Virus genome (UHGV): UHGV-0141098
DNA: 19,773 nucleotides
Source of the DNA: a virus
Direction: 5' to 3' (one strand)
The notes below the pieces were generated by a model, which was not told where the DNA came from, ran no database searches, and worked only from the letters and a program-made list of their open reading frames with translations. This document shows, piece after piece, positions 1 to 19,773 of the stretch. Both the position numbers and the translations under genes were made by a program. The number at the start of each line of letters is the position of its first letter. Positions within the stretch are counted from its first letter, which is position 1.

Positions 1-50
1 GAAGATTCCGACGTTACTAACTGAGTGTTGTATCTAATCGTGGGGGCAGG

Positions 51-161
51 TCACATGAAGTAGTTGGCAATAACGCCTGGTATATCCCTGGTACTGATAC
101 AGGCAGTGTGCTGTTCAATTGCCTCGATCATCTCTTCACGGGTGACTAATGACGTTCTCAT
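51..161 (-). CDS. small hypothetical protein, 36 aa (MRTSLVTREEMIEAIEQHTACISTRDIPGVIANYFM)
   Basis: Not in the ORF track (below length cutoff). ATG at 161..159 is preceded by an AGGAGGG Shine-Dalgarno and overlaps the stop of the upstream ORF in an ATGA arrangement. No recognisable motif. Confidence 0.3.
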   Translation of the reverse strand: MRTSLVTREEMIEAIEQHTACISTRDIPGVIANYFM

Positions 162-379
162 AGTCCCTCCTGAGCAGAAGCGTTAACAGGGAGGCACCAG
201 TAACTGAGAGAATTGCGTGAATCAGTGGAAAAACGGGCAGAGAAAATACATGGGGCGTCAGGAAGCTGAGAGCGGGCCTCATCTTCTGTTGGTGCAATAA
301 CGAAGTGATAGTGACGTTTTTGGCAGGAGTAAAAGCGCCAGATAAATTCAGGATGAGTTGGGGTAGGGATAGTAGCCAT
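158..379 (-). CDS. small hypothetical protein, 73 aa (internal start of track ORF 158..607)
   Basis: ATG at 379..377 is preceded 9 nt upstream by AAGGAGG. The longer track ORF (start 607) would read through the terminator hairpin at 544..573, so the internal start is preferred. Stop overlaps the start of the 36-aa ORF. Confidence 0.35.
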   Translation of the reverse strand: MATIPTPTHPEFIWRFYSCQKRHYHFVIAPTEDEARSQLPDAPCIFSARFSTDSRNSLSYWCLPVNASAQEGL

Positions 380-543
380 ATTGGCAGCCTCCTTAGACGT
401 TGGTATGTAACCACCGCAGAAGAGACCAATCTTGCTGGCGGTGGACTGTACGGAGTTGGCCTTACTGGCGTCCAAGGTAACCAGCCTACCCGAAGGTAGC
501 CCCATACAGCCCACCATTGTAGAGGTGTGCGTGTACGCCGATA

Positions 544-573
544 CAAAAAAAAGACGCGAGCGGCGTCTGTATC
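544..573 (-). terminator. putative Rho-independent terminator downstream of pacB
   Basis: On the minus strand: GC-rich 5-bp stem GACGC/GCGTC with a 5-nt loop, followed by T8. An outer GATACA/TGTATC pairing can extend the stem. Confidence 0.45.
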
Positions 574-698
574 GCCTTAGACTTAAGCGGGAGGCCAATC
601 CCGGCACCCGTTTTAATGAGGTGCCTGATAAGCATAAACCGAAAATGCCTCAAGGCGCAAGAGGTCAGGCTCAATGTAACATCGGTAGTTAAAAAACA

Positions 699-715
699 CA
701 ATTTATTAGAGCAAA
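699..715 (-). promoter_or_regulatory. C1-repressor-type operator (match to P1 consensus ATTGCTCTAATAAATTT)
   Basis: Minus strand reads TTTGCTCTAATAAATTG, 15/17 to the recalled P1 C1 operator consensus. Lies 3 nt after the pacB stop codon; contains a -35-like TTGCTC. Confidence 0.55.
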
Positions 716-718
716 TAT

Positions 719-2203
719 TCATTCATTAAGCCATGCCAGAGCCTCATCAACCTGCGCTTCGTCTTCGACGCTAAGCACTTCATCCTGGGGAACATAATCC
801 GCCAGCATAGCGAAACAATATGTATCCCAATGGTCTGGTGAGTGCAGGTTGAGTTTTTTCTTCATATCCTCCTTACTCATCACCTTCCATTGACCTGCGG
901 AGTTAATCCCTACAGGGATTTTCGACGCTTCCTCAATAGTTTCATTACCCTTATCCAGTCTCATACGACCAGATTTTACGGCCTCTGCGGCTTGAACGTT
1001 GGCATAAGCACGTTTATCAAAGTACAGGCTCTTATCTTCACGGCTATGCATCTTTTTACCCCAGCGTATACGCTGTACGGTAATACCATAATACTCGTAC
1101 ATCAGATCCGCTGTTGCTTTACCCAGGCCATCTCCATCTATCGCTATGGTGATATTGGGGAATCGCTCAGGATTACATTCTGCGAAAATTTTGGCGGCAA
1201 GCTGCGTTTCTGTAACGTCTGTGTATTCCAGCATTCGATAGTTGATTACACGGCGTTTATTTCGCTGGCCGGACACCATCATGATATTGATAACTGACTT
1301 ATCCCGTCCCGTACCACCAGCAACGTCCACACATGCAAGCCAGCCCCATCCTTTGGCAATCTTAACTTTCCGCCGCGTTGCACGTTCAACCTCATCACGT
1401 CCAAGAAGGAAGCCGTCCTGTGATTTAGGGAATAGGCCGCGCACCTTAATCATGTACATAGGGTTATCACGCCCGCCGTACTCCGCCAGCTTCATTTTGA
1501 TAAATTCTGGCGTTACCAGCGGTGATTCCTCACTGTTAAGCGTGATCGCCGTATAAACGCCATCTGGGTTACCAGGACGCTTGGCCAGTTTATGGTGAGT
1601 ATCGTAGAAATAGCCGCTTGGGCGTGTAGGCTGTGACAGTAATAAGATGCGGTTATCCTGTCCGGTAAGAGCACCGGTGATGATACCGAAAGCTCTATCA
1701 CTGACACCGGAGGCTTCATCGATAATATACAGAAGATGATCTGCGTGTTCACCGGCGAGAGCTTCTTCACTTCCCAGACGAAAGCCCTTCGGTACTACAG
1801 TCCATACACCTTTACCAGTAACCTCATAGAAAGCGGTTTCTGTCAGAACAAAATAATCAGCAAGCCATGGAAAACGGCTGGTGGCAGTAGCCCAGTTTAT
1901 CTTGATGTACTTGAATATACCGGTCATTACCTGCTGAATTTTGTTCGCAACGATAATGGCGCGGGCACCGGGATACATGATTATGAACAACATGATCATG
2001 ATAGAAGTCATGTCTGATTTCCCGGTACCGTGACCAGACGAAACAGATGTCTTGCTACCCTGTTCCTGCACAGACTCAATAATCAGATCCTGCTGCCAGG
2101 TAGGTGTTTTGCCGAACAAAACATCAGCGGCCGCAATCCAGTCATAACGATATAGCGCCACCAGCTCGCGCCAACGTGGATCCGTTACGCAACTTCTGGC
2201 CAT
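719..2203 (-). CDS. pacB: P1-type pacase (terminase) large subunit PacB, 494 aa
   Basis: 494-aa ORF with a P-loop-like GHGTGKS segment. Size and position (directly after a 397-aa pacA that contains a pac site) match P1 PacB as recalled. Start overlaps the pacA stop by 1 nt. Confidence 0.8.
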
Positions 2204-3396
2204 TAATCATCATCCCCGTATAGCTTGCGGGTGACTTCTTCGTCTTCCTCCTCGTCTTCGTCCAGGTCTTGTTCCAGCCATGGGTCGTTTGATACACCTT
2301 CAGTATCAACATCCCCATAACCGCCTGTATCAACGATATCGGCGATTTCTTCCCTACGCTGCTCAATCCACAATGCGGCATCGGCGCGGCGGTTGGCGGC
2401 CCGTTCTCGCGCAACTTTGTCCAGATCTTCAAGAGAAGGGCCACCGACGGCTGTTTGCCTTTCCTCATCATCGGTATTGGTCTTAGGAGCACGCAGATCG
2501 GCTTTGATTTGCTCCAGCATCAGGGGCGGCACTTTCCCGCCATGCGCCTCGATGAATTCAGCTGCTTCCAGCACTGACCAGTTATTTTCACGCTTTCGTT
2601 CGTATGCCAGCTTAACAATGCCAGCTTGCCCCATAGACAAAGCGTGCTTTTCCGCCTCCCGGCTTTCTTTTCGATAGTTATTCAGGATGCTGTAAATGGT
2701 GTTGATCAGGCTGCTTATCTGCGCGGAACAGCTGTTTAGCATGCTCGCGATACGGTATTCAGGCGGAGTACCTTCATCATCGTCTTTTTGCTGATCGCGC
2801 ATTTCCTGCACCAGGCGAATACACGTATCCCGGGCGTTCTCCAGCATAAGGAGATGAGAAAGAGACTTTTCCAGAAGAGTGGTTTCCAGAACATCAGCTC
2901 CGGAACGACGCAACATAGCGCGCGCGGCCTTCCACGCTTCAACGTTATCTATCAGGTAATCGCCAGCTTCGAATTCAAAGCGTTCACCATCATCATCCAG
3001 GGTGTCGCGTTCCAGGCGATCACGTAAGGTACGGTGGGCGCGGGTGATCACGTCATGATCATCAGAACGATCATTTATGCGCTTATTTTGGCGCTTAGCG
3101 TTCTCGACTGCGGCACTGACAACAGCATTAACTCTTTGTTTTTCAGCCGTTTCAGCCACAATGTGATCACCTGCACGTTGATCATTAGCGTGATCAATGA
3201 TCATGCTTTTTAGTGGTTTCCTGACAGGCTTATTTGGCTTACGGCTATCCGCTGTTCCGGTGTCTTCTTTGAATGCACGGAGATAACGACGTGCGGTGTT
3301 TGGGTTGAGATTAAACTCGGCGGCATATTGTGCGATGGTGTAACCACCATCTCGCGCCAGGCGAGCAAAATTCTTCTTGTGATCGTCCCAGGTCAC
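2203..3396 (-). CDS. pacA: P1-type pacase subunit PacA (pac-site recognition), 397 aa
   Basis: 397-aa ORF with GTG start and AGGAAG Shine-Dalgarno. N-terminal HTH-like segment, acidic C-terminus. Contains the hexamer-cluster pac site internally, as in P1 pacA. Confidence 0.8.
3017..3203. other. P1-type pac packaging site (two clusters of TGATCA hexamers carrying Dam GATC sites)
   Basis: GATC-containing hexamers at 3017-3022, 3045-3050, 3056-3061, 3068-3073 and at 3164-3169, 3179-3184, 3191-3196, 3198-3203, with a hexamer-free segment of about 90 bp between the clusters. This matches the known P1 pac architecture of hexamer clusters flanking the cleavage region inside pacA. Confidence 0.75.
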
Positions 3397-3482
3397 TTAT
3401 GCTTCCTTTCGTATAAAACTCTTTTTGACGCGAGGGTAACGAAAGTCACATGTCAAAAGGCCCGGAACGGGCAAGCAATCAA

Positions 3483-3935
3483 TCAGATACGTGCGGATGT
3501 GGCATTACCGTAATGACGGTGCTGACGGACCACCTTATTGAAAAGTTGACGCGCCATTACCCAAGGCTGGTGCTCCCGGCGTTCCTTTTCGTCCTGCGTC
3601 ATATAGAGTTCGTTCTGGAGTTTTTCATCAAACCGGCGCGGAGCGCGGCTGCGGCGAAAGAATTCAGGATTCAGAGAGTGGATCTGAAATCTACGTGGGC
3701 GTGTACTGTCATCAATCAAAACAGACGAATACTTAGACACAGCGATAGCCTTTAAGCGCAGATAAACATCGCGCTTATCGACATCCAGATGCGGGTATTC
3801 CTTTTCAAGAATTGCTGCGAGTTCTTTCGCTGATAGAAGAGATTTAGTGCGGATCATGTAATCCGCAATCTCGTACGATGTTATTCGTGAGTGATTTATT
3901 TCCATGAAGTGGCGTCCCTGCCAGTTAAGTAACAT
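3483..3935 (-). CDS. lpa: late promoter activator Lpa (gp10)-like protein, 150 aa
   Basis: 150-aa ORF directly upstream of pacA. AGGTGA Shine-Dalgarno 4 nt before the ATG. A C1-type operator and -35/-10-like elements lie upstream at 3936..4022. Name assigned from position, size and operator context rather than recognised sequence. Confidence 0.6.
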   Translation of the reverse strand: MLLNWQGRHFMEINHSRITSYEIADYMIRTKSLLSAKELAAILEKEYPHLDVDKRDVYLRLKAIAVSKYSSVLIDDSTRPRRFQIHSLNPEFFRRSRAPRRFDEKLQNELYMTQDEKERREHQPWVMARQLFNKVVRQHRHYGNATSARI

Positions 3936-4005
3936 CCTGTCACCTACTGATTAGCCCATGTCAACTAATCAACGTGGAATATAATACCCTCAACTAAAGA
4001 AATAG

Positions 4006-4022
4006 CAATACATTAGAGCAAT
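4006..4022 (-). promoter_or_regulatory. C1-repressor-type operator upstream of lpa
   Basis: Minus strand reads ATTGCTCTAATGTATTG (core ATTGCTCTAAT exact). Followed by TTGCTA -35-like and TATTAT -10-like elements before the lpa Shine-Dalgarno. Begins 1 nt after the stop of the upstream 347-aa gene. Confidence 0.55.
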
Positions 4023-4023
4023 T

Positions 4024-5067
4024 TTATCTAACACTCGACGAATGACTTGTGATAACGCCGACTCCAAGCGCGTAATCAAAGAACAATCGTTGATGCATCG
4101 CCAGCCTACCGTGCGTCTTCTCCCAATTATCGCGGTCACGCTCAATATCACGCTGGCATGACTGGCACAGAGGAATTGCGTAAATGTCATGCGCGCATAA
4201 TCGACTATGACGAACGATATAAGGCGTAATGTGAGCGCCAGCTCCCGCCGCTCCGCACCCACAGCATGGACGGGAAGCAACAAAGTCCATGTACTCAGGT
4301 AATTTTAGCGATTGCAGTTTTGGTATTTTGAAATGCGCCATGCCAGGGTCGGAGTCAACATCCACAGGGCATACTTTTGCACGCATCGGCGCGGCGCGTT
4401 CTTCCATCATCTGAACATATGCTGTAGCGCGATCGTCATACGGGCGAATATCCGCCTCTTTCAGAGGTCCGCTATCCTGCGTTGCGGCTTTCATCTTATT
4501 TATTGATATACGGCAAACTTCTTCCGGCATCAGGTGCATCATGTTGCACATGAAAGCCCACCAGCACAGTTCCTGAATACTTAAATCATGGCCATCTGAA
4601 AGCCCCATTTCCTGACGGGCGACATCCAGTATCCAGTTAACGCGATTATTGTGCAGCGTTTCTTTCAGCTCATTAAAACCACGCATCCGGTAATGGTTAT
4701 CGTGATGCCAGCACAACAACACCGCGCTATTGTCTCGTTCAGCGTGGACAATATGGTTGTCACACCAACTACGATCTGCGGCCTGGCATTGCCCCTCTTT
4801 CCTGCGCAACCACGCCACCAGCGAGTCAATTCCACCAATACGGCGAAACAGTTCATCGCTGTTAAAAAACGGCTGCAACGCCTCATTTGTTGCCATAGTT
4901 TGCTCGGAAACAACGAGGCCGTCGTCCATGTGCTCGATTAACTCACGCGGCACCGGCTCCATAATAAATTTACGGCCAGCCTCCACCAGCTTTCTGACTT
5001 CCTGATCCACTTTGAATGTGGCGACGCCAAGCTCTTTTTGTACAAAGGGAGTAATAATGGCTTTCAC
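4024..5067 (-). CDS. hypothetical protein, 347 aa, at the position of P1 pdcB (post-doc); C-terminal Cys/His-rich motif
   Basis: GTG start with AAGGTG Shine-Dalgarno. C-terminal segment [38 protein letters not shown] resembles an HNH/zinc-binding motif. Identity with pdcB is positional only. Confidence 0.55.
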
Positions 5068-5094
5068 ATCACACCTTTCATCACTGATTGGGCT

Positions 5095-5274
5095 TTATCT
5101 GCTGCCCGGCATTCTCTGTTTAAGCACAACCATTTCCTGACGGCATAACACAGCAATAGCGGTCCTGGCACCAATTTGCTTACTAACCAGGTATTGCTTT
5201 ACCTTGCGGCGACTCACGCCATCAAGAAGCATCTTTAACGCTTCACGGGACAATTTGTTGTATTTGCGTGCCAT
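5095..5274 (-). CDS. small basic protein, 59 aa, at the position of P1 pdcA
   Basis: Internal ATG at 5274 of track ORF 5095..5295, preceded by GGAG and lying 4 nt after the doc stop. The track start at 5295 would overlap doc. Lys/Arg-rich, possibly DNA-binding. Confidence 0.4.
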   Translation of the reverse strand: MARKYNKLSREALKMLLDGVSRRKVKQYLVSKQIGARTAIAVLCRQEMVVLKQRMPGSR

Positions 5275-5278
5275 TAAT

Positions 5279-5659
5279 CTACTCCGCAGAACCATACAAT
5301 CTACGTAACGTGGCGGCGACAGAAGATACAGATATCTCGCCAGTCGCAGCGCCTACAGTAAGGTCTGCCAGTTCAGGTGAATCAAATACCTGCACCCCGT
5401 TACGGCGTAGAAATAGCAGCGCACTGTTTAGCGCGGTACGCTTATTGGCATCATTGAATATATGCCCTCTCGCCGTAGCCACCAGGTAGGTGGCGGAGAC
5501 TTCGAAAAGGTCGGTGATCTCTTCGTAGGCAACTCTGGCCTGAACTCTCCCGATAATGGCCTCTGCCCTACCCGGATCTGACATTCCCGACAGGCCGCCG
5601 TAGCGGCTTATATTCGCATCATGAAGCGCAATAAGTTCTTCCGGTGATATATGCCTCAT
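5279..5659 (-). CDS. doc: Doc toxin (Fic-fold, death-on-curing), 126 aa
   Basis: Protein [22 protein letters not shown]...[12 protein letters not shown]... matches P1 Doc almost residue for residue as recalled, including the Fic-like HxFx(D/N)ANKR motif. Coupled to phd by a 1-nt overlap. Confidence 0.95.
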
Positions 5660-5880
5660 TATCGGTTAACCAGTTCCTTGTTGGTGGAGTCCAGGGTGTC
5701 AAACAGGGATGCAAATTCAGCATCCAGCGCCGCTTTTTTGTAGGCTTCGAAAGTAGCCTTGCTGACAATTACTGCTGGCTCACGGCCTCTGCGGGTGATT
5801 TCAACCTCTTCCCCGGCCTCAACATTGTTGAGCACTTCAGAAAGGTTGCCGCGCGCGGTACGGAAGTTAATGGATTGCAT
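5659..5880 (-). CDS. phd: Phd antitoxin (prevents host death), 73 aa
   Basis: 73-aa protein [49 protein letters not shown]... matches P1 Phd as recalled. Sits directly upstream of doc. Confidence 0.95.
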
Positions 5881-5884
5881 AAAT

Positions 5885-5920
5885 ACCTCATGTACTCGTT
5901 ATGTGTACACAATTATAAAC
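5885..5920 (-). promoter_or_regulatory. phd-doc promoter with palindromic autoregulatory operator sites
   Basis: Minus strand reads TTTATAATTGTGTACACATAACGAGTACATGAGGTATTTATG: a TATAAT -10, then the palindrome GTGTACAC and the related GAGTACAT, then the Shine-Dalgarno. Confidence 0.5.
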
Positions 5921-6056
5921 TTCACAGGCATAAAGCACCAGCACTTTGCGGCTTAACAAACCTCTAGGCAGATCATTCGTAGCCTAATGTCCGAACTGCT
6001 AAAGCATCCAAGTTGCTGTAGAATCACCGCCAATTACATAAGCCTGAAATAAGTGG

Positions 6057-7615
6057 ATGAAAATGACAAGTATTCAACAACGTGCAGAGCTTCATCGTCA
6101 AATCTGGCAAATTGCTAACGATGTCAGGGGTTCGGTCGATGGATGGGATTTTAAGCAATACGTTCTGGGCGCACTTTTCTACCGTTTTATCAGCGAAAAT
6201 TTTTCCAGCTATATTGAAGCCGGTGATGACAGTATCTGTTATGCGAAACTGGATGACAGCGTAATTACTGATGACATTAAAGACGATGCCATCAAAACTA
6301 AAGGCTACTTCATCTACCCCAGTCAGCTTTTCTGCAACGTAGCGGCGAAAGCAAATACTAATGACAGACTGAATGCAGATTTAAACAGCATCTTCGTTGC
6401 TATCGAAAGTTCTGCTTACGGTTATCCTTCAGAAGCTGACATCAAAGGTTTGTTTGCTGATTTCGATACCACCAGTAACCGCCTGGGTAACACCGTTAAA
6501 GATAAAAATGCCCGCCTGGCTGCGGTTCTGAAAGGGGTTGAAGGGTTAAAACTTGGTGACTTCAACGAACATCAGATTGACCTGTTCGGTGATGCCTATG
6601 AGTTCCTGATTTCTAACTATGCGGCAAATGCCGGTAAGTCAGGCGGCGAGTTCTTTACACCGCAGCACGTCTCCAAGCTGATTGCACAACTGGCTATGCA
6701 CGGGCAGACCAGCGTTAACAAAATCTACGACCCGGCAGCGGGTTCCGGCTCACTGTTGTTGCAGGCGAAAAAACAGTTTGATAACCACATCATCGAAGAA
6801 GGCTTTTTCGGTCAGGAAATCAACCATACGACCTATAACCTGGCGCGTATGAACATGTTTTTGCACAATATCAACTACGACAAGTTTGATATCAAGCTGG
6901 GTAATACACTGACTGAGCCGCACTTCAGAGATGAAAAACCGTTTGACGCCATCGTATCTAACCCACCGTATTCGGTGAAATGGATTGGCAGCGATGACCC
7001 GACGCTGATTAACGATGAGCGTTTTGCCCCGGCTGGCGTTCTGGCCCCCAAATCCAAAGCTGACTTTGCGTTTGTACTACATGCGCTGAACTATCTTTCG
7101 GCCAAAGGTCGTGCTGCGATTGTCTGCTTCCCGGGTATTTTTTACCGTGGCGGCGCAGAGCAGAAAATCCGTCAGTATCTGGTCGATAATAACTATGTCG
7201 AAACCGTAATTTCACTGGCACCGAACCTGTTCTTTGGCACCACCATTGCAGTAAACATTCTGGTGCTGTCTAAGCATAAAACGGATACCAAAGTTCAGTT
7301 TATTGACGCCAGCGAACTGTTCAAAAAAGAGACTAACAACAATATCCTGACCGACGCCCATATCGAACAGATTATGCAGGTATTTGCCAGCAAGGAAGAT
7401 GTTGCTCATCTGGCGAAATCTGTCGCGTTTGAAGCCGTTGTAGCGAATGACTATAACCTGTCGGTGAGCAGCTATGTGGAAGCGAAAGATACTCGCGAAA
7501 TTATCGATATCGCTGAGTTGAATGCAGAGCTGAAAACCACGGTCAGCAAAATCGACCAGTTACGCCAAGACATTGATGCGATCGTGGCTAGAATTGAAGG
7601 CAGAGAGGTACAGGC

Positions 7616-7619
<4 letters not shown>
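6057..7619 (+). CDS. hsdM: Type I restriction-modification N6-adenine DNA methyltransferase subunit HsdM, 520 aa
   Basis: AdoMet-binding motif [10 protein letters not shown] and catalytic NPPY motif (SNPPYSVKW). N-terminus [17 protein letters not shown] matches EcoR124-family HsdM as recalled. Stop overlaps the hsdS start (ATGA). Confidence 0.95.
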
Positions 7620-8836
<1,217 letters not shown>

Positions 8837-8957
8837 TTGACCATTGCTACCGATCGGGCCACCTTAACACCCGGTCAGTATATAGACTATTTTTTACGCG
8901 CCGGAAGTCACTCTTAACGCCCTTCCGGCTCTTGCCAGGCGGCACAAAGGATGCGCT

Positions 8958-11900
8958 ATGACTCATCAAACACACACCATTGCTGAATCCAATAACTATA
9001 TCGTCCTTGATAAGTACATCAAAGCTAAGCAAACAAGCGACAGCTACCAGAGCGAATCGGACCTGGAACGTGAACTGATTCAGGACCTGCGGAATCAGGG
9101 TTATGAATTTATTTCCGTAAAATCACAGTCGGCAATGCTGTCCAATGTTCGGGAACAGCTTCAGAACCTCAATGGTGTGGTGTTTAATGACAGCGAGTGG
9201 CGGCGTTTCACGGAGCAGTATCTGGATAACCCGAGCGATGGCATTCTGGATAAGACCCGTAAAATCCATATCGACTATATTTGCGACTTTATTTTTGATG
9301 ACGAGCGTCTTGAGAACATCTATTTGATAGATAAAAAGAATCTCATGCGCAATAAGGTGCAGATTATCCAGCAGTTTGAACAGGCGGGTTCTCACGCTAA
9401 CCGTTATGACGTAACTATCCTGGTTAATGGCTTACCGCTGGTGCAAATCGAACTGAAAAAACGCGGCGTGGCGATTCGTGAGGCTTTCAACCAGATACAT
9501 CGTTACAGTAAAGAGAGTTTTAACAGCGAAAATTCCCTGTTTAAGTATCTGCAGCTGTTCGTCATTTCCAACGGCACTGATACCCGTTATTTTGCCAACA
9601 CGACAAAGCGCGATAAAAACAGTTTTGACTTCACCATGAATTGGGCGAAATCAGACAACACGCTGATTAAAGACCTCAAAGACTTTACCGCTACCTTTTT
9701 CCAGAAACATACTCTGCTGAATGTTCTGGTGAACTACAGCGTTTTTGACAGTAGTCAGACGCTACTGGTGATGCGACCGTACCAGATTGCCGCCACCGAG
9801 CGCATTCTGTGGAAAATTAAGAGTTCCTTTACAGCGAAGAACTGGTCAAAACCGGAAAGCGGTGGGTATATCTGGCACACTACCGGTTCTGGTAAAACCC
9901 TCACCAGCTTTAAAGCCGCGCGTCTGGCAACAGAGCTGGACTTTATTGATAAAGTCTTCTTTGTGGTCGACAGGAAAGACCTCGATTACCAGACCATGAA
10001 GGAATATCAGCGTTTTTCGCCAGACAGCGTCAACGGCTCGGAAAATACCGCAGGCCTTAAACGAAATCTGGATAAGGACGATAACAAAATTATCGTCACT
10101 ACTATTCAGAAACTCAATAACCTGATGAAAGCAGAAAGCGATCTGCCTGTATATAATCAGCAAGTGGTGTTTATATTTGATGAATGCCACCGCAGCCAGT
10201 TTGGAGAAGCGCAGAAAAACCTGAAGAAGAAATTCAAACGCTATTATCAGTTTGGTTTTACCGGCACCCCTATTTTCCCGGAAAACGCCTTAGGCTCAGA
10301 AACAACCGCCAGCGTATTTGGTCGTGAATTGCATTCGTATGTAATTACCGATGCGATTCGTGACGAAAAAGTGCTCAAATTCAAGGTGGACTACAACGAT
10401 GTGCGGCCACAGTTTAAGTCTTTAGAGACAGAAACTGACGAGAAAAAACTGAGTGCGGCTGAAAATCAGCAGGCGTTTCTTCATCCCATGCGTATTCAGG
10501 AAATCACGCAATATATTCTGAATAATTTCCGCCAGAAAACCCACCGTACCTTCCCTGGCTCAAAAGGTTTTAATGCTATGTTGGCAGTGAGCAGCGTGGA
10601 TGCCGCGAAAGCCTATTATGCGACGTTTAAACGGTTACAAGAAGAAGCCGCTAATAAATCGGCTACCTATAAACCGCTGCGTATTGCGACAATCTTCTCC
10701 TTTGCCGCCAATGAAGAACAAAATGCCATTGGTGAAATTTCCGATGAAACTTTTGATACCAGCGCAATGGACAGCAGTGCTAAAGAGTTTCTGGATGCTG
10801 CAATTCGTGAGTATAACAGCTATTTTAAAACTAACTTCAGCACCGACAGTAACGGTTTTCAGAACTACTATCGTGATTTAGCCCAACGGGTTAAAAATCA
10901 GGATATCGATCTGTTAATTGTCGTGGGAATGTTTTTAACCGGCTTCGATGCTCCAACATTAAACACGCTATTCGTCGATAAAAACTTGCGTTTTCACGGC
11001 CTGATGCAGGCATTTTCCCGCACCAACCGCATTTATGACGCTACTAAAACCTTCGGTAATATTGTCACGTTCCGGGATCTGGAACGCTCAACCATTGATG
11101 CCATAACGCTGTTTGGTGACAAAAATACCAAAAATGTGGTTTTAGAAAAGAGTTATGCAGAGTATATGGAAGGCTTTACTGATGCTGCCACTGGTGAAGC
11201 TAAACGCGGCTTCATGACAGTAGTTTCAGAACTGGAACAACGGTTCCCTGACCCTACCAGTATTGAAAGTGAAAAAGAGAAGAAAGACTTCGTTAAACTG
11301 TTTGGCGAATACCTGCGTGCCGAGAACATCCTGCAAAACTATGATGAATTTGCCACGCTAAAAGCCCTGCAACAAATCGATCTTAGCGATCCTGTTGCGG
11401 TAGAAAAATTCAAAGCAGAACATTATGTGGATGATGAAAAGTTCGCTGAATTGCAAACAATTCGTCTCCCTGCTGATCGCAAGATTCAGGATTATCGTTC
11501 TGCCTATAACGATATTCGCGACTGGCAGCGCCGTGAGAAAGAAGCTGAGAAAAAAGAGAAATCAACCACTGACTGGGATGACGTGGTTTTTGAGGTCGAT
11601 TTGCTGAAGTCTCAGGAAATAAACCTGGATTATATCCTTGGACTGATTTTCGAACACAACAGACAAAATAAAGGCAAGGGCGAAATGATCGAAGAGGTCA
11701 AACGCTTAATTCGTTCAAGCCTGGGGAACCGGGCGAAAGAGGGCCTGGTGGTCGATTTTATTCAGCAAACGAACCTGGATGATTTACCAGACAAAGCCAG
11801 TATCATTGAGGCATTCTTTACGTTTGCTCAACGCGAACAGCAACGTGAAGCAGAAGCATTGATAAAAGAAGAAAATCTCAATGAAGATGCAGCAAAACGC

Positions 11901-12074
11901 TATATTCGCACGTCTTTAAAACGCGAATACGCCACCGAAAATGGCACAGAATTAAACGAAACATTACCAAAACTTAGTCCGTTGAATCCGCAATATAAAA
12001 CGAAAAAACAGGCAGTTTTCCAGAAAATCGTCTCGTTTATTGAGAAGTTTAAAGGCGTAGGCGGAAAAATATAG
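8958..12074 (+). CDS. hsdR: Type I restriction endonuclease/translocase subunit HsdR, 1038 aa (EcoR124I-like)
   Basis: PD-(D/E)xK nuclease residues D151, E165, K167 ([20 protein letters not shown]). SF2 helicase motifs [12 protein letters not shown] and TGTP. Length of 1038 aa and N-terminus [14 protein letters not shown] match EcoR124I HsdR as recalled. Confidence 0.95.
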
Positions 12075-12153
12075 CCCAATTCGTGTTTTTCTTGCGGGTT
12101 CTTAATTAAACCCGCAAGAGCTCGTGGGGTTCCAAATGGCTAATATACTCCCC

Positions 12154-12240
12154 TTACCCATGCGCGACGATGCCGCCAAAAGTGATAGAGAACAGCCAGA
12201 AATAGATCGCGGTCATAATGATTTTGAATGCCGTGTTCAT
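12154..12240 (-). CDS. small hydrophobic peptide, 28 aa (MNTAFKIIMTAIYFWLFSITFGGIVAHG)
   Basis: Not in the ORF track. ATG preceded by AGGAG 8 nt upstream. One predicted transmembrane helix. Lies downstream of an operator-associated promoter-like element (12325..12341) and is convergent with hsdR. Confidence 0.35.
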   Translation of the reverse strand: MNTAFKIIMTAIYFWLFSITFGGIVAHG

Positions 12241-12269
12241 ATCTTCAGCTCCTGTGATTGATTGGATAT

Positions 12270-12300
12270 ATGCCGCGCCCCTTGCGGCATGTTTTTATTT
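12270..12300 (+). terminator. Rho-independent terminator (probable hsdR terminator)
   Basis: Stem ATGCCGC/GCGGCAT (7 bp) with a 7-nt loop, followed by GTTTTTATTTT on the plus strand. About 200 bp downstream of the hsdR stop. Confidence 0.6.
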
Positions 12301-12324
12301 TCACTCTCTCTGTTTTAAAAATCA

Positions 12325-12341
12325 AGATTTATTAGAGCAAT
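12325..12341 (-). promoter_or_regulatory. C1-repressor-type operator with overlapping promoter-like elements
   Basis: Minus strand reads ATTGCTCTAATAAATCT (16/17 to consensus). Its first base is the last base of the upstream gene's stop codon. -35-like TTGCTC, a 17-nt spacer, then TAAAAC. Confidence 0.6.
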
Positions 12342-12847
12342 TATTGTTGATGAAGAAGCGCATTTTCATACTCCCTGACCATTAACGTAAGTACGCCGTG
12401 ACTCCTGAAAACACGCGCCACTTCAATCTTATCTTCCAGCGCGAACGCAATTTTACTTAGACCAATTTTCTTCAGGAGATCAATCTTTGCTGGACCGTCA
12501 TTTCTGTCATCGGTGGCAGGACGCATAGATAGCAAAGGCTCAGCCCCATTTGTTACGTGCTTACGCAACCAGGCTCGTGTTTTATCCCTGGCTATCTCAC
12601 AGCGCCCGGTTACAAACCAGAGGGTGTAAATGCCGGACAACTGGCGCACCATATCAATAACTGGAGTGATGGGAGCATCAGTGTCACAGGCAAGGTTAAA
12701 CTCGTTCCAGTGCTCTGTTAATGCACCTTTACCTGGTGGCGGAAGCAAATGCAGTCTGTCTTCAGTTGCCTCTGATATTGTTCCATCAATATCGACTATG
12801 ACGATGTACGGACGTTCCTGGTGTGCGTGTTTATTGTAAATACTCAA
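12341..12847 (-). CDS. HAD-superfamily phosphatase-like protein, 168 aa
   Basis: N-terminal HAD motif I (IVIVDIDGTISE, DxDGT). TTG start with GGAGG 4 nt upstream. No closer assignment possible from sequence alone. Confidence 0.6.
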   Translation of the reverse strand: MSIYNKHAHQERPYIVIVDIDGTISEATEDRLHLLPPPGKGALTEHWNEFNLACDTDAPITPVIDMVRQLSGIYTLWFVTGRCEIARDKTRAWLRKHVTNGAEPLLSMRPATDDRNDGPAKIDLLKKIGLSKIAFALEDKIEVARVFRSHGVLTLMVREYENALLHQQ

Positions 12848-12865
12848 ATGCCCTCCTCATTGGAC

Positions 12866-12900
12866 GAAAAAAAATGCTGGTGGGCGCACTCCACCAGCAT
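12866..12900 (-). terminator. Rho-independent terminator ending the IS1-interrupted operon
   Basis: Perfect 10-bp stem ATGCTGGTGG/CCACCAGCAT with a 7-nt loop, followed on the minus strand by T8. Lies 20 bp past the stop of the 12921..13829 ORF. Confidence 0.7.
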
Positions 12901-12920
12901 TAAAAGTGACACTGTAACCA

Positions 12921-13815
12921 TCAGCGAACGTAAATAGTGCCGCCGTTCTCTTTTTCCCATGCATCGCTACGTGCATAGCAAACATCGAGAAGTCTTCTTG
13001 CCGCAGTTTCCTCTAAACCCAATTCGACAACCAACTGCTCATGACGGCGGGTAACCACATCAAACAGGGTATGCAGCCCTTTAGTTGCCAGATCATCAAT
13101 GAATTCCGGTTCGAACGGCAGCTCTGCATCTGCCAACATAACCTCTTGCGCCCACTCAACTCGACGGACCAATTCCGGGCGGCGGCTTTCCATCTCTTTA
13201 CAGATCAATTCATGGAAGAACTCTACCCAACCTTCCGGCTGGAACTCGCGGAAAATTGCCAACGGCTGGAAGTTTGGCATCAACCATTCGTTGATTCGGA
13301 TATCAATGGCATAGCCCATGTCGCAGCAGAACTGATAAGCAAAGTCCAGCTTAGAAACGATATAAGGACGCTCGTTATTGAACTCTTTAGGCGATGAGAT
13401 CCCATAAGCCAGGAGGCGCGGGAAGAAGGAGATTTGCCCTAACGTCGGATGAAGTTTGCTTGCAGGGAAACGGCGCTCAGTAATGCCATACATTTCCTTC
13501 TTGAGCGTCGCAAATTTGGCATTCTCATTAACCAGCGCGGTAACCTCTGCTTTTTTATTAGCAAATGCCACGCGCGCTTCGCTTGCATCTTTAATAGTTT
13601 TTTTGAGCTGTTGGTTAAGGTCAGCGACCTGCTTACGCAGTTCCTGTCGCTCGCTTTTAGCTTTGTTATAGCGTTTCTCAAGGTTAAAAGGATCAAGTTT
13701 CATGATCTCTTTATATTGAGATTTTAGCGTTGAAATCTGTGAGTTCCGCAGTTCAACCATCGCGGTCATTTCATTGAGTTTTGTTTCCAGCTCAATGCTT
13801 ATACGTTCGGCATTA
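12921..13815 (-). pseudogene. 3' portion (about 295 codons) of a ~420-aa coiled-coil protein gene interrupted by IS1
   Basis: The track ORF 12921..13829 begins with a TTG inside the IS1 left inverted repeat. Its reading frame is continuous with the ORF 14584..14959 once IS1 and one copy of the 8-bp duplication are removed. Confidence 0.7.
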
Positions 13816-13870
13816 GGTAATGGTGCCAACTTACTGATTTAGTGTATGATGGTGTTTTTGAGGTGCTCCA

Positions 13871-14146
13871 GTGGCTTCTGTTTCTATCAGCTGTCCCTCC
13901 TGTTCAGCTACTGAAGGCGTGGTGCGTAACGGTAAAAGTACTGCCGGACATCAGCGCTATCTCTGCTCTCACTGCCGTAAAACATGGCAGCTACAGTTCA
14001 CTTACACCGCTTCTCAACCCGGTACGCATCAGAAAATCATTGATATGGCCATGAATGGCGTCGGATGTCGCGCCAGTGCACGCATTATGGGCGTTGGCCT
14101 CAACACGGTTTTACGTCACTTAAAAAACTCAGGCCGCAGTCGGTAA
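13871..14146 (+). CDS. insA: IS1 InsA (transposition inhibitor; N-terminal part of InsAB' transposase), 91 aa
   Basis: Protein [51 protein letters not shown]... matches IS1 InsA as recalled. Confidence 0.9.
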
Positions 14147-14568
14147 CCTCGCGCATACAACCGGGCAGTGATGTGATTGTCTGCGCTGAAATGGACGAAC
14201 AGTGGGGCTACGTCGGTGCTAAATCACGCCAGCGCTGGTTGTTTTACGCGTATGACAGGATACGGAGGACGGTTGTGGCGCACGTATTCGGTGAACGCAC
14301 GCTGGCCACGCTGGAGCGTCTTCCGGGCCTGCTGTCGGCCTTTGAGGTCGTGGTATGGATGACGGATGGCTGGCCGCTTTATGAATCACGCCTGAAGGGA
14401 GAACTGCACGTTATCAGCAAGCGATATACGCAGCGCATTGAGCGGCATAACCTGAATCTGAGGCAGCATCTGGCAAGGCTGGGCAGGAAGTCACTGTCGT
14501 TCTCAAAATCGGTGGAGCTGCATGACAAAGTCATCGGGCATTATCTGAACATAAAACACTATCAGTAA
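14065..14568 (+). CDS. insB: IS1 insB reading frame (expressed as InsAB' by -1 frameshift at the A6C motif)
   Basis: Frame encodes ...[26 protein letters not shown]...[15 protein letters not shown]...KHYQ, typical of IS1 InsB. The slippery motif AAAAAAC is intact at 14122-14128. Confidence 0.85.
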
Positions 14569-14583
14569 GTTGGAGTCATTACC

Positions 14584-14959
14584 CGGCATTATCAGCACGC
14601 TGGTTGGCGTCATGCGTCGCATCGTCGATCGCGTCCTGTTGCTGGCGTTTCAAATGTTCAATTTGCAGCTGAAGCTCTTCAATTTCTTTACCCTTCAGAC
14701 CGAGATCCAACTGCATATTTTCAGCTGCATCTACCAGGGAGTTATGGCTATCAGCTTCTGCGTTATAAACATCAATAAGCTGTGCGTGAAGCATCTCCGC
14801 TGACTGAACCGCATTATCAAAAAAACGTGCTGTGAGGTCATCACAACTAACGCGGCGTTGCGCGGCCCGGATGTTCTGGATAATGGCCGGGATACCGGCA
14901 TTCAGGACATCAGGGATAGATACATTTTCGATTGATTGGTTTTGTGCTGAAGTGCTCAT
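14584..14959 (-). pseudogene. 5' portion (125 codons) of the IS1-interrupted ~420-aa coiled-coil protein gene
   Basis: The track ORF 14579..14959 ends at a stop supplied by IS1 sequence. Its frame joins the 12921..13815 portion across the target duplication (...RADNA | ERISIELE...). Confidence 0.7.
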
Positions 14960-14960
14960 T

Positions 14961-15179
14961 TCAAAGTTCCGTATTAGCTTGTGCTTCGGTCATTTTTCCT
15001 AAGTATGAAGGTGGAAGGACTACGCAATTTGTATCCAGTCCCTCACCTATGGCAGCCTGTAAAATTCTGGCTAAGGTGAGTCTCTTGTTGCGATACCTGG
15101 TGATGACATGCCTGATACCGCCGGTCAGCGTAACAAAGGCGATCAGCCAGTAGTGATATTTCCGTCGGAATGGCCACAT
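14961..15179 (-). CDS. hypothetical protein, 72 aa, first gene of the IS1-interrupted operon
   Basis: AGGTG Shine-Dalgarno 4 nt before the ATG. One hydrophobic segment (YWLIAFVTLTGGI). Stop is 1 nt from the start of the downstream interrupted gene. Confidence 0.45.
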   Translation of the reverse strand: MWPFRRKYHYWLIAFVTLTGGIRHVITRYRNKRLTLARILQAAIGEGLDTNCVVLPPSYLGKMTEAQANTEL

Positions 15180-15193
15180 AGTGCACCTTATAG

Positions 15194-15210
15194 ATTGCTC
15201 TAATAAAAAA
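15194..15210 (+). promoter_or_regulatory. C1-repressor-type operator, plus orientation
   Basis: ATTGCTCTAATAAAAAA, 14/17 to consensus. Its A-tail runs directly into the hairpin at 15211-15231. Confidence 0.55.
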
Positions 15211-15240
15211 CGTGATGAGTGTACATCACGTTTTAAAAAT
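15205..15240. terminator. bidirectional Rho-independent terminator hairpin between the two operators
   Basis: Stem CGTGATG/CATCACG (7 bp, extendable by the flanking A/T runs) with a 7-nt loop. A-run on one side and T-run on the other, so a U-tract follows on either strand. Confidence 0.6.
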
Positions 15241-15242
15241 AT

Positions 15243-15259
15243 GGAATTATTAGAGCAAT
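15243..15259 (-). promoter_or_regulatory. C1-repressor-type operator, minus orientation
   Basis: Minus strand reads ATTGCTCTAATAATTCC (14/17, core exact). Begins 1 nt after the stop of the 233-aa gene. Followed by the same ATTTTTAAAAC element seen after the operator at 12325. Confidence 0.55.
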
Positions 15260-15260
15260 A

Positions 15261-15962
15261 TTATTCTGATTCTCGCTCAAAAAATGAGCTGATAAGGGGA
15301 AGCCAATCCTCTGACACTTCGCGAGGTCGCGGTTTGCCGTGGAAAAAGATTATTCGGCAGTCTTTTGGTAATGCCCCATTCCCCCTGGAGTAACGCGCGC
15401 TCGCATATTTCGAACCAGGTTCCACAACATCGGCCTTGTAACTTACAAACCATCCCGGATACAGATCCTGAAATGCTGGTGTATCATCACCCATAACCTT
15501 CCGCAAAAACCCCTGCTCACCCCAGCATTCAGTAGTAACACAACGAGCAATCCAACCTTCCGGATCTTGCCAGAATGCACTCCAGATATGCACTTTTACA
15601 CTATTTGGTATCCACAGGGCACCGCTGCCACGATATTGTGGATGGTAAAAATCCCTAAGCATGGTGAAGCTGGTTGGTGGATTCTCTAGGATTGGGCGTA
15701 TATCACCGGCAATAACCGTGTCCAAATCCAGATAGAACAGATCATCGGTTATATCCGGTCGGAACAACTCGATTTTCGCCCACCAGCCACGGCACTTTTG
15801 CCACTGGTTGATCAATGGGACAACTTTGACGCCAGGTACATGTAAACGCTTCAGGTCTGTCAGGCAAATAATTTCATAGCCTTTTGGCAGTTGATTAACC
15901 AGCCACTGCACATCGGAAGCGTTATAGTCACCACCAGAGCGAAGAACTAAAGCAATCTTCAT
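15261..15962 (-). CDS. hypothetical protein, 233 aa, with a DxD-like motif (possible nucleotide-sugar transferase)
   Basis: Segment [12 protein letters not shown] suggests a DxD-type metal/nucleotide-binding site. Start overlaps the phosphatase stop (ATGA). Functional call is tentative. Confidence 0.5.
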
Positions 15963-16651
15963 GCTGCACCATCACCTTTCACTTTCATCAATGTCAGGTT
16001 TCCGCAAAATACGGCACCTGTGTCGATATAATGCTGATTCCAGAATGTCTTCGGGCTTTTCACCGGAGTGTGACCAAAGATAAAACGATCTGCGCCCGAA
16101 ATTTCGCCACCAATATCATCCATCGAATCACTGATACGCTCGCGCGCCCAGACAACGTTGAAAAGCGGCACCTCCTTACCGAATTGGTATTCATTATCCG
16201 GATAGTCGGCATGGGCTATAACGATAGTTTCTTGCCCGGTGTTCAACTCAATGATATAGGGCAGACGCTTTACCAGCTCCACCAGCGCCCAGGCTAATAT
16301 TTCCTGATCAGTGTCCAGCATGAAGAACCATTGTCCGCCATTCATTAGCCAGTTATTCACGTTGCCATCTGGACTTAACGCATCAATCATCAGCCGCTCA
16401 TGGTTCCCCATCACTGCCCTGAACCAGGGCATCTGCAATAGTTCCAGACATTCGACATTTTCAGTACCGCGATCGATAAGGTCGCCGAACGATATCAGTA
16501 AATCCTGCGCCGGGTCAAAATCCACACGATGGAGTTCGGACATCAGTCTGGTGTAGCAACCATGCAGATCACCAACAACCCAGACATTCCTGTATTTGGT
16601 ACCGTCGATACGGTGATAAATTGTGGGTGCCATCATGTATTCTTCAGCCAT
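15959..16651 (-). CDS. PPP-family Ser/Thr protein phosphatase (lambda-PPase / PrpA-like), 230 aa
   Basis: Three diagnostic metallophosphatase motifs: GDLHG, GDLIDRG and GNHE. Could correspond to P1 ppp, but that is not verified. Confidence 0.85.
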
Positions 16652-17259
16652 TCTTTAAGAGTCATCTGCGGAATACCTCCCATTTTCCCGCATGAAACAA
16701 CGTCAATCTGTTCACGCGCAGACTGGAATAACAAAGGCAGGTGACTTAGATTTTTTGGCGTGCCGCCGGAGTGAACGCGTGGTTCTTGTGTAGCGTCAAC
16801 GCCCACCAGGGCGACATGTTTGAATCCGATATGGAAAGCCAGGTTCAGAGCACCATATGCACTATTGCCGCTGGCAATTTCATTCTCATCTTCGCAAAGG
16901 CCGAAATGTGCGGACCAGCGCCACGCCCACCACTCGGGAGAATTCGTATTTTTTGGCTCCGTGCCGCGCTCAGCCACACGACGGAAGCACAGAACGCCAT
17001 CTCTGACTTCACGTTCTTTAACATCGGGTAGTGCCATGCAATAACAAACACCACGGCGACGGCGGCCACGACCAACGCGCCGCATATTGTCTGGCGATGG
17101 ATCAAGGGTGAAAAAATAAGAAGCGCGGTTAAGCCAGTCGATGGCCCCATTGACCGCTATAATCGGCACTCCGCGCGGCGCAACAAAGTTTGCGGCGCTT
17201 GGGCCACTGCCGACGATAATAACGCGATCACTGCCTCTAAATTTATTCTTGGGAAACAT
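16633..17259 (-). CDS. Rossmann-like protein with GSGPS motif (MptE/DUF115-like), paralog B, 208 aa
   Basis: Motifs [24 protein letters not shown] and VALVGVD are shared with the upstream paralog. The family assignment is from recalled motif resemblance only. Confidence 0.55.
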
Positions 17260-17819
17260 TGAATTGCACTGCTCCTACTTGCATTCAAAATATGTAAATC
17301 TGCGTGTTTTTTGCGGGTATCCAGGAACTGCTGTTGCCATTTTGAAATAGACACCTGCGTTGGATTCCGTAGGGCTTGAGGGTGCGCGCCATGCCAATGA
17401 AGGCCGTTTTGCAGAGAACAGTCATAGCCGACTAATACCACTACTTCAGCCCCTGATTCAGCAGCCAGACTGATAGCCTGCGCGCCGCTATTTACCCCTT
17501 CCGCCGGTCCACAATATCGCCTGTACTCCAACGAAAATGATTTCGCCGCCGCCAGGTTGGCTGTCACTTTGCGGAATCTCCCTCCCGGTATGGTGGATCC
17601 GTATTGCTTCCACCATGACAAATCACCGGCGTATAAGGCATAAATGTCATCGAACATCTGCCAGGAATTGTTAACCGCGATGATTGAACAGCCAGTTTTT
17701 TCTATAGCAGCACAGTCCTCACGAGTGAGTGACGGACCGCTACCGACACAAAAAACAGTCCTAGTCGCCCTGGGTGGTATGTTCATTCTCAGCTGCAAAT
17801 TCAGCCTCCAGGCGAGCAT
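17157..17819 (-). CDS. Rossmann-like protein with GSGPS motif (MptE/DUF115-like), paralog A, 220 aa
   Basis: Motifs VFCVGSGPS, IIAVNNSW, NSGAQAISLA and VVLVGYD. Its last ~34 codons overlap the start of paralog B in another frame. Confidence 0.55.
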   Translation of the reverse strand: MLAWRLNLQLRMNIPPRATRTVFCVGSGPSLTREDCAAIEKTGCSIIAVNNSWQMFDDIYALYAGDLSWWKQYGSTIPGGRFRKVTANLAAAKSFSLEYRRYCGPAEGVNSGAQAISLAAESGAEVVVLVGYDCSLQNGLHWHGAHPQALRNPTQVSISKWQQQFLDTRKKHADLHILNASRSSAIQCFPRINLEAVIALLSSAVAQAPQTLLRRAECRL

Positions 17820-17982
17820 TCATTTCAGCGATTACCGGGTCCACTACAGCATCTGCTTCCTGTTCATTACGCGGCATGATCGATGCCAGCGATTCATAAT
17901 TAGCCTTGAATGACACGATTATTCTCCCGATGTTAATGTGCGCTATATCAAAGAGCACATATGCACTAATTAATTTATTATT

Positions 17983-18228
17983 TTAAGCAGCATACAACCA
18001 CTTGTCGCCGTTCAATACATGCTCAATAGCCTCACCCTTTTTAAGGCTTATGTATTCCAGGATGGCGGTTATCGCTTGTTCTGCACCATACGCAAGAACG
18101 ACGTAGTAACCTTCCTCTCTAAGCCTGCGCATCCAGGCGATCTGCTCTTTCGTCGGGGCTTTACCATTTGGTTCTTTAAGCTCAATTCGCATGCCGTGAT
18201 AAATACCGCATGCTTTATCGAGACTCAT
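17983..18228 (-). CDS. VRR-NUC-like small nuclease-fold protein, 81 aa
   Basis: Segment D..(11)..IELKEPNGKAPTKEQIAWMRRLREEGYYV resembles the VRR-NUC D...ExK core. Its ATG overlaps the stop of the truncated IS110-family ORF. Confidence 0.45.
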   Translation of the reverse strand: MSLDKACGIYHGMRIELKEPNGKAPTKEQIAWMRRLREEGYYVVLAYGAEQAITAILEYISLKKGEAIEHVLNGDKWLYAA

Positions 18229-18893
18229 GTCCGGACATCCAGATCAGCGATTTCGTCATGTAACTCGAGATAGCGTCGGGCAAGGGACTTTAATGAAATG
18301 CGATAAACGTTGGTTACATTGCGGTATTCACTGGCATCAGGTCTCCAGGAACCCAGGGTCCTGATGAGCTGCATGCGCGTCATATTTCTGAGCTGTTCAC
18401 GTAATTCATCCGGGGCAGAGATAATATTTGAATGGATAATCTGGAGAGCGACTCTGCGGGCTGATATTGCTGTTTTTCGGCAAGTTTTTAATACCCGCAG
18501 GGACTCAATCATGCCATCACGCGTTTTGGGAGTAACTGTCCTGATGCCTGAGAATGCTGCATGAGCGGCACATTCAGCATCAATTGTGTCACTTTTACCC
18601 CGTTTGCGTCGCTCCATCCGGTCTGGAGCAGTCACCTCAAGAACTTCTAACCCGGCGTTCTGAAAATAACGAAGCAAACCGGAACCATAGGTACCTGTGC
18701 ACTCAACACCAATTCGCTTTAATGTCCCAAACGAGGTCATCCATGCCAGCATCTGCCGGTAACCTTGTCGTGTTGTGGAGAAATACTGAGTCCCAAGGAC
18801 TTTATTGTTCTGATCTACGACAGCGGCAACGTGCAAATCTTTATGTGTATCCACGCCACCCACAACGGCAGCTTTGGTAACTTTATCAACCAT
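18225..18893 (-). pseudogene. IS110-family transposase, N-terminal DEDD domain plus linker only (222 aa, C-terminal domain missing)
   Basis: N-terminal pattern VGGVDTHKDLHVA ... ECTGTYGSGL ... KSDTIDAECAAHAA matches the IS110/IS1111 DEDD domain. The ORF stops before the expected C-terminal domain. Confidence 0.65.
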
Positions 18894-19111
18894 GACAGAG
18901 CTCCTGTGAGGAAACAGAGTTGAAACTCCAGACAGATAACCCGGACAGGACAGTAACGAGACAAGCCGTCAGGCCCTTCTTGAGTCACGCGCATCGGTGA
19001 GGAGATGCCTCGCATGAAGGCGCTTCCGGCAACCGACGGGTCCAGGGCAGGACACAAAAGGTCGATCGCTGTGTGAGTCAGGATGCGGGAAGGTCTTCAC
19101 TGCATCAGTAA

Positions 19112-19773
19112 TCACACCAATCTGGTTAAACGGCAAACTAAGTGGTGGTAAAGACTGACATCGGCATTATTACTATCGCTGTGGAACATCACCCCGACGG
19201 GCTTACCACGGGTTTCCCATGCCATTTCCAGTGCTTTCATGGTAAGCCTGCTGTCCGGCGAGAACGACATGGCCCAGCCCACTGGTTTTCTTGCGAACAG
19301 GTCGAGAACAACGGCGAGGTACGCCCAGCGCTTACCCGTCCAGATATAGGTCACATCACCGCACCACACCTGATTTGGCTCGGTCACGGCGAACTGCCGT
19401 TCAAGGTAGTTAGGGATAGCAACATGTTCATGACCACCACGTTTATACCGGTGAGTCGGCTGCTGACAGCTGACCAGCCCCAGCTCTTTCATGAGCCTGC
19501 CAGCAAGCCAGCGTCCCATCTGGTAGCCTCTCCGGGTTGCCATTGTGGCAATGCTTCTTCCTCCGGCCGAACCGTGGCTGATGCCATGTAGCTCAAGTAC
19601 CTGACTGCGTAATACAGCCCGTCTGCCGTCTGGTTTTTCAAGACGGTTTTTCCAGTATCTGTAGCTGCTGCGATGAACCCCGAACACATGGCAGAGTGTG
19701 GCCACAGGATAATGCGCTCTGAGTTTCCCGATTATCGAGAACTGTTCAGGGAGTCTGACATCAAGAGCGCGGT
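19112..19773 (-). mobile_element. IS3-family element fragment (OrfB-like transposase N-terminal two-thirds, 19112..19705; runs off the window)
   Basis: Integrase-core pattern [34 protein letters not shown] ... HSD matches IS3-family OrfB. The ORF ends about 20 aa after the second catalytic Asp, before the expected Glu, so it is truncated. Confidence 0.6.

What the first reader, a model, noticed from the sequence alone, without database searches (positions are those of the whole stretch)
51..545. Two translationally coupled small ORFs with strong ribosome-binding sites where P1 would carry c1
Downstream of the pacB terminator, two minus-strand ORFs (73 aa at 158..379; 36 aa at 51..161) have canonical Shine-Dalgarno sequences (AAGGAGG, AGGAGGG) and an ATGA stop-start overlap. 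The 165-nt region upstream (380..545) is rich in hairpins (CCACCGC...GCGGTGG, CTACC-CGAA-GGTAG) and is open in several frames, which points to a structured RNA leader rather than coding sequence. The layout resembles a small toxin-antitoxin or regulatory pair. No c1-like ORF is present here.
Basis: partly seen in the sequence, partly recalled or inferred. Interest (0 to 1): 0.5.

Follow-up and report, generated by a model that had tools for sequence, protein, structure and literature searches.

The report
IS-truncated P1-type c4–icd–ant antirepressor module
The two "small coupled ORFs with a structured leader" are a second copy of phage P1's well-known antirepressor control unit (C4 antisense RNA, cell-division inhibitor gene icd, antirepressor gene ant), and the 36-codon ORF is only the stump of ant, cut off by an insertion sequence. 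The finding is ordinary and already explained.

Summary
On the minus strand, downstream of pacB, the window carries a complete P1 ImmI-type control unit:
- a C1-operator-like site (699..715);
- an isrK/c4-a1b1-type element with its own intrinsic terminator (547..624, Rfam 60.8 bits);
- a C4 antisense RNA (434..521, Rfam 75.9 bits, E 1.5e-13);
- the C4 target sites a2 (423..429) and b2 (391..399), with b2 overlapping the icd Shine-Dalgarno sequence;
- icd (158..379, 80% identical to P1 Icd);
- the start of ant, overlapping the icd stop in ATGA.

The 36-aa ORF is codons 1-36 of ant. An ISSen4-like IS3-family element (window 1..53) is inserted there, with a 4-bp CATG duplication, and supplies the TGA stop.

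In relatives (RCS47, vB_EcoM-673R5, hundreds of E. coli plasmids) ant is full length and c1 lies just beyond it. The module is therefore an insertion between pacB and c1, not a replacement of c1.

The C4 loops co-vary with both target pairs across eight modules, each with its own specificity. Intact relatives carry this module in addition to the canonical immI.

Interest is low. In passing: the Salmonella Gifsy-1 IsrK/"orf45" system appears to be the same C4 system.

The parts
1..53 (+). Right end of an ISSen4-like IS3-family (IS407-group) insertion sequence. The transposase orfB 3' end with its stop is at 1..24, and the terminal inverted repeat ends ...GGGGGCAGGTCA at 53.
   Evidence: Identical IS end in phage mEp234 and in plasmid NZ_CP060066.1, where it is annotated as an ISSen4 family transposase. 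Left and right ends are inverted repeats TGACCTGC.... The same IS carries the IS1222 frameshift element.
54..57 (.). CATG target-site duplication of the IS insertion
   Evidence: The intact sequence ...GGTGATCATGAAG... in 673R5 and RCS47 compares with ...GATCATG|IS|CATGAAG... in NZ_CP060066.1.
51..161 (-). Truncated ant (antirepressor) gene. Codons 1-36 are at 54..161 and the TGA stop at 51..53 comes from the IS end.
   Evidence: The 36 aa match the N-termini of the 673R5 homologue (35/36 identical; 257-aa Roi/Ant-like CDS) and RCS47 Ant (371 aa; 35/36 identical), and resemble P1 Ant1. PHROG 63 'anti-repressor Ant', E 7.9e-17. Annotated as a partial Ant pseudogene in RefSeq.
158..379 (-). icd, encoding a 73-aa Icd-like cell-division inhibitor. 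Its stop overlaps the ant start in ATGA (158..161).
   Evidence: 80% identity to P1 Icd, E 3e-41. NCBIfam NF033153 phage_ICD_like at 49.8 bits, cutoff 25. PHROG 1426, E 1e-45. 12 synonymous versus 1 non-synonymous codon differences to RCS47.
388..399 (-). icd Shine-Dalgarno AAGGAGG (388..394) overlapped by C4 target site b2, CGUCUAAGG (391..399)
   Evidence: RNAduplex of the C4 b' loop with the leader gives 9 bp, -13.9 kcal/mol. The position matches P1 b2.
411..444 (-). Hairpin CCACCGC (438..444) / GCGGUGG (411..417) that presents C4 target site a2, UUGGUCU (423..429), in its loop. Its 5' arm is the 3' end of C4.
   Evidence: P1 has the same layout, CCUGC...UUGACAG...GCAGG.
434..521 (-). C4 antisense RNA gene. 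The mature RNA is predicted at about 440..515. The b' loop CCUUGGACG is at 469..477, the a' segment AGGCCAA at 456..462, and the UUCG-capped hairpin at 486..499.
   Evidence: Rfam RF01695 at 75.9 bits, E 1.5e-13, full-length match. MFE -41.6 kcal/mol, z -3.5. 12 of 22 pairs show compensatory changes across 9 homologues.
547..624 (-). isrK-like / c4-a1b1-type element. It has a 5' hairpin, a second hairpin with a1 UUGGCCU (592..598) in its loop, b1 GUCUAAGG (575..582), and an intrinsic terminator (stem 552..568 plus U-run).
   Evidence: Rfam RF01394 at 60.8 bits, gathering score 50. Terminator scan. a1/b1 duplexes of -11.3 and -12.4 kcal/mol. The isrK model and the c4-a1b1 model overlap on P1, P7, D6 and Gifsy-1.
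631..660 (-). Putative promoter of the module: TTGCGC (655..660), 18-nt spacer, TATGCT (631..636). This places +1 at about 624, the isrK 5' end. It is inferred only.
   Evidence: Sequence reading. It is below the consensus scanner's threshold. The position corresponds to P1 P51b.
699..715 (-). C1-repressor operator-like site TTTGCTCTAATAAATTG, 3 nt after the pacB stop codon. It corresponds to P1 Oc4/Op51. A possible P51a-like promoter overlaps it (ATTGTGT 696..702, TACATT 673..678).
   Evidence: 2 mismatches to the 17-bp consensus. 5 matches in the window against 0.12 expected. P1 Oc4 sits in the same relative position.
719..2203 (-). pacB (terminase large subunit). This is context only and marks the upstream boundary of the inserted module.

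Best explanation
Window 54..715 (minus strand) is a P1 ImmI-type antirepressor control module. It lies between pacB and c1 in a sub-lineage of P1-like phage-plasmids.

Inferred mechanism, taken from P1/P7 immI:
1. Transcription starts at promoter(s) next to a C1 operator.
2. It runs through an a1/b1-bearing isrK-like element. Some transcripts stop at that element's terminator and give a short RNA.
3. Read-through transcripts contain C4, which is cut out as a stable RNA of about 76 nt.
4. The b' loop and a' segment of C4 pair with b2 and a2 on the same operon's mRNA and cover the icd ribosome-binding site.
5. With icd untranslated, the translationally coupled ant (ATGA overlap) is not made, so the C1 repressor stays active and lysogeny is kept.
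6. The a1/b1 RNA can compete for C4 and relieve the block.

In this window an ISSen4-like IS has cut ant after codon 36. The antirepressor output is therefore lost, and the '36-aa ORF' is an insertion artefact. C4, its target sites and icd are intact.

Shown here: the identity and layout of all parts, the cognate complementarity, and the IS junction.

Inferred from P1/Gifsy-1 work: processing, translational repression, coupling, C1 control and the decoy role of a1/b1.
For: - Rfam finds C4 at 75.9 bits and isrK at 60.8 bits, both above their gathering scores.
- Icd is 80% identical to P1 Icd and matches NF033153.
- The Ant N-terminus matches P1 Ant1, RCS47 Ant and PHROG 63.
- The layout corresponds feature for feature with the annotated P1 immI: Oc4, P51a/b, a1, b1, c4, a2, b2, icd, ATGA, ant1.
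- There is a C1 operator-like site at 699..715.
- In an 8 x 8 matrix, every C4 pairs best with its own a2/b2 and a1/b1. For the window the values are -22.5 and -23.7 kcal/mol, against -18.0 or weaker for non-cognate targets. The loop and target sequences change together.
- The C4 helices show compensatory changes in 12 of 22 pairs.
- IS junction: homology to intact relatives stops at 54, the TSD is CATG, and plasmid NZ_CP060066.1 holds the other 335 codons of ant beyond the IS, then c1.
- 327 of 5,426 complete E. coli genomes carry the module. One carries the IS junction.
- Gifsy-1 mutational data on IsrK map onto a1:a' pairs.
Against: - No expression data exist for this copy.
- The promoter hexamers are weak (3/6 and 4/6) and fall below the scanner's threshold.
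- Duplex energy alone is not unique. About 0.5-0.7% of shuffled leaders reach the observed value, and an unrelated place in the window (about 19351..19430) scores -24.3 kcal/mol. The case for targeting therefore rests on position and covariation.
- a2 and b2 each include one G.U pair in this copy.
- The module is not at the P1 immI locus and has no sim or kilA-repL neighbours.
- With ant broken, the unit may be decaying.
- C1 binding, RNase P processing and Rho-dependent polarity are carried over from P1 and were not tested.
Confidence: 0.93

Rival explanations
1. One reading: the two small ORFs are a self-contained pair of peptides, either toxin-antitoxin or regulatory, translated from a structured leader.
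For: Both ORFs have strong SD sequences and an ATGA overlap. Icd is a growth-inhibiting protein in P1 according to its annotation. An RNA-controlled toxic peptide therefore loosely resembles a type I toxin-antitoxin pair.
Against: The 36-aa ORF exists only because an IS supplies its stop codon. In 326 of 327 genomes with the module the frame continues to a full antirepressor. Neither peptide matches any Pfam family, including toxin-antitoxin families. The leader is a trans-acting C4 RNA family member with two target pairs.
Confidence: 0.03
2. The unit is an inert relic. After the IS hit nothing here is expressed or selected, and C4 and icd are intact only because the insertion is recent.
For: ant is broken. 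The only database record with this junction is an IS-riddled mosaic plasmid that has lost most P1 functions and has no second c4. The sequence is 99-100% identical to intact copies, so there has been no time for decay.
Against: The promoter region, operator, C4, a1/b1, a2/b2 and icd carry no disabling changes relative to intact copies. C4 RNA alone would still confer immunity against Ant expression by an incoming phage of the same C4 specificity, as known for P1/P7 c4.
Confidence: 0.15
3. The isrK-like hairpin and terminator is simply the pacB transcription terminator, and the C4-like fold is a cis-acting attenuator or leader of icd rather than a trans-acting antisense RNA.
For: The terminator is the first one downstream of pacB on the same strand. 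Weinberg et al. noted that some C4 representatives overlap terminator hairpins and might act in cis.
Against: The element matches the isrK model over its full length, including the two upstream hairpins. It is conserved with C4 in Stx phages, D6 and Gifsy-1, where no pacB is nearby. a1/b1 co-vary with the C4 loops. In P1, C4 acts in trans (established knowledge; P1 annotation).
Confidence: 0.04

Closest known systems
Phage P1/P7 immI operon (Op51-P51a/b-a1b1-c4-a2b2-icd-ant1/ant2)
   Same: Same parts in the same order and on the same strand logic. These include a C1 operator upstream, a C4 RNA of the same Rfam family, a'/b' complementary to a1/b1 and a2/b2, b2 over the icd RBS, a 73-aa Icd (80% identical), an ATGA icd/ant overlap and a homologous Ant N-terminus.
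   Different: Genomic position differs: it lies between pacB and c1, convergent with c1, instead of next to sim and kilA-repL. The a'/b' specificity differs (AGGCCAA / CCUUGGACG against P1 CUGUCAA / UCACUAAC). The a1/b1 unit is of the isrK subtype. The central Ant region of intact copies carries an ORF6N domain. Here ant is truncated by an IS.
The pacB-c1 insertion of RCS47, pTZ20_1P, vB_EcoM-673R5, JL22 and many E. coli P1-like plasmids
   Same: It is the same insertion at the same site. Identity is 99% to 673R5 and 85-86% to RCS47 and JL22. [quoted passage not shown]
   Different: The window copy has the ISSen4-like insertion in ant. RCS47 has a different C4 specificity (GUCUCAA / CCUUUGAC) with matching target changes. 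The published description and the RCS47 annotation do not name c4 or icd for this copy.
Salmonella Gifsy-1 isrK-orf45-anrP locus (Hershko-Shalev et al. 2016, PMC4825925)
   Same: An isrK-family RNA with its own terminator, followed by a C4-family RNA and an antirepressor gene. Read-through of the terminator gives the mRNA. The short RNA pairs with the downstream C4 region.
   Different: Gifsy-1 has no icd. The stretch was interpreted as a 45-codon ORF coupled to anrP, and the output acts on AntQ. The host element is lambdoid, not P1-like.
isrK-C4-Rha/antirepressor units of Stx-converting lambdoid phages (e.g. LC710660.1)
   Same: 79% nucleotide identity over isrK and C4 (window 347..624). Both RNAs are annotated in that record.
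   Different: No icd-sized ORF is annotated in the Stx phage record: C4 is followed by a 215-aa protein gene, although the leader after C4 opens with an AUGGCUACUAUCCC... start resembling that of icd (not followed up). The C4 specificity differs.

Membership tests
P1 ImmI-type c4-icd-ant operon | C4 antisense RNA with the family's secondary structure | tested here: met
   RF01695 at 75.9 bits (gathering score 45), full-length. The fold has z -3.5. There are compensatory pairs.
P1 ImmI-type c4-icd-ant operon | a'/b' of C4 are complementary to a2/b2 downstream, with b2 overlapping the RBS of the next ORF | tested here: met
   a2 at 423..429 (7 bp) and b2 at 391..399 (9 bp), overlapping SD 388..394. 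The cognate pairing is the best in the 8 x 8 matrix.
P1 ImmI-type c4-icd-ant operon | a1/b1 sites upstream of c4 | tested here: met
   a1 at 592..598 and b1 at 575..582, inside the isrK-like element. The c4-a1b1 model itself did not reach threshold on the window and scored only 22.3 bits on RCS47.
P1 ImmI-type c4-icd-ant operon | icd homologue followed by ant with overlapping stop and start (translational coupling) | tested here: met
   80% identity to P1 Icd. ATGA at 158..161. The coupling itself is not testable here.
P1 ImmI-type c4-icd-ant operon | Full-length antirepressor gene (Ant1/Ant2) | tested here: not met
   Only codons 1-36 are present, and an IS follows. RCS47 and many plasmids have full-length Ant; the 673R5 homologue is a shorter 257-aa Roi/Ant-like CDS.
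P1 ImmI-type c4-icd-ant operon | C1-controlled operator at the operon promoter | tested here: inconclusive
   There is a 15/17 match to the C1 operator consensus at 699..715, in the position of P1 Oc4. Binding was not tested.
P1 ImmI-type c4-icd-ant operon | Processing of C4 from the precursor by RNase P, and Rho-dependent polarity on ant | not testable with these tools
   Carried over from P1 literature (own knowledge).
P1 ImmI-type c4-icd-ant operon | Location in immI, flanked by sim and kilA-repL | tested here: not met
   It lies between pacB and c1. The canonical immI is a separate locus in 673R5, RCS47 and JL22.
isrK Hfq-binding RNA (RF01394) | Two 5' hairpins plus a Rho-independent terminator, scoring above the Rfam gathering score | tested here: met
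   60.8 bits against a gathering score of 50, model positions 1-77. Terminator confirmed. Hfq binding is not testable.
Two-protein toxin-antitoxin pair | Two intact, conserved small genes belonging to toxin and antitoxin families | tested here: not met
   Neither peptide has a Pfam family. The 36-aa ORF is an IS-truncated ant.
IS3 family, IS407 group (ISSen4-like) | Terminal inverted repeats TGACCTGC..., a 4-bp target duplication, and a two-ORF transposase with programmed frameshift | tested here: met
   Ends and the CATG duplication. IS1222 frameshift element at 156.6 bits. Annotated as an ISSen4 family transposase with programmed frameshift. Only the last 53 bp lie in the window.

The most novel reading that the evidence does not exclude
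The isrK-like RNA is the a1/b1 unit of the C4 system acting as a trans-acting decoy for C4. On this reading the Salmonella Gifsy-1 IsrK/'orf45' (STnc1160) switch and the P1 c4 switch are one and the same three-part RNA device. P1-like phage-plasmids of this lineage would then run two such devices with mutually orthogonal C4 specificities, the canonical immI plus the pacB-c1 copy. That would give two independent antirepressor triggers for one C1 repressor.

I found no paper stating the IsrK = a1b1 and orf45 = C4 equivalence. My search was limited to the held library.
Probability: 0.45. Interest if true: 0.4.

Novelty: already known. Interest (0 to 1): 0.15.

Why it matters
For the finding itself it matters little. 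The region is a textbook regulatory unit that standard libraries recognise (Rfam C4 and isrK, NCBIfam Icd-like, PHROG Ant). Its position between pacB and c1 is already reported for RCS47-type plasmids.

It is useful for annotation in three ways:
- The 36-aa ORF should be labelled as an IS-truncated ant pseudogene.
- The 'leader' should be labelled as c4 plus its target sites.
- The 'pacB terminator' should be labelled as part of the isrK/a1b1 element.

Two modest points go beyond that:
- Intact relatives carry two C4-Icd-Ant modules whose predicted specificities do not cross-react. This bears on heteroimmunity and induction among co-resident P1-like plasmids, which often carry resistance genes.
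- The published Gifsy-1 IsrK mutational data map exactly onto a1:a' pairs of a C4 RNA. This links two literatures that seem to be treated separately.

Tried and rejected
- tRNA or tmRNA. I considered this because of the CCACCA-like end of the hairpin region. ARAGORN found none.
- Toxin-antitoxin or any Pfam family for the two peptides. There were none.
- c1 replaced or lost. Rejected: in 673R5, RCS47 and NZ_CP060066.1 c1 and coi lie just beyond ant.
- A second, canonical immI c4 in the closest record. None was found in NZ_CP060066.1, which is a decayed mosaic. It is present in the intact phages 673R5, RCS47, JL22 and D6.
- Duplex energy as stand-alone evidence for targeting. It is only moderately unusual (10 and 14 of 2,000 shuffles reach it), and an unrelated site in the window reaches a similar value. 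I therefore relied on position and covariation.
- The consensus promoter scan found no minus-strand promoter in 1..900. The promoter I list is a weak manual match by analogy to P1.
- The P1 genome paper (PMC523184) is not in the held library. P1 mechanism statements therefore rest on the GenBank annotation of AF234172, a review, the Weinberg 2010 supplement and my own knowledge.
- Structure prediction and the large protein database searches were not run. Identity was already settled by direct comparison with P1.

Full report
**1. What is in the sequence**

The window is a reversed piece of a P1-like (Punavirus) phage-plasmid. pacB (719..2203) and pacA (2203..3396) lie on the minus strand. [quoted passage not shown]

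- The 73-aa ORF is at 158..379 and the 36-aa ORF at 51..161, both on the minus strand.
- AAGGAGG lies at 388..394 and AGGAGGG at 165..171.
- The ATGA overlap is at 158..161.
- The two inverted repeats are present.
- A hairpin plus T-run is at 552..568.

**2. Identity of the 'structured leader'**

A scan of the whole window against Rfam gave exactly two matches above the curated thresholds.
- C4 antisense RNA (RF01695) at 521..434, minus strand, 75.9 bits, E 1.5e-13.
- isrK (RF01394) at 624..547, minus strand, 60.8 bits.

The 88-nt C4 stretch folds into the family's three-way shape at -41.6 kcal/mol. That is z = -3.5, and 0 of 200 shuffles fold as well. In an alignment of nine homologues, 12 of 22 predicted pairs keep pairing through changes on both sides.

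ARAGORN found no tRNA or tmRNA.

**3. Identity of the two ORFs**

The 73-aa protein is Icd.
- It is 80% identical to P1 Icd over 66 residues, E 3e-41.
- It matches NCBIfam NF033153 'host cell division inhibitor Icd-like' and PHROG 1426.
- Against its RCS47 counterpart it shows 12 synonymous and 1 non-synonymous codon differences, so it is under purifying selection.

The 36-aa peptide is the N-terminus of the antirepressor Ant.
- It differs at one position from residues 1-36 of the 257-aa Roi/Ant-like protein of vB_EcoM-673R5.
- It also differs at one position from the 371-aa Ant of RCS47.
- It aligns with the N-terminus of P1 Ant1.
- It matches PHROG 63 'anti-repressor Ant', E 7.9e-17.

**4. 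Why the second ORF is only 36 codons**

Homology to every intact relative stops at window position 54. Window 1..53 is the right end of an IS3-family element.
- It is identical to an IS copy in phage mEp234.
- It is identical to the ISSen4-family element annotated in plasmid NZ_CP060066.1.

That plasmid reproduces the whole junction at 99.9-100% identity. The intact sequence ...GATCATGAAG... becomes ...GATCATG-[TGACCTGC...GCAGGTCA]-CATGAAG.... This is a 4-bp CATG target duplication with IS407-group ends.

The TGA that closes the 36-aa ORF (51..53) is the terminal TCA of the IS read on the other strand. Beyond the IS, that plasmid holds the remaining ant codons, then convergent c1, coi, cra and cre. 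RefSeq marks the stump there as 'phage antirepressor Ant, incomplete'.

Of 5,426 complete E. coli genomes, 327 carry the module and only this one carries the IS junction.

**5. Comparison with P1**

The richly annotated P1 record (AF234172) gives the immI layout: operator Oc4 (Op51), promoters P51a/P51b, sites a1 and b1, c4 (77 nt), sites a2 and b2, icd (73 aa), and ant1/ant2 with icd and ant1 overlapping by 4 nt.

The window has the same parts in the same order.
- Operator: TTTGCTCTAATAAATTG at 699..715 is a 15/17 match to the C1 operator consensus, 3 nt after the pacB stop. The window has 5 such matches against 0.12 expected.
- a1 and b1: UUGGCCU at 592..598 and GUCUAAGG at 575..582, inside the isrK-like element.
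- C4: the a' segment AGGCCAA at 456..462 and the b' loop CCUUGGACG at 469..477.
- a2: UUGGUCU at 423..429, in a hairpin loop.
- b2: CGUCUAAGG at 391..399, overlapping the icd Shine-Dalgarno sequence.

The Rfam c4-a1b1 model and the isrK model overlap on P1, P7, D6 and Gifsy-1. The isrK-like element is therefore the a1/b1 unit of this sub-lineage.

**6. Evidence that C4 targets are real**

I extracted C4, the upstream region and the downstream leader from eight modules:
- the window;
- the pacB-c1 copy of RCS47;
- two D6 copies;
- Stx phage F039;
- P1;
- P7;
- the canonical immI of 673R5.

Each has different a'/b' sequences, and a1/b1 and a2/b2 change with them.
- RCS47: GUCUCAA/UUGAGAC and CCUUUGAC/GUCAAAGG.
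- P1: CUGUCAA/UUGACAG and UCACUAAC/GUUAGUGA.

In an 8 x 8 matrix of summed duplex energies the cognate combination is the strongest in every row, for both target pairs. For the window these are -22.5 and -23.7 kcal/mol, against -18.0 or weaker for all non-cognate targets.

Energy alone is only moderately unusual. 10 and 14 of 2,000 shuffles reach the observed values, and an unrelated site near 19351..19430 scores -24.3 kcal/mol. The argument therefore rests on position and covariation.

**7. Genomic setting**

In P1, the pacB stop and the c1 stop are 24 nt apart.

In 673R5, RCS47 and NZ_CP060066.1 the order is cre-cra-coi-c1-[ant-icd-c4-isrK]-pacB-pacA-lpa. The module is therefore an insertion of about 1.7 kb between c1 and pacB, and c1 is displaced, not lost.

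[quoted passage not shown] RCS47)' (PMC6906374).

The intact phages 673R5, RCS47, JL22, Ro157c2YLVW and D6 have two places matching icd/c4. These are the canonical immI and an extra copy. The two C4 RNAs of 673R5 are not predicted to cross-react: -14.5 and -8.5 kcal/mol, against -22.5 and -19.3 for the cognate pairs. The closest record to the window, NZ_CP060066.1, is an IS-riddled mosaic and has only this one C4.

**8. Mechanism**

The following steps are taken from P1/P7 immI. The sources are the annotation, the review, the Weinberg 2010 supplement, and my own knowledge of Citron & Schuster 1990, Biere et al. 1992, Riedel et al. 1993 and Hartmann et al. 1995.
- The operon transcript carries C4, which is excised by RNase P.
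- C4 pairs through a' and b' with a2 and b2, and blocks the icd ribosome-binding site.
- Without icd translation, ant is not translated, and transcription is prematurely terminated.
- Ant, when made, inactivates C1.
- The a1/b1 sites were proposed to compete for C4.

What is shown here is that every sequence requirement for this mechanism is present and cognate in the window, except the body of ant. I infer that this copy can still make C4 and, if de-repressed, Icd. It cannot make antirepressor.

**9. Side observation on Gifsy-1**

In phage Gifsy-1 (NC_010392.1), Rfam finds the following directly upstream of anrP:
- isrK at 34316..34240;
- c4-a1b1 at 34329..34277, 48.1 bits;
- C4 at 34214..34131, 69 bits.

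Numbering from the isrK 5' end reproduces the numbering of Hershko-Shalev et al. 2016.
- A107 and U120 fall in the two AUGs of their 'orf45'.
- Their compensatory mutant pairs G28A/C162U and G31A/C159U are base pairs between a1 (UUGGCGU, 26-32) and a' (ACGCCAA, 158-164) of the C4 hit.
- Their ~80-nt processed species STnc1160/orf45' fits a mature C4.

The paper does not mention P1. A 2025 review lists IsrK and c4 separately. The paper's result, that the short terminated IsrK RNA activates antirepressor translation in trans, is what the a1/b1 competition model predicts. It is the best experimental support for a decoy role of the window's isrK-like element.

**10. Verdict**

The feature is a known system in a known position, with an IS-truncated ant. 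Interest is low.

Noticed in passing
L016 (Gifsy-1 NC_010392.1) 34131..34329; relates to window 434..624: The Salmonella Gifsy-1 'isrK-orf45-anrP' locus contains a C4-family RNA (69 bits) where the paper places orf45, and a c4-a1b1 match over isrK. The published compensatory pairs G28/C162 and G31/C159 are a1:a' pairs, and STnc1160 fits a mature C4. The papers I read do not connect IsrK with P1 c4.
   Followed up: partly
L001/L011 (673R5), L002/L012 (RCS47), L007/L014 (D6): Intact P1-like and D6-like phages carry two C4-Icd-Ant modules each, the canonical immI plus an extra copy. Their a'/b' sequences differ and are predicted not to cross-react.
   Followed up: partly
window about 404..505 (L017 1904..2005): RefSeq annotates a partial 'ash family protein' pseudogene on the stretch that is the C4 RNA and its a2 leader. 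This looks like a protein-model hit on an RNA gene.
   Followed up: no
L004 6818..7891 (NZ_CP060066.1): Beyond the IS, PGAP calls a 357-aa 'antirepressor KilAC domain' protein whose first ~20 codons lie inside the IS left end. This is an IS-ant fusion ORF, and it is unknown whether it is expressed.
   Followed up: no
window 4006..4022, 12325..12341, 15194..15210, 15243..15259: Four further C1-operator-like sites with 1-3 mismatches to ATTGCTCTAATAAATTT. Together with 699..715 that makes 5 in the window against 0.12 expected by chance.
   Followed up: no
window 6057..12074: A complete type I restriction-modification system (hsdM 520 aa, hsdS 406 aa, hsdR 1038 aa) sits next to phd/doc. In NZ_CP060066.1 the hsdS gene is interrupted by ISKpn26, so the window is not from that exact record.
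   Followed up: partly
window 14065..14568: An IS1 transposase ORF, so the window holds a second insertion sequence.
   Followed up: no
L007 2763..2842 (phage D6): A weak additional C4-like match (40.2 bits, below the gathering score of 45) about 470 nt upstream of the D6 extra module's C4.
   Followed up: no
window 19351..19430 (+): A 60-nt stretch gives a summed duplex energy of -24.3 kcal/mol with the a' and b' segments of the window's C4. That is as good as the real targets. It is probably chance given the number of positions scanned.
   Followed up: no

Follow-up and report, generated by a model that had tools for sequence, protein, structure and literature searches.

Four operators on the minus strand of the window, the whole stretch of 19,773 nucleotides analyzed here, abut the stop codons of the genes that precede them, and this regular placement is real, lies beyond chance and recurs in related phages. 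The stop adjacency most likely reflects tight packing of the genome. We consider it probable (roughly 0.6) that the sites, as operators for the P1 repressor C1, are the 5' ends of early promoter units that scarce spacer DNA presses against the preceding gene. The window comes from a P1-type phage-plasmid; its closest company in megablast comparisons consists of P1-like phages and plasmids, and the plasmid NZ_CP060066 is 99.8% identical to it. A scan of the window with the asymmetric 17-bp consensus of the P1 C1 operators, ATTGCTCTAATAAATTT (PMC8546580), allowing up to three mismatches, showed five matches (699-715, 4006-4022, 12325-12341 and 15243-15259 on the minus strand, 15194-15210 on the plus strand) compared with 0.12 expected from shuffled sequences. 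The 17-bp sequences at 4006, 12325, 15243 and 15194 are identical to their P1 counterparts, which the P1 record labels as C1 binding sites. The P1 and P7 records carry Olpa/Op94, OpmgT/Op88, OpmgRa,b/Op86a,b and Oppp/Op83 at the homologous places; their spacing from the upstream stop codons is identical, and flanking genes, orientation and promoter hexamers agree as well. Judged by homology, all four minus-strand sites are operators for C1, the main repressor of P1, and three of them are already known as the annotated P1/P7 operators Olpa (Op94), OpmgT (Op88) and OpmgRa (Op86a). The c1 gene itself lies outside the window, just beyond ant (to the left of the window) in NZ_CP060066, RCS47, JL22 and an E. 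marmotae plasmid. The features at the junctions are as follows.

158-379, minus strand: icd-like gene of the immI operon, annotated as Icd-like in NZ_CP060066 and aligned with P1 icd
434-521, minus strand: C4 antisense RNA gene (Rfam RF01695, 75.9 bits), downstream of the first operator
547-624, minus strand: isrK-like sRNA match (Rfam RF01394, 60.8 bits), between the operator and c4
699-715, minus strand: predicted C1 operator of immI (c4-icd-ant), Op51/Oc4 type, TTTGCTCTAATAAATTG, two mismatches to the consensus; starts at 715, 3 nt (ATA) past the pacB stop codon
719-2203, minus strand: pacB, terminase subunit, upstream of the first site; stop codon TGA at 719-721
3483-3935, minus strand: lpa, late promoter activator controlled by Olpa (Pfam PF25716, E = 2e-57)
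3981-4008, minus strand: Plpa, sigma-70 promoter from the promoter scan (TTGCTA, 16 nt, TATTAT)
4006-4022, minus strand: Olpa (Op94), C1 operator of the lpa promoter, identical to P1 Olpa ATTGCTCTAATGTATTG; starts at 4022, 1 nt past the last stop base of pdcB (4024)
4024-5067, minus strand: pdcB (347 aa, DUF968), upstream of the second site (Pfam PF06147; P1 annotation)
12154-12240, minus strand: small hydrophobic ORF of 28 aa, MNTAFKIIMTAIYFWLFSITFGGIVAHG, the first downstream of OpmgT
12312-12317 (-10, TAAAAC) and 12335-12340 (-35, TTGCTC), minus strand: P2pmgT, predicted promoter (P1 annotation)
12325-12341, minus strand: OpmgT (Op88; Op(hea) in P7), identical to P1 OpmgT; its first base, 12341, is the last stop base of pap (1-nt overlap)
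12341-12847, minus strand: pap, HAD/PNKP-type phosphatase, upstream of the third site (Pfam PF25109)
14961-15179, minus strand: pmgR, first gene under OpmgRa/b
15194-15210, plus strand (inverted): OpmgRb (Op86b), match to the consensus (P1 annotation)
15207-15234, minus strand: 11-bp hairpin (AAAACGTGATG/CATCACGTTTT) followed by a T-run, its 5' arm overlapping the PpmgR -10
15230-15235 (-10, TAAAAC) and 15253-15258 (-35, TTGCTC), minus strand: PpmgR, predicted promoter (P1 annotation)
15243-15259, minus strand: OpmgRa (Op86a; Op(sht[a]) in P7), identical to P1 OpmgRa; starts at 15259, 1 nt past the last stop base of pmgQ (15261)
15261-15962, minus strand: pmgQ (hdmD, 233 aa), upstream of the fourth site
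17960-17976, plus strand (inverted): homologue of Oppp (Op83), 6 nt past the TAA (17983-17985) of the pmgM remnant (P1 annotation); a sixth site, absent from the list of the preliminary description

The site at 699-715 is alignable with P1 Oc4/Op51 and is followed by the C4 RNA gene and icd. Both of its deviations from the consensus are known in annotated P1 operators, T at position 1 in OrepL and G at position 17 in Olpa and Oref. It matches the Op51/Op53 type and stands at the head of a c4-icd-ant module; a P51a-like promoter arrangement can be read from the sequence, and the terminator scan showed a terminator-like hairpin at 552-568 within the isrK-like match. However, the genomic context differs from that of P1, as immI in this lineage lies between pacB and c1, the same place as in RCS47 and JL22. 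The P1 copy sits in the divergent sim/c4 region and thus does not abut a stop codon, whereas the operator of the window directly follows pacB.

The preliminary description had the four operators beginning 0 to 3 nt after the upstream stop codons; the placement stands, with a true range of -1 to +3 nt. For the null model, 17-mers were placed uniformly in the non-coding DNA of P1, where 12.7% land from -10 to +6 nt of a stop codon read toward them, an interval picked after the data were seen. The chance of all four window sites abutting is about 3e-4. In P1, 9 of 17 operator loci lie within this interval of the upstream stop codon (binomial P = 8e-5, about 1e-4), and conditioning on the gap in which each operator sits gives P = 1e-5. 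The Cronobacter phage JK004, roughly 71% identical, likewise has 9/17 loci abutting a stop codon (P = 1.9e-5), four of these nine at non-homologous junctions not shared with P1. The genome-wide operator scan that the preliminary description had set as a challenge to the enrichment therefore confirmed it in both genomes. In phage D6, whose operator word is a different one, three of ten loci abut and the others are 10-158 nt away; this looser pattern is consistent with a tendency, not with a strict requirement.

The AT-rich flanks of the operators are rich in stop triplets, and any ORF entering them might simply end there. The operator contains TAATAA, so an ORF in one frame must end by the internal TAA; P1 ref and dmt end exactly at it, and stop codons at distance -1 are in the same frame. 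However, an ORF could pass through the operator in either of the other two frames, yet the stop codon is at +1 in seven junctions, and two genomes show a highly significant enrichment. Pfam matches spanning the length of pdcB, pap and lpa show that the gene ends are genuine. Coincidence or an annotation artifact is thus already disfavored and has only a very slim chance of being the explanation.

Each of the four operators supplies (as TTGCTC) or overlaps the -35 element of an annotated or predicted sigma-70 early promoter reading the next minus-strand unit. The units so opened are c4-icd-ant, lpa, pmgR-pmgS and, at OpmgT, the small ORF together with the variable cargo region. By homology to the annotated P1 operators, C1 on the operator would keep RNA polymerase off the promoter in the lysogen. 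In the packing model, the operator would be the 5'-most functional element of each promoter unit, with the preceding ORF running up to it, and because almost no spacer DNA is available it would sit against the preceding gene. The gap of 66-88 nt would be fully used by the operator/-35, the spacer, the -10 and a 5' UTR of ~30-40 nt. In the P1 annotation the -35 elements of PpmgR, P2pmgT and P1ban are the TTGCTC inside the operator, and those of Plpa, P2c4 and Pdmt are on the operator 3' edge. The Plpa -35 of the window overlaps the operator 3' end by 3 nt, at a promoter annotated in P1 as 'Plpa, former P94'. The element ATTTTTAAAAC occurs exactly twice in the window (0.01 expected), at 12312-12322 and 15230-15240 on the minus strand, each copy 2 nt past an operator, bearing out the earlier observation that one element follows the operators at 12325 and 15243. 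It comprises the promoter spacer and the predicted -10 (TAAAAC). The resulting TTGCTC-17 nt-TAAAAC is the arrangement of P1 P2pmgT and PpmgR, which are predicted only, not mapped; Olpa/Plpa and Op51 carry the label 'sigma 70 promoter' in the P1 record. The 28-aa ORF behind OpmgT exists in P1, where it has no annotation. The earlier suggestion that operator and promoter together form a reusable boundary module at operon junctions is in essence correct. It is not new, the modules being the known C1-controlled operator-promoter units that open lpa, the pmgT region, pmgR-pmgS and c4-icd-ant in P1 and P7.

At OpmgR, the PpmgR -10 would double as the 5' arm of a terminator-like hairpin, which has a folding energy of -26.9 kcal/mol (z = -9.1) with both operators as the outer stem. 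The A-run of OpmgRb is the T-run of the hairpin on the opposite strand, and JK004 has a hairpin of different sequence and T7 at the same place. RNA reading through from pmgQ could presumably fold the hairpin, whereas RNA initiated at PpmgR could not.

P1 is 92% coding, with 53 of 88 co-directional gene pairs no more than 15 nt apart, and its promoter-bearing gaps cluster at 61-100 nt for C1-controlled and late promoters alike. P1, the window and JK004 all carry, between unrelated flanks, a recurrent cassette of ~30 nt made up of the operator, 2 nt and a T-rich tract with AA at its end. Several observations speak against packing as the full account. P1 late promoters are located in equally tight gaps, 20-160 nt from the stop codon to the -22 box, and none of six abuts a stop codon compared with 9 of 11 operators (Fisher P = 0.002), so packing alone does not force every promoter against a stop. 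The operator-stop distances are bimodal, either -3 to +3 nt or at least 19 nt, and two abutting operators lie in gaps far beyond promoter needs, Orlf (148 nt from rlfA) and Oc1c (inside coi). Abutment also re-arose at new junctions, pacB/immI in the window and lxc/operator, gene_104/operator and gene_53/operator in JK004, which hints at a selective or mechanistic advantage of the exact position.

Alternatively, dispersed near-identical operators with their T-rich flanks could act as short homologies for module exchange, and their position at gene ends would then be a product of history. In the modular theory of Susskind and Botstein, lambdoid phages were proposed to exchange modules at conserved boundary or linker sequences, and boundary sequences are reportedly present in phage HK620. 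The C1 operators resemble these in being a short repeat at junctions of exchangeable blocks, with the pacB/immI junction starting at the operator. Here the divergence between the window and P1 begins inside the pacB stop codon, 3-5 nt from the operator, and the whole immI module from operator to ant is present at this place in the window, RCS47, JL22 and the E. marmotae plasmid and absent from it in P1, P7, SJ46 and JK004. The ~30-nt cassette has three different left neighbors (the simA region, pacB and lxc), the cargo region behind OpmgT is hypervariable, and an insertion in pJIE250-3 was found at ATTG repeats at P1 1957-1982, which is Oref (Venturini et al. 2019). However, comparison with seven relatives showed recurrent homology breakpoints at window positions 54, 721, 5956, 12150 and 18235, plus the IS1 ends, and only one of the five (721) adjoins an operator. 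Breakpoint 5956 is at the humD stop codon (in P1), 12150 is 3 nt past the stop codon of the small ORF, and 18235 is ~10 nt from the end of the IS110-family transposase ORF (18225-18893) that interrupts pmgM. The cargo region begins 175 nt past OpmgT rather than at it. The pdcB-Olpa-lpa junction is carried by 706 plasmids, and all six partial matches sampled there end elsewhere than at the operator. Identity to P1 does not change at Olpa, OpmgT or OpmgRa; it switches from 88% to 98% near 3655, within lpa. Gene ends are the general location of mosaic breakpoints, as expected from selection on random recombinants. Unlike lambdoid boundary sequences, the operators are away from most breakpoints and have another known function, repressor binding. 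The earlier proposal of operators as module breakpoints is thus mostly unsupported, and recombination at operators is an improbable, poorly supported origin of the pattern.

A possible, though not a probable, second function is a roadblock akin to the stoperators of mycobacteriophages, in which C1 with Lxc just past the stop codon would also halt polymerase leaving the upstream operon, so that each of the head-to-tail early operons could be silenced independently in the lysogen. The sites are many, dispersed and asymmetric (17 loci in P1), and those that abut stops are mostly co-oriented with transcription (8/9 in P1, 7/9 in JK004). Orlf and Oc1c abut stop codons without a convincing promoter, and the contrast with late promoters described above is significant. 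Lysogens are expected to transcribe upstream genes such as phd-doc-pdcA-pdcB and, in JK004, lxc, which would make a block ahead of lpa or immI useful, and the hairpin and T-run at OpmgR show that read-through matters at these junctions. C1 is not known to block elongation, and a search of the accessible literature found no report of such a block. Repressors of cluster A mycobacteriophages block transcription at stoperators that are asymmetric, transcription-oriented, located in short intergenic spaces and present in ~20-30 copies per genome, and reversal of the site abolishes the effect in L5 (PMC9283540, PMC3029335). P1 and JK004 share the layout of these systems (L5 gp71, Bxb1 gp69, the TipsytheTRex repressor), with 9/17 loci each at gene ends. 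However, most P1 sites overlap promoters, and inverted P1-type sites abut stop codons too (Oppp, JK004 80796, D6 ref and cre). With TTGCTC as the -35, co-orientation would be needed in any case, and abutment in D6 is limited to 3/10 loci.

The preferred reading remains that of C1-controlled promoter units in a tightly packed genome. A bolder and unlikely extension is that P1-like C1 operators are placed at stop codons on purpose, repressing their promoter and, with Lxc, halting upstream polymerases as a proteobacterial counterpart of stoperators. Since the block would be 0-3 nt from the stop codon, polymerase might come to a halt at this codon or short of it, and the upstream gene could then give non-stop mRNAs. 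Abo and colleagues (EMBO J, 2000) reportedly found that lac repressor occupying O3, located at the 3' end of lacI, gives a truncated non-stop lacI mRNA and SsrA tagging; in both cases the upstream coding region ends at the operator, a pure analogy. If such placement holds for the C1 sites, C1 occupancy would be coupled to the tmRNA-mediated removal of upstream products, for example Coi, PdcB and Lxc.

Megablast placed the 19.8-kb window among the P1-like phages and phage-plasmids. The plasmid of E. coli strain G5 matches the window over its full length at 99.8%, and P1, P7, RCS47, SJ46 and JL22 match it at 95-98% across the shared parts. The gene content is as follows.

minus strand, start of ant, icd and the c4 RNA gene
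minus strand, pacB, pacA, lpa, pdcB, pdcA, doc and phd
6057-12074, plus strand, type I hsdMSR cassette, in place of the P1 humD-to-pmgT segment
minus strand, after the phd group, pap, pmgS (interrupted by IS1), pmgR, pmgQ, ppp and the pmgP-pmgN genes
18225-18893, IS110-family transposase ORF (PF01548), interrupting pmgM
19112-19705, ORF with an rve integrase domain (IS3 family)

The hsdMSR replacement region (5957-12149) is bordered by the humD stop codon in P1 coordinates and by the stop codon of a 28-aa ORF. According to the P1 record, the flanks of this region are identical to DNA surrounding the EcoDXXI and R124/3 hsd loci (AF234172). An IS1 copy at 13815-14584, with 92-95% identity to the IS1 copies of P1 and RCS47, splits pmgS, leaving an ORF of 302 aa compared with 420 aa in P1; the element may therefore be defective in morphogenesis. 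P1 homology stops at 18235, within pmgM, and the right end of the window (18225-19773) is IS-ridden. A strong hairpin resembling an intrinsic terminator (12873-12901, minus strand, 11 pairs and then T8) separates pmgS from pap. Thus, pap appears to open a separate short unit that ends at the operator OpmgT.

The consensus of the 17-bp operator bound by C1, the main P1 repressor (ATTGCTCTAATAAATTT, as given in PMC8546580), has five matches in the window at three mismatches or fewer, compared with 0.12 expected. Distances were read from the sequence against the ORF table and run from the final stop-codon base to operator base 1, negative values denoting overlap.

699-715, minus strand, C1-operator match (immI), +3 nt from the pacB stop TGA
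4006-4022, minus strand, C1-operator match (Olpa), +1 nt from the pdcB stop TAA
12325-12341, minus strand, C1-operator match (OpmgT), -1 nt from the pap stop TAA, whose last A is operator base 1
15194-15210, plus strand, C1-operator match
15243-15259, minus strand, C1-operator match (OpmgRa), +1 nt from the pmgQ stop TAA
17960-17976, inverted, homologue of Oppp/Op83, 6 nt past a stop codon

The preliminary description had placed four operators at stop codons, which is correct, with distances of -1 to +3 nt. The element it saw after both the 12325 and the 15243 operators was likewise recovered: ATTTTTAAAAC occurs in exactly two copies in the window (0.01 expected), each 2 nt past one of these operators. 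Its boundary module of operator plus promoter is right in composition, but corresponds to the known operator-promoter units of P1. P1 (AF234172) has Olpa (formerly Op94), OpmgT (Op88), OpmgRa and OpmgRb (Op86a,b) and Oppp (Op83) at homologous positions; the window sequences of all five are identical to their P1 counterparts, and the distances to the pdcB, pap, pmgQ and pmgM stop codons are equal. In P7 these sites are named Op(lpa), Op(hea), Op(sht[a/b]) and Op(hdm). The observed elements are textbook P1 biology and no new system.

In the P1 annotation, the promoters PpmgR and P2pmgT, both predicted rather than mapped, have the -35 element TTGCTC within the operator and the -10 element TAAAAC; ATTTTTAAAAC would therefore comprise the last part of the 17-nt spacer and the -10. 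The -35 of Plpa (TTGCTA) shares bases with the operator's 3' end, and this promoter was also recovered by a consensus scan. Many operators are followed, after 2 nt, by a tract (A/T)TTTTTA(A/T), as seen in P1 at OpmgT, OpmgRa, Oc4, Odmt, Oc1e and OrepL, at the window site 699 (680-698) and in Cronobacter phage JK004 at 64882, 70485 and 83412. The recurrence of the tract indicates that the conserved unit is nearer 30 nt than 17 nt. The tract could represent promoter spacer and -10, or contacts of Lxc (Bof), the partner of C1. An operator-like site unannotated in P1, ATTGCCCTAATGTATTT (P1 fragment L003, 17166-17182, plus strand), lies in the first darB codons facing prt/pro, and JK004 has a site with one mismatch at the homologous darB/prt divergent region (77919-77935, plus strand). 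The darB site may be an unrecognised C1 operator of the prt-pro unit.

The genome-wide scan suggested earlier was run on the P1 annotation with its 17 operator loci, and showed enrichment at stop codons. The proximal operator edge lies between -10 and +6 nt of a stop codon read toward the operator at nine of the 17 loci.

Operators of P1 within -10 to +6 nt of a stop codon
Omat, -10 nt, gene ends at the operator's internal TAA
Obana, -10 nt, gene ends at the operator's internal TAA
OpmgT, -1 nt
Oc1a, -1 nt
OpmgRa, +1 nt
Olpa, +1 nt
Oc1c, +2 nt
Orlf, +3 nt
Oppp, +6 nt, inverted

Oref (132 nt) and OrepL (78 nt) also have a co-directional upstream gene but lie farther off, and the other six loci are in divergent regions. 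With uniform placement in the non-coding DNA of P1, 12.7% of positions would qualify (binomial P = 8e-5), and conditioning each operator on its own gap gave P = 1e-5; both values are indicative only, since the interval was picked after the data were seen. As a control, the -22 boxes of the six P1 late promoters with a co-directional upstream gene are 20-160 nt from its stop codon, so that none of six late promoters abuts a stop codon compared with nine of 11 operators (Fisher P = 0.002).

JK004 is ~71% identical to P1 at the pmgQ-pmgR junction and has the same operator word. According to its own CDS table, 9/17 loci are at -3 to +1 nt of a stop codon (P = 1.9e-5 for the -10 to +6 interval). 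Five of the abutting loci are homologous to P1 junctions (Oc1a, Olpa, OpmgT, OpmgRa and Oppp); the four that are not shared follow gene_53, gene_104 and gene_105 (the lxc position) or lie over the stop codon of the pro homologue. The regular placement extends to junctions of independent origin. Across P1 and JK004, at ~29% sequence difference, ~80% of the operators with a co-directional upstream gene begin no more than 3 nt from its stop codon. Phage D6 gave no matches to the P1 consensus. A de novo search identified its operator word as the commonest 10-mer; it reads TGTTAGAAAACTAATTT in the P1 orientation, and ~15 copies of TGTTAGAAAACTAATTT-like sites lie at promoter regions; these are presumably the C1-type operator of D6. 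Chi-like GCTGGTGG words are also among the most frequent 10-mers of D6. In the D6 site list, which is a prediction, three of ten non-divergent loci abut a stop codon (2, -2 and -7 nt) and the others are 10-158 nt away. Given this looser pattern, the regularity is strong in the P1/JK004 lineage and not universal. vB_EcoM-673R5 was left out of the statistics because of fragmented genes, and viral contigs scanned by means of Lpa yielded loci of 99-100% identity only, of no use for comparative testing.

The genome of P1 is 92% coding, 53 of 88 co-directional gene pairs are at most 15 nt apart, and promoter-carrying gaps cluster at 61-100 nt. Operator gaps of 66-88 nt would be fully used by the operator with the -35, the 17-nt spacer, the -10 and a 5' UTR of ~30-40 nt. 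The operator would be the farthest-upstream element of such a promoter unit and, in a filled gap, would be pressed against the stop codon. Tight packing is the favoured explanation of the stop-codon position, with a probability of roughly 60%. It does not fully explain the contrast with the late promoters, the bimodal distances, or abutting in a large gap (Orlf) or inside a gene (Oc1c). A TAA-like 5' flank as an operator requirement was rejected, as non-abutting operators have unrelated flanks.

Recombination at operators as module breakpoints, the other origin proposed in the preliminary description, is largely unsupported. BLAST comparisons of the window with P1, P7, RCS47, JL22, SJ46, the E. 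marmotae plasmid and the G5 plasmid showed recurrent breakpoints at the IS1 ends and at 54, 721, 5956, 12150 and 18235. Of these, 721 alone is next to an operator, and there the divergence begins within the pacB stop codon. Position 5956 is the humD stop codon in P1, 12150 is 3 nt past the stop codon of the conserved 28-aa ORF and 175 nt after OpmgT, and 18235 is ~10 nt from the end of the IS110-family transposase ORF. Thus, the breakpoints follow gene ends generally. The pdcB-Olpa-lpa junction was found in 706 plasmids, in 594 of which 80% or more of it is contiguous, and none of six sampled truncated matches ends at the operator. Two observations speak for recombination: a ~30-nt cassette of operator, 2 nt and T-rich tract adjoins three unrelated neighbours on its left side, one each in P1, the window and JK004, and the pJIE250-3 insertion is at the ATTG repeats that constitute Oref (Venturini et al. 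2019, PMC6906374).

The operator after pacB (699-715) stands outside the P1-homologous part and heads the immI module, the c4-icd-ant unit. Its two deviations from the consensus are each also found in annotated P1 operators. The C4 antisense RNA gene (434-521; Rfam, 75.9 bits), icd and ant follow on its 3' side, and the region aligns with P1 Oc4/Op51-c4-icd. The window, RCS47, JL22 and the E. marmotae plasmid share the layout pacB-TGA-ATA-operator-immI-ant-c1, and a convergent c1 gene lies 24 nt after pacB in P1, P7, SJ46 and JK004; the ant insertion between pacB and c1 was noted previously (Venturini et al. 2019, PMC6906374). Between the immI operator and c4, a match to the Hfq-binding sRNA isrK (547-624, minus strand; Rfam, 60.8 bits) contains a terminator-like hairpin (552-568). 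From these positions, transcription from the C1-controlled immI promoter may first yield an IsrK-like sRNA. The sequence of P1 itself is diverged here. The first ORF past OpmgT encodes a hydrophobic peptide of 28 aa (MNTAFKIIMTAIYFWLFSITFGGIVAHG; 12154-12240, minus strand) and has a good ribosome-binding site. P1 has this ORF with one substitution (T10A), unannotated in AF234172, and JL22 and SJ46 have a 44-aa ORF annotated at this position, labelled 'membrane protein' in SJ46. The variable cargo region begins 3 nt past the stop codon of the 28-aa ORF.

At OpmgR, an 11-bp hairpin has the -10 (TAAAAC) at its base and precedes a T-run, which on the other strand is the A-run of the inverted Op86b. 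The RNA of this region (15194-15259), with Op86a and Op86b as the outer stem, folds at -26.9 kcal/mol (z = -9.1). Folds at the 699, 4006 and 12325 junctions are no better than shuffled sequences (z = 0.2, -1.0 and -1.1), so that only the OpmgR region is strongly structured among the junctions folded. JK004 has a hairpin of other sequence with T7 at the same position (fragment L011, ~19972-20037), suggesting a conserved terminator or processing structure that overlaps the promoter; similar composites of operator, hairpin and T-run are found in JK004 at 70227 and 13242. Read-through RNA from pmgQ would carry the 5' arm of the hairpin, and a transcript started at PpmgR would lack it. Junctions of operator and hairpin would on this basis look built to isolate the adjoining operons. 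Such isolation leaves room for a second role of C1 at these sites, as a roadblock to elongating polymerase, like the repressors of cluster A mycobacteriophages, which bind oriented asymmetric sites (stoperators) in short intergenic spaces and stop elongation (PMC9283540, PMC3029335). As with stoperators, the abutting sites are mostly oriented with transcription (8/9 in P1 and 7/9 in JK004). However, TTGCTC as a -35 demands this orientation anyway, inverted sites abut stop codons as well, and a literature search returned nothing showing that C1 blocks elongation. A roadblock role is rather unlikely. The literature found on P1, phage-plasmids and stoperators, the P1 genome paper not being covered, contained nothing on stop-codon adjacency.

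The operators and promoter units are already known from P1, and their positional regularity is a statistically solid and perhaps under-reported feature. If the placement is functional, by insulation or roadblock, the stoperator idea would reach beyond the mycobacteriophages, and would bear on the silencing or expression of resistance or defence cargo downstream of OpmgT, in P1-derived vectors and in phage-plasmids. If it reflects only packing, it would provide a useful annotation rule, by which a C1 operator in P1-like elements shows precisely where one transcription unit stops and the following one begins.

Follow-up and report, generated by a model that had tools for sequence, protein, structure and literature searches.

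PdcB of a P1-like phage-plasmid carries a His-Me finger module with a degenerate active site

A Cys/His-rich motif near the C-terminus of a 347-residue protein, encoded between the genes for the Doc toxin and for the packaging enzymes of the virus genome UHGV-0141098, raises the question whether a nuclease is at work at this locus. An earlier note on this DNA had raised this possibility, reading the cysteine spacing as reminiscent of HNH or zinc-ribbon nucleases. Here, we addressed the question on the whole stretch of 19,773 nucleotides, hereafter called the window, the relevant features of which are compiled in Table 1.

Identity of PdcB and fold of its C-terminal module

The DNA belongs to a P1-like phage-plasmid: over region 3400-5700, identity to P1, P7, RCS47 and their relatives amounts to 98-98.7%, and E. 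coli plasmids match the entire window with identities of up to 99.8%. The protein in question has 96.8% identity with P1 PdcB ("post-doc B"), and its gene is 98% identical on the DNA level to the genes annotated as pdcB in P1, P7 and RCS47. Translation begins at a GTG codon, supported by the upstream sequence, with a Shine-Dalgarno-like AAGGTG at 5072-5077, and by the N-terminus MKA(V/I)ITPF that is conserved among relatives. PdcB matches the Pfam family DUF968 (PF06147) over profile positions 1-171 of 171 (E=1.8e-49; 168.5 bits compared with a curated gathering score of 27.8) and PHROG 96 at E=8e-128, while a search of NCBIfam returned no family. An exhaustive profile search collected 812 relatives, the full-length matches spanning PdcB positions 1-340, and 171 of 175 phage records found by tblastn cover at least 80% of the query. 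Together with the conserved columns of an N-terminal module described below, these searches show a two-module architecture that is collinear between PdcB and YdfU-type proteins. By its sequence, PdcB is the phage-P1 member of the YdfU/DUF968 family.

Table 1. Features of the window referred to in the text (residue numbers are those of PdcB)
Feature	Position	Strand	Basis
pacB	719-2203	minus	ORF list, Pfam, P1 annotation
pacA	2203-3396	minus	ORF list, Pfam, P1 annotation
lpa	3483-3935	minus	ORF list, Pfam, P1 annotation
pdcB (347 aa)	4024-5067	minus	ORF list, P1 annotation
DUF968 (PF06147) match, residues 161-337: helical linker and C-terminal His-Me finger	4057-4587	minus	Pfam
ββα module of His-Me finger (HNH) fold with degenerate active site, residues about 256-336	4060-4302	minus	
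Second putative zinc-knuckle pair Cys301-x-x-Cys304, then Gln305 in the slot of the metal-binding His	4153-4167	minus	alignment
His293-Asp294 (HD), equivalent of the structural Asn of H-N-H, retained	4186-4191	minus	alignment
Strand β1, ITPYI, residues 280-284	4216-4230	minus	model and alignment
First putative zinc-knuckle pair Cys268-x-x-Cys271 (CCGC)	4255-4266	minus	column conservation
N-terminal module, residues 94-129 (C94-Q-x6-C102 ... C119-W-H-H122-D-N), second ββα unit	4681-4788	minus	alignment, AF2, translation
pdcA	5095-5295	minus	ORF list, Pfam, P1 annotation
doc	5279-5659	minus	ORF list, Pfam, P1 annotation
phd	5659-5880	minus	ORF list, Pfam, P1 annotation
hsdM, type I restriction-modification system	6057-7619	plus	
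hsdS, type I restriction-modification system	7616-8836	plus	
hsdR	8958-12074	plus	EcoR124_C and related domains
IS1 transposase	ORF 14065-14568	plus	Pfam DDE_Tnp_IS1
IS110-family transposase domain	18225-18893	minus	domain match

The domain assignment as such was known before: DUF968 is recognised as a family of His-Me fingers, and its C-terminus has been described as a zinc-finger HNH motif (PMC4118853). The P1 record gives the function of PdcB as unknown. RefSeq phage records NC_005856.1, NC_050152.1, NC_031129.1 and NC_042128.1 label pdcB or its orthologues "HNH endonuclease", where the GenBank originals state "unknown function"; the RefSeq label apparently derives from PHROG 96.

Translation of 4153-4266 on the minus strand confirms the Cys/His-rich motif. 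It had been placed in the last 50 or so residues, at 4024-4200, but this range encodes only residues 290-347 (LCAHD...SVR*). As the first CxxC pair and the stretch AHITPY lie at 4201-4266, the motif extends over the last 80 residues. Conservation of the cysteines in homologues, named in the earlier note as a check, was borne out: Cys268, Cys271, His293, Asp294, Pro299 and Cys301 are invariant and Cys304 is nearly so over 11 relatives down to 26% identity. With this conservation and the DUF968 and PHROG 96 matches, the motif is not a chance pattern. The histidine of the "AH" pair (His279) does not qualify as the HNH histidine. It is replaced by Arg, Gln or Asn or is absent in close relatives, and it sits in a 3-4-residue insertion of the P1 clade ahead of strand β1 which 74 of 79 canonical relatives lack.

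An AlphaFold (AF2) model calculated from 11 sequences was poor (pLDDT 60) and was replaced by a run with a 96-sequence alignment, which reached a pLDDT of 90.7 and placed strands at residues 280-284 and 297-301, followed by a helix at 302-319. The module thus has the β-hairpin and subsequent α-helix of a His-Me finger and can be superposed on members of this superfamily. Searches of PDB sequences with full-length PdcB and with an 11-sequence profile yielded nothing or chance matches only, and Foldseek with the PdcB model gave no significant match in the PDB, the weak matches being HNH enzymes. A structure search of BFVD returned significant matches to stand-alone DUF968 proteins. A profile of the C-terminal module aligned to YbcO with the motif in register (hhalign, E=2.3e-5). 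Against PDB sequences the same module reached IscB and YbcO at E values of 0.6-0.9 only; being below threshold, these matches were used for the register, in which the IscB HNH motif agrees, and not as evidence of homology. A match to any HNH-type Pfam family was not obtained for PdcB even at E<=1; HNHc_6 is touched weakly by canonical DUF968 members. Taken together, the data support homology of the C-terminal region with HNH/His-Me finger nucleases.

Of the two readings in the earlier note, HNH or zinc ribbon, the former stands, with a CxxC...CxxC zinc knuckle, and the latter falls. In zinc ribbons the knuckles sit on β-hairpins and no helix bears ligands; here, the second CxxC pair (301-304) is located at the N-terminus of an α-helix, starting helix 302-319 in the model, and for this reason a zinc ribbon does not fit. 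The ligands are arranged as in the zinc-knuckle subtype of His-Me fingers, one pair preceding β1 (Cys268, Cys271) and one lying at the helix N-terminus (Cys301, Cys304). From the conservation of these residues we infer that the four cysteines bind zinc.

Active-site positions in canonical members and in the P1 clade

In active His-Me finger enzymes a nearly invariant histidine at the end of β1 serves as general base, and the first helix turn contributes an Asn or a His as metal ligand; an Asp, Glu or His often precedes the catalytic histidine, and a polar residue is often found at position +4 on the helix, and also at +8 (PMC5714182). We compared a canonical set of 79 sequences, sharing the motif C..CG..AD-DPHH(L/I)IGHG.GGMG.KAHD...PLCR.(C/H)H.ELH, with a no-His set of 20 sequences that comprises 17 of P1 type and three misaligned canonical ones. 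The latter (P0106, P0149 and P0150) were rejected as sequences without histidines, since they are due to alignment slips and all three carry HH.

Four columns hold catalytic-type residues, and each of them is occupied by histidine in nearly all canonical members: 283 (metal-assisting residue, 78 of 79), 284 (general base, 77 of 79), 305 (metal ligand in the first helix turn, 75 of 79) and 309 (polar residue at +4, 74 of 79). In the P1-type clade the same columns hold, respectively, Tyr or Phe; Leu, Ile or Met; Gln (16/20 of the no-His set); and Glu, Ala, Ser, Val or Arg. The protein encoded in the window has Tyr283, Ile284, Gln305 and Glu309. These substitutions were confirmed independently with MAFFT. 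Column 284 aligns with His32 of YbcO and with the second histidine of the IscB HNH "HH", and Ile284 is the last residue of β1 in the AF2 model, so that the residue found where an active nuclease has its general base is an isoleucine. The position of the Asn or His in the first helix turn is taken by Gln305, which could in principle ligate a metal, and the auxiliary metal-ligand positions offer Tyr283 (Phe in two clusters), the variable residue 309 and a conserved Asp311. The P1-type clade is also devoid of the G.GGMG.K loop (a gap of seven columns), which carries a conserved lysine in canonical proteins.

The scaffold shows the reverse picture. The P1-type clade keeps the four cysteines, Asp294 and a downstream W-E...G signature. 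Cys268 is present in 78/79 canonical sequences and in 20/20 of the no-His set representing the P1 type, Cys271 in 65/79 and 18/20, Asp294 in 78/79 and 20/20, and His293 in 57/79 and 18/20. Column 304 is His in 35 and Cys in 28 of the canonical relatives, an exchange that metal ligands typically show. Where canonical members have lost zinc ligands (Cys271 is present in 65/79, Cys301 in 69/79), the histidines are still in place, and the P1 clade does the opposite. The idea of a working nuclease domain finds no backing in these alignments, as all four catalytic-type positions are substituted in the P1 clade; PdcB is probably not a nuclease, at least not by the canonical mechanism.

The loss of these residues is not accompanied by decay of the module. 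Compared with P1, dN/dS of pdcB is 0.127 overall and 0.07 in residues 256-340; for the same residues, comparison with the JK004 orthologue (66% identical) gave pN 0.18 and pS 0.77, the latter being saturated. The C-terminal module is under purifying selection. In a published list, pdcB figures among the genes that are conserved best in P1-like phage-plasmids (PMC9603915). Given that the catalytic histidines are gone from a module that selection maintains, we infer that cutting by the His-Me mechanism has been lost and a binding module has been kept. On the same grounds, the catalytic residues being gone and the zinc scaffold being under selection, the label "HNH endonuclease" probably overstates what the sequences support in the P1 clade.

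Related modules from other proteins help to place these changes. Members of the YdfU family (PF06147), such as YdfU of the E. coli Qin prophage and the "YdfU family proteins" of lambdoid phages, resemble PdcB collinearly over the full length, both modules included, with about 25-30% identity over 97-99% of the length. Canonical YdfU keeps DPHH and the G.GGMG.K loop, as well as C..(C/H)H and ELH; the counterparts in PdcB are TPYI, a missing loop, C..CQ and a +4 residue that varies. YbcO (DUF1364; PDB 3g27), a putative nuclease of the DLP12 prophage, consists of a single 96-residue module that has kept the β1 histidine (AH) and CSACH; PdcB lacks both histidines and contains 250 additional residues. 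P1 itself encodes an HNH nuclease, Ref (PDB 3plw), which is listed as RecA-dependent in the superfamily classification (PMC5714182). With 9% identity there is no detectable sequence relationship between Ref and PdcB, and PdcB lacks the His-Me catalytic residues. A parallel in outcome is provided by the Smad MH1 domain and the nuclease-like domain of ENPP1-3, in which the fold was kept for DNA or substrate binding or for stability after the catalytic histidine had been lost (PMC5714182). As in PdcB, the ββα unit persists and the catalytic histidine (and any Tyr substitute) is missing. These proteins belong to unrelated eukaryotic lineages, the analogy being one of mechanism and not of family, and DNA binding by PdcB is putative.

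Gene neighbourhood, dispensability and history of pdcB

On the minus strand of the window the genes follow in the order phd, doc, pdcA, pdcB, lpa, pacA, pacB. According to the P1 annotation, the C1-controlled lpa promoter is located directly after the pdcB stop codon, and the same Plpa position was recovered by our promoter scan. Between doc and lpa the scan for promoters and terminators gave counts at the level of shuffled sequence, with no convincing terminator between doc and pdcB; pdcB is presumably co-transcribed with phd-doc.

Published experiments show that pdcB is dispensable, and they have assigned no function to it. Upon CRISPRi knock-down of pdcB the efficiency of plating was about 0.68, as opposed to <1.2e-7 for lpa, pacA and pacB, and a deletion survey agrees that the gene is non-essential (PMC10695390). 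Phages carrying pdcB::kan were recovered (PMC10067587) and form stable lysogens (PMC10999674). One preprint reports a transient change of pdcB expression in an hfq host. As pdcB can be dispensed with and lpa, pacA and pacB are essential, a role as packaging-helper nuclease, which would be required for DNA packaging and plaque formation, is not supported.

We classified 14 further loci by neighbours and motif. All seven loci with rusA or Q as neighbours encode the canonical motif, and all six with lpa (and pacA) downstream encode the short loop, as does the window itself. Lambdoid phages carry the YdfU-family gene between the replication genes and Q, and it bears the name ydfU in the annotation of many Stx and lambdoid phages. 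The family gene of Chris1, a Citrobacter phage, starts within the stop codon of a gene for a RusA resolvase, and a Q-like gene comes next; in DLP12 the YbcO gene abuts rusA. Thus, canonical YdfU is encoded beside rusA/Q and PdcB upstream of lpa-pacAB. Linkage of pdcB to lpa is conserved in all P1-like loci, and the order pdcB-lpa-pacA occurs in divergent elements. Only the P1-type loci of E. coli (L006 and L007), however, encode Doc and PdcA upstream; both are absent upstream of pdcB in JK004 (L002) and Pantoea (L009), the two divergent loci whose upstream region could be probed. A third component of the phd-doc addiction module would be expected to show conserved linkage to phd/doc, which pdcB does not; hence the proximity to Doc is incidental. 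A functional meaning of the position of the gene next to packaging genes and toxin is accordingly not supported, with pdcB dispensable and the doc/pdcA linkage lacking in two divergent loci.

The loci also indicate when the histidines disappeared. A deep-branching subclade of P1-like PdcB proteins, 37-38% identical and encoded in front of lpa, was found in Candidatus Pantoea alvi (L009, 3501-4490) and in a metagenome (L004, 376-1365). Its members have the shortened loop, yet they carry E-H in β1 and CxxC(H/Y)KQH; judged by these residues, they represent an intermediate state in which catalysis may still be possible. In the P1/JK004 clade all four histidines are lost. As the deep lpa-linked subclade keeps histidines that the P1/JK004 clade lacks, the loss is derived inside the P1 lineage.

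Beyond phd, the window differs from P1. A complete type I restriction-modification system is encoded on the plus strand at 6057-12074, directly beyond phd, where P1 itself carries humD, lxr and hot; the hsd genes replace the latter, so that cargo has been exchanged in a region known to vary among P1-like phage-plasmids. At 8114-8153, hsdS contains a perfect 12-bp tandem repeat in 3.3 copies (CTTACCGCTGAG) that encodes three TAEL units in the central region of HsdS. In enzymes of the EcoR124 family, the spacer in the recognition sequence has a length that depends on the copy number of the TAEL-coding repeat. The P1-like backbone is furthermore interrupted by insertion-sequence genes at 13871-14568 (plus strand) and 18225-18893 (minus strand).

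A conserved N-terminal module and the competing explanations

A second Cys/His-rich module lies in the N-terminal half of PdcB, with the family consensus C-Q-x6-(C/H)...C-W-H-(H/C)-D-N. Among 97 sequences, Cys94 is present in 91 and Cys119 in all 97; position 102 is Cys in 46 and His in 45, position 122 His in 59 and Cys in 38. Such Cys/His interchange at two positions is the behaviour of metal ligands, and the module is a probable second zinc site as judged from its conservation. Trp120 (87 sequences), His121 (74), Asp123 (87) and Asn124 (77) are likewise widespread. The AF2 model has strands at 106-111 and 114-119 and a helix at 120-129. This module is at least as conserved as the C-terminal one and fully intact in the P1 clade, and it is without Pfam annotation or PDB sequence relative. 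No residue is conserved at the end of its β1, column 111 being His in 25, Arg in 23 and Tyr in 20 of the 97 sequences (Arg in P1). An internal duplication, that is, homology of the N-terminal to the C-terminal module, was considered and dismissed (hhalign probability 0.07%), and so was a YbcO/DUF1364-like unit suggested by the shared CQ-x7-C spacing (hhalign probability 0.2%, no PDB sequence match).

We consider it the best explanation, with a probability of about 0.6, that the C-terminal module of PdcB is an inactivated His-Me finger whose zinc-stabilised fold has been kept for binding, PdcB being an accessory protein that can be dispensed with and that descends from YdfU-type proteins of the lambdoid recombination region. 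PdcB combines two modules, an N-terminal Cys/His unit of ββα type that probably binds zinc and a C-terminal His-Me finger with a CxxC...CxxC zinc knuckle. Lambdoid YdfU, which retains the full HNH set (the HH pair closing β1, the histidine of the first helix turn and the one at +4) and is encoded beside rusA and Q, is presumed to act as a nuclease in recombination or repair. In the P1 lineage, with the gene immediately upstream of lpa-pacA-pacB, shortening of the loop between the strands came first; replacement of the four catalytic-type histidines followed in the P1/JK004 clade, to which PdcB of the window belongs and which kept the four cysteines and Asp294, leaving a module that may bind DNA or a partner.

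The strongest competitor is a nuclease with a non-canonical His-Me site, in which Tyr283 (or Tyr296) acts as nucleophile or general base and Gln305 holds the metal together with Asp307, Glu309 or Asp311. A tyrosine does replace the histidine in PacI (PMC5714182), Tyr283 and Gln305 each occur in 16/20 of the no-His set, Arg310-Asp311 is conserved in the clade, and both the strong purifying selection on the module and the still catalytically plausible look of the deep P1-like subclade (L009) would agree with activity. However, Phe occupies column 283 in two clusters, P0007 with its 146 sequences and P0022, which speaks against a catalytic tyrosine since this would not tolerate Phe; the PacI tyrosine resides in a loop and not in β1 (PMC5714182); position 309 varies; and the loop with the canonical lysine has been deleted. 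We regard such a site as unlikely. The chemistry might instead reside in the N-terminal module, where an uncharacterised site for catalysis or ligand binding, common to all YdfU proteins, would be built from His121, Asp123 and Asn124 beside the zinc ligands and would let the P1 lineage afford the loss of the C-terminal HNH site. In keeping with this proposal, conservation within the family is highest in this module, which is intact in the P1 clade and has a predicted ββα topology with Asp/Asn in the first helix turn; the lack of a conserved residue at the end of β1, of detectable similarity to the C-terminal module, YbcO, PDB or Pfam entries and of any experimental hint makes it quite improbable. 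A more far-reaching combination, in which the P1 lineage turned a prophage recombination nuclease, its activity lost, into a zinc-stabilised protein that binds DNA structures or a partner from host or phage, and in which the N-terminal module is a new site in all YdfU proteins that carries the real activity, is speculative and rather doubtful.

Much less probable still is a canonical HNH nuclease that works with the packaging enzymes or with Doc. The HNH proteins that accompany terminases in cos phages, for example HK97 gp74, have kept their catalytic residues and are required for cos cleavage. Like these, pdcB is an HNH-fold gene close to packaging genes, with pacA/pacB following two genes downstream and doc lying two genes upstream; the pdcB-lpa-pacA order of divergent P1-like elements and the "HNH endonuclease" label in RefSeq and PHROG point the same way. 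In contrast to the cos-phage proteins, however, PdcB has lost the catalytic residues and is dispensable, knock-down and insertion mutants plating and lysogenising normally; between pdcB and pacA lies lpa, which has a C1-controlled promoter of its own; doc and pdcA are not found upstream in JK004 or Pantoea L009; and P1, according to its annotation, packages by pac-site headful cutting through PacAB. HNH packaging helpers are known from the cos mechanism. The packaging or Doc nuclease is thus largely refuted. At the other extreme, PdcB might be a plain zinc-ribbon or zinc-finger DNA-binding regulator in which the HNH-like spacing is coincidental, a view that accommodates the four-Cys CxxC...CxxC arrangement and the missing histidines and to which we grant hardly any probability. 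An origin unrelated to nucleases is refuted by continuous whole-protein homology to canonical HNH-bearing DUF968 members (25-38% identity over 97-99% of the length), by the second CxxC capping an α-helix as in His-Me fingers and by structure matches that are HNH enzymes; a regulatory role would overlap with the inactivated His-Me finger favoured here.

The main result is hence a correction of annotation for the P1 clade, where the nuclease label is probably overstated, and a second conserved, probable zinc module without database annotation is pointed out. The biology at stake is that of an accessory, dispensable gene. As P1 serves as a workhorse and resistance genes are spread by phage-plasmids of its kind, accurate annotation of such a highly conserved gene has practical value.

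Some long relatives share only the N-terminal module with PdcB. In the YdfU-type relatives P0053, P0099, P0102, P0062 and P0035 the N-terminal half is fused to tail-tip (J), tail-collar/fibre, glycine-rich or portal domains. We rejected these as informative domain fusions, the junctions lying at arbitrary break points; they probably go back to deletions in defective prophages or to chimeric assemblies and are not real architectures.

What the first reader, a model, noticed from the sequence alone, without database searches (positions are those of the whole stretch)
12154..12341. Operator-driven 28-aa hydrophobic peptide gene convergent with hsdR
An unannotated ORF (MNTAFKIIMTAIYFWLFSITFGGIVAHG) has a good Shine-Dalgarno and lies about 85 nt downstream of an operator with -35/-10-like elements. 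The plus-strand terminator at 12270-12300 lies in its 5' leader, so the hsdR 3' UTR is antisense to it. A single-helix membrane peptide with antisense overlap is the layout of type I toxin-antitoxin loci and of small membrane regulators.
Basis: partly seen in the sequence, partly recalled or inferred. Interest (0 to 1): 0.5.

Follow-up and report, generated by a model that had tools for sequence, protein, structure and literature searches.

The report
Overlooked small membrane-protein gene of phage P1
The 28-codon ORF is very probably a real but overlooked gene of the phage P1 family: a tiny single-helix membrane protein made when the phage repressor is lifted. In this plasmid a restriction-enzyme cassette has cut it off from its operon, and the toxin-antitoxin reading is not supported.

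Summary
ORF 12154-12240(-) has an AGGAG Shine-Dalgarno 8 nt before its ATG, a 16/17 match to the P1 C1 operator 85 nt upstream, and a hairpin plus T-run on the + strand.

The window is a P1-like phage-plasmid. The operator is the known Op88/OpmgT. In P1 the same ORF is unannotated and lies between that promoter and pmgT. Here a type IC hsdMSR cassette replaces pmgT-humD, with the junction about 4-7 nt after the ORF stop.

The ORF looks like a real gene:
- The SD and ATG are invariant in every intact copy among about 117 P1-type loci read.
- piN/piS is 0.04 in the native context.
- 46-aa and 53-aa homologues sit behind the same leader in Salmonella plasmids, Cronobacter phage JK004 and metagenomic P1-like contigs, although the shared codons are only 45-62% identical in DNA to P1's and differ comparably between the Salmonella and 53-aa groups.

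The type I toxin-antitoxin reading is not supported. The hairpin covaries and sits about 4-7 nt after the predicted -10, so it is most simply the 5'-terminal stem-loop of the sense mRNA. The antisense T-run exists only in the P1 group. No antisense promoter and no known toxin or sRNA family match was found.

In hsd-bearing elements like this one, selection on the peptide looks relaxed (piN/piS 0.46). Its function is unknown.

The parts
12154..12240 (-). Small ORF: 28 codons plus stop, MNTAFKIIMTAIYFWLFSITFGGIVAHG. Predicted single transmembrane helix.
   Evidence: Same ORF in P1, with T10A. Intact in all but two (one cut by IS1, one by an insertion) of about 117 P1-type loci read; context analyses used the 106-109 with enough flank. 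46/53-aa homologues in other P1-like elements, with M1, K6, A11 and W15 invariant.
12249..12253 (-). Shine-Dalgarno AGGAG, 8 nt before the ATG.
   Evidence: Duplex energy -6.6 kcal/mol, top 2.7% of short ORFs in the window. CAGGAGC and the ATG are invariant in all intact copies while neighbouring bases vary. GGAG is kept in all groups.
12255..12265 (-). CCAATCAATCA motif between the hairpin and the SD. Role unknown.
   Evidence: Present in nearly the same form in the P1, Salmonella, JK004, L134 and L136 leaders; shortened to CCAATCA in L133 and L135.
12270..12290 (-). Leader hairpin: arms ATGCCGC and GCGGCAT with a 7-nt loop. Proposed 5'-terminal stem-loop of the sORF mRNA. Read on the + strand, with the T-run up to 12302, it looks like an intrinsic terminator.
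   Evidence: A hairpin with a different stem sequence sits at the same place in every group. In the six non-P1 leaders, 4 of 7 pairs show compensatory change, 90.5% of cells pair, and slid controls give 17-55%. A U-G pair in L135 and the population variant 12284 C>T both fit the sense RNA only.
12297..12325 (-). Predicted sigma-70 promoter, equivalent to P1pmgT: -35 TTGATT (12325-12320), 17-bp spacer, -10 GAAAAT (12302-12297). A second predicted promoter, P2pmgT, spans 12340-12312.
   Evidence: P1 annotation mapped onto the window. For most leaders read, a -35-like hexamer at the operator's end with a 17-bp spacer to a -10-like hexamer can be picked out by eye (L135 is unclear). No promoter scan or TSS mapping was run or available.
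12325..12341 (-). C1 repressor operator OpmgT (formerly Op88). It overlaps the last base of the pap stop codon.
   Evidence: 16/17 match to the consensus. Annotated as a protein_bind feature for C1 in P1 and P7.
12341..12847 (-). pap: phosphatase of the polynucleotide kinase/phosphatase (PNKP) HAD type, the upstream gene.
   Evidence: PF25109 at E=3e-11. P1 Pap annotation.
12075..12149 (.). Flank specific to the hsd cassette. Homology to P1 ends at about 12147-12150, that is 4-7 nt after the sORF stop. The flank contains the perfect inverted repeat 12090-12100 / 12109-12119.
   Evidence: Query positions 76-271 match P1. Sequences compared. Inverted repeat.
8958..12074 (+). hsdR of a type IC (EcoR124-family) restriction system, convergent with the sORF.
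   Evidence: PGAP name 'EcoR124 family'. PF12008 EcoR124_C on the 1038-aa protein called at the same position (next to the small ORF) in sister contigs.

Best explanation
The ORF is a genuine, previously overlooked gene of the phage P1 family.

Shown:
- It follows the C1 operator Op88/OpmgT.
- It is conserved as an open frame with its SD and ATG across diverged P1-like elements.
- Amino-acid changes are selected against in the native P1 arrangement.

Inferred mechanism:
- When C1 repression is lifted, the sigma-70 promoter that overlaps the operator fires.
- The transcript starts at or inside a conserved stem-loop, which would protect its 5' end.
- Ribosomes load at the strong SD and make a 28-residue peptide that inserts into the inner membrane as one helix. 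K6 flanks the helix, the core is aromatic (IYFWLF), and one face is S18/G22/A26.
- The peptide then acts on a host or phage membrane target as a non-essential early accessory function.

In P1 it is the first cistron before pmgT-pmgU-pmgV. In Salmonella and Cronobacter relatives a longer form (46 or 53 aa) is followed by an HTH-like gene; in the 53-aa forms the stop overlaps that gene's start.

In this window a type IC hsdMSR cassette has replaced everything downstream. The gene is therefore an orphan facing hsdR, and selection on it appears relaxed. It is not a type I toxin-antitoxin locus.
For: Identity of the locus:
- The window is a P1-like phage-plasmid.
- The operator is the annotated OpmgT/Op88, with predicted promoters.
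- In P1 the ORF is followed after 10 nt by the pmgT ATG.

Coding signals:
- The SD and ATG are invariant in every intact copy among about 117 P1-type loci read, while flanking bases vary.
- The ORF frame has the lowest pN/pS of the six frames: 0.34 against 0.53-1.51, binomial p=0.017.
- Nonsynonymous sites vary less than the intergenic leader: 11/66 against 42/98, p=6e-4.
- piN/piS is 0.04 in the native context, against 0.07 for pap.

Divergent homologues behind the same operator-promoter-hairpin-SD leader:
- JK004, 53 aa.
- Salmonella plasmids, 46 aa.
- Metagenomic contigs L133-L136.
- DNA identity over the shared TM codons is 45-59% between P1 and the other groups and 51-62% between the Salmonella and 53-aa groups. 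The polar tail in the 53-aa group has omega 0.15-0.62, below 0.3 in six of ten pairs.
- M1, K6, A11 and W15 are invariant.

Hairpin: it covaries and favours the sense strand. It begins about 4-7 nt after the -10-like hexamer in the leaders where I could place one by eye.

Relaxation in the hsd context:
- 8 protein alleles in 32 contigs, including G22D and G23D.
- piN/piS 0.46 while pap stays at 0.09.

The neighbouring genes are non-essential: pap and pmgT/U/V score as non-essential by CRISPRi and deletion (PMC10695390).
Against: - There is no direct evidence of transcription start, translation or membrane insertion.
- The within-P1 signal rests on about 20 segregating sites in related, non-independent sequences. 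Counts of segregating sites do not differ between contexts (4 syn / 3 nonsyn against 8 / 8); only their frequencies do.
- Between groups, the TM segment has omega 0.3-0.9, with single pairs above 1. This is expected for a helix that tolerates hydrophobic swaps, but it is weak as proof.
- No partner or phenotype is known, so the step 'acts on a membrane target' is pure inference.
- Synonymous diversity in the ORF (piS 0.036) is lower than in pap (0.135). That could reflect an added nucleotide-level constraint or a different recombination history.
Confidence: 0.72

Rival explanations
1. Type I toxin-antitoxin-like module. The peptide is a membrane toxin. A + strand RNA ending at the 12268-12302 terminator silences it by pairing with the SD and start region. 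That RNA would be either a dedicated sRNA or the hsdR 3' UTR.
For: - The peptide has the size and hydrophobicity of a type I toxin.
- A canonical terminator-like hairpin plus T-run lies on the + strand, overlapping the leader.
- No canonical terminator lies between the hsdR stop and that hairpin, so hsdR read-through would cover the whole ORF.
- In IncF plasmids, which need not carry a C1 repressor gene, the ORF and its promoter are cut off by IS1. This is compatible with selection against unrepressed expression.
Against: - No convincing + strand promoter. The best candidates are CATAAT at 12214 with a 3/6 -35, and TATACT at 12144 with a 2/6 -35, the latter in the hsd-specific flank.
- The antisense T-run is absent in JK004, Salmonella and L133-L136, although the hairpin is kept there.
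- The U-G pair and the 12284 C>T variant fit the sense RNA and would be A-C mismatches on the antisense RNA.
- No hit to Rfam antitoxin RNAs or to toxin families in Pfam or NCBIfam.
- The leader beyond the hairpin is not unusually structured (z = -0.7).
- The promoter is C1-repressed, and the ORF heads an operon in P1 and its relatives.
- The IS1 junction is the same in the IncF plasmid read (L005) and, per the P1 annotation, R124/3, and the listed IncF-type rows share an identical truncated match, so one ancestral insertion is likely.
Confidence: 0.07
2. Leader or coupling ORF. The ORF is translated only to open the mRNA and deliver ribosomes to the downstream gene (pmgT in P1, the HTH-like gene elsewhere). 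The peptide itself has no function.
For: - The stop lies 10 nt before the pmgT ATG in P1.
- The stop overlaps the next start (ATGA) in the 53-aa group.
- Constraint on the peptide drops when the downstream genes are replaced by hsd.
Against: - The amino-acid sequence is conserved: piN/piS 0.04 in the native context, four invariant residues and a conserved hydrophobic helix across groups, and tail omega 0.15-0.62, mostly well below 1.
- pmgT has its own SD.
- Different downstream genes follow the same ORF.
Confidence: 0.12
3. Untranslated leader. The ORF is a chance open frame in the 5' UTR of the pmgT operon, and its conservation reflects RNA- or DNA-level function.
For: - Low synonymous diversity in the ORF (piS 0.036 against 0.135 in pap).
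- Segregating changes are spread almost evenly over codon positions (6/6/8).
- Not annotated by the P1 curators or by PGAP in most records.
Against: - The frame, ATG, SD and hydrophobic helix persist at 45-62% DNA identity between the three groups.
- The annotated frame has the lowest pN/pS of the six frames.
- A 2-nt loop insertion in the window breaks the alternative 44-aa upstream start but leaves the 28-aa ORF intact.
- At 87 nt the ORF is, to my knowledge, below Prodigal's 90-nt minimum. That would explain its absence from automatic annotation.
Confidence: 0.08

Closest known systems
P1 Op88/OpmgT operator-promoter region and the pmgT operon (P1 genome annotation NC_005856; operator first described by Citron et al. 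1989, from my own knowledge)
   Same: Same DNA. The window from 12150 to 12345 is 96% identical to P1 84289-84482. It contains the annotated C1 operator, the predicted promoters P1pmgT and P2pmgT, and the leader.
   Different: The P1 annotation treats the 194 nt between pap and pmgT as non-coding. The 28-codon ORF is not annotated there. In the window pmgT-humD are absent and hsdMSR takes their place.
P1-derived flanks of type IC hsd loci (EcoR124, EcoDXXI). Tyndall et al. 1997, Mol Microbiol 23:729, cited in PMC12707154.
   Same: The window shows the same two junctions that the P1 annotation records: DNA 'downstream of the EcoDXXI hsd locus' = P1 84263-84482, and DNA 'upstream' = P1 87969-88647, which is phd-doc. 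The IncF plasmid examined (pHP050, L005) carries the same cassette with an IS1-cut remnant of the ORF, and 291 plasmids fall in the same match band.
   Different: Here the cassette sits in an otherwise P1-like phage-plasmid, with pap, Op88 and the small ORF intact. The P1 annotation notes that record these flanks mention no gene in the downstream flank.
Type I toxin-antitoxin toxins (Hok, TisB, Ldr, Ibs, ShoB, ZorO, DinQ)
   Same: A single hydrophobic helix of about 20-50 residues. In this window an antisense transcript across the gene is possible.
   Different: - No sequence or model match.
- No antitoxin promoter.
- The antisense terminator is not conserved in homologous loci.
- The promoter is controlled by a phage repressor.
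- The ORF is the first cistron of an operon.
Small single-helix membrane regulators of enterobacteria (MgrB, MgtR, MgtS, AcrZ, KdpF). Comparison from my own knowledge.
   Same: Similar size, one transmembrane helix, a small-xxx-small face (S18/G22/A26) of the kind that mediates helix-helix binding, and a normal SD-led ORF with no RNA antitoxin.
   Different: It is phage-encoded, expressed from a lytic promoter, has no known partner, and shows no sequence similarity to these proteins.

Membership tests
Type I toxin-antitoxin system | Small hydrophobic, membrane-active peptide ORF | tested here: met
   28 aa. The maximum 19-residue Kyte-Doolittle mean is 1.97, in the top 2.2% of short ORFs in the window. 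Membrane activity itself was not tested.
Type I toxin-antitoxin system | Antisense or overlapping sRNA antitoxin with its own promoter and terminator | tested here: not met
   A terminator-like site is present on the + strand, but no promoter reaches the scan threshold. The best -10 candidates have -35 matches of 2-3 out of 6. The fold z-score of the putative antisense RNA is -0.5.
Type I toxin-antitoxin system | Antitoxin element conserved in homologous loci | tested here: not met
   The hairpin is conserved, but the antisense T-run is absent in JK004, Salmonella and L133-L136. The wobble pairs fit the sense strand only.
Type I toxin-antitoxin system | Match to a described toxin or antitoxin family | tested here: not met
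   - Pfam: no hit at E<=0.01 for the 28-aa form, and only sub-threshold noise at E<=1 for the family.
- NCBIfam: none at E<=10.
- PHROGs: none.
- Rfam: only a 15.8-bit GcvB chance hit.
Type I toxin-antitoxin system | Toxicity on expression, relieved by the RNA | not testable with these tools
   Needs inducible expression and membrane-potential assays.
C1-controlled early operon of phage P1 (OpmgT/Op88) | 17-bp C1 operator overlapping a sigma-70 promoter | tested here: met
   ATTGCTCTAATAAATCT, 16/17. Identical to the P1 operator annotated as C1-bound. The promoter hexamers are predicted only.
C1-controlled early operon of phage P1 (OpmgT/Op88) | Synteny pmgS-pap-operator-leader in a P1-type replicon | tested here: met
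   The C4 and isrK RNAs of immI are also present.
Translated small protein gene | Conserved start codon and SD | tested here: met
   Invariant in all intact copies. Kept in all groups.
Translated small protein gene | Purifying selection on the encoded amino acids, and ORF retention in diverged relatives | tested here: met
   piN/piS is 0.04 in the native context. This frame has the lowest pN/pS of the six. 46/53-aa homologues exist at 45-62% DNA identity between groups, with tail omega 0.15-0.62. Numbers are small, and the sequences are related.
Translated small protein gene | Direct evidence of translation | not testable with these tools
   No paper held the peptide sequence, and no P1 ribosome-profiling study was found.
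Type IC (EcoR124-family) restriction-modification cassette (neighbour) | HsdR with an EcoR124_C domain; hsdM-hsdS-hsdR order; P1-derived flanks | tested here: met
   PF12008 and related domains on the 1038-aa protein called at the same position in sister contigs. PGAP name. ORF order. Flank homologies.

The most novel reading that the evidence does not exclude
The peptide is the conserved 'gatekeeper' first gene of the variable cargo region of all P1-like phage-plasmids. It would be a membrane-acting early protein that is harmful when expressed without control. In hsd-bearing elements, read-through of hsdR to the leader hairpin would then silence it. That would create an accidental type-I-TA-like link between a restriction cassette and a phage membrane toxin. 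It could also explain why mobilised cassettes outside P1 carry the ORF only in IS1-truncated form.
Probability: 0.06. Interest if true: 0.6.

Novelty: new member of a known kind. Interest (0 to 1): 0.35.

Why it matters
P1 is a classic model phage, and P1-like phage-plasmids are common: the 271-nt region is found in 890 of 5426 complete E. coli genomes.

A conserved gene sitting unannotated directly behind one of the mapped C1 operators adds a candidate early function to the P1 map. It also defines a small protein family (28, 46 and 53 aa) with no Pfam, PHROG or NCBIfam entry.

Three practical points follow:
- The Op88 'leader' should not be treated as non-coding in P1 engineering.
- The leader hairpin should not be read as a terminator.
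- The module operator / 5' hairpin / small ORF marks the constant edge of a cargo-exchange region. That region holds pmgT-humD in P1, hsdMSR here, and HTH-led gene sets elsewhere.

No phenotype is known, so the importance is modest until one is found.

Tried and rejected
- Distant homologues from the P1 form alone. The word-indexed search and a full HMMER scan of 1.84 billion representatives with the 44-aa form found only near-identical E. coli sequences. Homologues appeared only after following Pap to Cronobacter phage JK004, and then with a profile.
- The 28-aa query was too short for the search for related loci and the search for homologous proteins.
- A genome-contig scan with Pap gave only two E. 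coli loci.
- A distant Pap hit in Citrobacter has no synteny.
- Literature. 'pmgT' mostly matched unrelated terms. The P1 genome paper (PMC523184) is not held. No paper holds the peptide sequence. No ribosome-profiling study of P1 was found.
- The 44-aa N-terminal extension annotated in SJ46 is rejected. Its ATG lies in the hairpin with no SD, and the window's 2-nt loop insertion puts it out of frame.
- The antisense 45-aa ORF at 12124-12261(+) is rejected. Its 5' part lies in hsd-specific DNA, and the antisense frames show no syn/nonsyn signal.
- The 12090-12119 hairpin is not a terminator for either strand, because no T-run follows it.
- MAFFT and RNAalifold misaligned the P1-type hairpin with the others. 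Covariation was therefore counted on the six non-P1 leaders only.
- Pfam and PHROGs gave no functional clue for PmgT, PmgU or PmgV. None of them has a clear transmembrane segment.

Full report
**1. What is at the coordinates**

- The minus strand carries an ATG-started ORF at 12154-12240 that encodes MNTAFKIIMTAIYFWLFSITFGGIVAHG.
- AGGAG lies 8 nt before the ATG (12253-12249).
- A 16/17 match to the phage P1 C1-operator consensus lies at 12325-12341, 85 nt from the ATG. It is one of five such sites in the window, against 0.12 expected by chance.
- The pattern scan finds one terminator-like site in 11900-12600. It is on the + strand, with a stem at 12268-12292 followed by TTTTATTTTC.
- hsdR (8958-12074, +) converges on the ORF.
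- Of 224 ATG-started ORFs of 20-60 aa in the window, this one is in the top 2.2% for hydrophobicity and the top 2.7% for SD pairing.

**2. Where the window comes from**

The window is a P1-like phage-plasmid.
- Rfam finds the C4 antisense RNA and isrK, which belong to the P1 immI region.
- The 271 nt between hsdR and pap occur in 890 of 5426 complete E. coli genomes, almost always on plasmids.
- The neighbours are pacA, lpa, pdcB, doc and phd on one side, and pap, pmgS, pmgQ and ppp on the other.

From 12150 onward the region is 96% identical to P1 84289-84482. In the curated P1 record this stretch holds three things:
- the C1-bound operator OpmgT (formerly Op88), which overlaps the pap stop codon;
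- two predicted sigma-70 promoters;
- what is treated as a non-coding leader in front of pmgT.

The same 28-codon ORF, with A instead of T at residue 10, is present there unannotated. It ends 10 nt before the pmgT ATG.

The P1 record already notes that this stretch, and phd-doc on the other side, flank the type IC hsd loci EcoDXXI and R124/3. That goes back to Tyndall et al. 1997, cited in PMC12707154. In the window, hsdMSR therefore replaces P1 pmgT-humD. The right-hand junction lies 4-7 nt after the small ORF's stop codon.

**3. Is the ORF a gene? Evidence within P1-type elements**

I fetched about 117 P1-type loci from IMG/VR, first with a degenerate ORF pattern and then with a flank pattern. 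The two sets were almost the same.
- The ORF is intact in all but two. One is cut by IS1 and one by an insertion.
- CAGGAGC and the ATG never vary in intact copies, while bases between and around them do.
- The annotated frame has the lowest pN/pS of the six frames: 0.34 against 0.53-1.51. The excess of synonymous changes has binomial p=0.017.
- Nonsynonymous sites vary less than the intergenic leader: 11/66 against 42/98, p=6e-4.

Splitting by context gives the following.

| Context | Contigs | Peptide | piN/piS, small ORF | piN/piS, pap |
|---|---|---|---|---|
| Native (ORF then pmgT) | 75 by context (72 with enough flank for piN/piS) | identical in 72 of 75 | 0.04 | 0.07 |
| hsd cassette, as in the window | 32 by context (33 in the piN/piS set) | 8 protein alleles, including G22D and G23D inside the helix | 0.46 | 0.09 |

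They suggest purifying selection on the peptide in P1, and relaxation once the downstream operon is replaced. The numbers are small and the sequences are related, so this is suggestive and not proven.

**4. Is the ORF a gene? Evidence from diverged relatives**

The P1 form has no distant hits of its own. Following Pap led to Cronobacter phage JK004, whose Pap is 72% identical.
- JK004. Directly after pap come the same C1 operator, a -35/-10 pair, a hairpin, CCAATCAATCA, GGAG and an ATG. These open a 53-aa ORF, MHLIFKLAITAFYAWMLTVVITSFKPDANMK....
- Salmonella P1-like plasmids. They lack pap but have the same leader after pmgS, with an unannotated 46-aa ORF, MHTVFKLAMAAFYIWIFTIVFTGIAKATPVN....
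- A profile search found more 46- and 53-aa members on contigs of up to about 94 kb, several of them near P1 size. Four of these were read. Each follows pmgS or pap, and each has a stop that overlaps (ATGA) a roughly 104-aa gene; one of the four carries a faint HTH_24 hit.
- In the alignment M1, K6, A11 and W15 are invariant, and residues about 5-24 form a conserved hydrophobic helix. The P1 group is the short form, lacking the polar tail.
- Over the shared codons, DNA identity is 45-59% between P1 and the other groups and 51-62% between the Salmonella and 53-aa groups. The tail in the 53-aa group has omega 0.15-0.62.

An open frame with its start signals that survives this much DNA divergence, in front of three different downstream gene sets, is strong evidence for a translated gene. 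No Pfam, PHROG or NCBIfam family covers it.

**5. What the 'terminator' is**

- Every group has a hairpin at the same place, but with different stem sequences:
  - ATGCCGC/GCGGCAT in the window
  - GGCCGC/GCGGCC in JK004
  - AGGCCAC/GTGGCCT in Salmonella
  - an 11-bp TTGGCAGTCAC stem in L133
- On the six non-P1 leaders, 4 of 7 pairs show compensatory change and 90.5% of cells pair. Controls with the partner slid by 1-3 columns give 17-55%.
- One U-G pair in L135, and the population variant 12284 C>T in the P1 group, are wobble pairs on the sense RNA. On the antisense RNA they would be A-C mismatches.
- In the leaders where I could place a -10-like hexamer by eye, the hairpin begins about 4-7 nt after it. 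The transcript would therefore start at or just inside the stem.
- By established knowledge, a 5'-terminal stem-loop protects an mRNA from 5'-end-dependent decay, as for ompA. That it does so here is inference.
- The T-run that makes the + strand look like a terminator is the complement of the A-rich -10 region of the P1 group. It is absent in JK004, Salmonella and L133-L136.
- In the window the hairpin may still stop hsdR read-through, because nothing terminator-like lies between 12074 and 12268. The IncF plasmid read in detail (pHP050, L005) keeps hsdR without this hairpin, because an IS1 has removed it. So hsdR does not depend on it.

**6. The type I toxin-antitoxin idea**

Only the peptide's size and hydrophobicity fit.
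- No + strand promoter passes the scan. The best -10 candidates have poor -35 elements, and one of them lies in hsd-specific DNA.
- There is no Rfam match.
- The sense and antisense RNAs fold no better than shuffled sequences apart from the hairpin.
- The antisense terminator is not conserved.
- The promoter is a C1-repressed lytic promoter, and the ORF heads an operon in P1 and its relatives.

I therefore do not file the locus as a type I TA. A toxin-like activity of the peptide is not excluded, but nothing here tests it.

**7. Most likely mechanism**

Shown:
- a conserved operator, leader hairpin, SD and ORF module;
- coding-type constraint on the ORF;
- replacement of the downstream genes by the hsd cassette.

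Inferred:
- C1 release fires the promoter.
- The mRNA starts with a protective stem-loop.
- A 28-aa single-helix peptide enters the inner membrane. It acts there as a non-essential early accessory factor, perhaps by helix-helix contact through the S18/G22/A26 face.

The neighbouring genes pap and pmgT/U/V are dispensable for plaque formation (PMC10695390). In the window the gene is an orphan facing hsdR and seems to be drifting.

**8. Rivals**

| Rival | Confidence | Main argument |
|---|---|---|
| Coupling or leader ORF with no peptide function | 0.12 | Fits the tight spacing to the next gene, but not the amino-acid conservation |
| Chance ORF in a non-coding leader | 0.08 | Fits the low synonymous diversity, but not the cross-group retention of the frame |
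| Type I TA-like module | 0.07 | See section 6 |

**9. Novelty and score**

The operator, the predicted promoters and the hsd flanks are already known. The gene call, its family (28, 46 and 53 aa), and the reinterpretation of the hairpin are new but ordinary in kind: a small phage membrane protein. Interest is 0.35.

Noticed in passing
window 434-521(-) and 547-624(-): Rfam C4 antisense RNA (75.9 bits) and isrK (60.8 bits). This is the immI immunity region of a P1-type phage.
   Followed up: no
window 699-715, 4006-4022, 12325-12341, 15194-15210, 15243-15259: Five C1-operator-like sites, against 0.12 expected by chance. By position relative to the flanking genes they appear to correspond to the immI operator (my identification), Olpa (Op94), OpmgT (Op88) and the Op86a/b pair.
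   Followed up: partly
window 13830-14600: pmgS appears to be split by an IS1. InsA- and InsB-like ORFs at 13871-14146 and 14065-14568 (+) sit between pmgS fragments at 12921-13829 and 14579-14959 (-). The near-identical plasmid NZ_CP060066 is annotated the same way.
   Followed up: partly
window 12090-12119: A perfect 11-bp inverted repeat lies just after the hsdR stop. Its T-run is upstream of the stem, not downstream, so it is not a canonical terminator on either strand. It belongs to the hsd cassette and travels with it in the IncF plasmid read (L005).
   Followed up: partly
window 12255-12265(-); L130-L136 leaders: CCAATCAATCA, between the leader hairpin and the SD, is almost invariant across all groups of the family, although the surrounding leader has diverged. 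Its role is unexplained.
   Followed up: no
L005 (NZ_LC520286) 4950-5090; 291 PLSDB plasmids: The IncF plasmid read in detail (L005) carries the type IC hsd cassette with a remnant of the small ORF cut at codon 3 by IS1, which also removes the promoter and hairpin; 291 PLSDB plasmids fall in the same 80-90% match band and the listed ones share the same truncated match. P1's annotation of the R124/3 homology starts at the same base, so one ancestral insertion is likely.
   Followed up: partly
L130 3087-3248; L131 2501-2641: JK004 gene_94 is annotated from an internal ATG (38 aa), whereas the full ORF behind the SD is 53 aa. The 46-aa Salmonella homologue is unannotated in RefSeq, and so apparently is the start of the HTH-like gene after it.
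   Followed up: partly
L003 1426-2495 (P1 pmgT and pmgU): The annotated pmgT and pmgU overlap by 195 nt. The PmgT N-terminus (MIFNDEMVRAILEGRKTQTRR) looks ASCH-like from memory, but Pfam gave no hit.
   Followed up: no
L131-L136 compared with window 5279-12150: The stretch between the small ORF and the pdcB/lpa side of the backbone holds different gene sets in different P1-like elements: pmgT-humD-phd-doc in P1, hsdMSR here, and HTH-led sets elsewhere. It behaves as a cargo-exchange region with the small ORF at its constant edge.
   Followed up: partly

Follow-up and report, generated by a model that had tools for sequence, protein, structure and literature searches.

A P1-like phage-plasmid carries the pmgR-pmgS operon with pmgS split by an IS1 insertion

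The window analysed here, a stretch of 19,773 nucleotides from the virus genome UHGV-0141098, contains a two-gene operon whose second gene is split by an insertion sequence, and this raises the question of what the operon is, what its broken gene encodes and what its loss means for the element that carries it. The initial annotation had regarded the split gene as a candidate for an undescribed function, with defence, anti-defence or lysogeny control as plausible roles given the neighbouring C1-type operators and restriction-modification (R-M) locus. Judged by sequence and synteny, the locus is the already named pmgR-pmgS operon of a P1-like phage-plasmid with a Punavirus backbone. Taking all lines of evidence together, we are highly confident in a reading in which this operon carries an IS1-split pmgS, most likely a tolerated null, and in which PmgS is probably a non-structural early factor.

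Removal in silico of the IS1 and of one copy of the flanking repeat restores a single minus-strand ORF of 420 aa, with the junction ...QRADNA/ERISIELETKL... that had been proposed, and this ORF is identical to P1 PmgS (AAQ14063) at 419 of 420 residues (99.8%) and aligns over its full length (residues 1-420) with phrog_1660 (E 1.1e-195). PmgR, in turn, is identical to its P1 counterpart at 71 of 72 residues, with L18 here and P18 in P1 and P7, and matches phrog_3177 (E 9e-46). The flanks of the window share 98.7-98.9% DNA identity with P1, P7 and SJ46, the IS1 being the sole interruption, and pmgR/pmgS (shtA/shtB), PpmgR and the operators Op86a/b are annotated at homologous positions in the P1 (AF234172) and P7 records, ShtB being the P7 name for PmgS. 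The gene order is ...ppp-pmgQ, pmgR-pmgS, pap..., with the synteny pmgQ-pmgR-pmgS-pap lying behind Op86a/b as in those records. Such near-identity to P1 PmgS largely disposes of the claim that the gene was undescribed, as it has been both named and knocked out. The identity of the locus and the dispensability of pmgS were known before, and what is new is the domain architecture of PmgS and the genomic contexts of its homologues.

The inserted element has the attributes of the IS1 family, namely a length of about 768 bp, imperfect inverted repeats of about 23 bp (GGTAATGGTGCCAACTTACTGAT / GGTAATGACTCCAACTTACTGAT), insA (13871..14146, plus strand) and insB' (14065..14568, plus strand) with the A6C frameshift motif, and a target duplication of 8-9 bp. 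IS1 more usually duplicates 9 bp of its target than 8 bp; here perfect 8-bp direct repeats, CGGCATTA, flank the element on both sides, the bases next to them exclude a 9-bp duplication, and the single-copy target is found in P1 pmgS. By megablast the element shares 90.6-94.5% identity with full-length IS1 copies annotated in the records listed, and IS1F (94.5%) is the closest named isoform among the phage-record matches listed. Because the restored gene is nearly identical to P1 pmgS, with 8 nucleotide differences in 1263 nt, one residue changed in 420 aa and neither frameshift nor stop, a clean, single-step insertion is supported, and the earlier view that this is not old decay holds good.

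As it stands, pmgS is not intact or expressible as a whole, being cut after codon 125 (Table 1). Its 5' fragment runs into IS1 and stops after one extra Gly, giving a 126-aa ORF (14579..14959). The 3' fragment, in which the 5'-most 7 nt are a duplicated copy of codons 124-125, encodes the latter half of the coiled coil together with the alpha/beta domain and (HhH)2 module; this fragment has no start of its own, the sole in-frame start being a TTG within the IS1 end (13829), and the ORF list gives it as 12921..13829. The split gene is most likely a null allele; the 126-aa stub could still be active or have acquired an activity, and IS1 may weakly drive transcription outward into the 3' fragment.

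Table 1. Features of the pmgR-pmgS locus in the window, from the operators to the neighbouring genes.
Feature	Coordinates	Strand	Basis
OpmgRa (former Op86a), C1 operator, overlaps the -35 of PpmgR	15243..15259	-	consensus match and P1/P7 annotation
PpmgR, predicted sigma-70 promoter	15230..15258	-	transferred from P1 annotation
PpmgR -35 TTGCTC; -10 TAAAAC	15258..15253; 15235..15230	-	predicted
Terminator-like hairpin between the operators, 11-bp stem, 6-nt loop, then U run	15207..15234	-	RNA fold
OpmgRb (former Op86b), C1 operator	15194..15210	+	consensus match and P1/P7 annotation
pmgR (ShtA in P7), 72 aa, intact	14961..15179	-	ORF list and P1 comparison
pmgS 5' fragment, codons 1-125	14585..14959	-	ORF list and in-silico restoration
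Target-site duplication copy CGGCATTA	14584..14591	.	sequence
IS1-family element, 768 bp, insA and insB' opposite to pmgS	13816..14583	+	
Target-site duplication copy CGGCATTA	13808..13815	.	sequence
pmgS 3' fragment, codons 126-420 and stop	12921..13815	-	ORF list and P1 comparison
Intrinsic-terminator-like hairpin just past the pmgS stop, 11-bp stem, T run	12873..12901	-	
pap, 168 aa, HAD/PNKP-type 3'-phosphatase, downstream neighbour	12341..12847	-	
pmgQ (HdmD in P7; RefSeq: glycosyltransferase), upstream neighbour	15261..15962	-	

The C1-type operators ahead of the operon were correctly recognised from the start: five C1-operator matches occur in the whole window against 0.12 expected by chance, and the operator equivalent to OpmgRa is annotated in P1 AF234172 as one that 'controls expression of pmgR and pmgS' and is named Op(sht[a]) in P7. 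The intergenic sequence that holds PpmgR differs from that of P1 at one base, and a promoter scan of the window did not call PpmgR. We propose that this sigma-70 promoter would transcribe the operon and that C1 would repress it through the two 17-bp operators, Op86a covering the -35 and Op86b lying downstream of the start, so that C1 shut-off would keep the operon silent in the plasmid prophage and let it come on early after derepression; early expression has been reported in P1vir infection (bioRxiv 10.64898/2025.12.28.696737). The hairpin between the operators (-13.4 kcal/mol, z = -5.65) has a counterpart with another stem sequence at the equivalent position of a relative with 71% identity (L016), and we infer that this conserved structure is the terminator of the upstream ppp-pmgQ transcript, where it would probably stop read-through from pmgQ. 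The hairpin beyond pmgS, a putative strong terminator, closes the two-gene operon ahead of pap. According to this scheme, an intact IS1 would have entered pmgS at codon 125/126, in the opposite orientation and with an 8-bp duplication, and would have left an N-terminal stub of 126 aa and the C-terminal 295 codons with neither promoter nor start, with pmgR untouched upstream and pap beyond the terminator.

Such an insertion should be tolerated, given that neither deletion of P1 pmgS nor CRISPRi against it causes a plating defect. A P1 with an in-frame pmgS deletion is viable, shows 'normal restriction' and normal type I antirestriction and plates normally on EcoA, EcoB and EcoK hosts (PMC9024508 Table S3), and both CRISPRi and deletion score pmgS as non-essential in assays covering one host and one condition (PMC10695390). 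The gene pmgR is essential in P1, and its deletion leaves heads and tails unjoined (PMC9024508). Since pmgS is dispensable for phage growth, the IS1 event is an ordinary one. PmgS is, at the level of its coding sequence, a real, constrained protein under strong purifying selection: comparison with a 71%-identical homologue gives a pN of 0.175 and a pS of 0.78 (saturated), with the strongest constraint on the alpha/beta domain (pN 0.10).

Regarding architecture, modelling predicts for PmgS two long helices paired in a coiled-coil hairpin, an alpha/beta domain whose fold found no match and, at the C-terminus, an (HhH)2 module. The long N-terminal coiled coil noticed in the initial annotation is placed at aa 75-220 in the P1 record, and AlphaFold predicts helices at 42-160 and 166-232, with a conserved KLDP (residues 162-165) at the hairpin apex; the full-length AF2 model has a pLDDT of 72, and the model of the C-terminal domain a pLDDT of 93.5 and a pTM of 0.87. 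A C-terminal globular domain had also been noted, correctly, and the remark that it had no recognisable motif is fair for the protein taken alone, which reached the threshold of no Pfam model, PF03118 and PF14520 included. The family, however, does show the module: PF03118 matches 10 and PF14520 matches 9 of 30 homologues (E <= 0.01), and a profile of the family detects the RNAP alphaCTD (1doq, E 1.5e-7), the RAD51 NTD (E 4e-7) and NusA AR2 (E 7e-5), so that (HhH)2 membership holds for the family and not demonstrably for this sequence alone. The predicted module folds into five helices that include two helix-hairpin-helix motifs. The Gly-hydrophobic-Gly hairpin and the basic DNA-backbone surface are not found in the P1 clade, where the module carries ELGLEE instead of KGIGxK and a net charge of -8, whereas distant members retain KGIGxK and are neutral to basic; PmgS as a whole is acidic throughout (pI 4.6). 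Given this lost KGIG hairpin and strongly acidic module, direct DNA binding by P1-clade PmgS appears doubtful.

In Foldseek the full-length model aligned to the PDB only over its last ~57 residues (E >= 0.03), and the C-terminal model found nothing below E 0.03 in BFVD and no sensible superposition. Among 30 diverse members M1 and W409 are invariant and L75, P336, R341 and L365 nearly so, and with so few such residues there is no catalytic-type constellation; an enzymatic alpha/beta domain was therefore dropped. Matches to TPR, SMC, Rad50, LmuB and JetC in Pfam, NCBIfam and PADLOC were sub-threshold, compositional coiled-coil matches, and an SMC-type identity was rejected on the same grounds (18 bits against family cut-offs of 567-729). 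A full-text literature search returned nothing relevant on Op86, shtB or 'PmgS-like'.

Distant P1-like phages retain pmgR and pmgS as a pair, at 27% identity. Beyond the P1-like phages, homologues of PmgS have no accompanying pmgR and are located in early or accessory parts of prophages and plasmid-like elements. In an Aeromonas prophage the homologue is flanked by a DUF3799 protein/RecT on one side and Dam/RdgC on the other and is upstream of the integrase; other homologues lie beside DNA_methylase or MT-A70 genes (orphan DNA methyltransferases) or a DUF4942 protein, and one distant homologue is near Tad2-like and Sequestin genes. None of nine sampled loci had the homologue inside a virion-structural cluster; at one of them a terminase-ATPase gene lies ~3.6 kb downstream. 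Because of this domain architecture and of homologues located outside virion-structural clusters, PmgS is probably a non-structural early factor bearing a morphogenetic label, a reading based on fold resemblance and gene neighbourhood. Mechanistically, it would be a non-virion, early, acidic coiled-coil protein, most likely an elongated adaptor on DNA- or transcription-handling machinery in the cell rather than a head or sheath protein. More tentatively, and as something we consider possible rather than likely, PmgS and its ~370 homologue clusters might form a family of early accessory proteins in temperate phages and phage-plasmids for which the 'head morphogenesis' label is probably wrong, elongated acidic adaptors with a coiled coil, whose alphaCTD/NusA-AR-like end docks on RNAP alpha, NusA or the recombination machinery and thereby modulates host takeover, recombination or counter-defence. 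If so, the IS1 allele would be a natural knockout, and PmgS would be unneeded for maintenance of the plasmid prophage.

The labels themselves conflict, pmgS being a 'putative morphogenetic function' in P1, 'sheath contraction' in P7 and 'head morphogenesis' in PHROGs, and they correspond to the best surviving alternative, namely that PmgS is a virion morphogenesis protein which, jointly with PmgR, serves tail function or the completion of heads, in which case the IS1 would cripple particle quality. Sharing an operon with pmgR, with its unjoined heads and tails on deletion, and the persistence of the pair in distant P1-like phages speak for it, as does the occurrence of long coiled coils in scaffolds and chaperones, to which a weak Phage_scaffold match (E 0.77) may be added. 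Plaques are nevertheless normal after both deletion and knockdown, and the paper on the P1 virion proteome nowhere mentions PmgS in its main text, proteome table included (PMC9024508), and these results argue against membership of the virion or of a morphogenetic pathway. Moreover, the promoter is early and C1-controlled, with a late promoter annotated nowhere in the P1 record, the homologues without pmgR sit among early, recombination and methylase genes, and the C-terminal fold is of a nucleic-acid/transcription-factor module type. We consider this alternative rather unlikely.

Still less probable, in our view, is that pmgS is a cargo gene, hitherto undescribed, that serves defence, anti-defence or lysogeny control and is functionally tied to the neighbouring R-M locus. 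C1 control, the lack of an assigned biochemical role, acidity like that of some DNA mimics, and homologues near Tad2-like/Sequestin, orphan methyltransferase, DUF4942 and recombination genes would all fit it. The synteny, however, refutes the cargo reading: pmgR and pmgS belong to the conserved backbone, occur in P1, P7, SJ46 and RCS47 and are on a list of 21 genes described as 'extremely conserved' in P1-like phage-plasmids (PMC9603915), and pmgS is found at >=95% identity in 674 complete E. coli genomes (~12% of them all). The type IC hsdMSR cassette fills a known variable region, where P1 has pmgT..humD, and its adjacency to pmgS is accordingly incidental. In addition, the pmgS deletion mutant plates normally on the three restricting hosts, and a PADLOC-DB 2.0 search, by which the defence idea was checked, returned coiled-coil noise only (best E 1.4e-4, 18 bits, on LmuB coiled-coil segments) and no match for PmgR.

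Uninterrupted copies, the search for which had been suggested, are the rule, pmgS being contiguous in 660 of the 674 carrier genomes (98%). The exact IS1 junction, counted with a junction-specific query that returned a single record, occurs in 1 of 72,556 PLSDB plasmids and 1 of 5,426 complete E. coli genomes, the sole public plasmid being that of E. coli G5 (NZ_CP060066.1); the 106 plasmids with IS1 in pmgS suggested by a first plasmid search have their IS1 beside an intact pmgS, not inside it. Only 2 SNPs, an indel of 12 bp, a single patch of 32 SNPs and two additional ISs, located in hsdS and hsdR of G5, distinguish the window from the G5 plasmid. An ISSen4 also separates icd from the antirepressor gene in this lineage, which harbours many further ISs. 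The IS1 hit is recent, lineage-specific and probably neutral, in an IS-rich plasmid lineage. That it was instead selected, as a step of domestication to a pure plasmid or as removal of a costly or toxic early gene, is very unlikely: the allele is indeed common to two non-identical plasmids of this IS-laden lineage, and other rearranged pmgS alleles exist in the databases, but the two carriers are nearly identical and count as one event, at most 14 of 674 genomes lack a contiguous pmgS and so show no sign of recurrent selection for loss, a gene repressed in the prophage should cost little, and in an IS-rich lineage a chance hit is the simpler explanation.

In the role for which it was flagged, the locus matters little, being an IS1 in a named, non-essential P1 gene and an allele already in a public plasmid record. 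Its residual value is one of annotation and hypothesis, since the gene carries three conflicting labels while domain analysis and neighbourhoods point to an early intracellular role. It also gives a warning that backbone genes abutting a variable R-M island should not be taken as 'cargo'.

Compared with the pmgR-pmgS operon of P1 (shtA-shtB in P7), the genes, their order, the operators, promoter and terminator are the same here, whereas pmgS is broken by IS1 after codon 125 and the region beyond pap differs as described. With respect to the IS1 family, length, inverted repeats, the insA/insB' A6C site and the perfect duplication are canonical; the insertion site differs from that of the resident IS1 of P1, which lies between isaA and isaB, and the isoform is divergent, with 91.7% identity over a partial match of 591 bp to the IS1 in a P1 fragment record of 7.9 kb. 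PmgS has a long helical coiled coil in common with SMC/Rad50/MukB proteins (including LmuB and JetC), on whose arms the weak profile matches fall, but it is without an ATPase head, hinge or zinc hook, and its sequence contains neither a P-loop nor Walker A/B motifs. In contrast to the RNAP alphaCTD (PF03118), the RAD51/RadA NTD and NusA AR1/AR2, the predicted PmgS module is joined to a coiled coil of ~190 residues and to an alpha/beta domain, and among such (HhH)2 modules that of P1-clade PmgS is nearest in character to NusA AR.

The gene split by IS1 is pmgS of bacteriophage P1, and uninterrupted copies of it are the rule. When 12700..15400 was compared with phage records by megablast, all but the IS1 element matched P1, P7, SJ46, RCS47 and relatives at 98.3-98.9%, the features annotated beneath the match being pmgQ, pmgR, pmgS and pap. 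At the homologous positions the P1 record (AF234172) carries pmgS ('putative morphogenetic function; region of aa 75-220 contains coiled-coil domain'), pmgR, a predicted promoter PpmgR and the operators OpmgRa and OpmgRb (former Op86a/b), with the comment 'controls expression of pmgR and pmgS'; in P7 the two genes are named shtA and shtB and bear 'sheath' labels. The restored protein is identical to P1 PmgS at 419 of 420 residues (8 of 1263 nucleotides differ) and matches phrog_1660, 'PmgS-like head morphogenesis', over its whole length (E 1e-195). Therefore, the gene put forward in the initial annotation as a candidate for an undescribed function is known and named, as are the P1 pmgR-pmgS operon and its Op86 operators. 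PmgR is identical to P1 PmgR at 71 of 72 residues; its codon 18 encodes Leu, against Pro in P1 as well as P7.

Features of the pmgR-pmgS region
Feature	Position	Strand	Remark
Terminator	12901..12873		strong; between pmgS and pap
pmgS, 3' part	13815..12921	-	
Target-site repeats, identical 8 bp, CGGCATTA	13808..13815 and 14584..14591		flanking IS1
IS1-family element, 768 bp	13816..14583	+ (insA/insB' strand)	terminal inverted repeats GGTAATG...
insA	13871..14146	+	within IS1
insB'	14065..14568	+	within IS1
pmgS, 5' part	14959..14585	-	
72-codon ORF (pmgR)	14961..15179	-	one base upstream of pmgS
C1-operator match (OpmgRb)	15194..15210	+	
Terminator-like hairpin	15234..15207	-	11-bp stem then U run; between the two operators
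PpmgR -10, annotated	15235..15230		predicted
C1-operator match (OpmgRa)	15243..15259	-	

The anatomy first proposed for this operon, a 72-aa gene behind C1-type operators followed by a gene of about 420 codons with a clean IS1 insertion, was recovered in full. In silico loss of IS1 and one repeat yields a single 420-codon frame with the same junction, QRADNA being joined to ERISIELETKL, and a 9-bp duplication is excluded by the bases next to the 8-bp repeats. The element, which retains the A6C frameshift site, lies antisense to pmgS. Translation of the 5' part would now stop after residues 1-125 and one Gly, while for the 3' part (residues 126-420), cut off from its native start, the sole start is a TTG within the IS1 end. 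The terminator between pmgS and pap makes a significant polar effect on pap improbable, and pmgR, upstream of the insertion, is intact. In P1, pmgR is essential, its deletion leaving heads and tails unjoined and pmgR in trans restoring plaque formation (PMC9024508). P1 with an in-frame delta-pmgS is still infectious, and Table S3 of PMC9024508 records 'normal restriction' for it on EcoA, EcoB and EcoK hosts; pmgS is also non-essential by CRISPRi (PMC10695390). From these genetics the pmgS::IS1 allele is most likely a tolerated null.

The two operators are among five C1-operator matches in the whole window, against 0.12 expected by chance. The P1 record has no annotation for the hairpin between them (-13.4 kcal/mol, z = -5.65), which has a counterpart, built on another stem sequence, at the equivalent position of a 71%-identity relative (L016, ~4728..4752). 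Because the annotated -10 of PpmgR overlaps the 5' arm of the window's hairpin, transcripts started at PpmgR would lack the full stem and read-through from pmgQ would contain it. From this arrangement of sequence elements we infer an insulator role for the hairpin, keeping pmgR-pmgS apart from the operon upstream; it may end pmgQ read-through and spare transcripts begun at PpmgR.

Among 5,426 complete E. coli genomes, pmgS was found in 674, always with at least 95% identity, and in 660 of these carriers it ran contiguously over 80% or more of the gene. The exact pmgS/IS1 junction has a single hit in PLSDB and a single hit among the complete genomes, and both are one public record, NZ_CP060066.1, a plasmid from E. 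coli G5, isolated in Germany from the faeces of a healthy human. The window is not itself this record, given that G5 has ISKpn26 in hsdS and IS903B in hsdR and the window neither; these two aside, the differences across ~19 kb amount to 2 SNPs, a 12-bp indel and a patch of 32 SNPs. The window and the G5 plasmid are very close relatives, from an IS-rich lineage, that inherited one recent insertion. The 32-substitution patch (19379..19718) looks like a short recombination tract inside ORF 19112..19705, the rest of the 19 kb being nearly identical. A second IS insertion lies in a regulatory or lytic-control region of the same element: the window begins within an ISSen4 copy (IS3 family), whose 3' end covers positions 1..~100, and in the G5 plasmid (L005) ISSen4 lies at 3951..5071 between icd and a KilAC-domain antirepressor gene, inside the immI operon.

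A set of 106 plasmids apparently bearing IS1 in pmgS proved to be an artefact, IS1 copies beside intact pmgS having been joined to it. Many P1-like or hybrid plasmids (for example NZ_CP029493.1 and NZ_CP070923.1) do have IS1 within ~0.5 kb of intact pmgS, in place either of pap on one side or of pmgR/pmgQ on the other, and IS1 may mark recurrent recombination breakpoints around the pmgS block. Other rearranged pmgS alleles in public data include a foreign 20-aa N-terminus joined at about codon 100 (P0008, in a cluster of 486 members, many perhaps contig-end fragments), a ppp::pmgS fusion with pmgQ, pmgR and the pmgS 5' end deleted (P0016), a replaced C-terminus (P0005), a Dcm-methylase N-terminus fused to PmgS (P0002) and a frameshifted copy (P0024).

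Searched alone against Pfam, NCBIfam and PADLOC, restored PmgS gave no match past coiled-coil noise. A first homology search returned 29 clusters, almost all on P1-like contigs of ~90-98 kb, with PF14520 carried by one 27%-identity member; a profile run against 1.84 billion representatives recovered 118 relatives, most of them 370-470 aa long with full-length matches, and a second search, against an index, gave 374 clusters, including many 405-aa Aeromonas proteins, several on chromosome-sized contigs. Some members of these clusters are named 'RNA polymerase alpha subunit C-terminal domain-containing' in UniRef; the last 56 positions of the family profile match RNAP alphaCTD (1doq, E 1.5e-7), the RAD51 NTD (4e-7) and NusA AR2 (7e-5), and among 30 members PF03118 was matched by 10 and PF14520 by 9.

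In the full-length AF2 model (pLDDT 72) an N-terminal helix is followed by two long ones, 42-160 and 166-232, and then by a globular C-terminal part. The long helices, with a conserved KLDP apex between them, are read as a hairpin whose packing is modelled with low pTM and little confidence; residues 228-420 are modelled confidently from a 90-sequence alignment (pLDDT 93.5, pTM 0.87). Against the 71%-identical homologue pN is 0.175 and pS 0.78 (saturated), the alpha/beta domain being the most constrained part (pN 0.10). PmgS is acidic throughout, and because the (HhH)2 module of the P1 clade has a net charge of -8 and ELGLEE in place of the KGIGxK of distant members, protein binding, as by NusA acidic repeats, fits this clade better than DNA binding.

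In distant P1-like phages (27% PmgS identity) the gene immediately upstream encodes a PmgR homologue, 36% and 26% identical to PmgR, and darB-like, pap-like, lpa and parM genes recur, not every gene at each locus; other loci of PmgS homologues have no pmgR. There, homologues adjoin a DNA_methylase gene near ParM/ParE, an MT-A70 gene (contig L007) or DUF4942, NUDIX and NinX genes, these last followed ~3.6 kb further downstream by a terminase-ATPase (GpA) gene, or lie near a ParA-like gene or near Tad2-like and Sequestin genes. In an Aeromonas prophage the homologue belongs to a rightward block spanning from repressor-type HTH genes to the integrase gene, in the order DUF3799 protein, RecT, 362-aa protein, PmgS-like, Dam, RdgC ... 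integrase. The 362-aa protein (L006 8862..9950) is also coiled-coil, making the block a compact recombination-type module with two long coiled-coil proteins.

None of nine sampled loci placed the homologue within a virion-structural gene cluster, PmgS does not occur in the main text of the P1 virion-proteome paper (PMC9024508), and its transcript appears early in P1vir infection (bioRxiv 10.64898/2025.12.28.696737). Taken with early, C1-controlled expression and the viable knockout, these observations favour a non-structural role, early and inside the cell, over the morphogenetic one with which PmgS is labelled. That PmgS helps PmgR in morphogenesis is a live rival, with the pairing of the genes in P1-like phages on its side and the pmgR-free loci on the other; so is a counter-defence function, with a Tad2-like neighbour on one hand and the normal restriction of P1 delta-pmgS on the other. 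Our best guess is an adaptor on transcription, recombination or DNA-handling machinery. The novelty is modest: the domain make-up and wider-family contexts speak against the current 'morphogenesis' annotation, and a protein without assigned function is strongly conserved.

The initial annotation had also held it plausible that the operon, next to the R-M locus, was defence, anti-defence or lysogeny-control cargo, and this part of its interpretation did not stand. The window reads pacB-pacA-lpa-pdcB-doc-phd / hsdM-hsdS-hsdR / pap-pmgS::IS1-pmgR-pmgQ-ppp-pmgP-pmgO..., with hsdM-hsdS-hsdR in the pap-phd interval that in P1 carries pmgT..humD. This interval is among eight known hypervariable regions of P1-like phage-plasmids, whereas pmgR and pmgS are listed among 21 'extremely conserved' genes (PMC9603915). 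Since, in addition, the P1 record notes that the pap-pmgT spacer shares homology with the downstream flanks of the EcoDXXI and R124/3 hsd loci, adjacency to the R-M locus is incidental and pmgR-pmgS is backbone.

Within the central region of the type IC hsdS gene (7616..8836, +), positions 8114..8149 hold the 12-bp unit CTTACCGCTGAG three times in tandem, translated in frame as LTAE x3, i.e. a TAEL repeat; hsdS of the G5 plasmid has one unit fewer. We take this repeat to be a switch of the EcoR124I/EcoR124II type, in which unequal crossing-over alters the length of the recognition-site spacer.

What the first reader, a model, noticed from the sequence alone, without database searches (positions are those of the whole stretch)
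15194..15259. Operator - terminator hairpin - inverted operator composite element
Two C1-type operators in opposite orientation (15194-15210 plus, 15243-15259 minus) flank a hairpin that has an A-run on one side and a T-run on the other, so it can terminate on either strand. The element sits between the four-gene operon and the IS1-interrupted operon. It could be a repressor-gated terminator or roadblock that decides whether transcription continues into the downstream operon, or a looped operator pair. The space between hairpin and the next ATG is only about 35 nt, too short for a conventional promoter, which favours read-through control.
Basis: seen in the sequence. Interest (0 to 1): 0.5.

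Follow-up and report, generated by a model that had tools for sequence, protein, structure and literature searches.

The report
Known phage P1 Op86 operator pair
This is the already annotated pair of C1-repressor binding sites (Op86a/Op86b) in front of the pmgR gene of a phage-P1-like plasmid; together with a conserved terminator hairpin they bracket that gene's own early promoter, so the feature is real but ordinary.

Summary
Two inverted C1-type operators lie at 15194-15210 (+) and 15243-15259 (-), flanking an 11-bp hairpin. The window is a P1/P7-like phage-plasmid. These two sites are annotated in the P1 and P7 GenBank records as OpmgRb/OpmgRa (former Op86b/Op86a), with a predicted sigma-70 promoter PpmgR between them.

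That argument does not hold. Two published P1vir RNA-seq tables show a roughly 2-log2 jump from pmgQ to pmgR/pmgS at 10 min, grouping pmgR with other C1-controlled early genes.

In divergent relatives (PmgR 71-83% identical) the architecture and spacing are kept. The stem sequence changes with compensation, and the G·U pairs and the T5-6 tract occur on the coding strand only. The hairpin therefore looks like a one-way intrinsic terminator for the upstream pmgN-pmgQ operon, not a conserved bidirectional one.

The best conserved -10-like hexamer (TACACT/TATCAT/TATTAT) is the hairpin loop. The geometry matches P1's Plpa/Op94, which suggests that pmgR transcripts start inside the 3' arm and escape the terminator. 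That last step is inference.

Novelty: already known. Interest is low.

The parts
15243..15259 (-). C1 operator Op86a (OpmgRa in P1, Op(sht[a]) in P7): ATTGCTCTAATAATTCC. It begins 2 nt after the pmgQ stop codon.
   Evidence: Matches the consensus 14/17. Same position as the protein_bind feature 'monovalent C1-controlled operator OpmgRa; former Op86a; controls expression of pmgR and pmgS' in AF234172 and the equivalent feature in P7 AF503408. The first 13 nt are invariant in 81 P1-clade loci and nearly so in divergent relatives.
15194..15210 (+). C1 operator Op86b (OpmgRb, Op(sht[b])): ATTGCTCTAATAAAAAA, inverted relative to the direction of transcription. Its last six bases encode the T6 tract of the coding strand.
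   Evidence: Operator positions 15-17 depart from the consensus (TTT to AAA), and a T5-6 tract on the coding strand is kept in all relatives.
15207..15234 (-). Hairpin read on the coding strand: AAAACGTGATG-TACACT-CATCACGTTTT. The core stem is 15211-15217 / 15224-15230 and the loop is 15218-15223.
   Evidence: In 12 sequences 97% of cells are paired and 3 pairs changed on both sides. Coding-strand core energy is -5.3 to -9.1 kcal/mol in all 12 (-5.3 only in L092, whose shifted-register stem runs beyond the fixed segment; full hairpin -16.1), whereas the antisense version is much weaker in 8 of 12.
15205..15210 (-). T6 (U-tract) directly after the hairpin on the coding strand. With the hairpin it forms a putative intrinsic terminator for the pmgN-pmgQ operon.
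   Evidence: The 8-nt tail has 6-7 T on the coding strand in all 12 sequences, against 0-4 on the other strand. This is inferred function; no 3'-end mapping is available.
15218..15223 (-). Hairpin loop TACACT, my proposed -10 hexamer for PpmgR (TATCAT or TATTAT in relatives).
   Evidence: It is the top coding-strand promoter hit in all 12 sequences, with A2 and T6 invariant. This is an inference and has not been mapped.
15240..15246 (-). Proposed -35 region (TTCCAT or TCCATA here, TTTACT in several relatives). It overlaps the 3' end of Op86a by 3-4 nt, with a 16-17 nt spacer.
   Evidence: The geometry is the same as Olpa/Plpa (ATTGCTCTAATGTATTGCTA-16 nt-TATTAT), which is annotated as a sigma-70 promoter without the word 'predicted'.
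15230..15258 (-). PpmgR as annotated in GenBank (predicted): -35 TTGCTC at 15253-15258 and -10 TAAAAC at 15230-15235.
   Evidence: The -10 lacks the final T and is not conserved: it reads TGAAGC, TGCGGC, TGAGGC or TAAAGC in relatives.
14961..15179 (-). pmgR (72 aa; shtA in P7), the first gene of the controlled operon. The Shine-Dalgarno sequence AAGGTG lies at 15184-15189.
   Evidence: [quoted passage not shown]
15261..15962 (-). pmgQ (hdmD in P7), the last gene of the upstream operon.

Best explanation
The element is the Op86a/Op86b operator pair of a P1-like prophage-plasmid. It sits at the junction between the pmgN-pmgO-pmgP-ppp-pmgQ operon and the pmgR-pmgS-pap operon. I propose three overlapping functions within about 66 bp.

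1. Terminator. Transcripts arriving from pmgQ fold the hairpin and meet the U6 tract, so the element acts as a one-way intrinsic terminator. This is inferred from conservation.

2. Promoter. A sigma-70 early promoter for pmgR lies between the two operators. The existence of a promoter is supported by published RNA-seq. Its most likely -10 is the hairpin loop (15223-15218), with a -35 abutting Op86a. Transcription would then start at about 15211 +/- 3, inside the 3' arm, so these transcripts cannot form the terminator hairpin. This placement is inferred.

3. Repression. In the lysogen C1 binds Op86a (about -48 to -32) and Op86b (about +2 to +18) and shuts the promoter from both sides. Binding is accepted in the P1/P7 annotation but was not tested here. 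Bound C1 plus the terminator would also insulate pmgR-pmgS-pap from upstream leakage (inferred).
For: Identity with the annotated Op86a/b and predicted PpmgR: the region is 98.3% identical to P1, and the 66-bp element itself is identical, with operator coordinates coinciding.

Independent promoter:
- P1vir RNA-seq Table S1 of PMC8201110, WT at 10 min, logFC: pmgO/pmgP/ppp/pmgQ = 7.4/7.0/6.9/7.0, against pmgR/pmgS/pap = 9.0/10.0/8.4. The dksA host gives 6.2 against 9.0/9.1.
- A second dataset (bioRxiv 10.64898/2025.12.28.696737) gives pmgQ 5.94 to pmgR 7.96 at 10 min, and 8.08 to 9.36 at 20 min.
- The pmgR level at 10 min matches other C1-controlled early genes such as ref, ant1, kilA, dmt and pmgT.

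Terminator:
- Every divergent relative keeps the layout operator, 20 nt, hairpin, T5-6 fused to the inverted operator, at the same spacing but with different stems (P1 CGTGATG/CATCACG; others CATGGTG/C[A/G]CCATG; L092 CGGCATG/CATGCCG).
- 97% of cells are paired and 3 pairs changed on both sides.
- The wobble pairs are G·U on the coding strand only, so the antisense hairpin loses 3-8 kcal/mol in 8 of 12 sequences. T tails are 6-7 of 8 on the coding strand against 0-4 of 8.
- Within the P1 clade, 4 of 5 stem transitions keep pairing as G·U.

-10 in the loop:
- It is the top-scoring coding-strand promoter in all 12 sequences (scores 5.2-9.2), and the loop hexamer TA[C/T]N[A/C]T is conserved.
- The operator/-35 overlap and 16-nt spacer are the same as at Plpa/Op94.
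Against: - No TSS, 3'-end or footprint data were available. PpmgR is only 'predicted' in GenBank.
- The simple consensus scan flagged neither a promoter nor a terminator here.
- In the window and in P1 the hexamers are weak (TTCCAT-17-TACACT). My approximate PWM, built from base frequencies recalled from memory, scores this 5.2 against 4.0 for the annotated PpmgR, which is little discrimination.
- The stem is short and only moderately GC-rich (core about -8.5 kcal/mol).
- At 30 min RNA-seq shows no clear drop across the hairpin (11.66, then 10.81, then 11.70), so termination efficiency is unknown.
- The logFC values are relative to a no-phage baseline and are not length-normalised.
- The covariation rests on about 7 lineages, and the shuffle control (3/500) is not a probability.
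Confidence: 0.6

Rival explanations
1. First reader's model. There is no promoter in the element, and pmgR is expressed by read-through from the upstream operon. The hairpin is a terminator whose passage is gated by C1 bound at the flanking operators (a repressor-gated terminator or roadblock).
For: The hairpin plus U-tract is conserved. The operators flank it directly, and Op86b encodes the U-tract. The consensus scan finds no strong promoter.
Against: At 10 min pmgR/pmgS are 2-3 log2 units higher than pmgQ in two datasets, which read-through cannot produce. Conserved -35/-10 pairs are present in all relatives. The P1 and P7 annotations treat the sites as operators of a promoter for pmgR/sht. 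dCas12a roadblocks in pmgO, pmgP, ppp and pmgQ gave no plating defect although pmgR is essential. That last point is weak, because the pmgR guide itself also failed to score.
Confidence: 0.05
2. The GenBank model is right in detail. PpmgR uses -35 TTGCTC inside Op86a and -10 TAAAAC (15235-15230), with a TSS at about 15223 in the loop. Op86b lies at about +13 to +29. The hairpin is still the upstream terminator.
For: It is annotated by the P1 genome authors. The -35 TTGCTC is invariant or nearly so because it is part of the operator. In P1 the PWM score is only slightly lower than for the loop model, 4.0 against 5.2.
Against: The -10 lacks the key final T. It becomes TGAAGC, TGCGGC, TGAGGC or TAAAGC in relatives, and TAAAGC in 5 P1-clade loci. 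It never ranks among the top hits outside the P1-type sequences.
Confidence: 0.22
3. The palindrome acts at the DNA level. It could be a binding site for a dimeric protein or a cruciform, or the two C1-bound operators could interact (a loop or clamp) with the hairpin sequence serving only as a spacer.
For: The spacing between the operators is strictly conserved, 49 bp centre to centre, in all relatives. C1-mediated looping between Op99 operators is described in the literature (from my own knowledge; not checked here).
Against: The stem sequence is not conserved, but pairing is. In many relatives pairing is kept only as G·U on the coding-strand RNA, which are C·A mismatches in a DNA palindrome or on the other strand. 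A 32-bp gap is very short for a loop (general knowledge).
Confidence: 0.06
4. The hairpin is a 5' leader element (an attenuator or mRNA stabiliser) of transcripts that start upstream of it, for example from the -10-like AATAAT inside Op86a.
For: AATAAT (5/6) lies within the operator. GTGAAT-17-AATAAT scores 6.6 in three relatives. P1 ref is reported to combine promoter-operator and attenuator control (title of Windle et al. 1988, listed).
Against: The -35 is poor in P1, the window and most relatives. A hairpin plus U6 right after the start would mostly abort the very transcripts that RNA-seq shows to be abundant early.
Confidence: 0.07

Closest known systems
Phage P1 OpmgRa/OpmgRb (former Op86a/Op86b) with predicted PpmgR; phage P7 Op(sht[a])/Op(sht[b])
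   Same: It is the same element. The 66 bp are identical to P1 AF234172 (the first difference is 1 nt further downstream, in the 5' UTR), the flanking genes pmgQ and pmgR are the same, and the operator coordinates coincide.
   Different: The records annotate no terminator here and place the -10 at TAAAAC. The comparative data here add a coding-strand terminator and favour the loop hexamer as the -10. In this window the downstream gene pmgS is split by IS1.
P1 Plpa/Olpa (Op94), the C1-controlled promoter of the late-promoter activator gene lpa
   Same: A single C1 operator lies immediately upstream and overlaps the -35 by 3 nt, followed by a 16-nt spacer and a TATTAT-type -10. This is the same geometry as Op86a plus the loop -10 (also present in this window at 4006-4022).
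   Different: Plpa has no second, inverted operator downstream and no hairpin or U-tract superimposed on the promoter.
P1 bivalent operators (Oc1ab = Op99a,b; Op72a,b; Op2a,b)
   Same: Two C1 operators in inverted orientation control one promoter (for Oc1ab).
   Different: In bivalent operators the two 17-mers overlap to form one imperfect palindrome of about 28 bp. Here they are separate monovalent sites with 32 bp between them, and that gap holds the promoter core and a hairpin.
P1 ref: promoter-operator plus attenuator-antiterminator control (Windle, Laufer & Hays 1988; only the title was seen)
   Same: A C1 operator region combined with a terminator-like structure in P1.
   Different: That paper could not be read here. 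In ref the attenuator is reported downstream of the promoter. Here the hairpin is superimposed on the promoter and would act on transcripts coming from upstream.
Repressor roadblocks (e.g. LacI at downstream lac operators, CodY/CcpA roadblocks) and bidirectional intrinsic terminators
   Same: A DNA-bound repressor lies in the path of elongating RNA polymerase, and the P1-type sequence has a perfect palindrome with A- and T-runs.
   Different: There is no evidence that a roadblock is the main function. An independent promoter exists, and the antisense-strand hairpin and T-run are not conserved.

Membership tests
P1-type C1-controlled operator | Asymmetric 17-bp site matching ATTGCTCTAATAAATTT | tested here: met
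   Both sites match 14/17 with the first 13 nt perfect. Five sites with up to 3 mismatches occur in the window against 0.12 expected.
P1-type C1-controlled operator | Orthologous position to a catalogued operator of P1/P7 | tested here: met
   The sites coincide with OpmgRb/OpmgRa (Op86b/a) of AF234172 and Op(sht[b])/Op(sht[a]) of AF503408.
P1-type C1-controlled operator | Bound by C1 repressor (footprint or EMSA), with repression in the lysogen | not testable with these tools
   I rely on the annotation only. The primary literature on Op86 could not be retrieved. The c1 gene is not in this window.
Intrinsic (Rho-independent) terminator, coding strand | Stable stem-loop with a 3-8 nt loop, directly followed by a U-rich tract | tested here: met
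   7-bp core stem plus 4 A-U pairs, 6-nt loop, -13.4 kcal/mol, z = -7.0. T6 follows, with 7 T in the 8-nt tail. The tool's own terminator scan did not list it, probably because extending the stem to its maximum consumes the T-run (my inference).
Intrinsic (Rho-independent) terminator, coding strand | Structure conserved by compensatory change in relatives | tested here: met
   97% of cells paired, 3 pairs changed on both sides, G·U pairs on the coding strand only. The number of lineages is small.
Intrinsic (Rho-independent) terminator, coding strand | Transcript 3' ends at the U-tract, or reduced downstream transcription | tested here: inconclusive
   Gene-level RNA-seq at 30 min gives pmgQ 11.66, pmgR 10.81, pmgS 11.70. 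The result is confounded by the downstream promoter and by gene length.
Bidirectional terminator | Hairpin and U-tract functional on both strands, and conserved | tested here: not met
   The antisense tail has 0-4 T of 8, and the antisense hairpin is 3-8 kcal/mol weaker in 8 of 12 sequences. The P1-type sequence has only T4 on the + strand.
Sigma-70 promoter (PpmgR) | -35 and -10 hexamers with a 16-18 nt spacer | tested here: inconclusive
   The match is weak in the window (TTCCAT-17-TACACT, or the annotated TTGCTC-17-TAAAAC) and good in relatives (TTTACT-16-TAT[C/T]AT). The stricter scan found nothing.
Sigma-70 promoter (PpmgR) | Transcription of the downstream genes independent of the upstream operon | tested here: met
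   Published gene-level RNA-seq shows a step-up of about 2-3 log2 units at 10 min in two datasets. No TSS has been mapped.

The most novel reading that the evidence does not exclude
C1 bound at Op86b, whose DNA encodes the terminator's U-tract, and at Op86a just upstream of the hairpin could do more than repress PpmgR. It could act as a roadblock that raises pausing and termination of transcripts coming from pmgQ. The junction would then be a repressor-reinforced insulator in lysogens and a leakier terminator once C1 is inactivated. The same 28 nt would also serve as the terminator hairpin (as RNA) and as the promoter core with the -10 in its loop (as DNA).
Probability: 0.12. Interest if true: 0.4.

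Novelty: already known. Interest (0 to 1): 0.15.

Why it matters
This matters little beyond P1 biology. The operator pair and its promoter are catalogued features of a classical phage.

The modest added value is comparative:
- The hairpin between the operators is under selection as a coding-strand RNA structure, which points to an unannotated terminator of the pmgN-pmgQ operon.
- The annotated -10 of PpmgR is probably misplaced. The conserved -10 is the hairpin loop, which would be a compact example of a terminator and a promoter sharing the same bases.
- pmgR is an essential head-completion gene (PMC9024508), yet it is expressed with the early, C1-controlled genes. Precise mapping of this junction would therefore be useful for P1 engineering and for annotating the many P1-like resistance plasmids.

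Tried and rejected
- Literature on Op86. A search for 'Op86' found nothing. The P1 genome paper (PMC523184 and its DOI) is not held. A search on operator names returned only unrelated abstracts. No P1 TSS or terminator mapping study was found.
- Rfam. No family matched in 14900-15500, even at E <= 1.
- Consensus promoter/terminator scan of 14500-16000. Nothing was reported inside the element.
- More relatives. The viral-contig scan with PmgR gave 80 loci, all 99% identical, useful only for polymorphism. The genome-contig scan with the PmgR alignment gave 2 near-identical loci. Scans with divergent PmgR homologues added one locus identical to an existing type. The metagenome pattern scan (operator, N38, T-run plus operator) returned 6 AT-rich chance matches and no relatives.
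- P1 late (Lpa-dependent) promoter. The -22 box seen at LP26/LPpmgL (AAATGACTA/TAGTCATTT) is absent from the element by inspection.
- A recurring 'hairpin plus inverted operator' module. The Op83 region (17940-18040) has no such hairpin.
- A long RNA hairpin formed by the two operators (-27 kcal/mol). I judge it a by-product of the inverted operators, because operator variants in relatives do not covary (for example L089 and L096).
- CRISPRi polarity data. Uninformative, because the pmgR guide itself failed to score.

Full report
**What is there.** The window is a P1/P7-like (Punavirus) phage-plasmid. Region 14584-16000 is 98.3% identical to P1 AF234172 and 98.5% identical to P7 AF503408. On the minus strand the genes run pmgO, pmgP, ppp, pmgQ (15261-15962), then the element, then pmgR (14961-15179, 72 aa), then pmgS. 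pmgS is split by an IS1 at 13816-14583, which has a target duplication.

The element reads ATTGCTCTAATAAAAAACGTGATGAGTGTACATCACGTTTTAAAAATATGGAATTATTAGAGCAAT on the plus strand. The two 17-mers at 15194-15210 (+) and 15243-15259 (-) each match the P1 C1 operator consensus 14/17, with the first 13 nt perfect. Five such sites occur in the window against 0.12 expected by chance. The repeat finder reports perfect 13-nt arms (the operators) and a perfect 11-nt stem with a 6-nt loop. Folding gives z-scores of -6 to -8.

**It is already annotated.** In the P1 record the two sites are protein_bind features for 'phage repressor C1'. They are OpmgRb (former Op86b) and OpmgRa (former Op86a, 'controls expression of pmgR and pmgS'). 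A 'predicted sigma 70 promoter PpmgR' lies between them, with -35 TTGCTC inside Op86a and -10 TAAAAC. In window coordinates these are 15253-15258 and 15230-15235. P7 annotates the same sites as Op(sht[a]) and Op(sht[b]). The 66-bp element is identical to P1; the first difference is 1 nt further downstream, in the 5' UTR. No terminator is annotated at this site in the P1 record, and none appears in the other stretch of the record that I inspected.

That assumes the promoter cannot overlap the hairpin.

Published gene-level RNA-seq argues against read-through:
- In P1vir infection of wild-type E. coli at 10 min, pmgO, pmgP, ppp and pmgQ have log fold changes of 7.4, 7.0, 6.9 and 7.0. pmgR, pmgS and pap have 9.0, 10.0 and 8.4. 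In the dksA host pmgQ is 6.2 against pmgR 9.0 and pmgS 9.1 (Table S1 of PMC8201110).
- An independent dataset gives pmgQ 5.94 and pmgR 7.96 at 10 min, then 8.08 and 9.36 at 20 min (bioRxiv 10.64898/2025.12.28.696737).
- pmgR is three times shorter than pmgQ and the values are not length-normalised, so the step is if anything underestimated.
- At 10 min pmgR, pmgS and pap group with other genes behind C1 operators (ref, ant1, kilA, dmt, pmgT) and not with the late genes.

Read-through cannot make a downstream gene more abundant than the upstream one. An independent early promoter at this junction is therefore well supported, although no transcription start site has been mapped.

**What the hairpin is.** I collected divergent relatives through PmgR homologues of 71-83% identity: Cronobacter phage JK004, Salmonella and Cronobacter plasmid contigs, and metagenome contigs.

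All of them keep the same layout at the same spacing. The order is operator, 20 nt, hairpin, T5-6 run fused to the inverted operator, about 14 nt, then ATG. The stems differ:
- P1: CGTGATG/CATCACG.
- Most others: CATGGTG/CACCATG or CATGGTG/CGCCATG.
- One (L092): CGGCATG/CATGCCG in a shifted register with a stronger stem.

On the 12-sequence alignment 97% of cells are paired and 3 pairs changed on both sides. The slid-partner controls drop to 34-72% paired.

The wobble pairs are G·U on the coding-strand RNA. The core hairpin stays at -5.3 to -9.1 kcal/mol on the coding strand in all 12 sequences (-5.3 only in L092, whose shifted-register stem runs beyond the fixed segment; its full hairpin is -16.1). 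On the antisense strand it falls to -1.0 to -5.5 in 8 of 12. The 8-nt tail has 6-7 T on the coding strand against 0-4 on the other.

Within 81 P1-clade loci the operators and the loop are invariant, and four of five stem transitions keep pairing as G·U.

This pattern points to an RNA-level hairpin plus U-tract read in the pmgQ-to-pmgR direction, that is, an intrinsic terminator for the upstream operon. It argues against a DNA palindrome for a dimeric protein. It also argues against a conserved bidirectional terminator. The 'either strand' reading applies only to the P1-type perfect palindrome, and weakly there (T4 on the plus strand).

Operator b departs from the operator consensus at exactly the positions that create the T-run, and every relative keeps a T5-6 run there.

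**Where the promoter probably is.** I scanned with an approximate -35/-10 weight matrix whose base frequencies I recalled from memory, so the scores are only a ranking.
- The best coding-strand promoter in all 12 sequences puts the -10 in the hairpin loop (TACACT in P1 and the window; TATCAT or TATTAT elsewhere; A2 and T6 invariant).
- The -35 lies 16-17 nt upstream and overlaps the last 3-4 nt of Op86a (TTTACT in several relatives; TTCCAT or TCCATA in the window).
- The annotated -10 TAAAAC lacks the final T. It becomes TGAAGC, TGCGGC, TGAGGC or TAAAGC in relatives, and TAAAGC in five P1-clade loci.
- The proposed geometry is the same as at Plpa/Olpa (Op94): ATTGCTCTAATGTATTGCTA, 16 nt, TATTAT. 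The P1 record lists Plpa as a sigma-70 promoter without the qualifier 'predicted', and it is present in this window at 4006-4022.

With this -10 the start would fall near 15211, inside the 3' arm. pmgR transcripts would then lack the 5' arm and could not terminate at their own hairpin. Op86a would cover about -48 to -32 and Op86b about +2 to +18.

In the window itself the two promoter models differ little in score (5.2 against 4.0). I put about 55% on the loop model and about 22% on the annotated one.

**How it most likely works.**
- In the lysogen, C1 occupies both operators and blocks RNA polymerase at PpmgR from both sides (annotation and inference).
- The terminator, and possibly bound C1 acting as a roadblock, keep stray upstream transcription out of pmgR-pmgS-pap (inference).
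- After C1 is inactivated, PpmgR fires early (RNA-seq).
- Later, the strongly expressed upstream operon ends, at least in part, at the hairpin (inferred; the 30-min values of 11.66, 10.81 and 11.70 do not resolve it).

**Rivals.**
- The pure read-through or gated-terminator model is contradicted by the RNA-seq step and by the conserved promoter hexamers.
- A DNA-level palindrome or loop model is disfavoured by the strand-asymmetric G·U pairs, although the strictly conserved 49-bp operator spacing leaves room for some interaction between bound C1 molecules.
- A leader-attenuator model (start upstream of the hairpin) lacks a conserved -35 and would abort transcripts that are in fact abundant.

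**Caveats.**
- There are no TSS, 3'-end or footprint data.
- The tool's consensus scans call neither a promoter nor a terminator here.
- The stem is short.
- The covariation rests on about seven lineages.
- The primary literature on Op86 and the P1 genome paper could not be read.

**Verdict.** It is the known Op86a/Op86b-PpmgR junction of P1/P7, so its novelty is 'already known'. The comparative analysis adds a probable unannotated one-way terminator and a probable relocation of the -10 into its loop. These are minor refinements that 5'- and 3'-end mapping could test.

Noticed in passing
window 13816-14583 (IS1); pmgS fragments at 12921-13829 and 14579-14959: A 768-bp IS1 with terminal inverted repeats and an 8-9 bp target duplication (CGGCATTA) splits pmgS. 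The same configuration is 100% identical in E. coli plasmid NZ_CP060066.1, which is probably the source lineage. pmgS scores as non-essential in P1, but the insertion should be polar on pap.
   Followed up: partly
window 6057-12074 (+) and 12325-12341 (-): A type I restriction-modification operon (hsdM, hsdS, hsdR) sits between phd/doc and pap, where P1 carries pmgT through humD. The Op88-type C1 operator (ATTGCTCTAATAAATCT) now points into the 3' end of hsdR. A GC-rich hairpin with a T-run at about 12270-12300 looks like the hsdR terminator. The P1 record already notes similarity of these flanks to EcoDXXI and R124 hsd loci.
   Followed up: partly
window 699-715 (-) and 54-720: An operator-like site (TTTGCTCTAATAAATTG, 2 mismatches) lies directly after the pacB stop codon. 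P1 has the end of c1 there and no such site. This stretch instead matches an icd/ant (immI-like) module, as in phages vB_EcoM-673R5, RCS47 and JL22. The immunity regions are therefore arranged differently from P1, and c1 is not in the window.
   Followed up: partly
L084, L091, L093, L094, L096 (alignment A1 columns 64-69, antisense strand): In relatives whose hairpin loop is TATTAT, the antisense strand reads -35 TTGTTC or TTGCTC (inside operator b), a 16-nt spacer, then -10 GATAAT. This could be an antisense promoter pointing back into pmgQ. It is absent from P1 and from the window.
   Followed up: no
[quoted passage not shown]: In published P1vir RNA-seq, these 'putative morphogenetic' genes are among the most strongly expressed phage genes at 10 min, alongside replication and immunity genes. 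Classical structural genes are still low at that time. Early expression of an essential head-completion gene (pmgR) is unexplained.
   Followed up: no
L090 (GCA_045575315.1 contig, 2397-2720): A P1-type relative carries an extra A in operator b (TTATTAGAAACAAT) and frameshifted, fragmented genes around pmgR, pmgQ and ppp. This suggests a decaying prophage-plasmid or a low-quality assembly.
   Followed up: no

Follow-up and report, generated by a model that had tools for sequence, protein, structure and literature searches.

A C1-repressed phage P1 operon carrying a putative glycosylation cassette and an apparently independent lambda-type phosphatase

The window analysed here is the virus genome sequence UHGV-0141098, 19,773 nt in length. 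Four open reading frames of 220, 208, 230 and 233 amino acids lie on its minus strand at 17157..17819, 16633..17259, 15959..16651 and 15261..15962. They had been described in a first-pass annotation, and the overlaps of 103, 19 and 4 nt given there follow from the ORF coordinates. The four genes were identified as pmgO, pmgP, ppp and pmgQ of phage P1, with 98.4% nucleotide identity over the block. Their counterparts in P7 are hdmB, hdmC, ppp and hdmD. The transcription unit has a fifth gene at its start which had been left out earlier. This small first gene, pmgN (hdmA in P7), lies at 17761..17958 on the minus strand and overlaps pmgO by 59 nt. It was called from its ORF, a match to PHROG 2350 at 3.3e-45 and the P1/P7 annotation, where P1 has a shorter form ending at 17916. 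Among the loci compared pmgN was restricted to those that are P1-like.

Control elements annotated in P1 were placed in the window using a locus-to-window offset of +10583, fixed via the coordinates of pmgO and pmgQ. Oppp (formerly Op83), the C1 repressor operator governing the operon, lies at 17960..17976 on the plus strand (P1 annotation L001:7377-7393). The window and P1 are identical here over TAAAATAATAAATTAATTAGTGCAT. The predicted sigma-70 promoter PpmgN lies within the pmgM remnant at 17989..18015 on the minus strand (AF234172 annotation L001:7406-7432), in a stretch near-identical to P1. The downstream boundary at 15194..15259 contains OpmgRa/OpmgRb (Op86a/b) and the PpmgR region, where the next operon (pmgR-pmgS) starts. 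Sequences resembling C1 operators lie at 15194-15210 (+) and 15243-15259 (-), just where P1 has them annotated. The window shares its gene order, overlaps, C1 operator and promoter with P1 and P7, and pmgN-pmgO-pmgP-ppp-pmgQ is a C1-repressed early operon of phage P1. The flanks of the window differ from P1 in being disrupted. An IS110-like element cuts pmgM, so read-through from the late promoter LPpmgL is lost in the window, and pmgS is split by IS1.

These genes have carried the label "putative morphogenetic function" in the P1 genome record since its deposition. All four P1 genes are non-essential and dispensable for plaque formation according to knockouts (PMC9024508) and CRISPRi. Plaquing and anti-restriction were unimpaired in the knockouts, and glycosylation is nowhere mentioned in the text of the P1 virion proteome study (PMC9024508). 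It had been considered that the four might prove to be conserved P1 core genes with known roles. They are conserved and named P1 genes, for which no role is known.

PmgO and PmgP had been proposed as paralogues on the basis of shared motifs, and these motifs can be read straight off the translations. PmgO contains GSGPS (26-30), IAVNN (47-51), NSG (110-112) and LVGYD (129-133), while PmgP contains GSGPS (17-21), IAVNG (34-38), NSAYGA (132-137) and LVGVD (151-155). Pairwise BLASTP of the two proteins was marginal (E 0.003). Comparison of their family profiles with hhalign gave a probability of 98.05% and an E-value of 1.4e-13 over 163 columns, establishing them as true remote paralogues that share both fold and motif order. 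PmgP itself matched PHROG 2111 at 3.8e-132. The pmgO/pmgP overlap was conserved in the Citrobacter, P1-like and Microbulbifer loci. Counted from the first base of P's (G/A)SGPS motif, the O stop codon in these loci comes 45-81 nt further downstream, and in every case P is read in frame +2 with respect to O. Both paralogues lose the nucleotide-binding loop in the 166-aa and 178-aa forms that are commonly deposited.

The suggestion of an MptE/DUF115-like nucleotide-binding fold for both proteins was supported. This fold is common to Maf, MptE, thiamine pyrophosphokinase and GT42. The closest solved structure for PmgO was the Maf flagellin glycosyltransferase, with the MptE and thiamine pyrophosphokinase folds ranked just slightly below. 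Against the Pfam MptE-like family PF01973 PmgO scored 23.4 bits and PmgP 20.9 bits, below the gathering cut-off of 34.6. Some homologues scored above it, including the fusion protein P0051 at 44.6 bits, and several have a precomputed PF01973 match. A single-sequence PDB search with P0051 found nothing, and no NCBIfam match was obtained for PmgO, PmgP or PmgQ. A joint O+P profile matched the GT42 enzyme Cst-II at E 7e-5 over Cst-II residues 5-163, with the GxGPS, Asn, SG and GxD donor-site motifs all aligned in order. The alignment ends before the catalytic-base region of Cst-II, the base being presumably His188. An HWHGxH motif is invariant in PmgO (141-146) and absent from PmgP. Residues D66, S111 and D133 of PmgO and D53, S133 and D155 of PmgP are invariant. 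The Ser-Asp spacing is 22, compared to 23 in CbMaf (catalytic residues D272, S334 and D357, Asp/Glu, Ser and Asp in Maf enzymes), a putative equivalence that comes from spacing and not from alignment.

Both proteins differ in architecture from the enzymes that they resemble. At about 200-220 aa, PmgO and PmgP correspond to the catalytic core only of Maf (Maf_flag10/DUF115, PDB 5mu5), a roughly 630-aa enzyme whose N- and C-terminal domains they both lack. PmgO covered 164 of the 632 Maf residues, and the O+P profile aligned with just the N-terminal loop of 5mu5. There is no flagellin partner at the P1 cassette. Compared to Cst-I and Cst-II of Campylobacter jejuni the two proteins lack the lid domain.

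The fourth gene had been noted as a DxD protein and possible transferase, which was borne out and made more precise. PmgQ is classed as a GT8-like, putatively retaining GT-A glycosyltransferase. It contains DxD (D79-L80-D81), GDQ (148-150) and HG (208-209) motifs, of which D79-L80-D81 is invariant and G148-D149-Q150 and H208-G209 are nearly invariant in the family. Each of the three lines up with its counterpart in glycogenin and in the Skp1 alpha-galactosyltransferase (Skp1 GalT). The GT-A fold of PmgQ superposes on solved GT8 enzymes, and the best matches (Skp1 GalT, glycogenin and GlyE) are enzymes of protein-linked glycans. Identity to GT8 enzymes (glycogenin, LgtC, GlyE and Skp1 GalT) is just 13-16%. 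No Pfam model, Glyco_transf_8 included, matched PmgQ at E <= 0.1. The only route giving a sequence link was the PmgQ family profile against PDB GT8 chains (E 1.9e-7).

The third gene had been called a complete PPP-family phosphatase, and both its motifs and a full-length match agree with this. Ppp contains GDLHG (27-31), GDLIDRG (56-62) and GNHE (82-85), so that every metal-binding motif is present. It scored 57 bits against Pfam Metallophos (4.6e-15; cut-off 21.5) and aligned over its full length with the lambda phosphatase NinI (1G5B; E 1.3e-93, residues 11-229 against 3-221). The gene is annotated here as a lambda-type Mn-dependent Ser/Thr protein phosphatase. The lambda gene sits in the nin region, a region which is dispensable, whereas ppp lies in the pmgP-pmgQ junction.

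The O-P-Q cassette is common to thousands of phages of Gram-negative bacteria, and the named hosts seen were all diderm. The PmgO family comprises about 7,600 cluster representatives. O, P and Q were co-located in Citrobacter, Pseudescherichia, Zhongshania, Commensalibacter, Brevundimonas and Sinomicrobium loci. A viral-contig scan anchored on P1 gave just near-identical P1-like contigs and was re-anchored on distant members. Among the viral loci anchored on Q, 41 of 80 also had O. In the viral sample with O as its anchor, O mostly stood without a recognisable P or Q, so the trio is one of several arrangements, a point against the glycosylation-cassette reading. The pmgP-pmgQ slot is often filled by a methyltransferase in other lineages, and fusions of Q with a SAM methyltransferase or with a TylF sugar O-methyltransferase were seen. 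Other neighbours of the cassette were a sulfotransferase, APS kinase, GT2 and epimerase/RmlD/GDP-mannose dehydratase genes. In Zhongshania the group [O, P, MTase, Q] follows the portal, protease and major head protein genes, in that order, and precedes the adaptor gene. In phage D3 orf7 directly follows the capsid gene. A major head, adaptor or head-closure gene was found within two genes in 44 of the 101 loci having at least two genes on either side. A position within a late operon is also typical of morons. Capsid or neck adjacency and glycan-tailoring genes, present in many relatives, are absent in P1 itself, where the neighbours of pmgO-pmgQ are pmgM and pmgR/pmgS. The lack of an adjacent capsid gene counts against a virion target.

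Two annotations in these neighbourhoods were set aside. The frequent neighbour unk260 (D3 orf12, PAJU2 ORF011) was considered as a GT9 heptosyltransferase from its GxGDxLY N-terminus. This was unconfirmed, the PDB profile search giving noise and Pfam GT9 matching one of seven members at E 0.17. The PAJU2 ORF010 and Eowyn homologues are labelled "structural protein"; no proteomic source for these labels could be found and they were not counted as evidence, that of Eowyn being apparently carried over by homology.

We tentatively read the operon as a phage cassette for glycosylation, whose target is probably a virion protein, together with an independent phosphatase, and give this reading somewhat less than an even chance. 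The identities of the genes, their paralogy, the folds, the retained motifs, the linkage and the neighbourhoods are direct results of the analysis, and we infer catalytic activity, donors and acceptor. The C1 repressor holds the operon silent in the lysogen, and lytic growth turns it on. PmgO and PmgP, small paralogues of the MptE/DUF115 fold that retain GT42/Maf donor-binding motifs, would be transferases. GT42 sialyltransferases and Maf flagellin glycosyltransferases use CMP-activated ulosonic acids. To our knowledge E. coli K-12 makes no CMP-Neu5Ac, and the donor of PmgO and PmgP must therefore differ from that of Cst-I and Cst-II. In E. coli K-12 the CMP donor would most likely be CMP-Kdo, the sole CMP-ulosonic acid of that host. 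Maf enzymes can move Kdo from CMP-Kdo to Ser/Thr in E. coli (bioRxiv 10.1101/2020.06.03.131540). PmgQ would act as a retaining hexosyltransferase using a UDP-sugar, with Mn2+ held by the DxD and His motifs. The three enzymes may jointly build a short glycan on an acceptor, most likely a head or neck virion protein. That P1 and thousands of Gram-negative phages O-glycosylate their own head or neck proteins by way of a CMP-Kdo-using Maf/GT42-like pair and a GT8 hexosyltransferase is a further proposal, which we consider unlikely. The D3 capsid cryo-EM structure paper mentions neither glycans or glycan density nor orf7. The paper on E. coli phage JEP7 found no glycoprotein staining in ten phages. 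This result is uninformative here since it is not known whether any of the ten carries the cassette.

A serious rival is that the cassette modifies a host glycan, particularly LPS, during infection. The target would be the LPS core, O-antigen or capsule, and we regard this as possible but on the unlikely side. Masking of the LPS-core receptor of P1 could keep progeny from being lost to debris and already infected cells; exclusion of other phages is another possible effect. The fold evidence fits envelope modification equally, as the closest relatives include the GT42 enzymes Cst-I and Cst-II and the GT8 enzyme LgtC, which are classic lipo-oligosaccharide enzymes. The best structural match of PmgO is nevertheless the protein glycosyltransferase Maf and not a lipo-oligosaccharide enzyme, the best matches of PmgQ likewise act on protein-linked glycans, and the cassette lies repeatedly between capsid and adaptor genes. 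Classical lysogenic conversion by the P1 cassette was rejected because the operon lies behind a C1 operator and is repressed in lysogens. A further alternative is that PmgO and PmgP are not glycosyltransferases but pyrophosphokinases of the MptE or thiamine pyrophosphokinase kind, in an operon that would activate and modify a small molecule or DNA base. Maf and GT42 scored higher in all comparisons, PmgO and PmgP are partnered by a GT8 glycosyltransferase and by sugar-tailoring enzymes, and the cassette has no pterin, thiamine or base-hydroxymethylation genes beside it. We also know of no hypermodification of P1 DNA beyond methylation. This alternative was judged highly improbable.

The first-pass annotation had placed all four genes in a single pathway, in which Ppp might, for example, dephosphorylate a sugar-phosphate or phosphoprotein intermediate. 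Tight translational coupling in P1-like elements through the 19-nt and 4-nt overlaps, the single C1-controlled operon and retention of the four-gene arrangement in a 73%-identical Pantoea element (L087) speak for it. Against this, the O-P-Q group occurs without Ppp outside P1-like elements. A Ppp relative lay next to O/P/Q in none of 21 non-P1 genome loci and none of 160 viral loci. In phage D6 ppp is present among nin-type genes without O, P or Q, the lambda orthologue is itself a nin-region product, and a methyltransferase occupies the same slot elsewhere. The single pathway was not supported by these comparisons and we give it very little chance. Judged by this distribution Ppp is an independent passenger unrelated to the cassette, and would have entered the variable pmgP-pmgQ slot in the P1 lineage as a lambda-phosphatase orthologue. 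The earlier statement that the combination fits no described defence system holds. PADLOC-DB models gave no meaningful match to the five operon proteins, the sole match being JAB at E 0.023.

P1 is among the phages most heavily used in genetics, and placing pmgO-pmgP-pmgQ in a very large cassette family replaces a vague label by a hypothesis that can be tested. Glycosylation of virions would have consequences for the immunogenicity, stability and host interactions of phages, which matter for P1-based delivery vectors. With LPS as the target, a new receptor-masking function would result. The existing P1 knockout library makes both outcomes directly testable. Should virion glycosylation from CMP-Kdo prove true, Gram-negative phages would have their first known system of this kind, and Ser/Thr-O-Kdo would be a natural modification of proteins. 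Mycobacteriophage capsid glycosylation offers a precedent (PMC11256854). In the actinobacteriophages Che8 and relatives, phage glycosyltransferases and methyltransferases are tied to capsid-protein glycans (PMC11256854, PMC13313380). The P1 cassette differs from these in its enzyme families (a Maf/GT42-like pair and a GT8 enzyme) and its Gram-negative hosts, and its glycosylating role is putative. Like the actinobacteriophage cassettes, relatives of the P1 cassette lie beside capsid genes together with methyltransferases.

Four minus strand ORFs at 17157..17819, 16633..17259, 15959..16651 and 15261..15962 were confirmed as described in the first-pass annotation. Neighbouring genes overlap by 103, 19 and 4 nt, and all of the motifs listed there were readable in the translations. 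An additional small ORF (17761..17958), absent from that annotation, shares 59 nt with the beginning of the first gene and is part of the same transcription unit. The block 14584..18235 was 98.4% identical to phage P1 and comparably close to P7, RCS47, SJ46 and other P1-like phage-plasmids. The P1 depositors named the five genes pmgN, pmgO, pmgP, ppp and pmgQ, while the P7 names are hdmA, hdmB, hdmC, ppp and hdmD. The P1 annotation places the C1 repressor operator Oppp (Op83) and a predicted promoter, PpmgN, ahead of them, with a late promoter (LPpmgL) further upstream before pmgL. The operator and promoter stretch is identical in the window and P1. Five C1 operator-like sites with at most three mismatches to ATTGCTCTAATAAATTT were found in the window (699-715, 4006-4022, 12325-12341, 15194-15210 and 15243-15259) compared to 0.12 expected by chance, in a scan for which the annotated Oppp is too divergent to be detected. 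The last two (15194-15259) match P1 Op86b/a, the operators of the next operon directly past pmgQ.

These are conserved, named P1 genes without a known role, since no function was assigned to pmgO, pmgP, ppp or pmgQ in the literature searched. All four were non-essential in a genome-wide CRISPRi study which cites agreeing knockouts (PMC10695390). In a P1 knockout study neither plaquing nor anti-restriction was affected in 24 of 29 single-gene deletions, and the only new virion proteins were PmgC and PmgG (PMC9024508). The genes were already known as sequences and fold-level labels already exist in PHROGs. The pmgM note of the P1 record AF234172 contains the misspelling "norphogenetic". Databases name PmgO and PmgP homologues of many genera "norphogenetic protein", a label which spread from that note.

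Pairwise BLASTP linked PmgO to PmgP only marginally, across 36 residues at E 0.003. When the two family alignments (32 PmgO-like and 33 PmgP-like proteins) were compared profile to profile, they matched over 163 columns (98% probability, E 1.4e-13), bearing out the proposal that the first two genes are paralogues. Both families share the same motif order: a Gly-rich GSGPS loop, an Asn past the second strand, an invariant Asp (D66 in PmgO, D53 in PmgP), NSG/NS, and an (L/V)GxD strand with its Asp at D133 in PmgO and D155 in PmgP. An invariant HWHGxH motif is present in PmgO and absent from PmgP. The joint profile reached the GT42 sialyltransferase Cst-II by sequence (E 7e-5, four motifs aligned), the flagellin glycosyltransferase Maf at 0.003 and the pyrophosphokinase MptE at 0.011. 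The MptE/DUF115-like fold named in the first-pass annotation is correct. The family is large; counted for PmgO alone, 7,582 cluster representatives pass E ≤ 0.001 and 3,770 pass E ≤ 1e-10. Widely deposited forms of PmgO and PmgP are truncated (window 16633-17819; proteins P0003 and P0054; plasmid NZ_CP060066). The 166-aa PmgO form begins at Met55 and the 178-aa PmgP form at MPIIAVNG, and therefore both lack the invariant GSGPS nucleotide-binding loop. This is probably because gene callers avoid long overlaps. The pmgO/pmgP overlap is obligatory in several lineages.

The third gene encodes a PPP-family phosphatase, as first annotated. All signature motifs are present, and the alignment to lambda protein phosphatase spans the whole protein (1G5B, E 1.3e-93). 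A locus survey was anchored on PmgP in a collection with one genome per species. Relatives of PmgO, PmgP and PmgQ were co-located in many non-P1 loci of Gamma- and Alphaproteobacteria and in one Bacteroidota genome, and a Ppp relative was found only in the three P1-like elements. Ppp relatives were also absent from all 160 further viral loci taken by anchoring on distant PmgO or PmgQ members. PmgQ-anchored viral loci contained PmgO in 41 of 80 cases and PmgP in 9 of 80. Recognisable PmgP or PmgQ was mostly absent beside PmgO in the PmgO-anchored set. The conserved unit is therefore PmgO and PmgQ, with PmgP as a frequent second paralogue. In D6, a divergent P1 relative, ppp is located among lambdoid nin-type genes with none of the other three nearby. 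The P-Q slot holds a methyltransferase in Zhongshania and Brevundimonas; in Sinomicrobium the methyltransferase comes after P. Ppp is an independent gene filling the P-Q junction in the P1 lineage. A single pathway of all four genes, as the first-pass annotation had suggested, is contradicted by this linkage. Of that annotation the observation stands and the interpretation is supported in part. In a Citrobacter rodentium lambdoid prophage (L003) the order is O, P, Q, between lysis genes and terminase. A 213-aa gene (L003:8796-9437) assigned to PHROG 1924 ("minor tail protein"), with no Pfam match, lies directly past them and before the small terminase gene.

The closest structural match of PmgO was a protein glycosyltransferase and those of PmgQ were protein-linked-glycan enzymes. 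Gene fusions and neighbours both point to a putative role in glycan synthesis. One contig encodes PmgQ joined to a SAM methyltransferase and to a segment with weak GT9 resemblance; on another the fusion partner is a TylF-type sugar O-methyltransferase. Neighbours include sulfotransferase, APS kinase, GT2 and epimerase/RmlD/GDP-mannose dehydratase genes. pmgO, pmgP and pmgQ are predicted, with good probability, to form a glycosylation cassette beside an independent phosphatase. The host here is not known to make a sialic-acid-type sugar. Maf enzymes in E. coli transfer Kdo from host CMP-Kdo onto Ser/Thr of the substrate (bioRxiv 10.1101/2020.06.03.131540), a donor that would be available to a Maf-like enzyme in such a host. 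All named hosts of the homologues encountered were Gram-negative, which fits CMP-Kdo as donor without proving it. The glycosylation reading is directly testable with existing P1 mutants.

The genomic position of the cassette points to the phage head. The Zhongshania locus runs portal, protease, major head protein, O, P, methyltransferase, Q, head-tail adaptor, neck and major tail. The O homologue of Pseudomonas phage D3, orf7, directly follows the capsid gene. The largest clusters of flanking genes were head-tail adaptors, head-closure proteins and major head proteins, and one of these was at most two genes away in 44 of the 101 loci with enough flanking sequence. Morons that had inserted into late operons would show such an association too. 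In mycobacteriophages, enzymes of the phage are described as glycosylating the capsid (PMC11256854, PMC13313380). P1 itself gave no positive sign of virion glycosylation, and glycans go unmentioned in the paper on the D3 capsid structure. A virion protein is a tentative candidate for the acceptor, and the combined statement of cassette, independent phosphatase and virion-protein acceptor is put at slightly below an even chance. A second arrangement of O, a gene of ~270 aa and a divergent P-like gene (about 205-225 aa) was found in D3 (L269, 5097-5555 and 6894-8289), PAJU2 (L270, 3974-5917) and the Klebsiella jumbo phage Eowyn (L272, 4998-7083). The ~270-aa product has a GxGDxLY N-terminus and a weak GT9 signal only. 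No supporting data were traceable for the "structural protein" labels on PAJU2 ORF010 and its Eowyn homologue. On viral contigs, distant PmgO-like genes are often immediately preceded by a gene whose product combines collagen triple-helix repeats with a CBM5/12-like module (L112:488-1297 and 16 related loci); this product may be a fibre or may accept the glycan.

Modification of the host envelope during infection is a serious alternative, because GT8 (LgtC) and GT42 (Cst-I/II) are the classic enzyme pair decorating lipo-oligosaccharide, and the LPS core is where P1 adsorbs. However, the operon is repressed by C1 in the lysogen, head genes adjoin the cassette, and the best matches of PmgO and PmgQ act on proteins or protein-linked glycans. 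Less probable are a pyrophosphokinase function and a target that is DNA or a small molecule; MptE is among the matches of the joint profile, but the glycosyltransferase branch came out ahead of the kinase branch in all comparisons, by a margin that is not wide. Three points appear to be new within the literature that could be searched: that an O-(P)-Q cassette is widespread, that it is associated with head genes and sugar-tailoring enzymes, and that the phosphatase is separate from it.

The window is part of a P1-like E. coli plasmid rich in IS elements. An IS110-like transposase gene (18225-18893) cuts pmgM at about 18235 and is followed by an IS3-family orfB (19112-19705). Only the C-terminal 81 codons of pmgM (VRR-NUC-like) are left in this region (17983-19705), and the insertion separates the operon from the upstream late promoter LPpmgL of P1. 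An IS1 insertion (insA/insB, 13871-14568) splits pmgS (12921-14959) into a C-terminal part (12921-13829) and the N-terminal 126 codons (14579-14959). A type I restriction-modification system at 6057-12074, comprising hsdM (6057-7619), hsdS (7616-8836) and hsdR (8958-12074), is located between phd/doc and pap, where P1 instead has humD, lxr, hot, upfM-O and pmgT-V.
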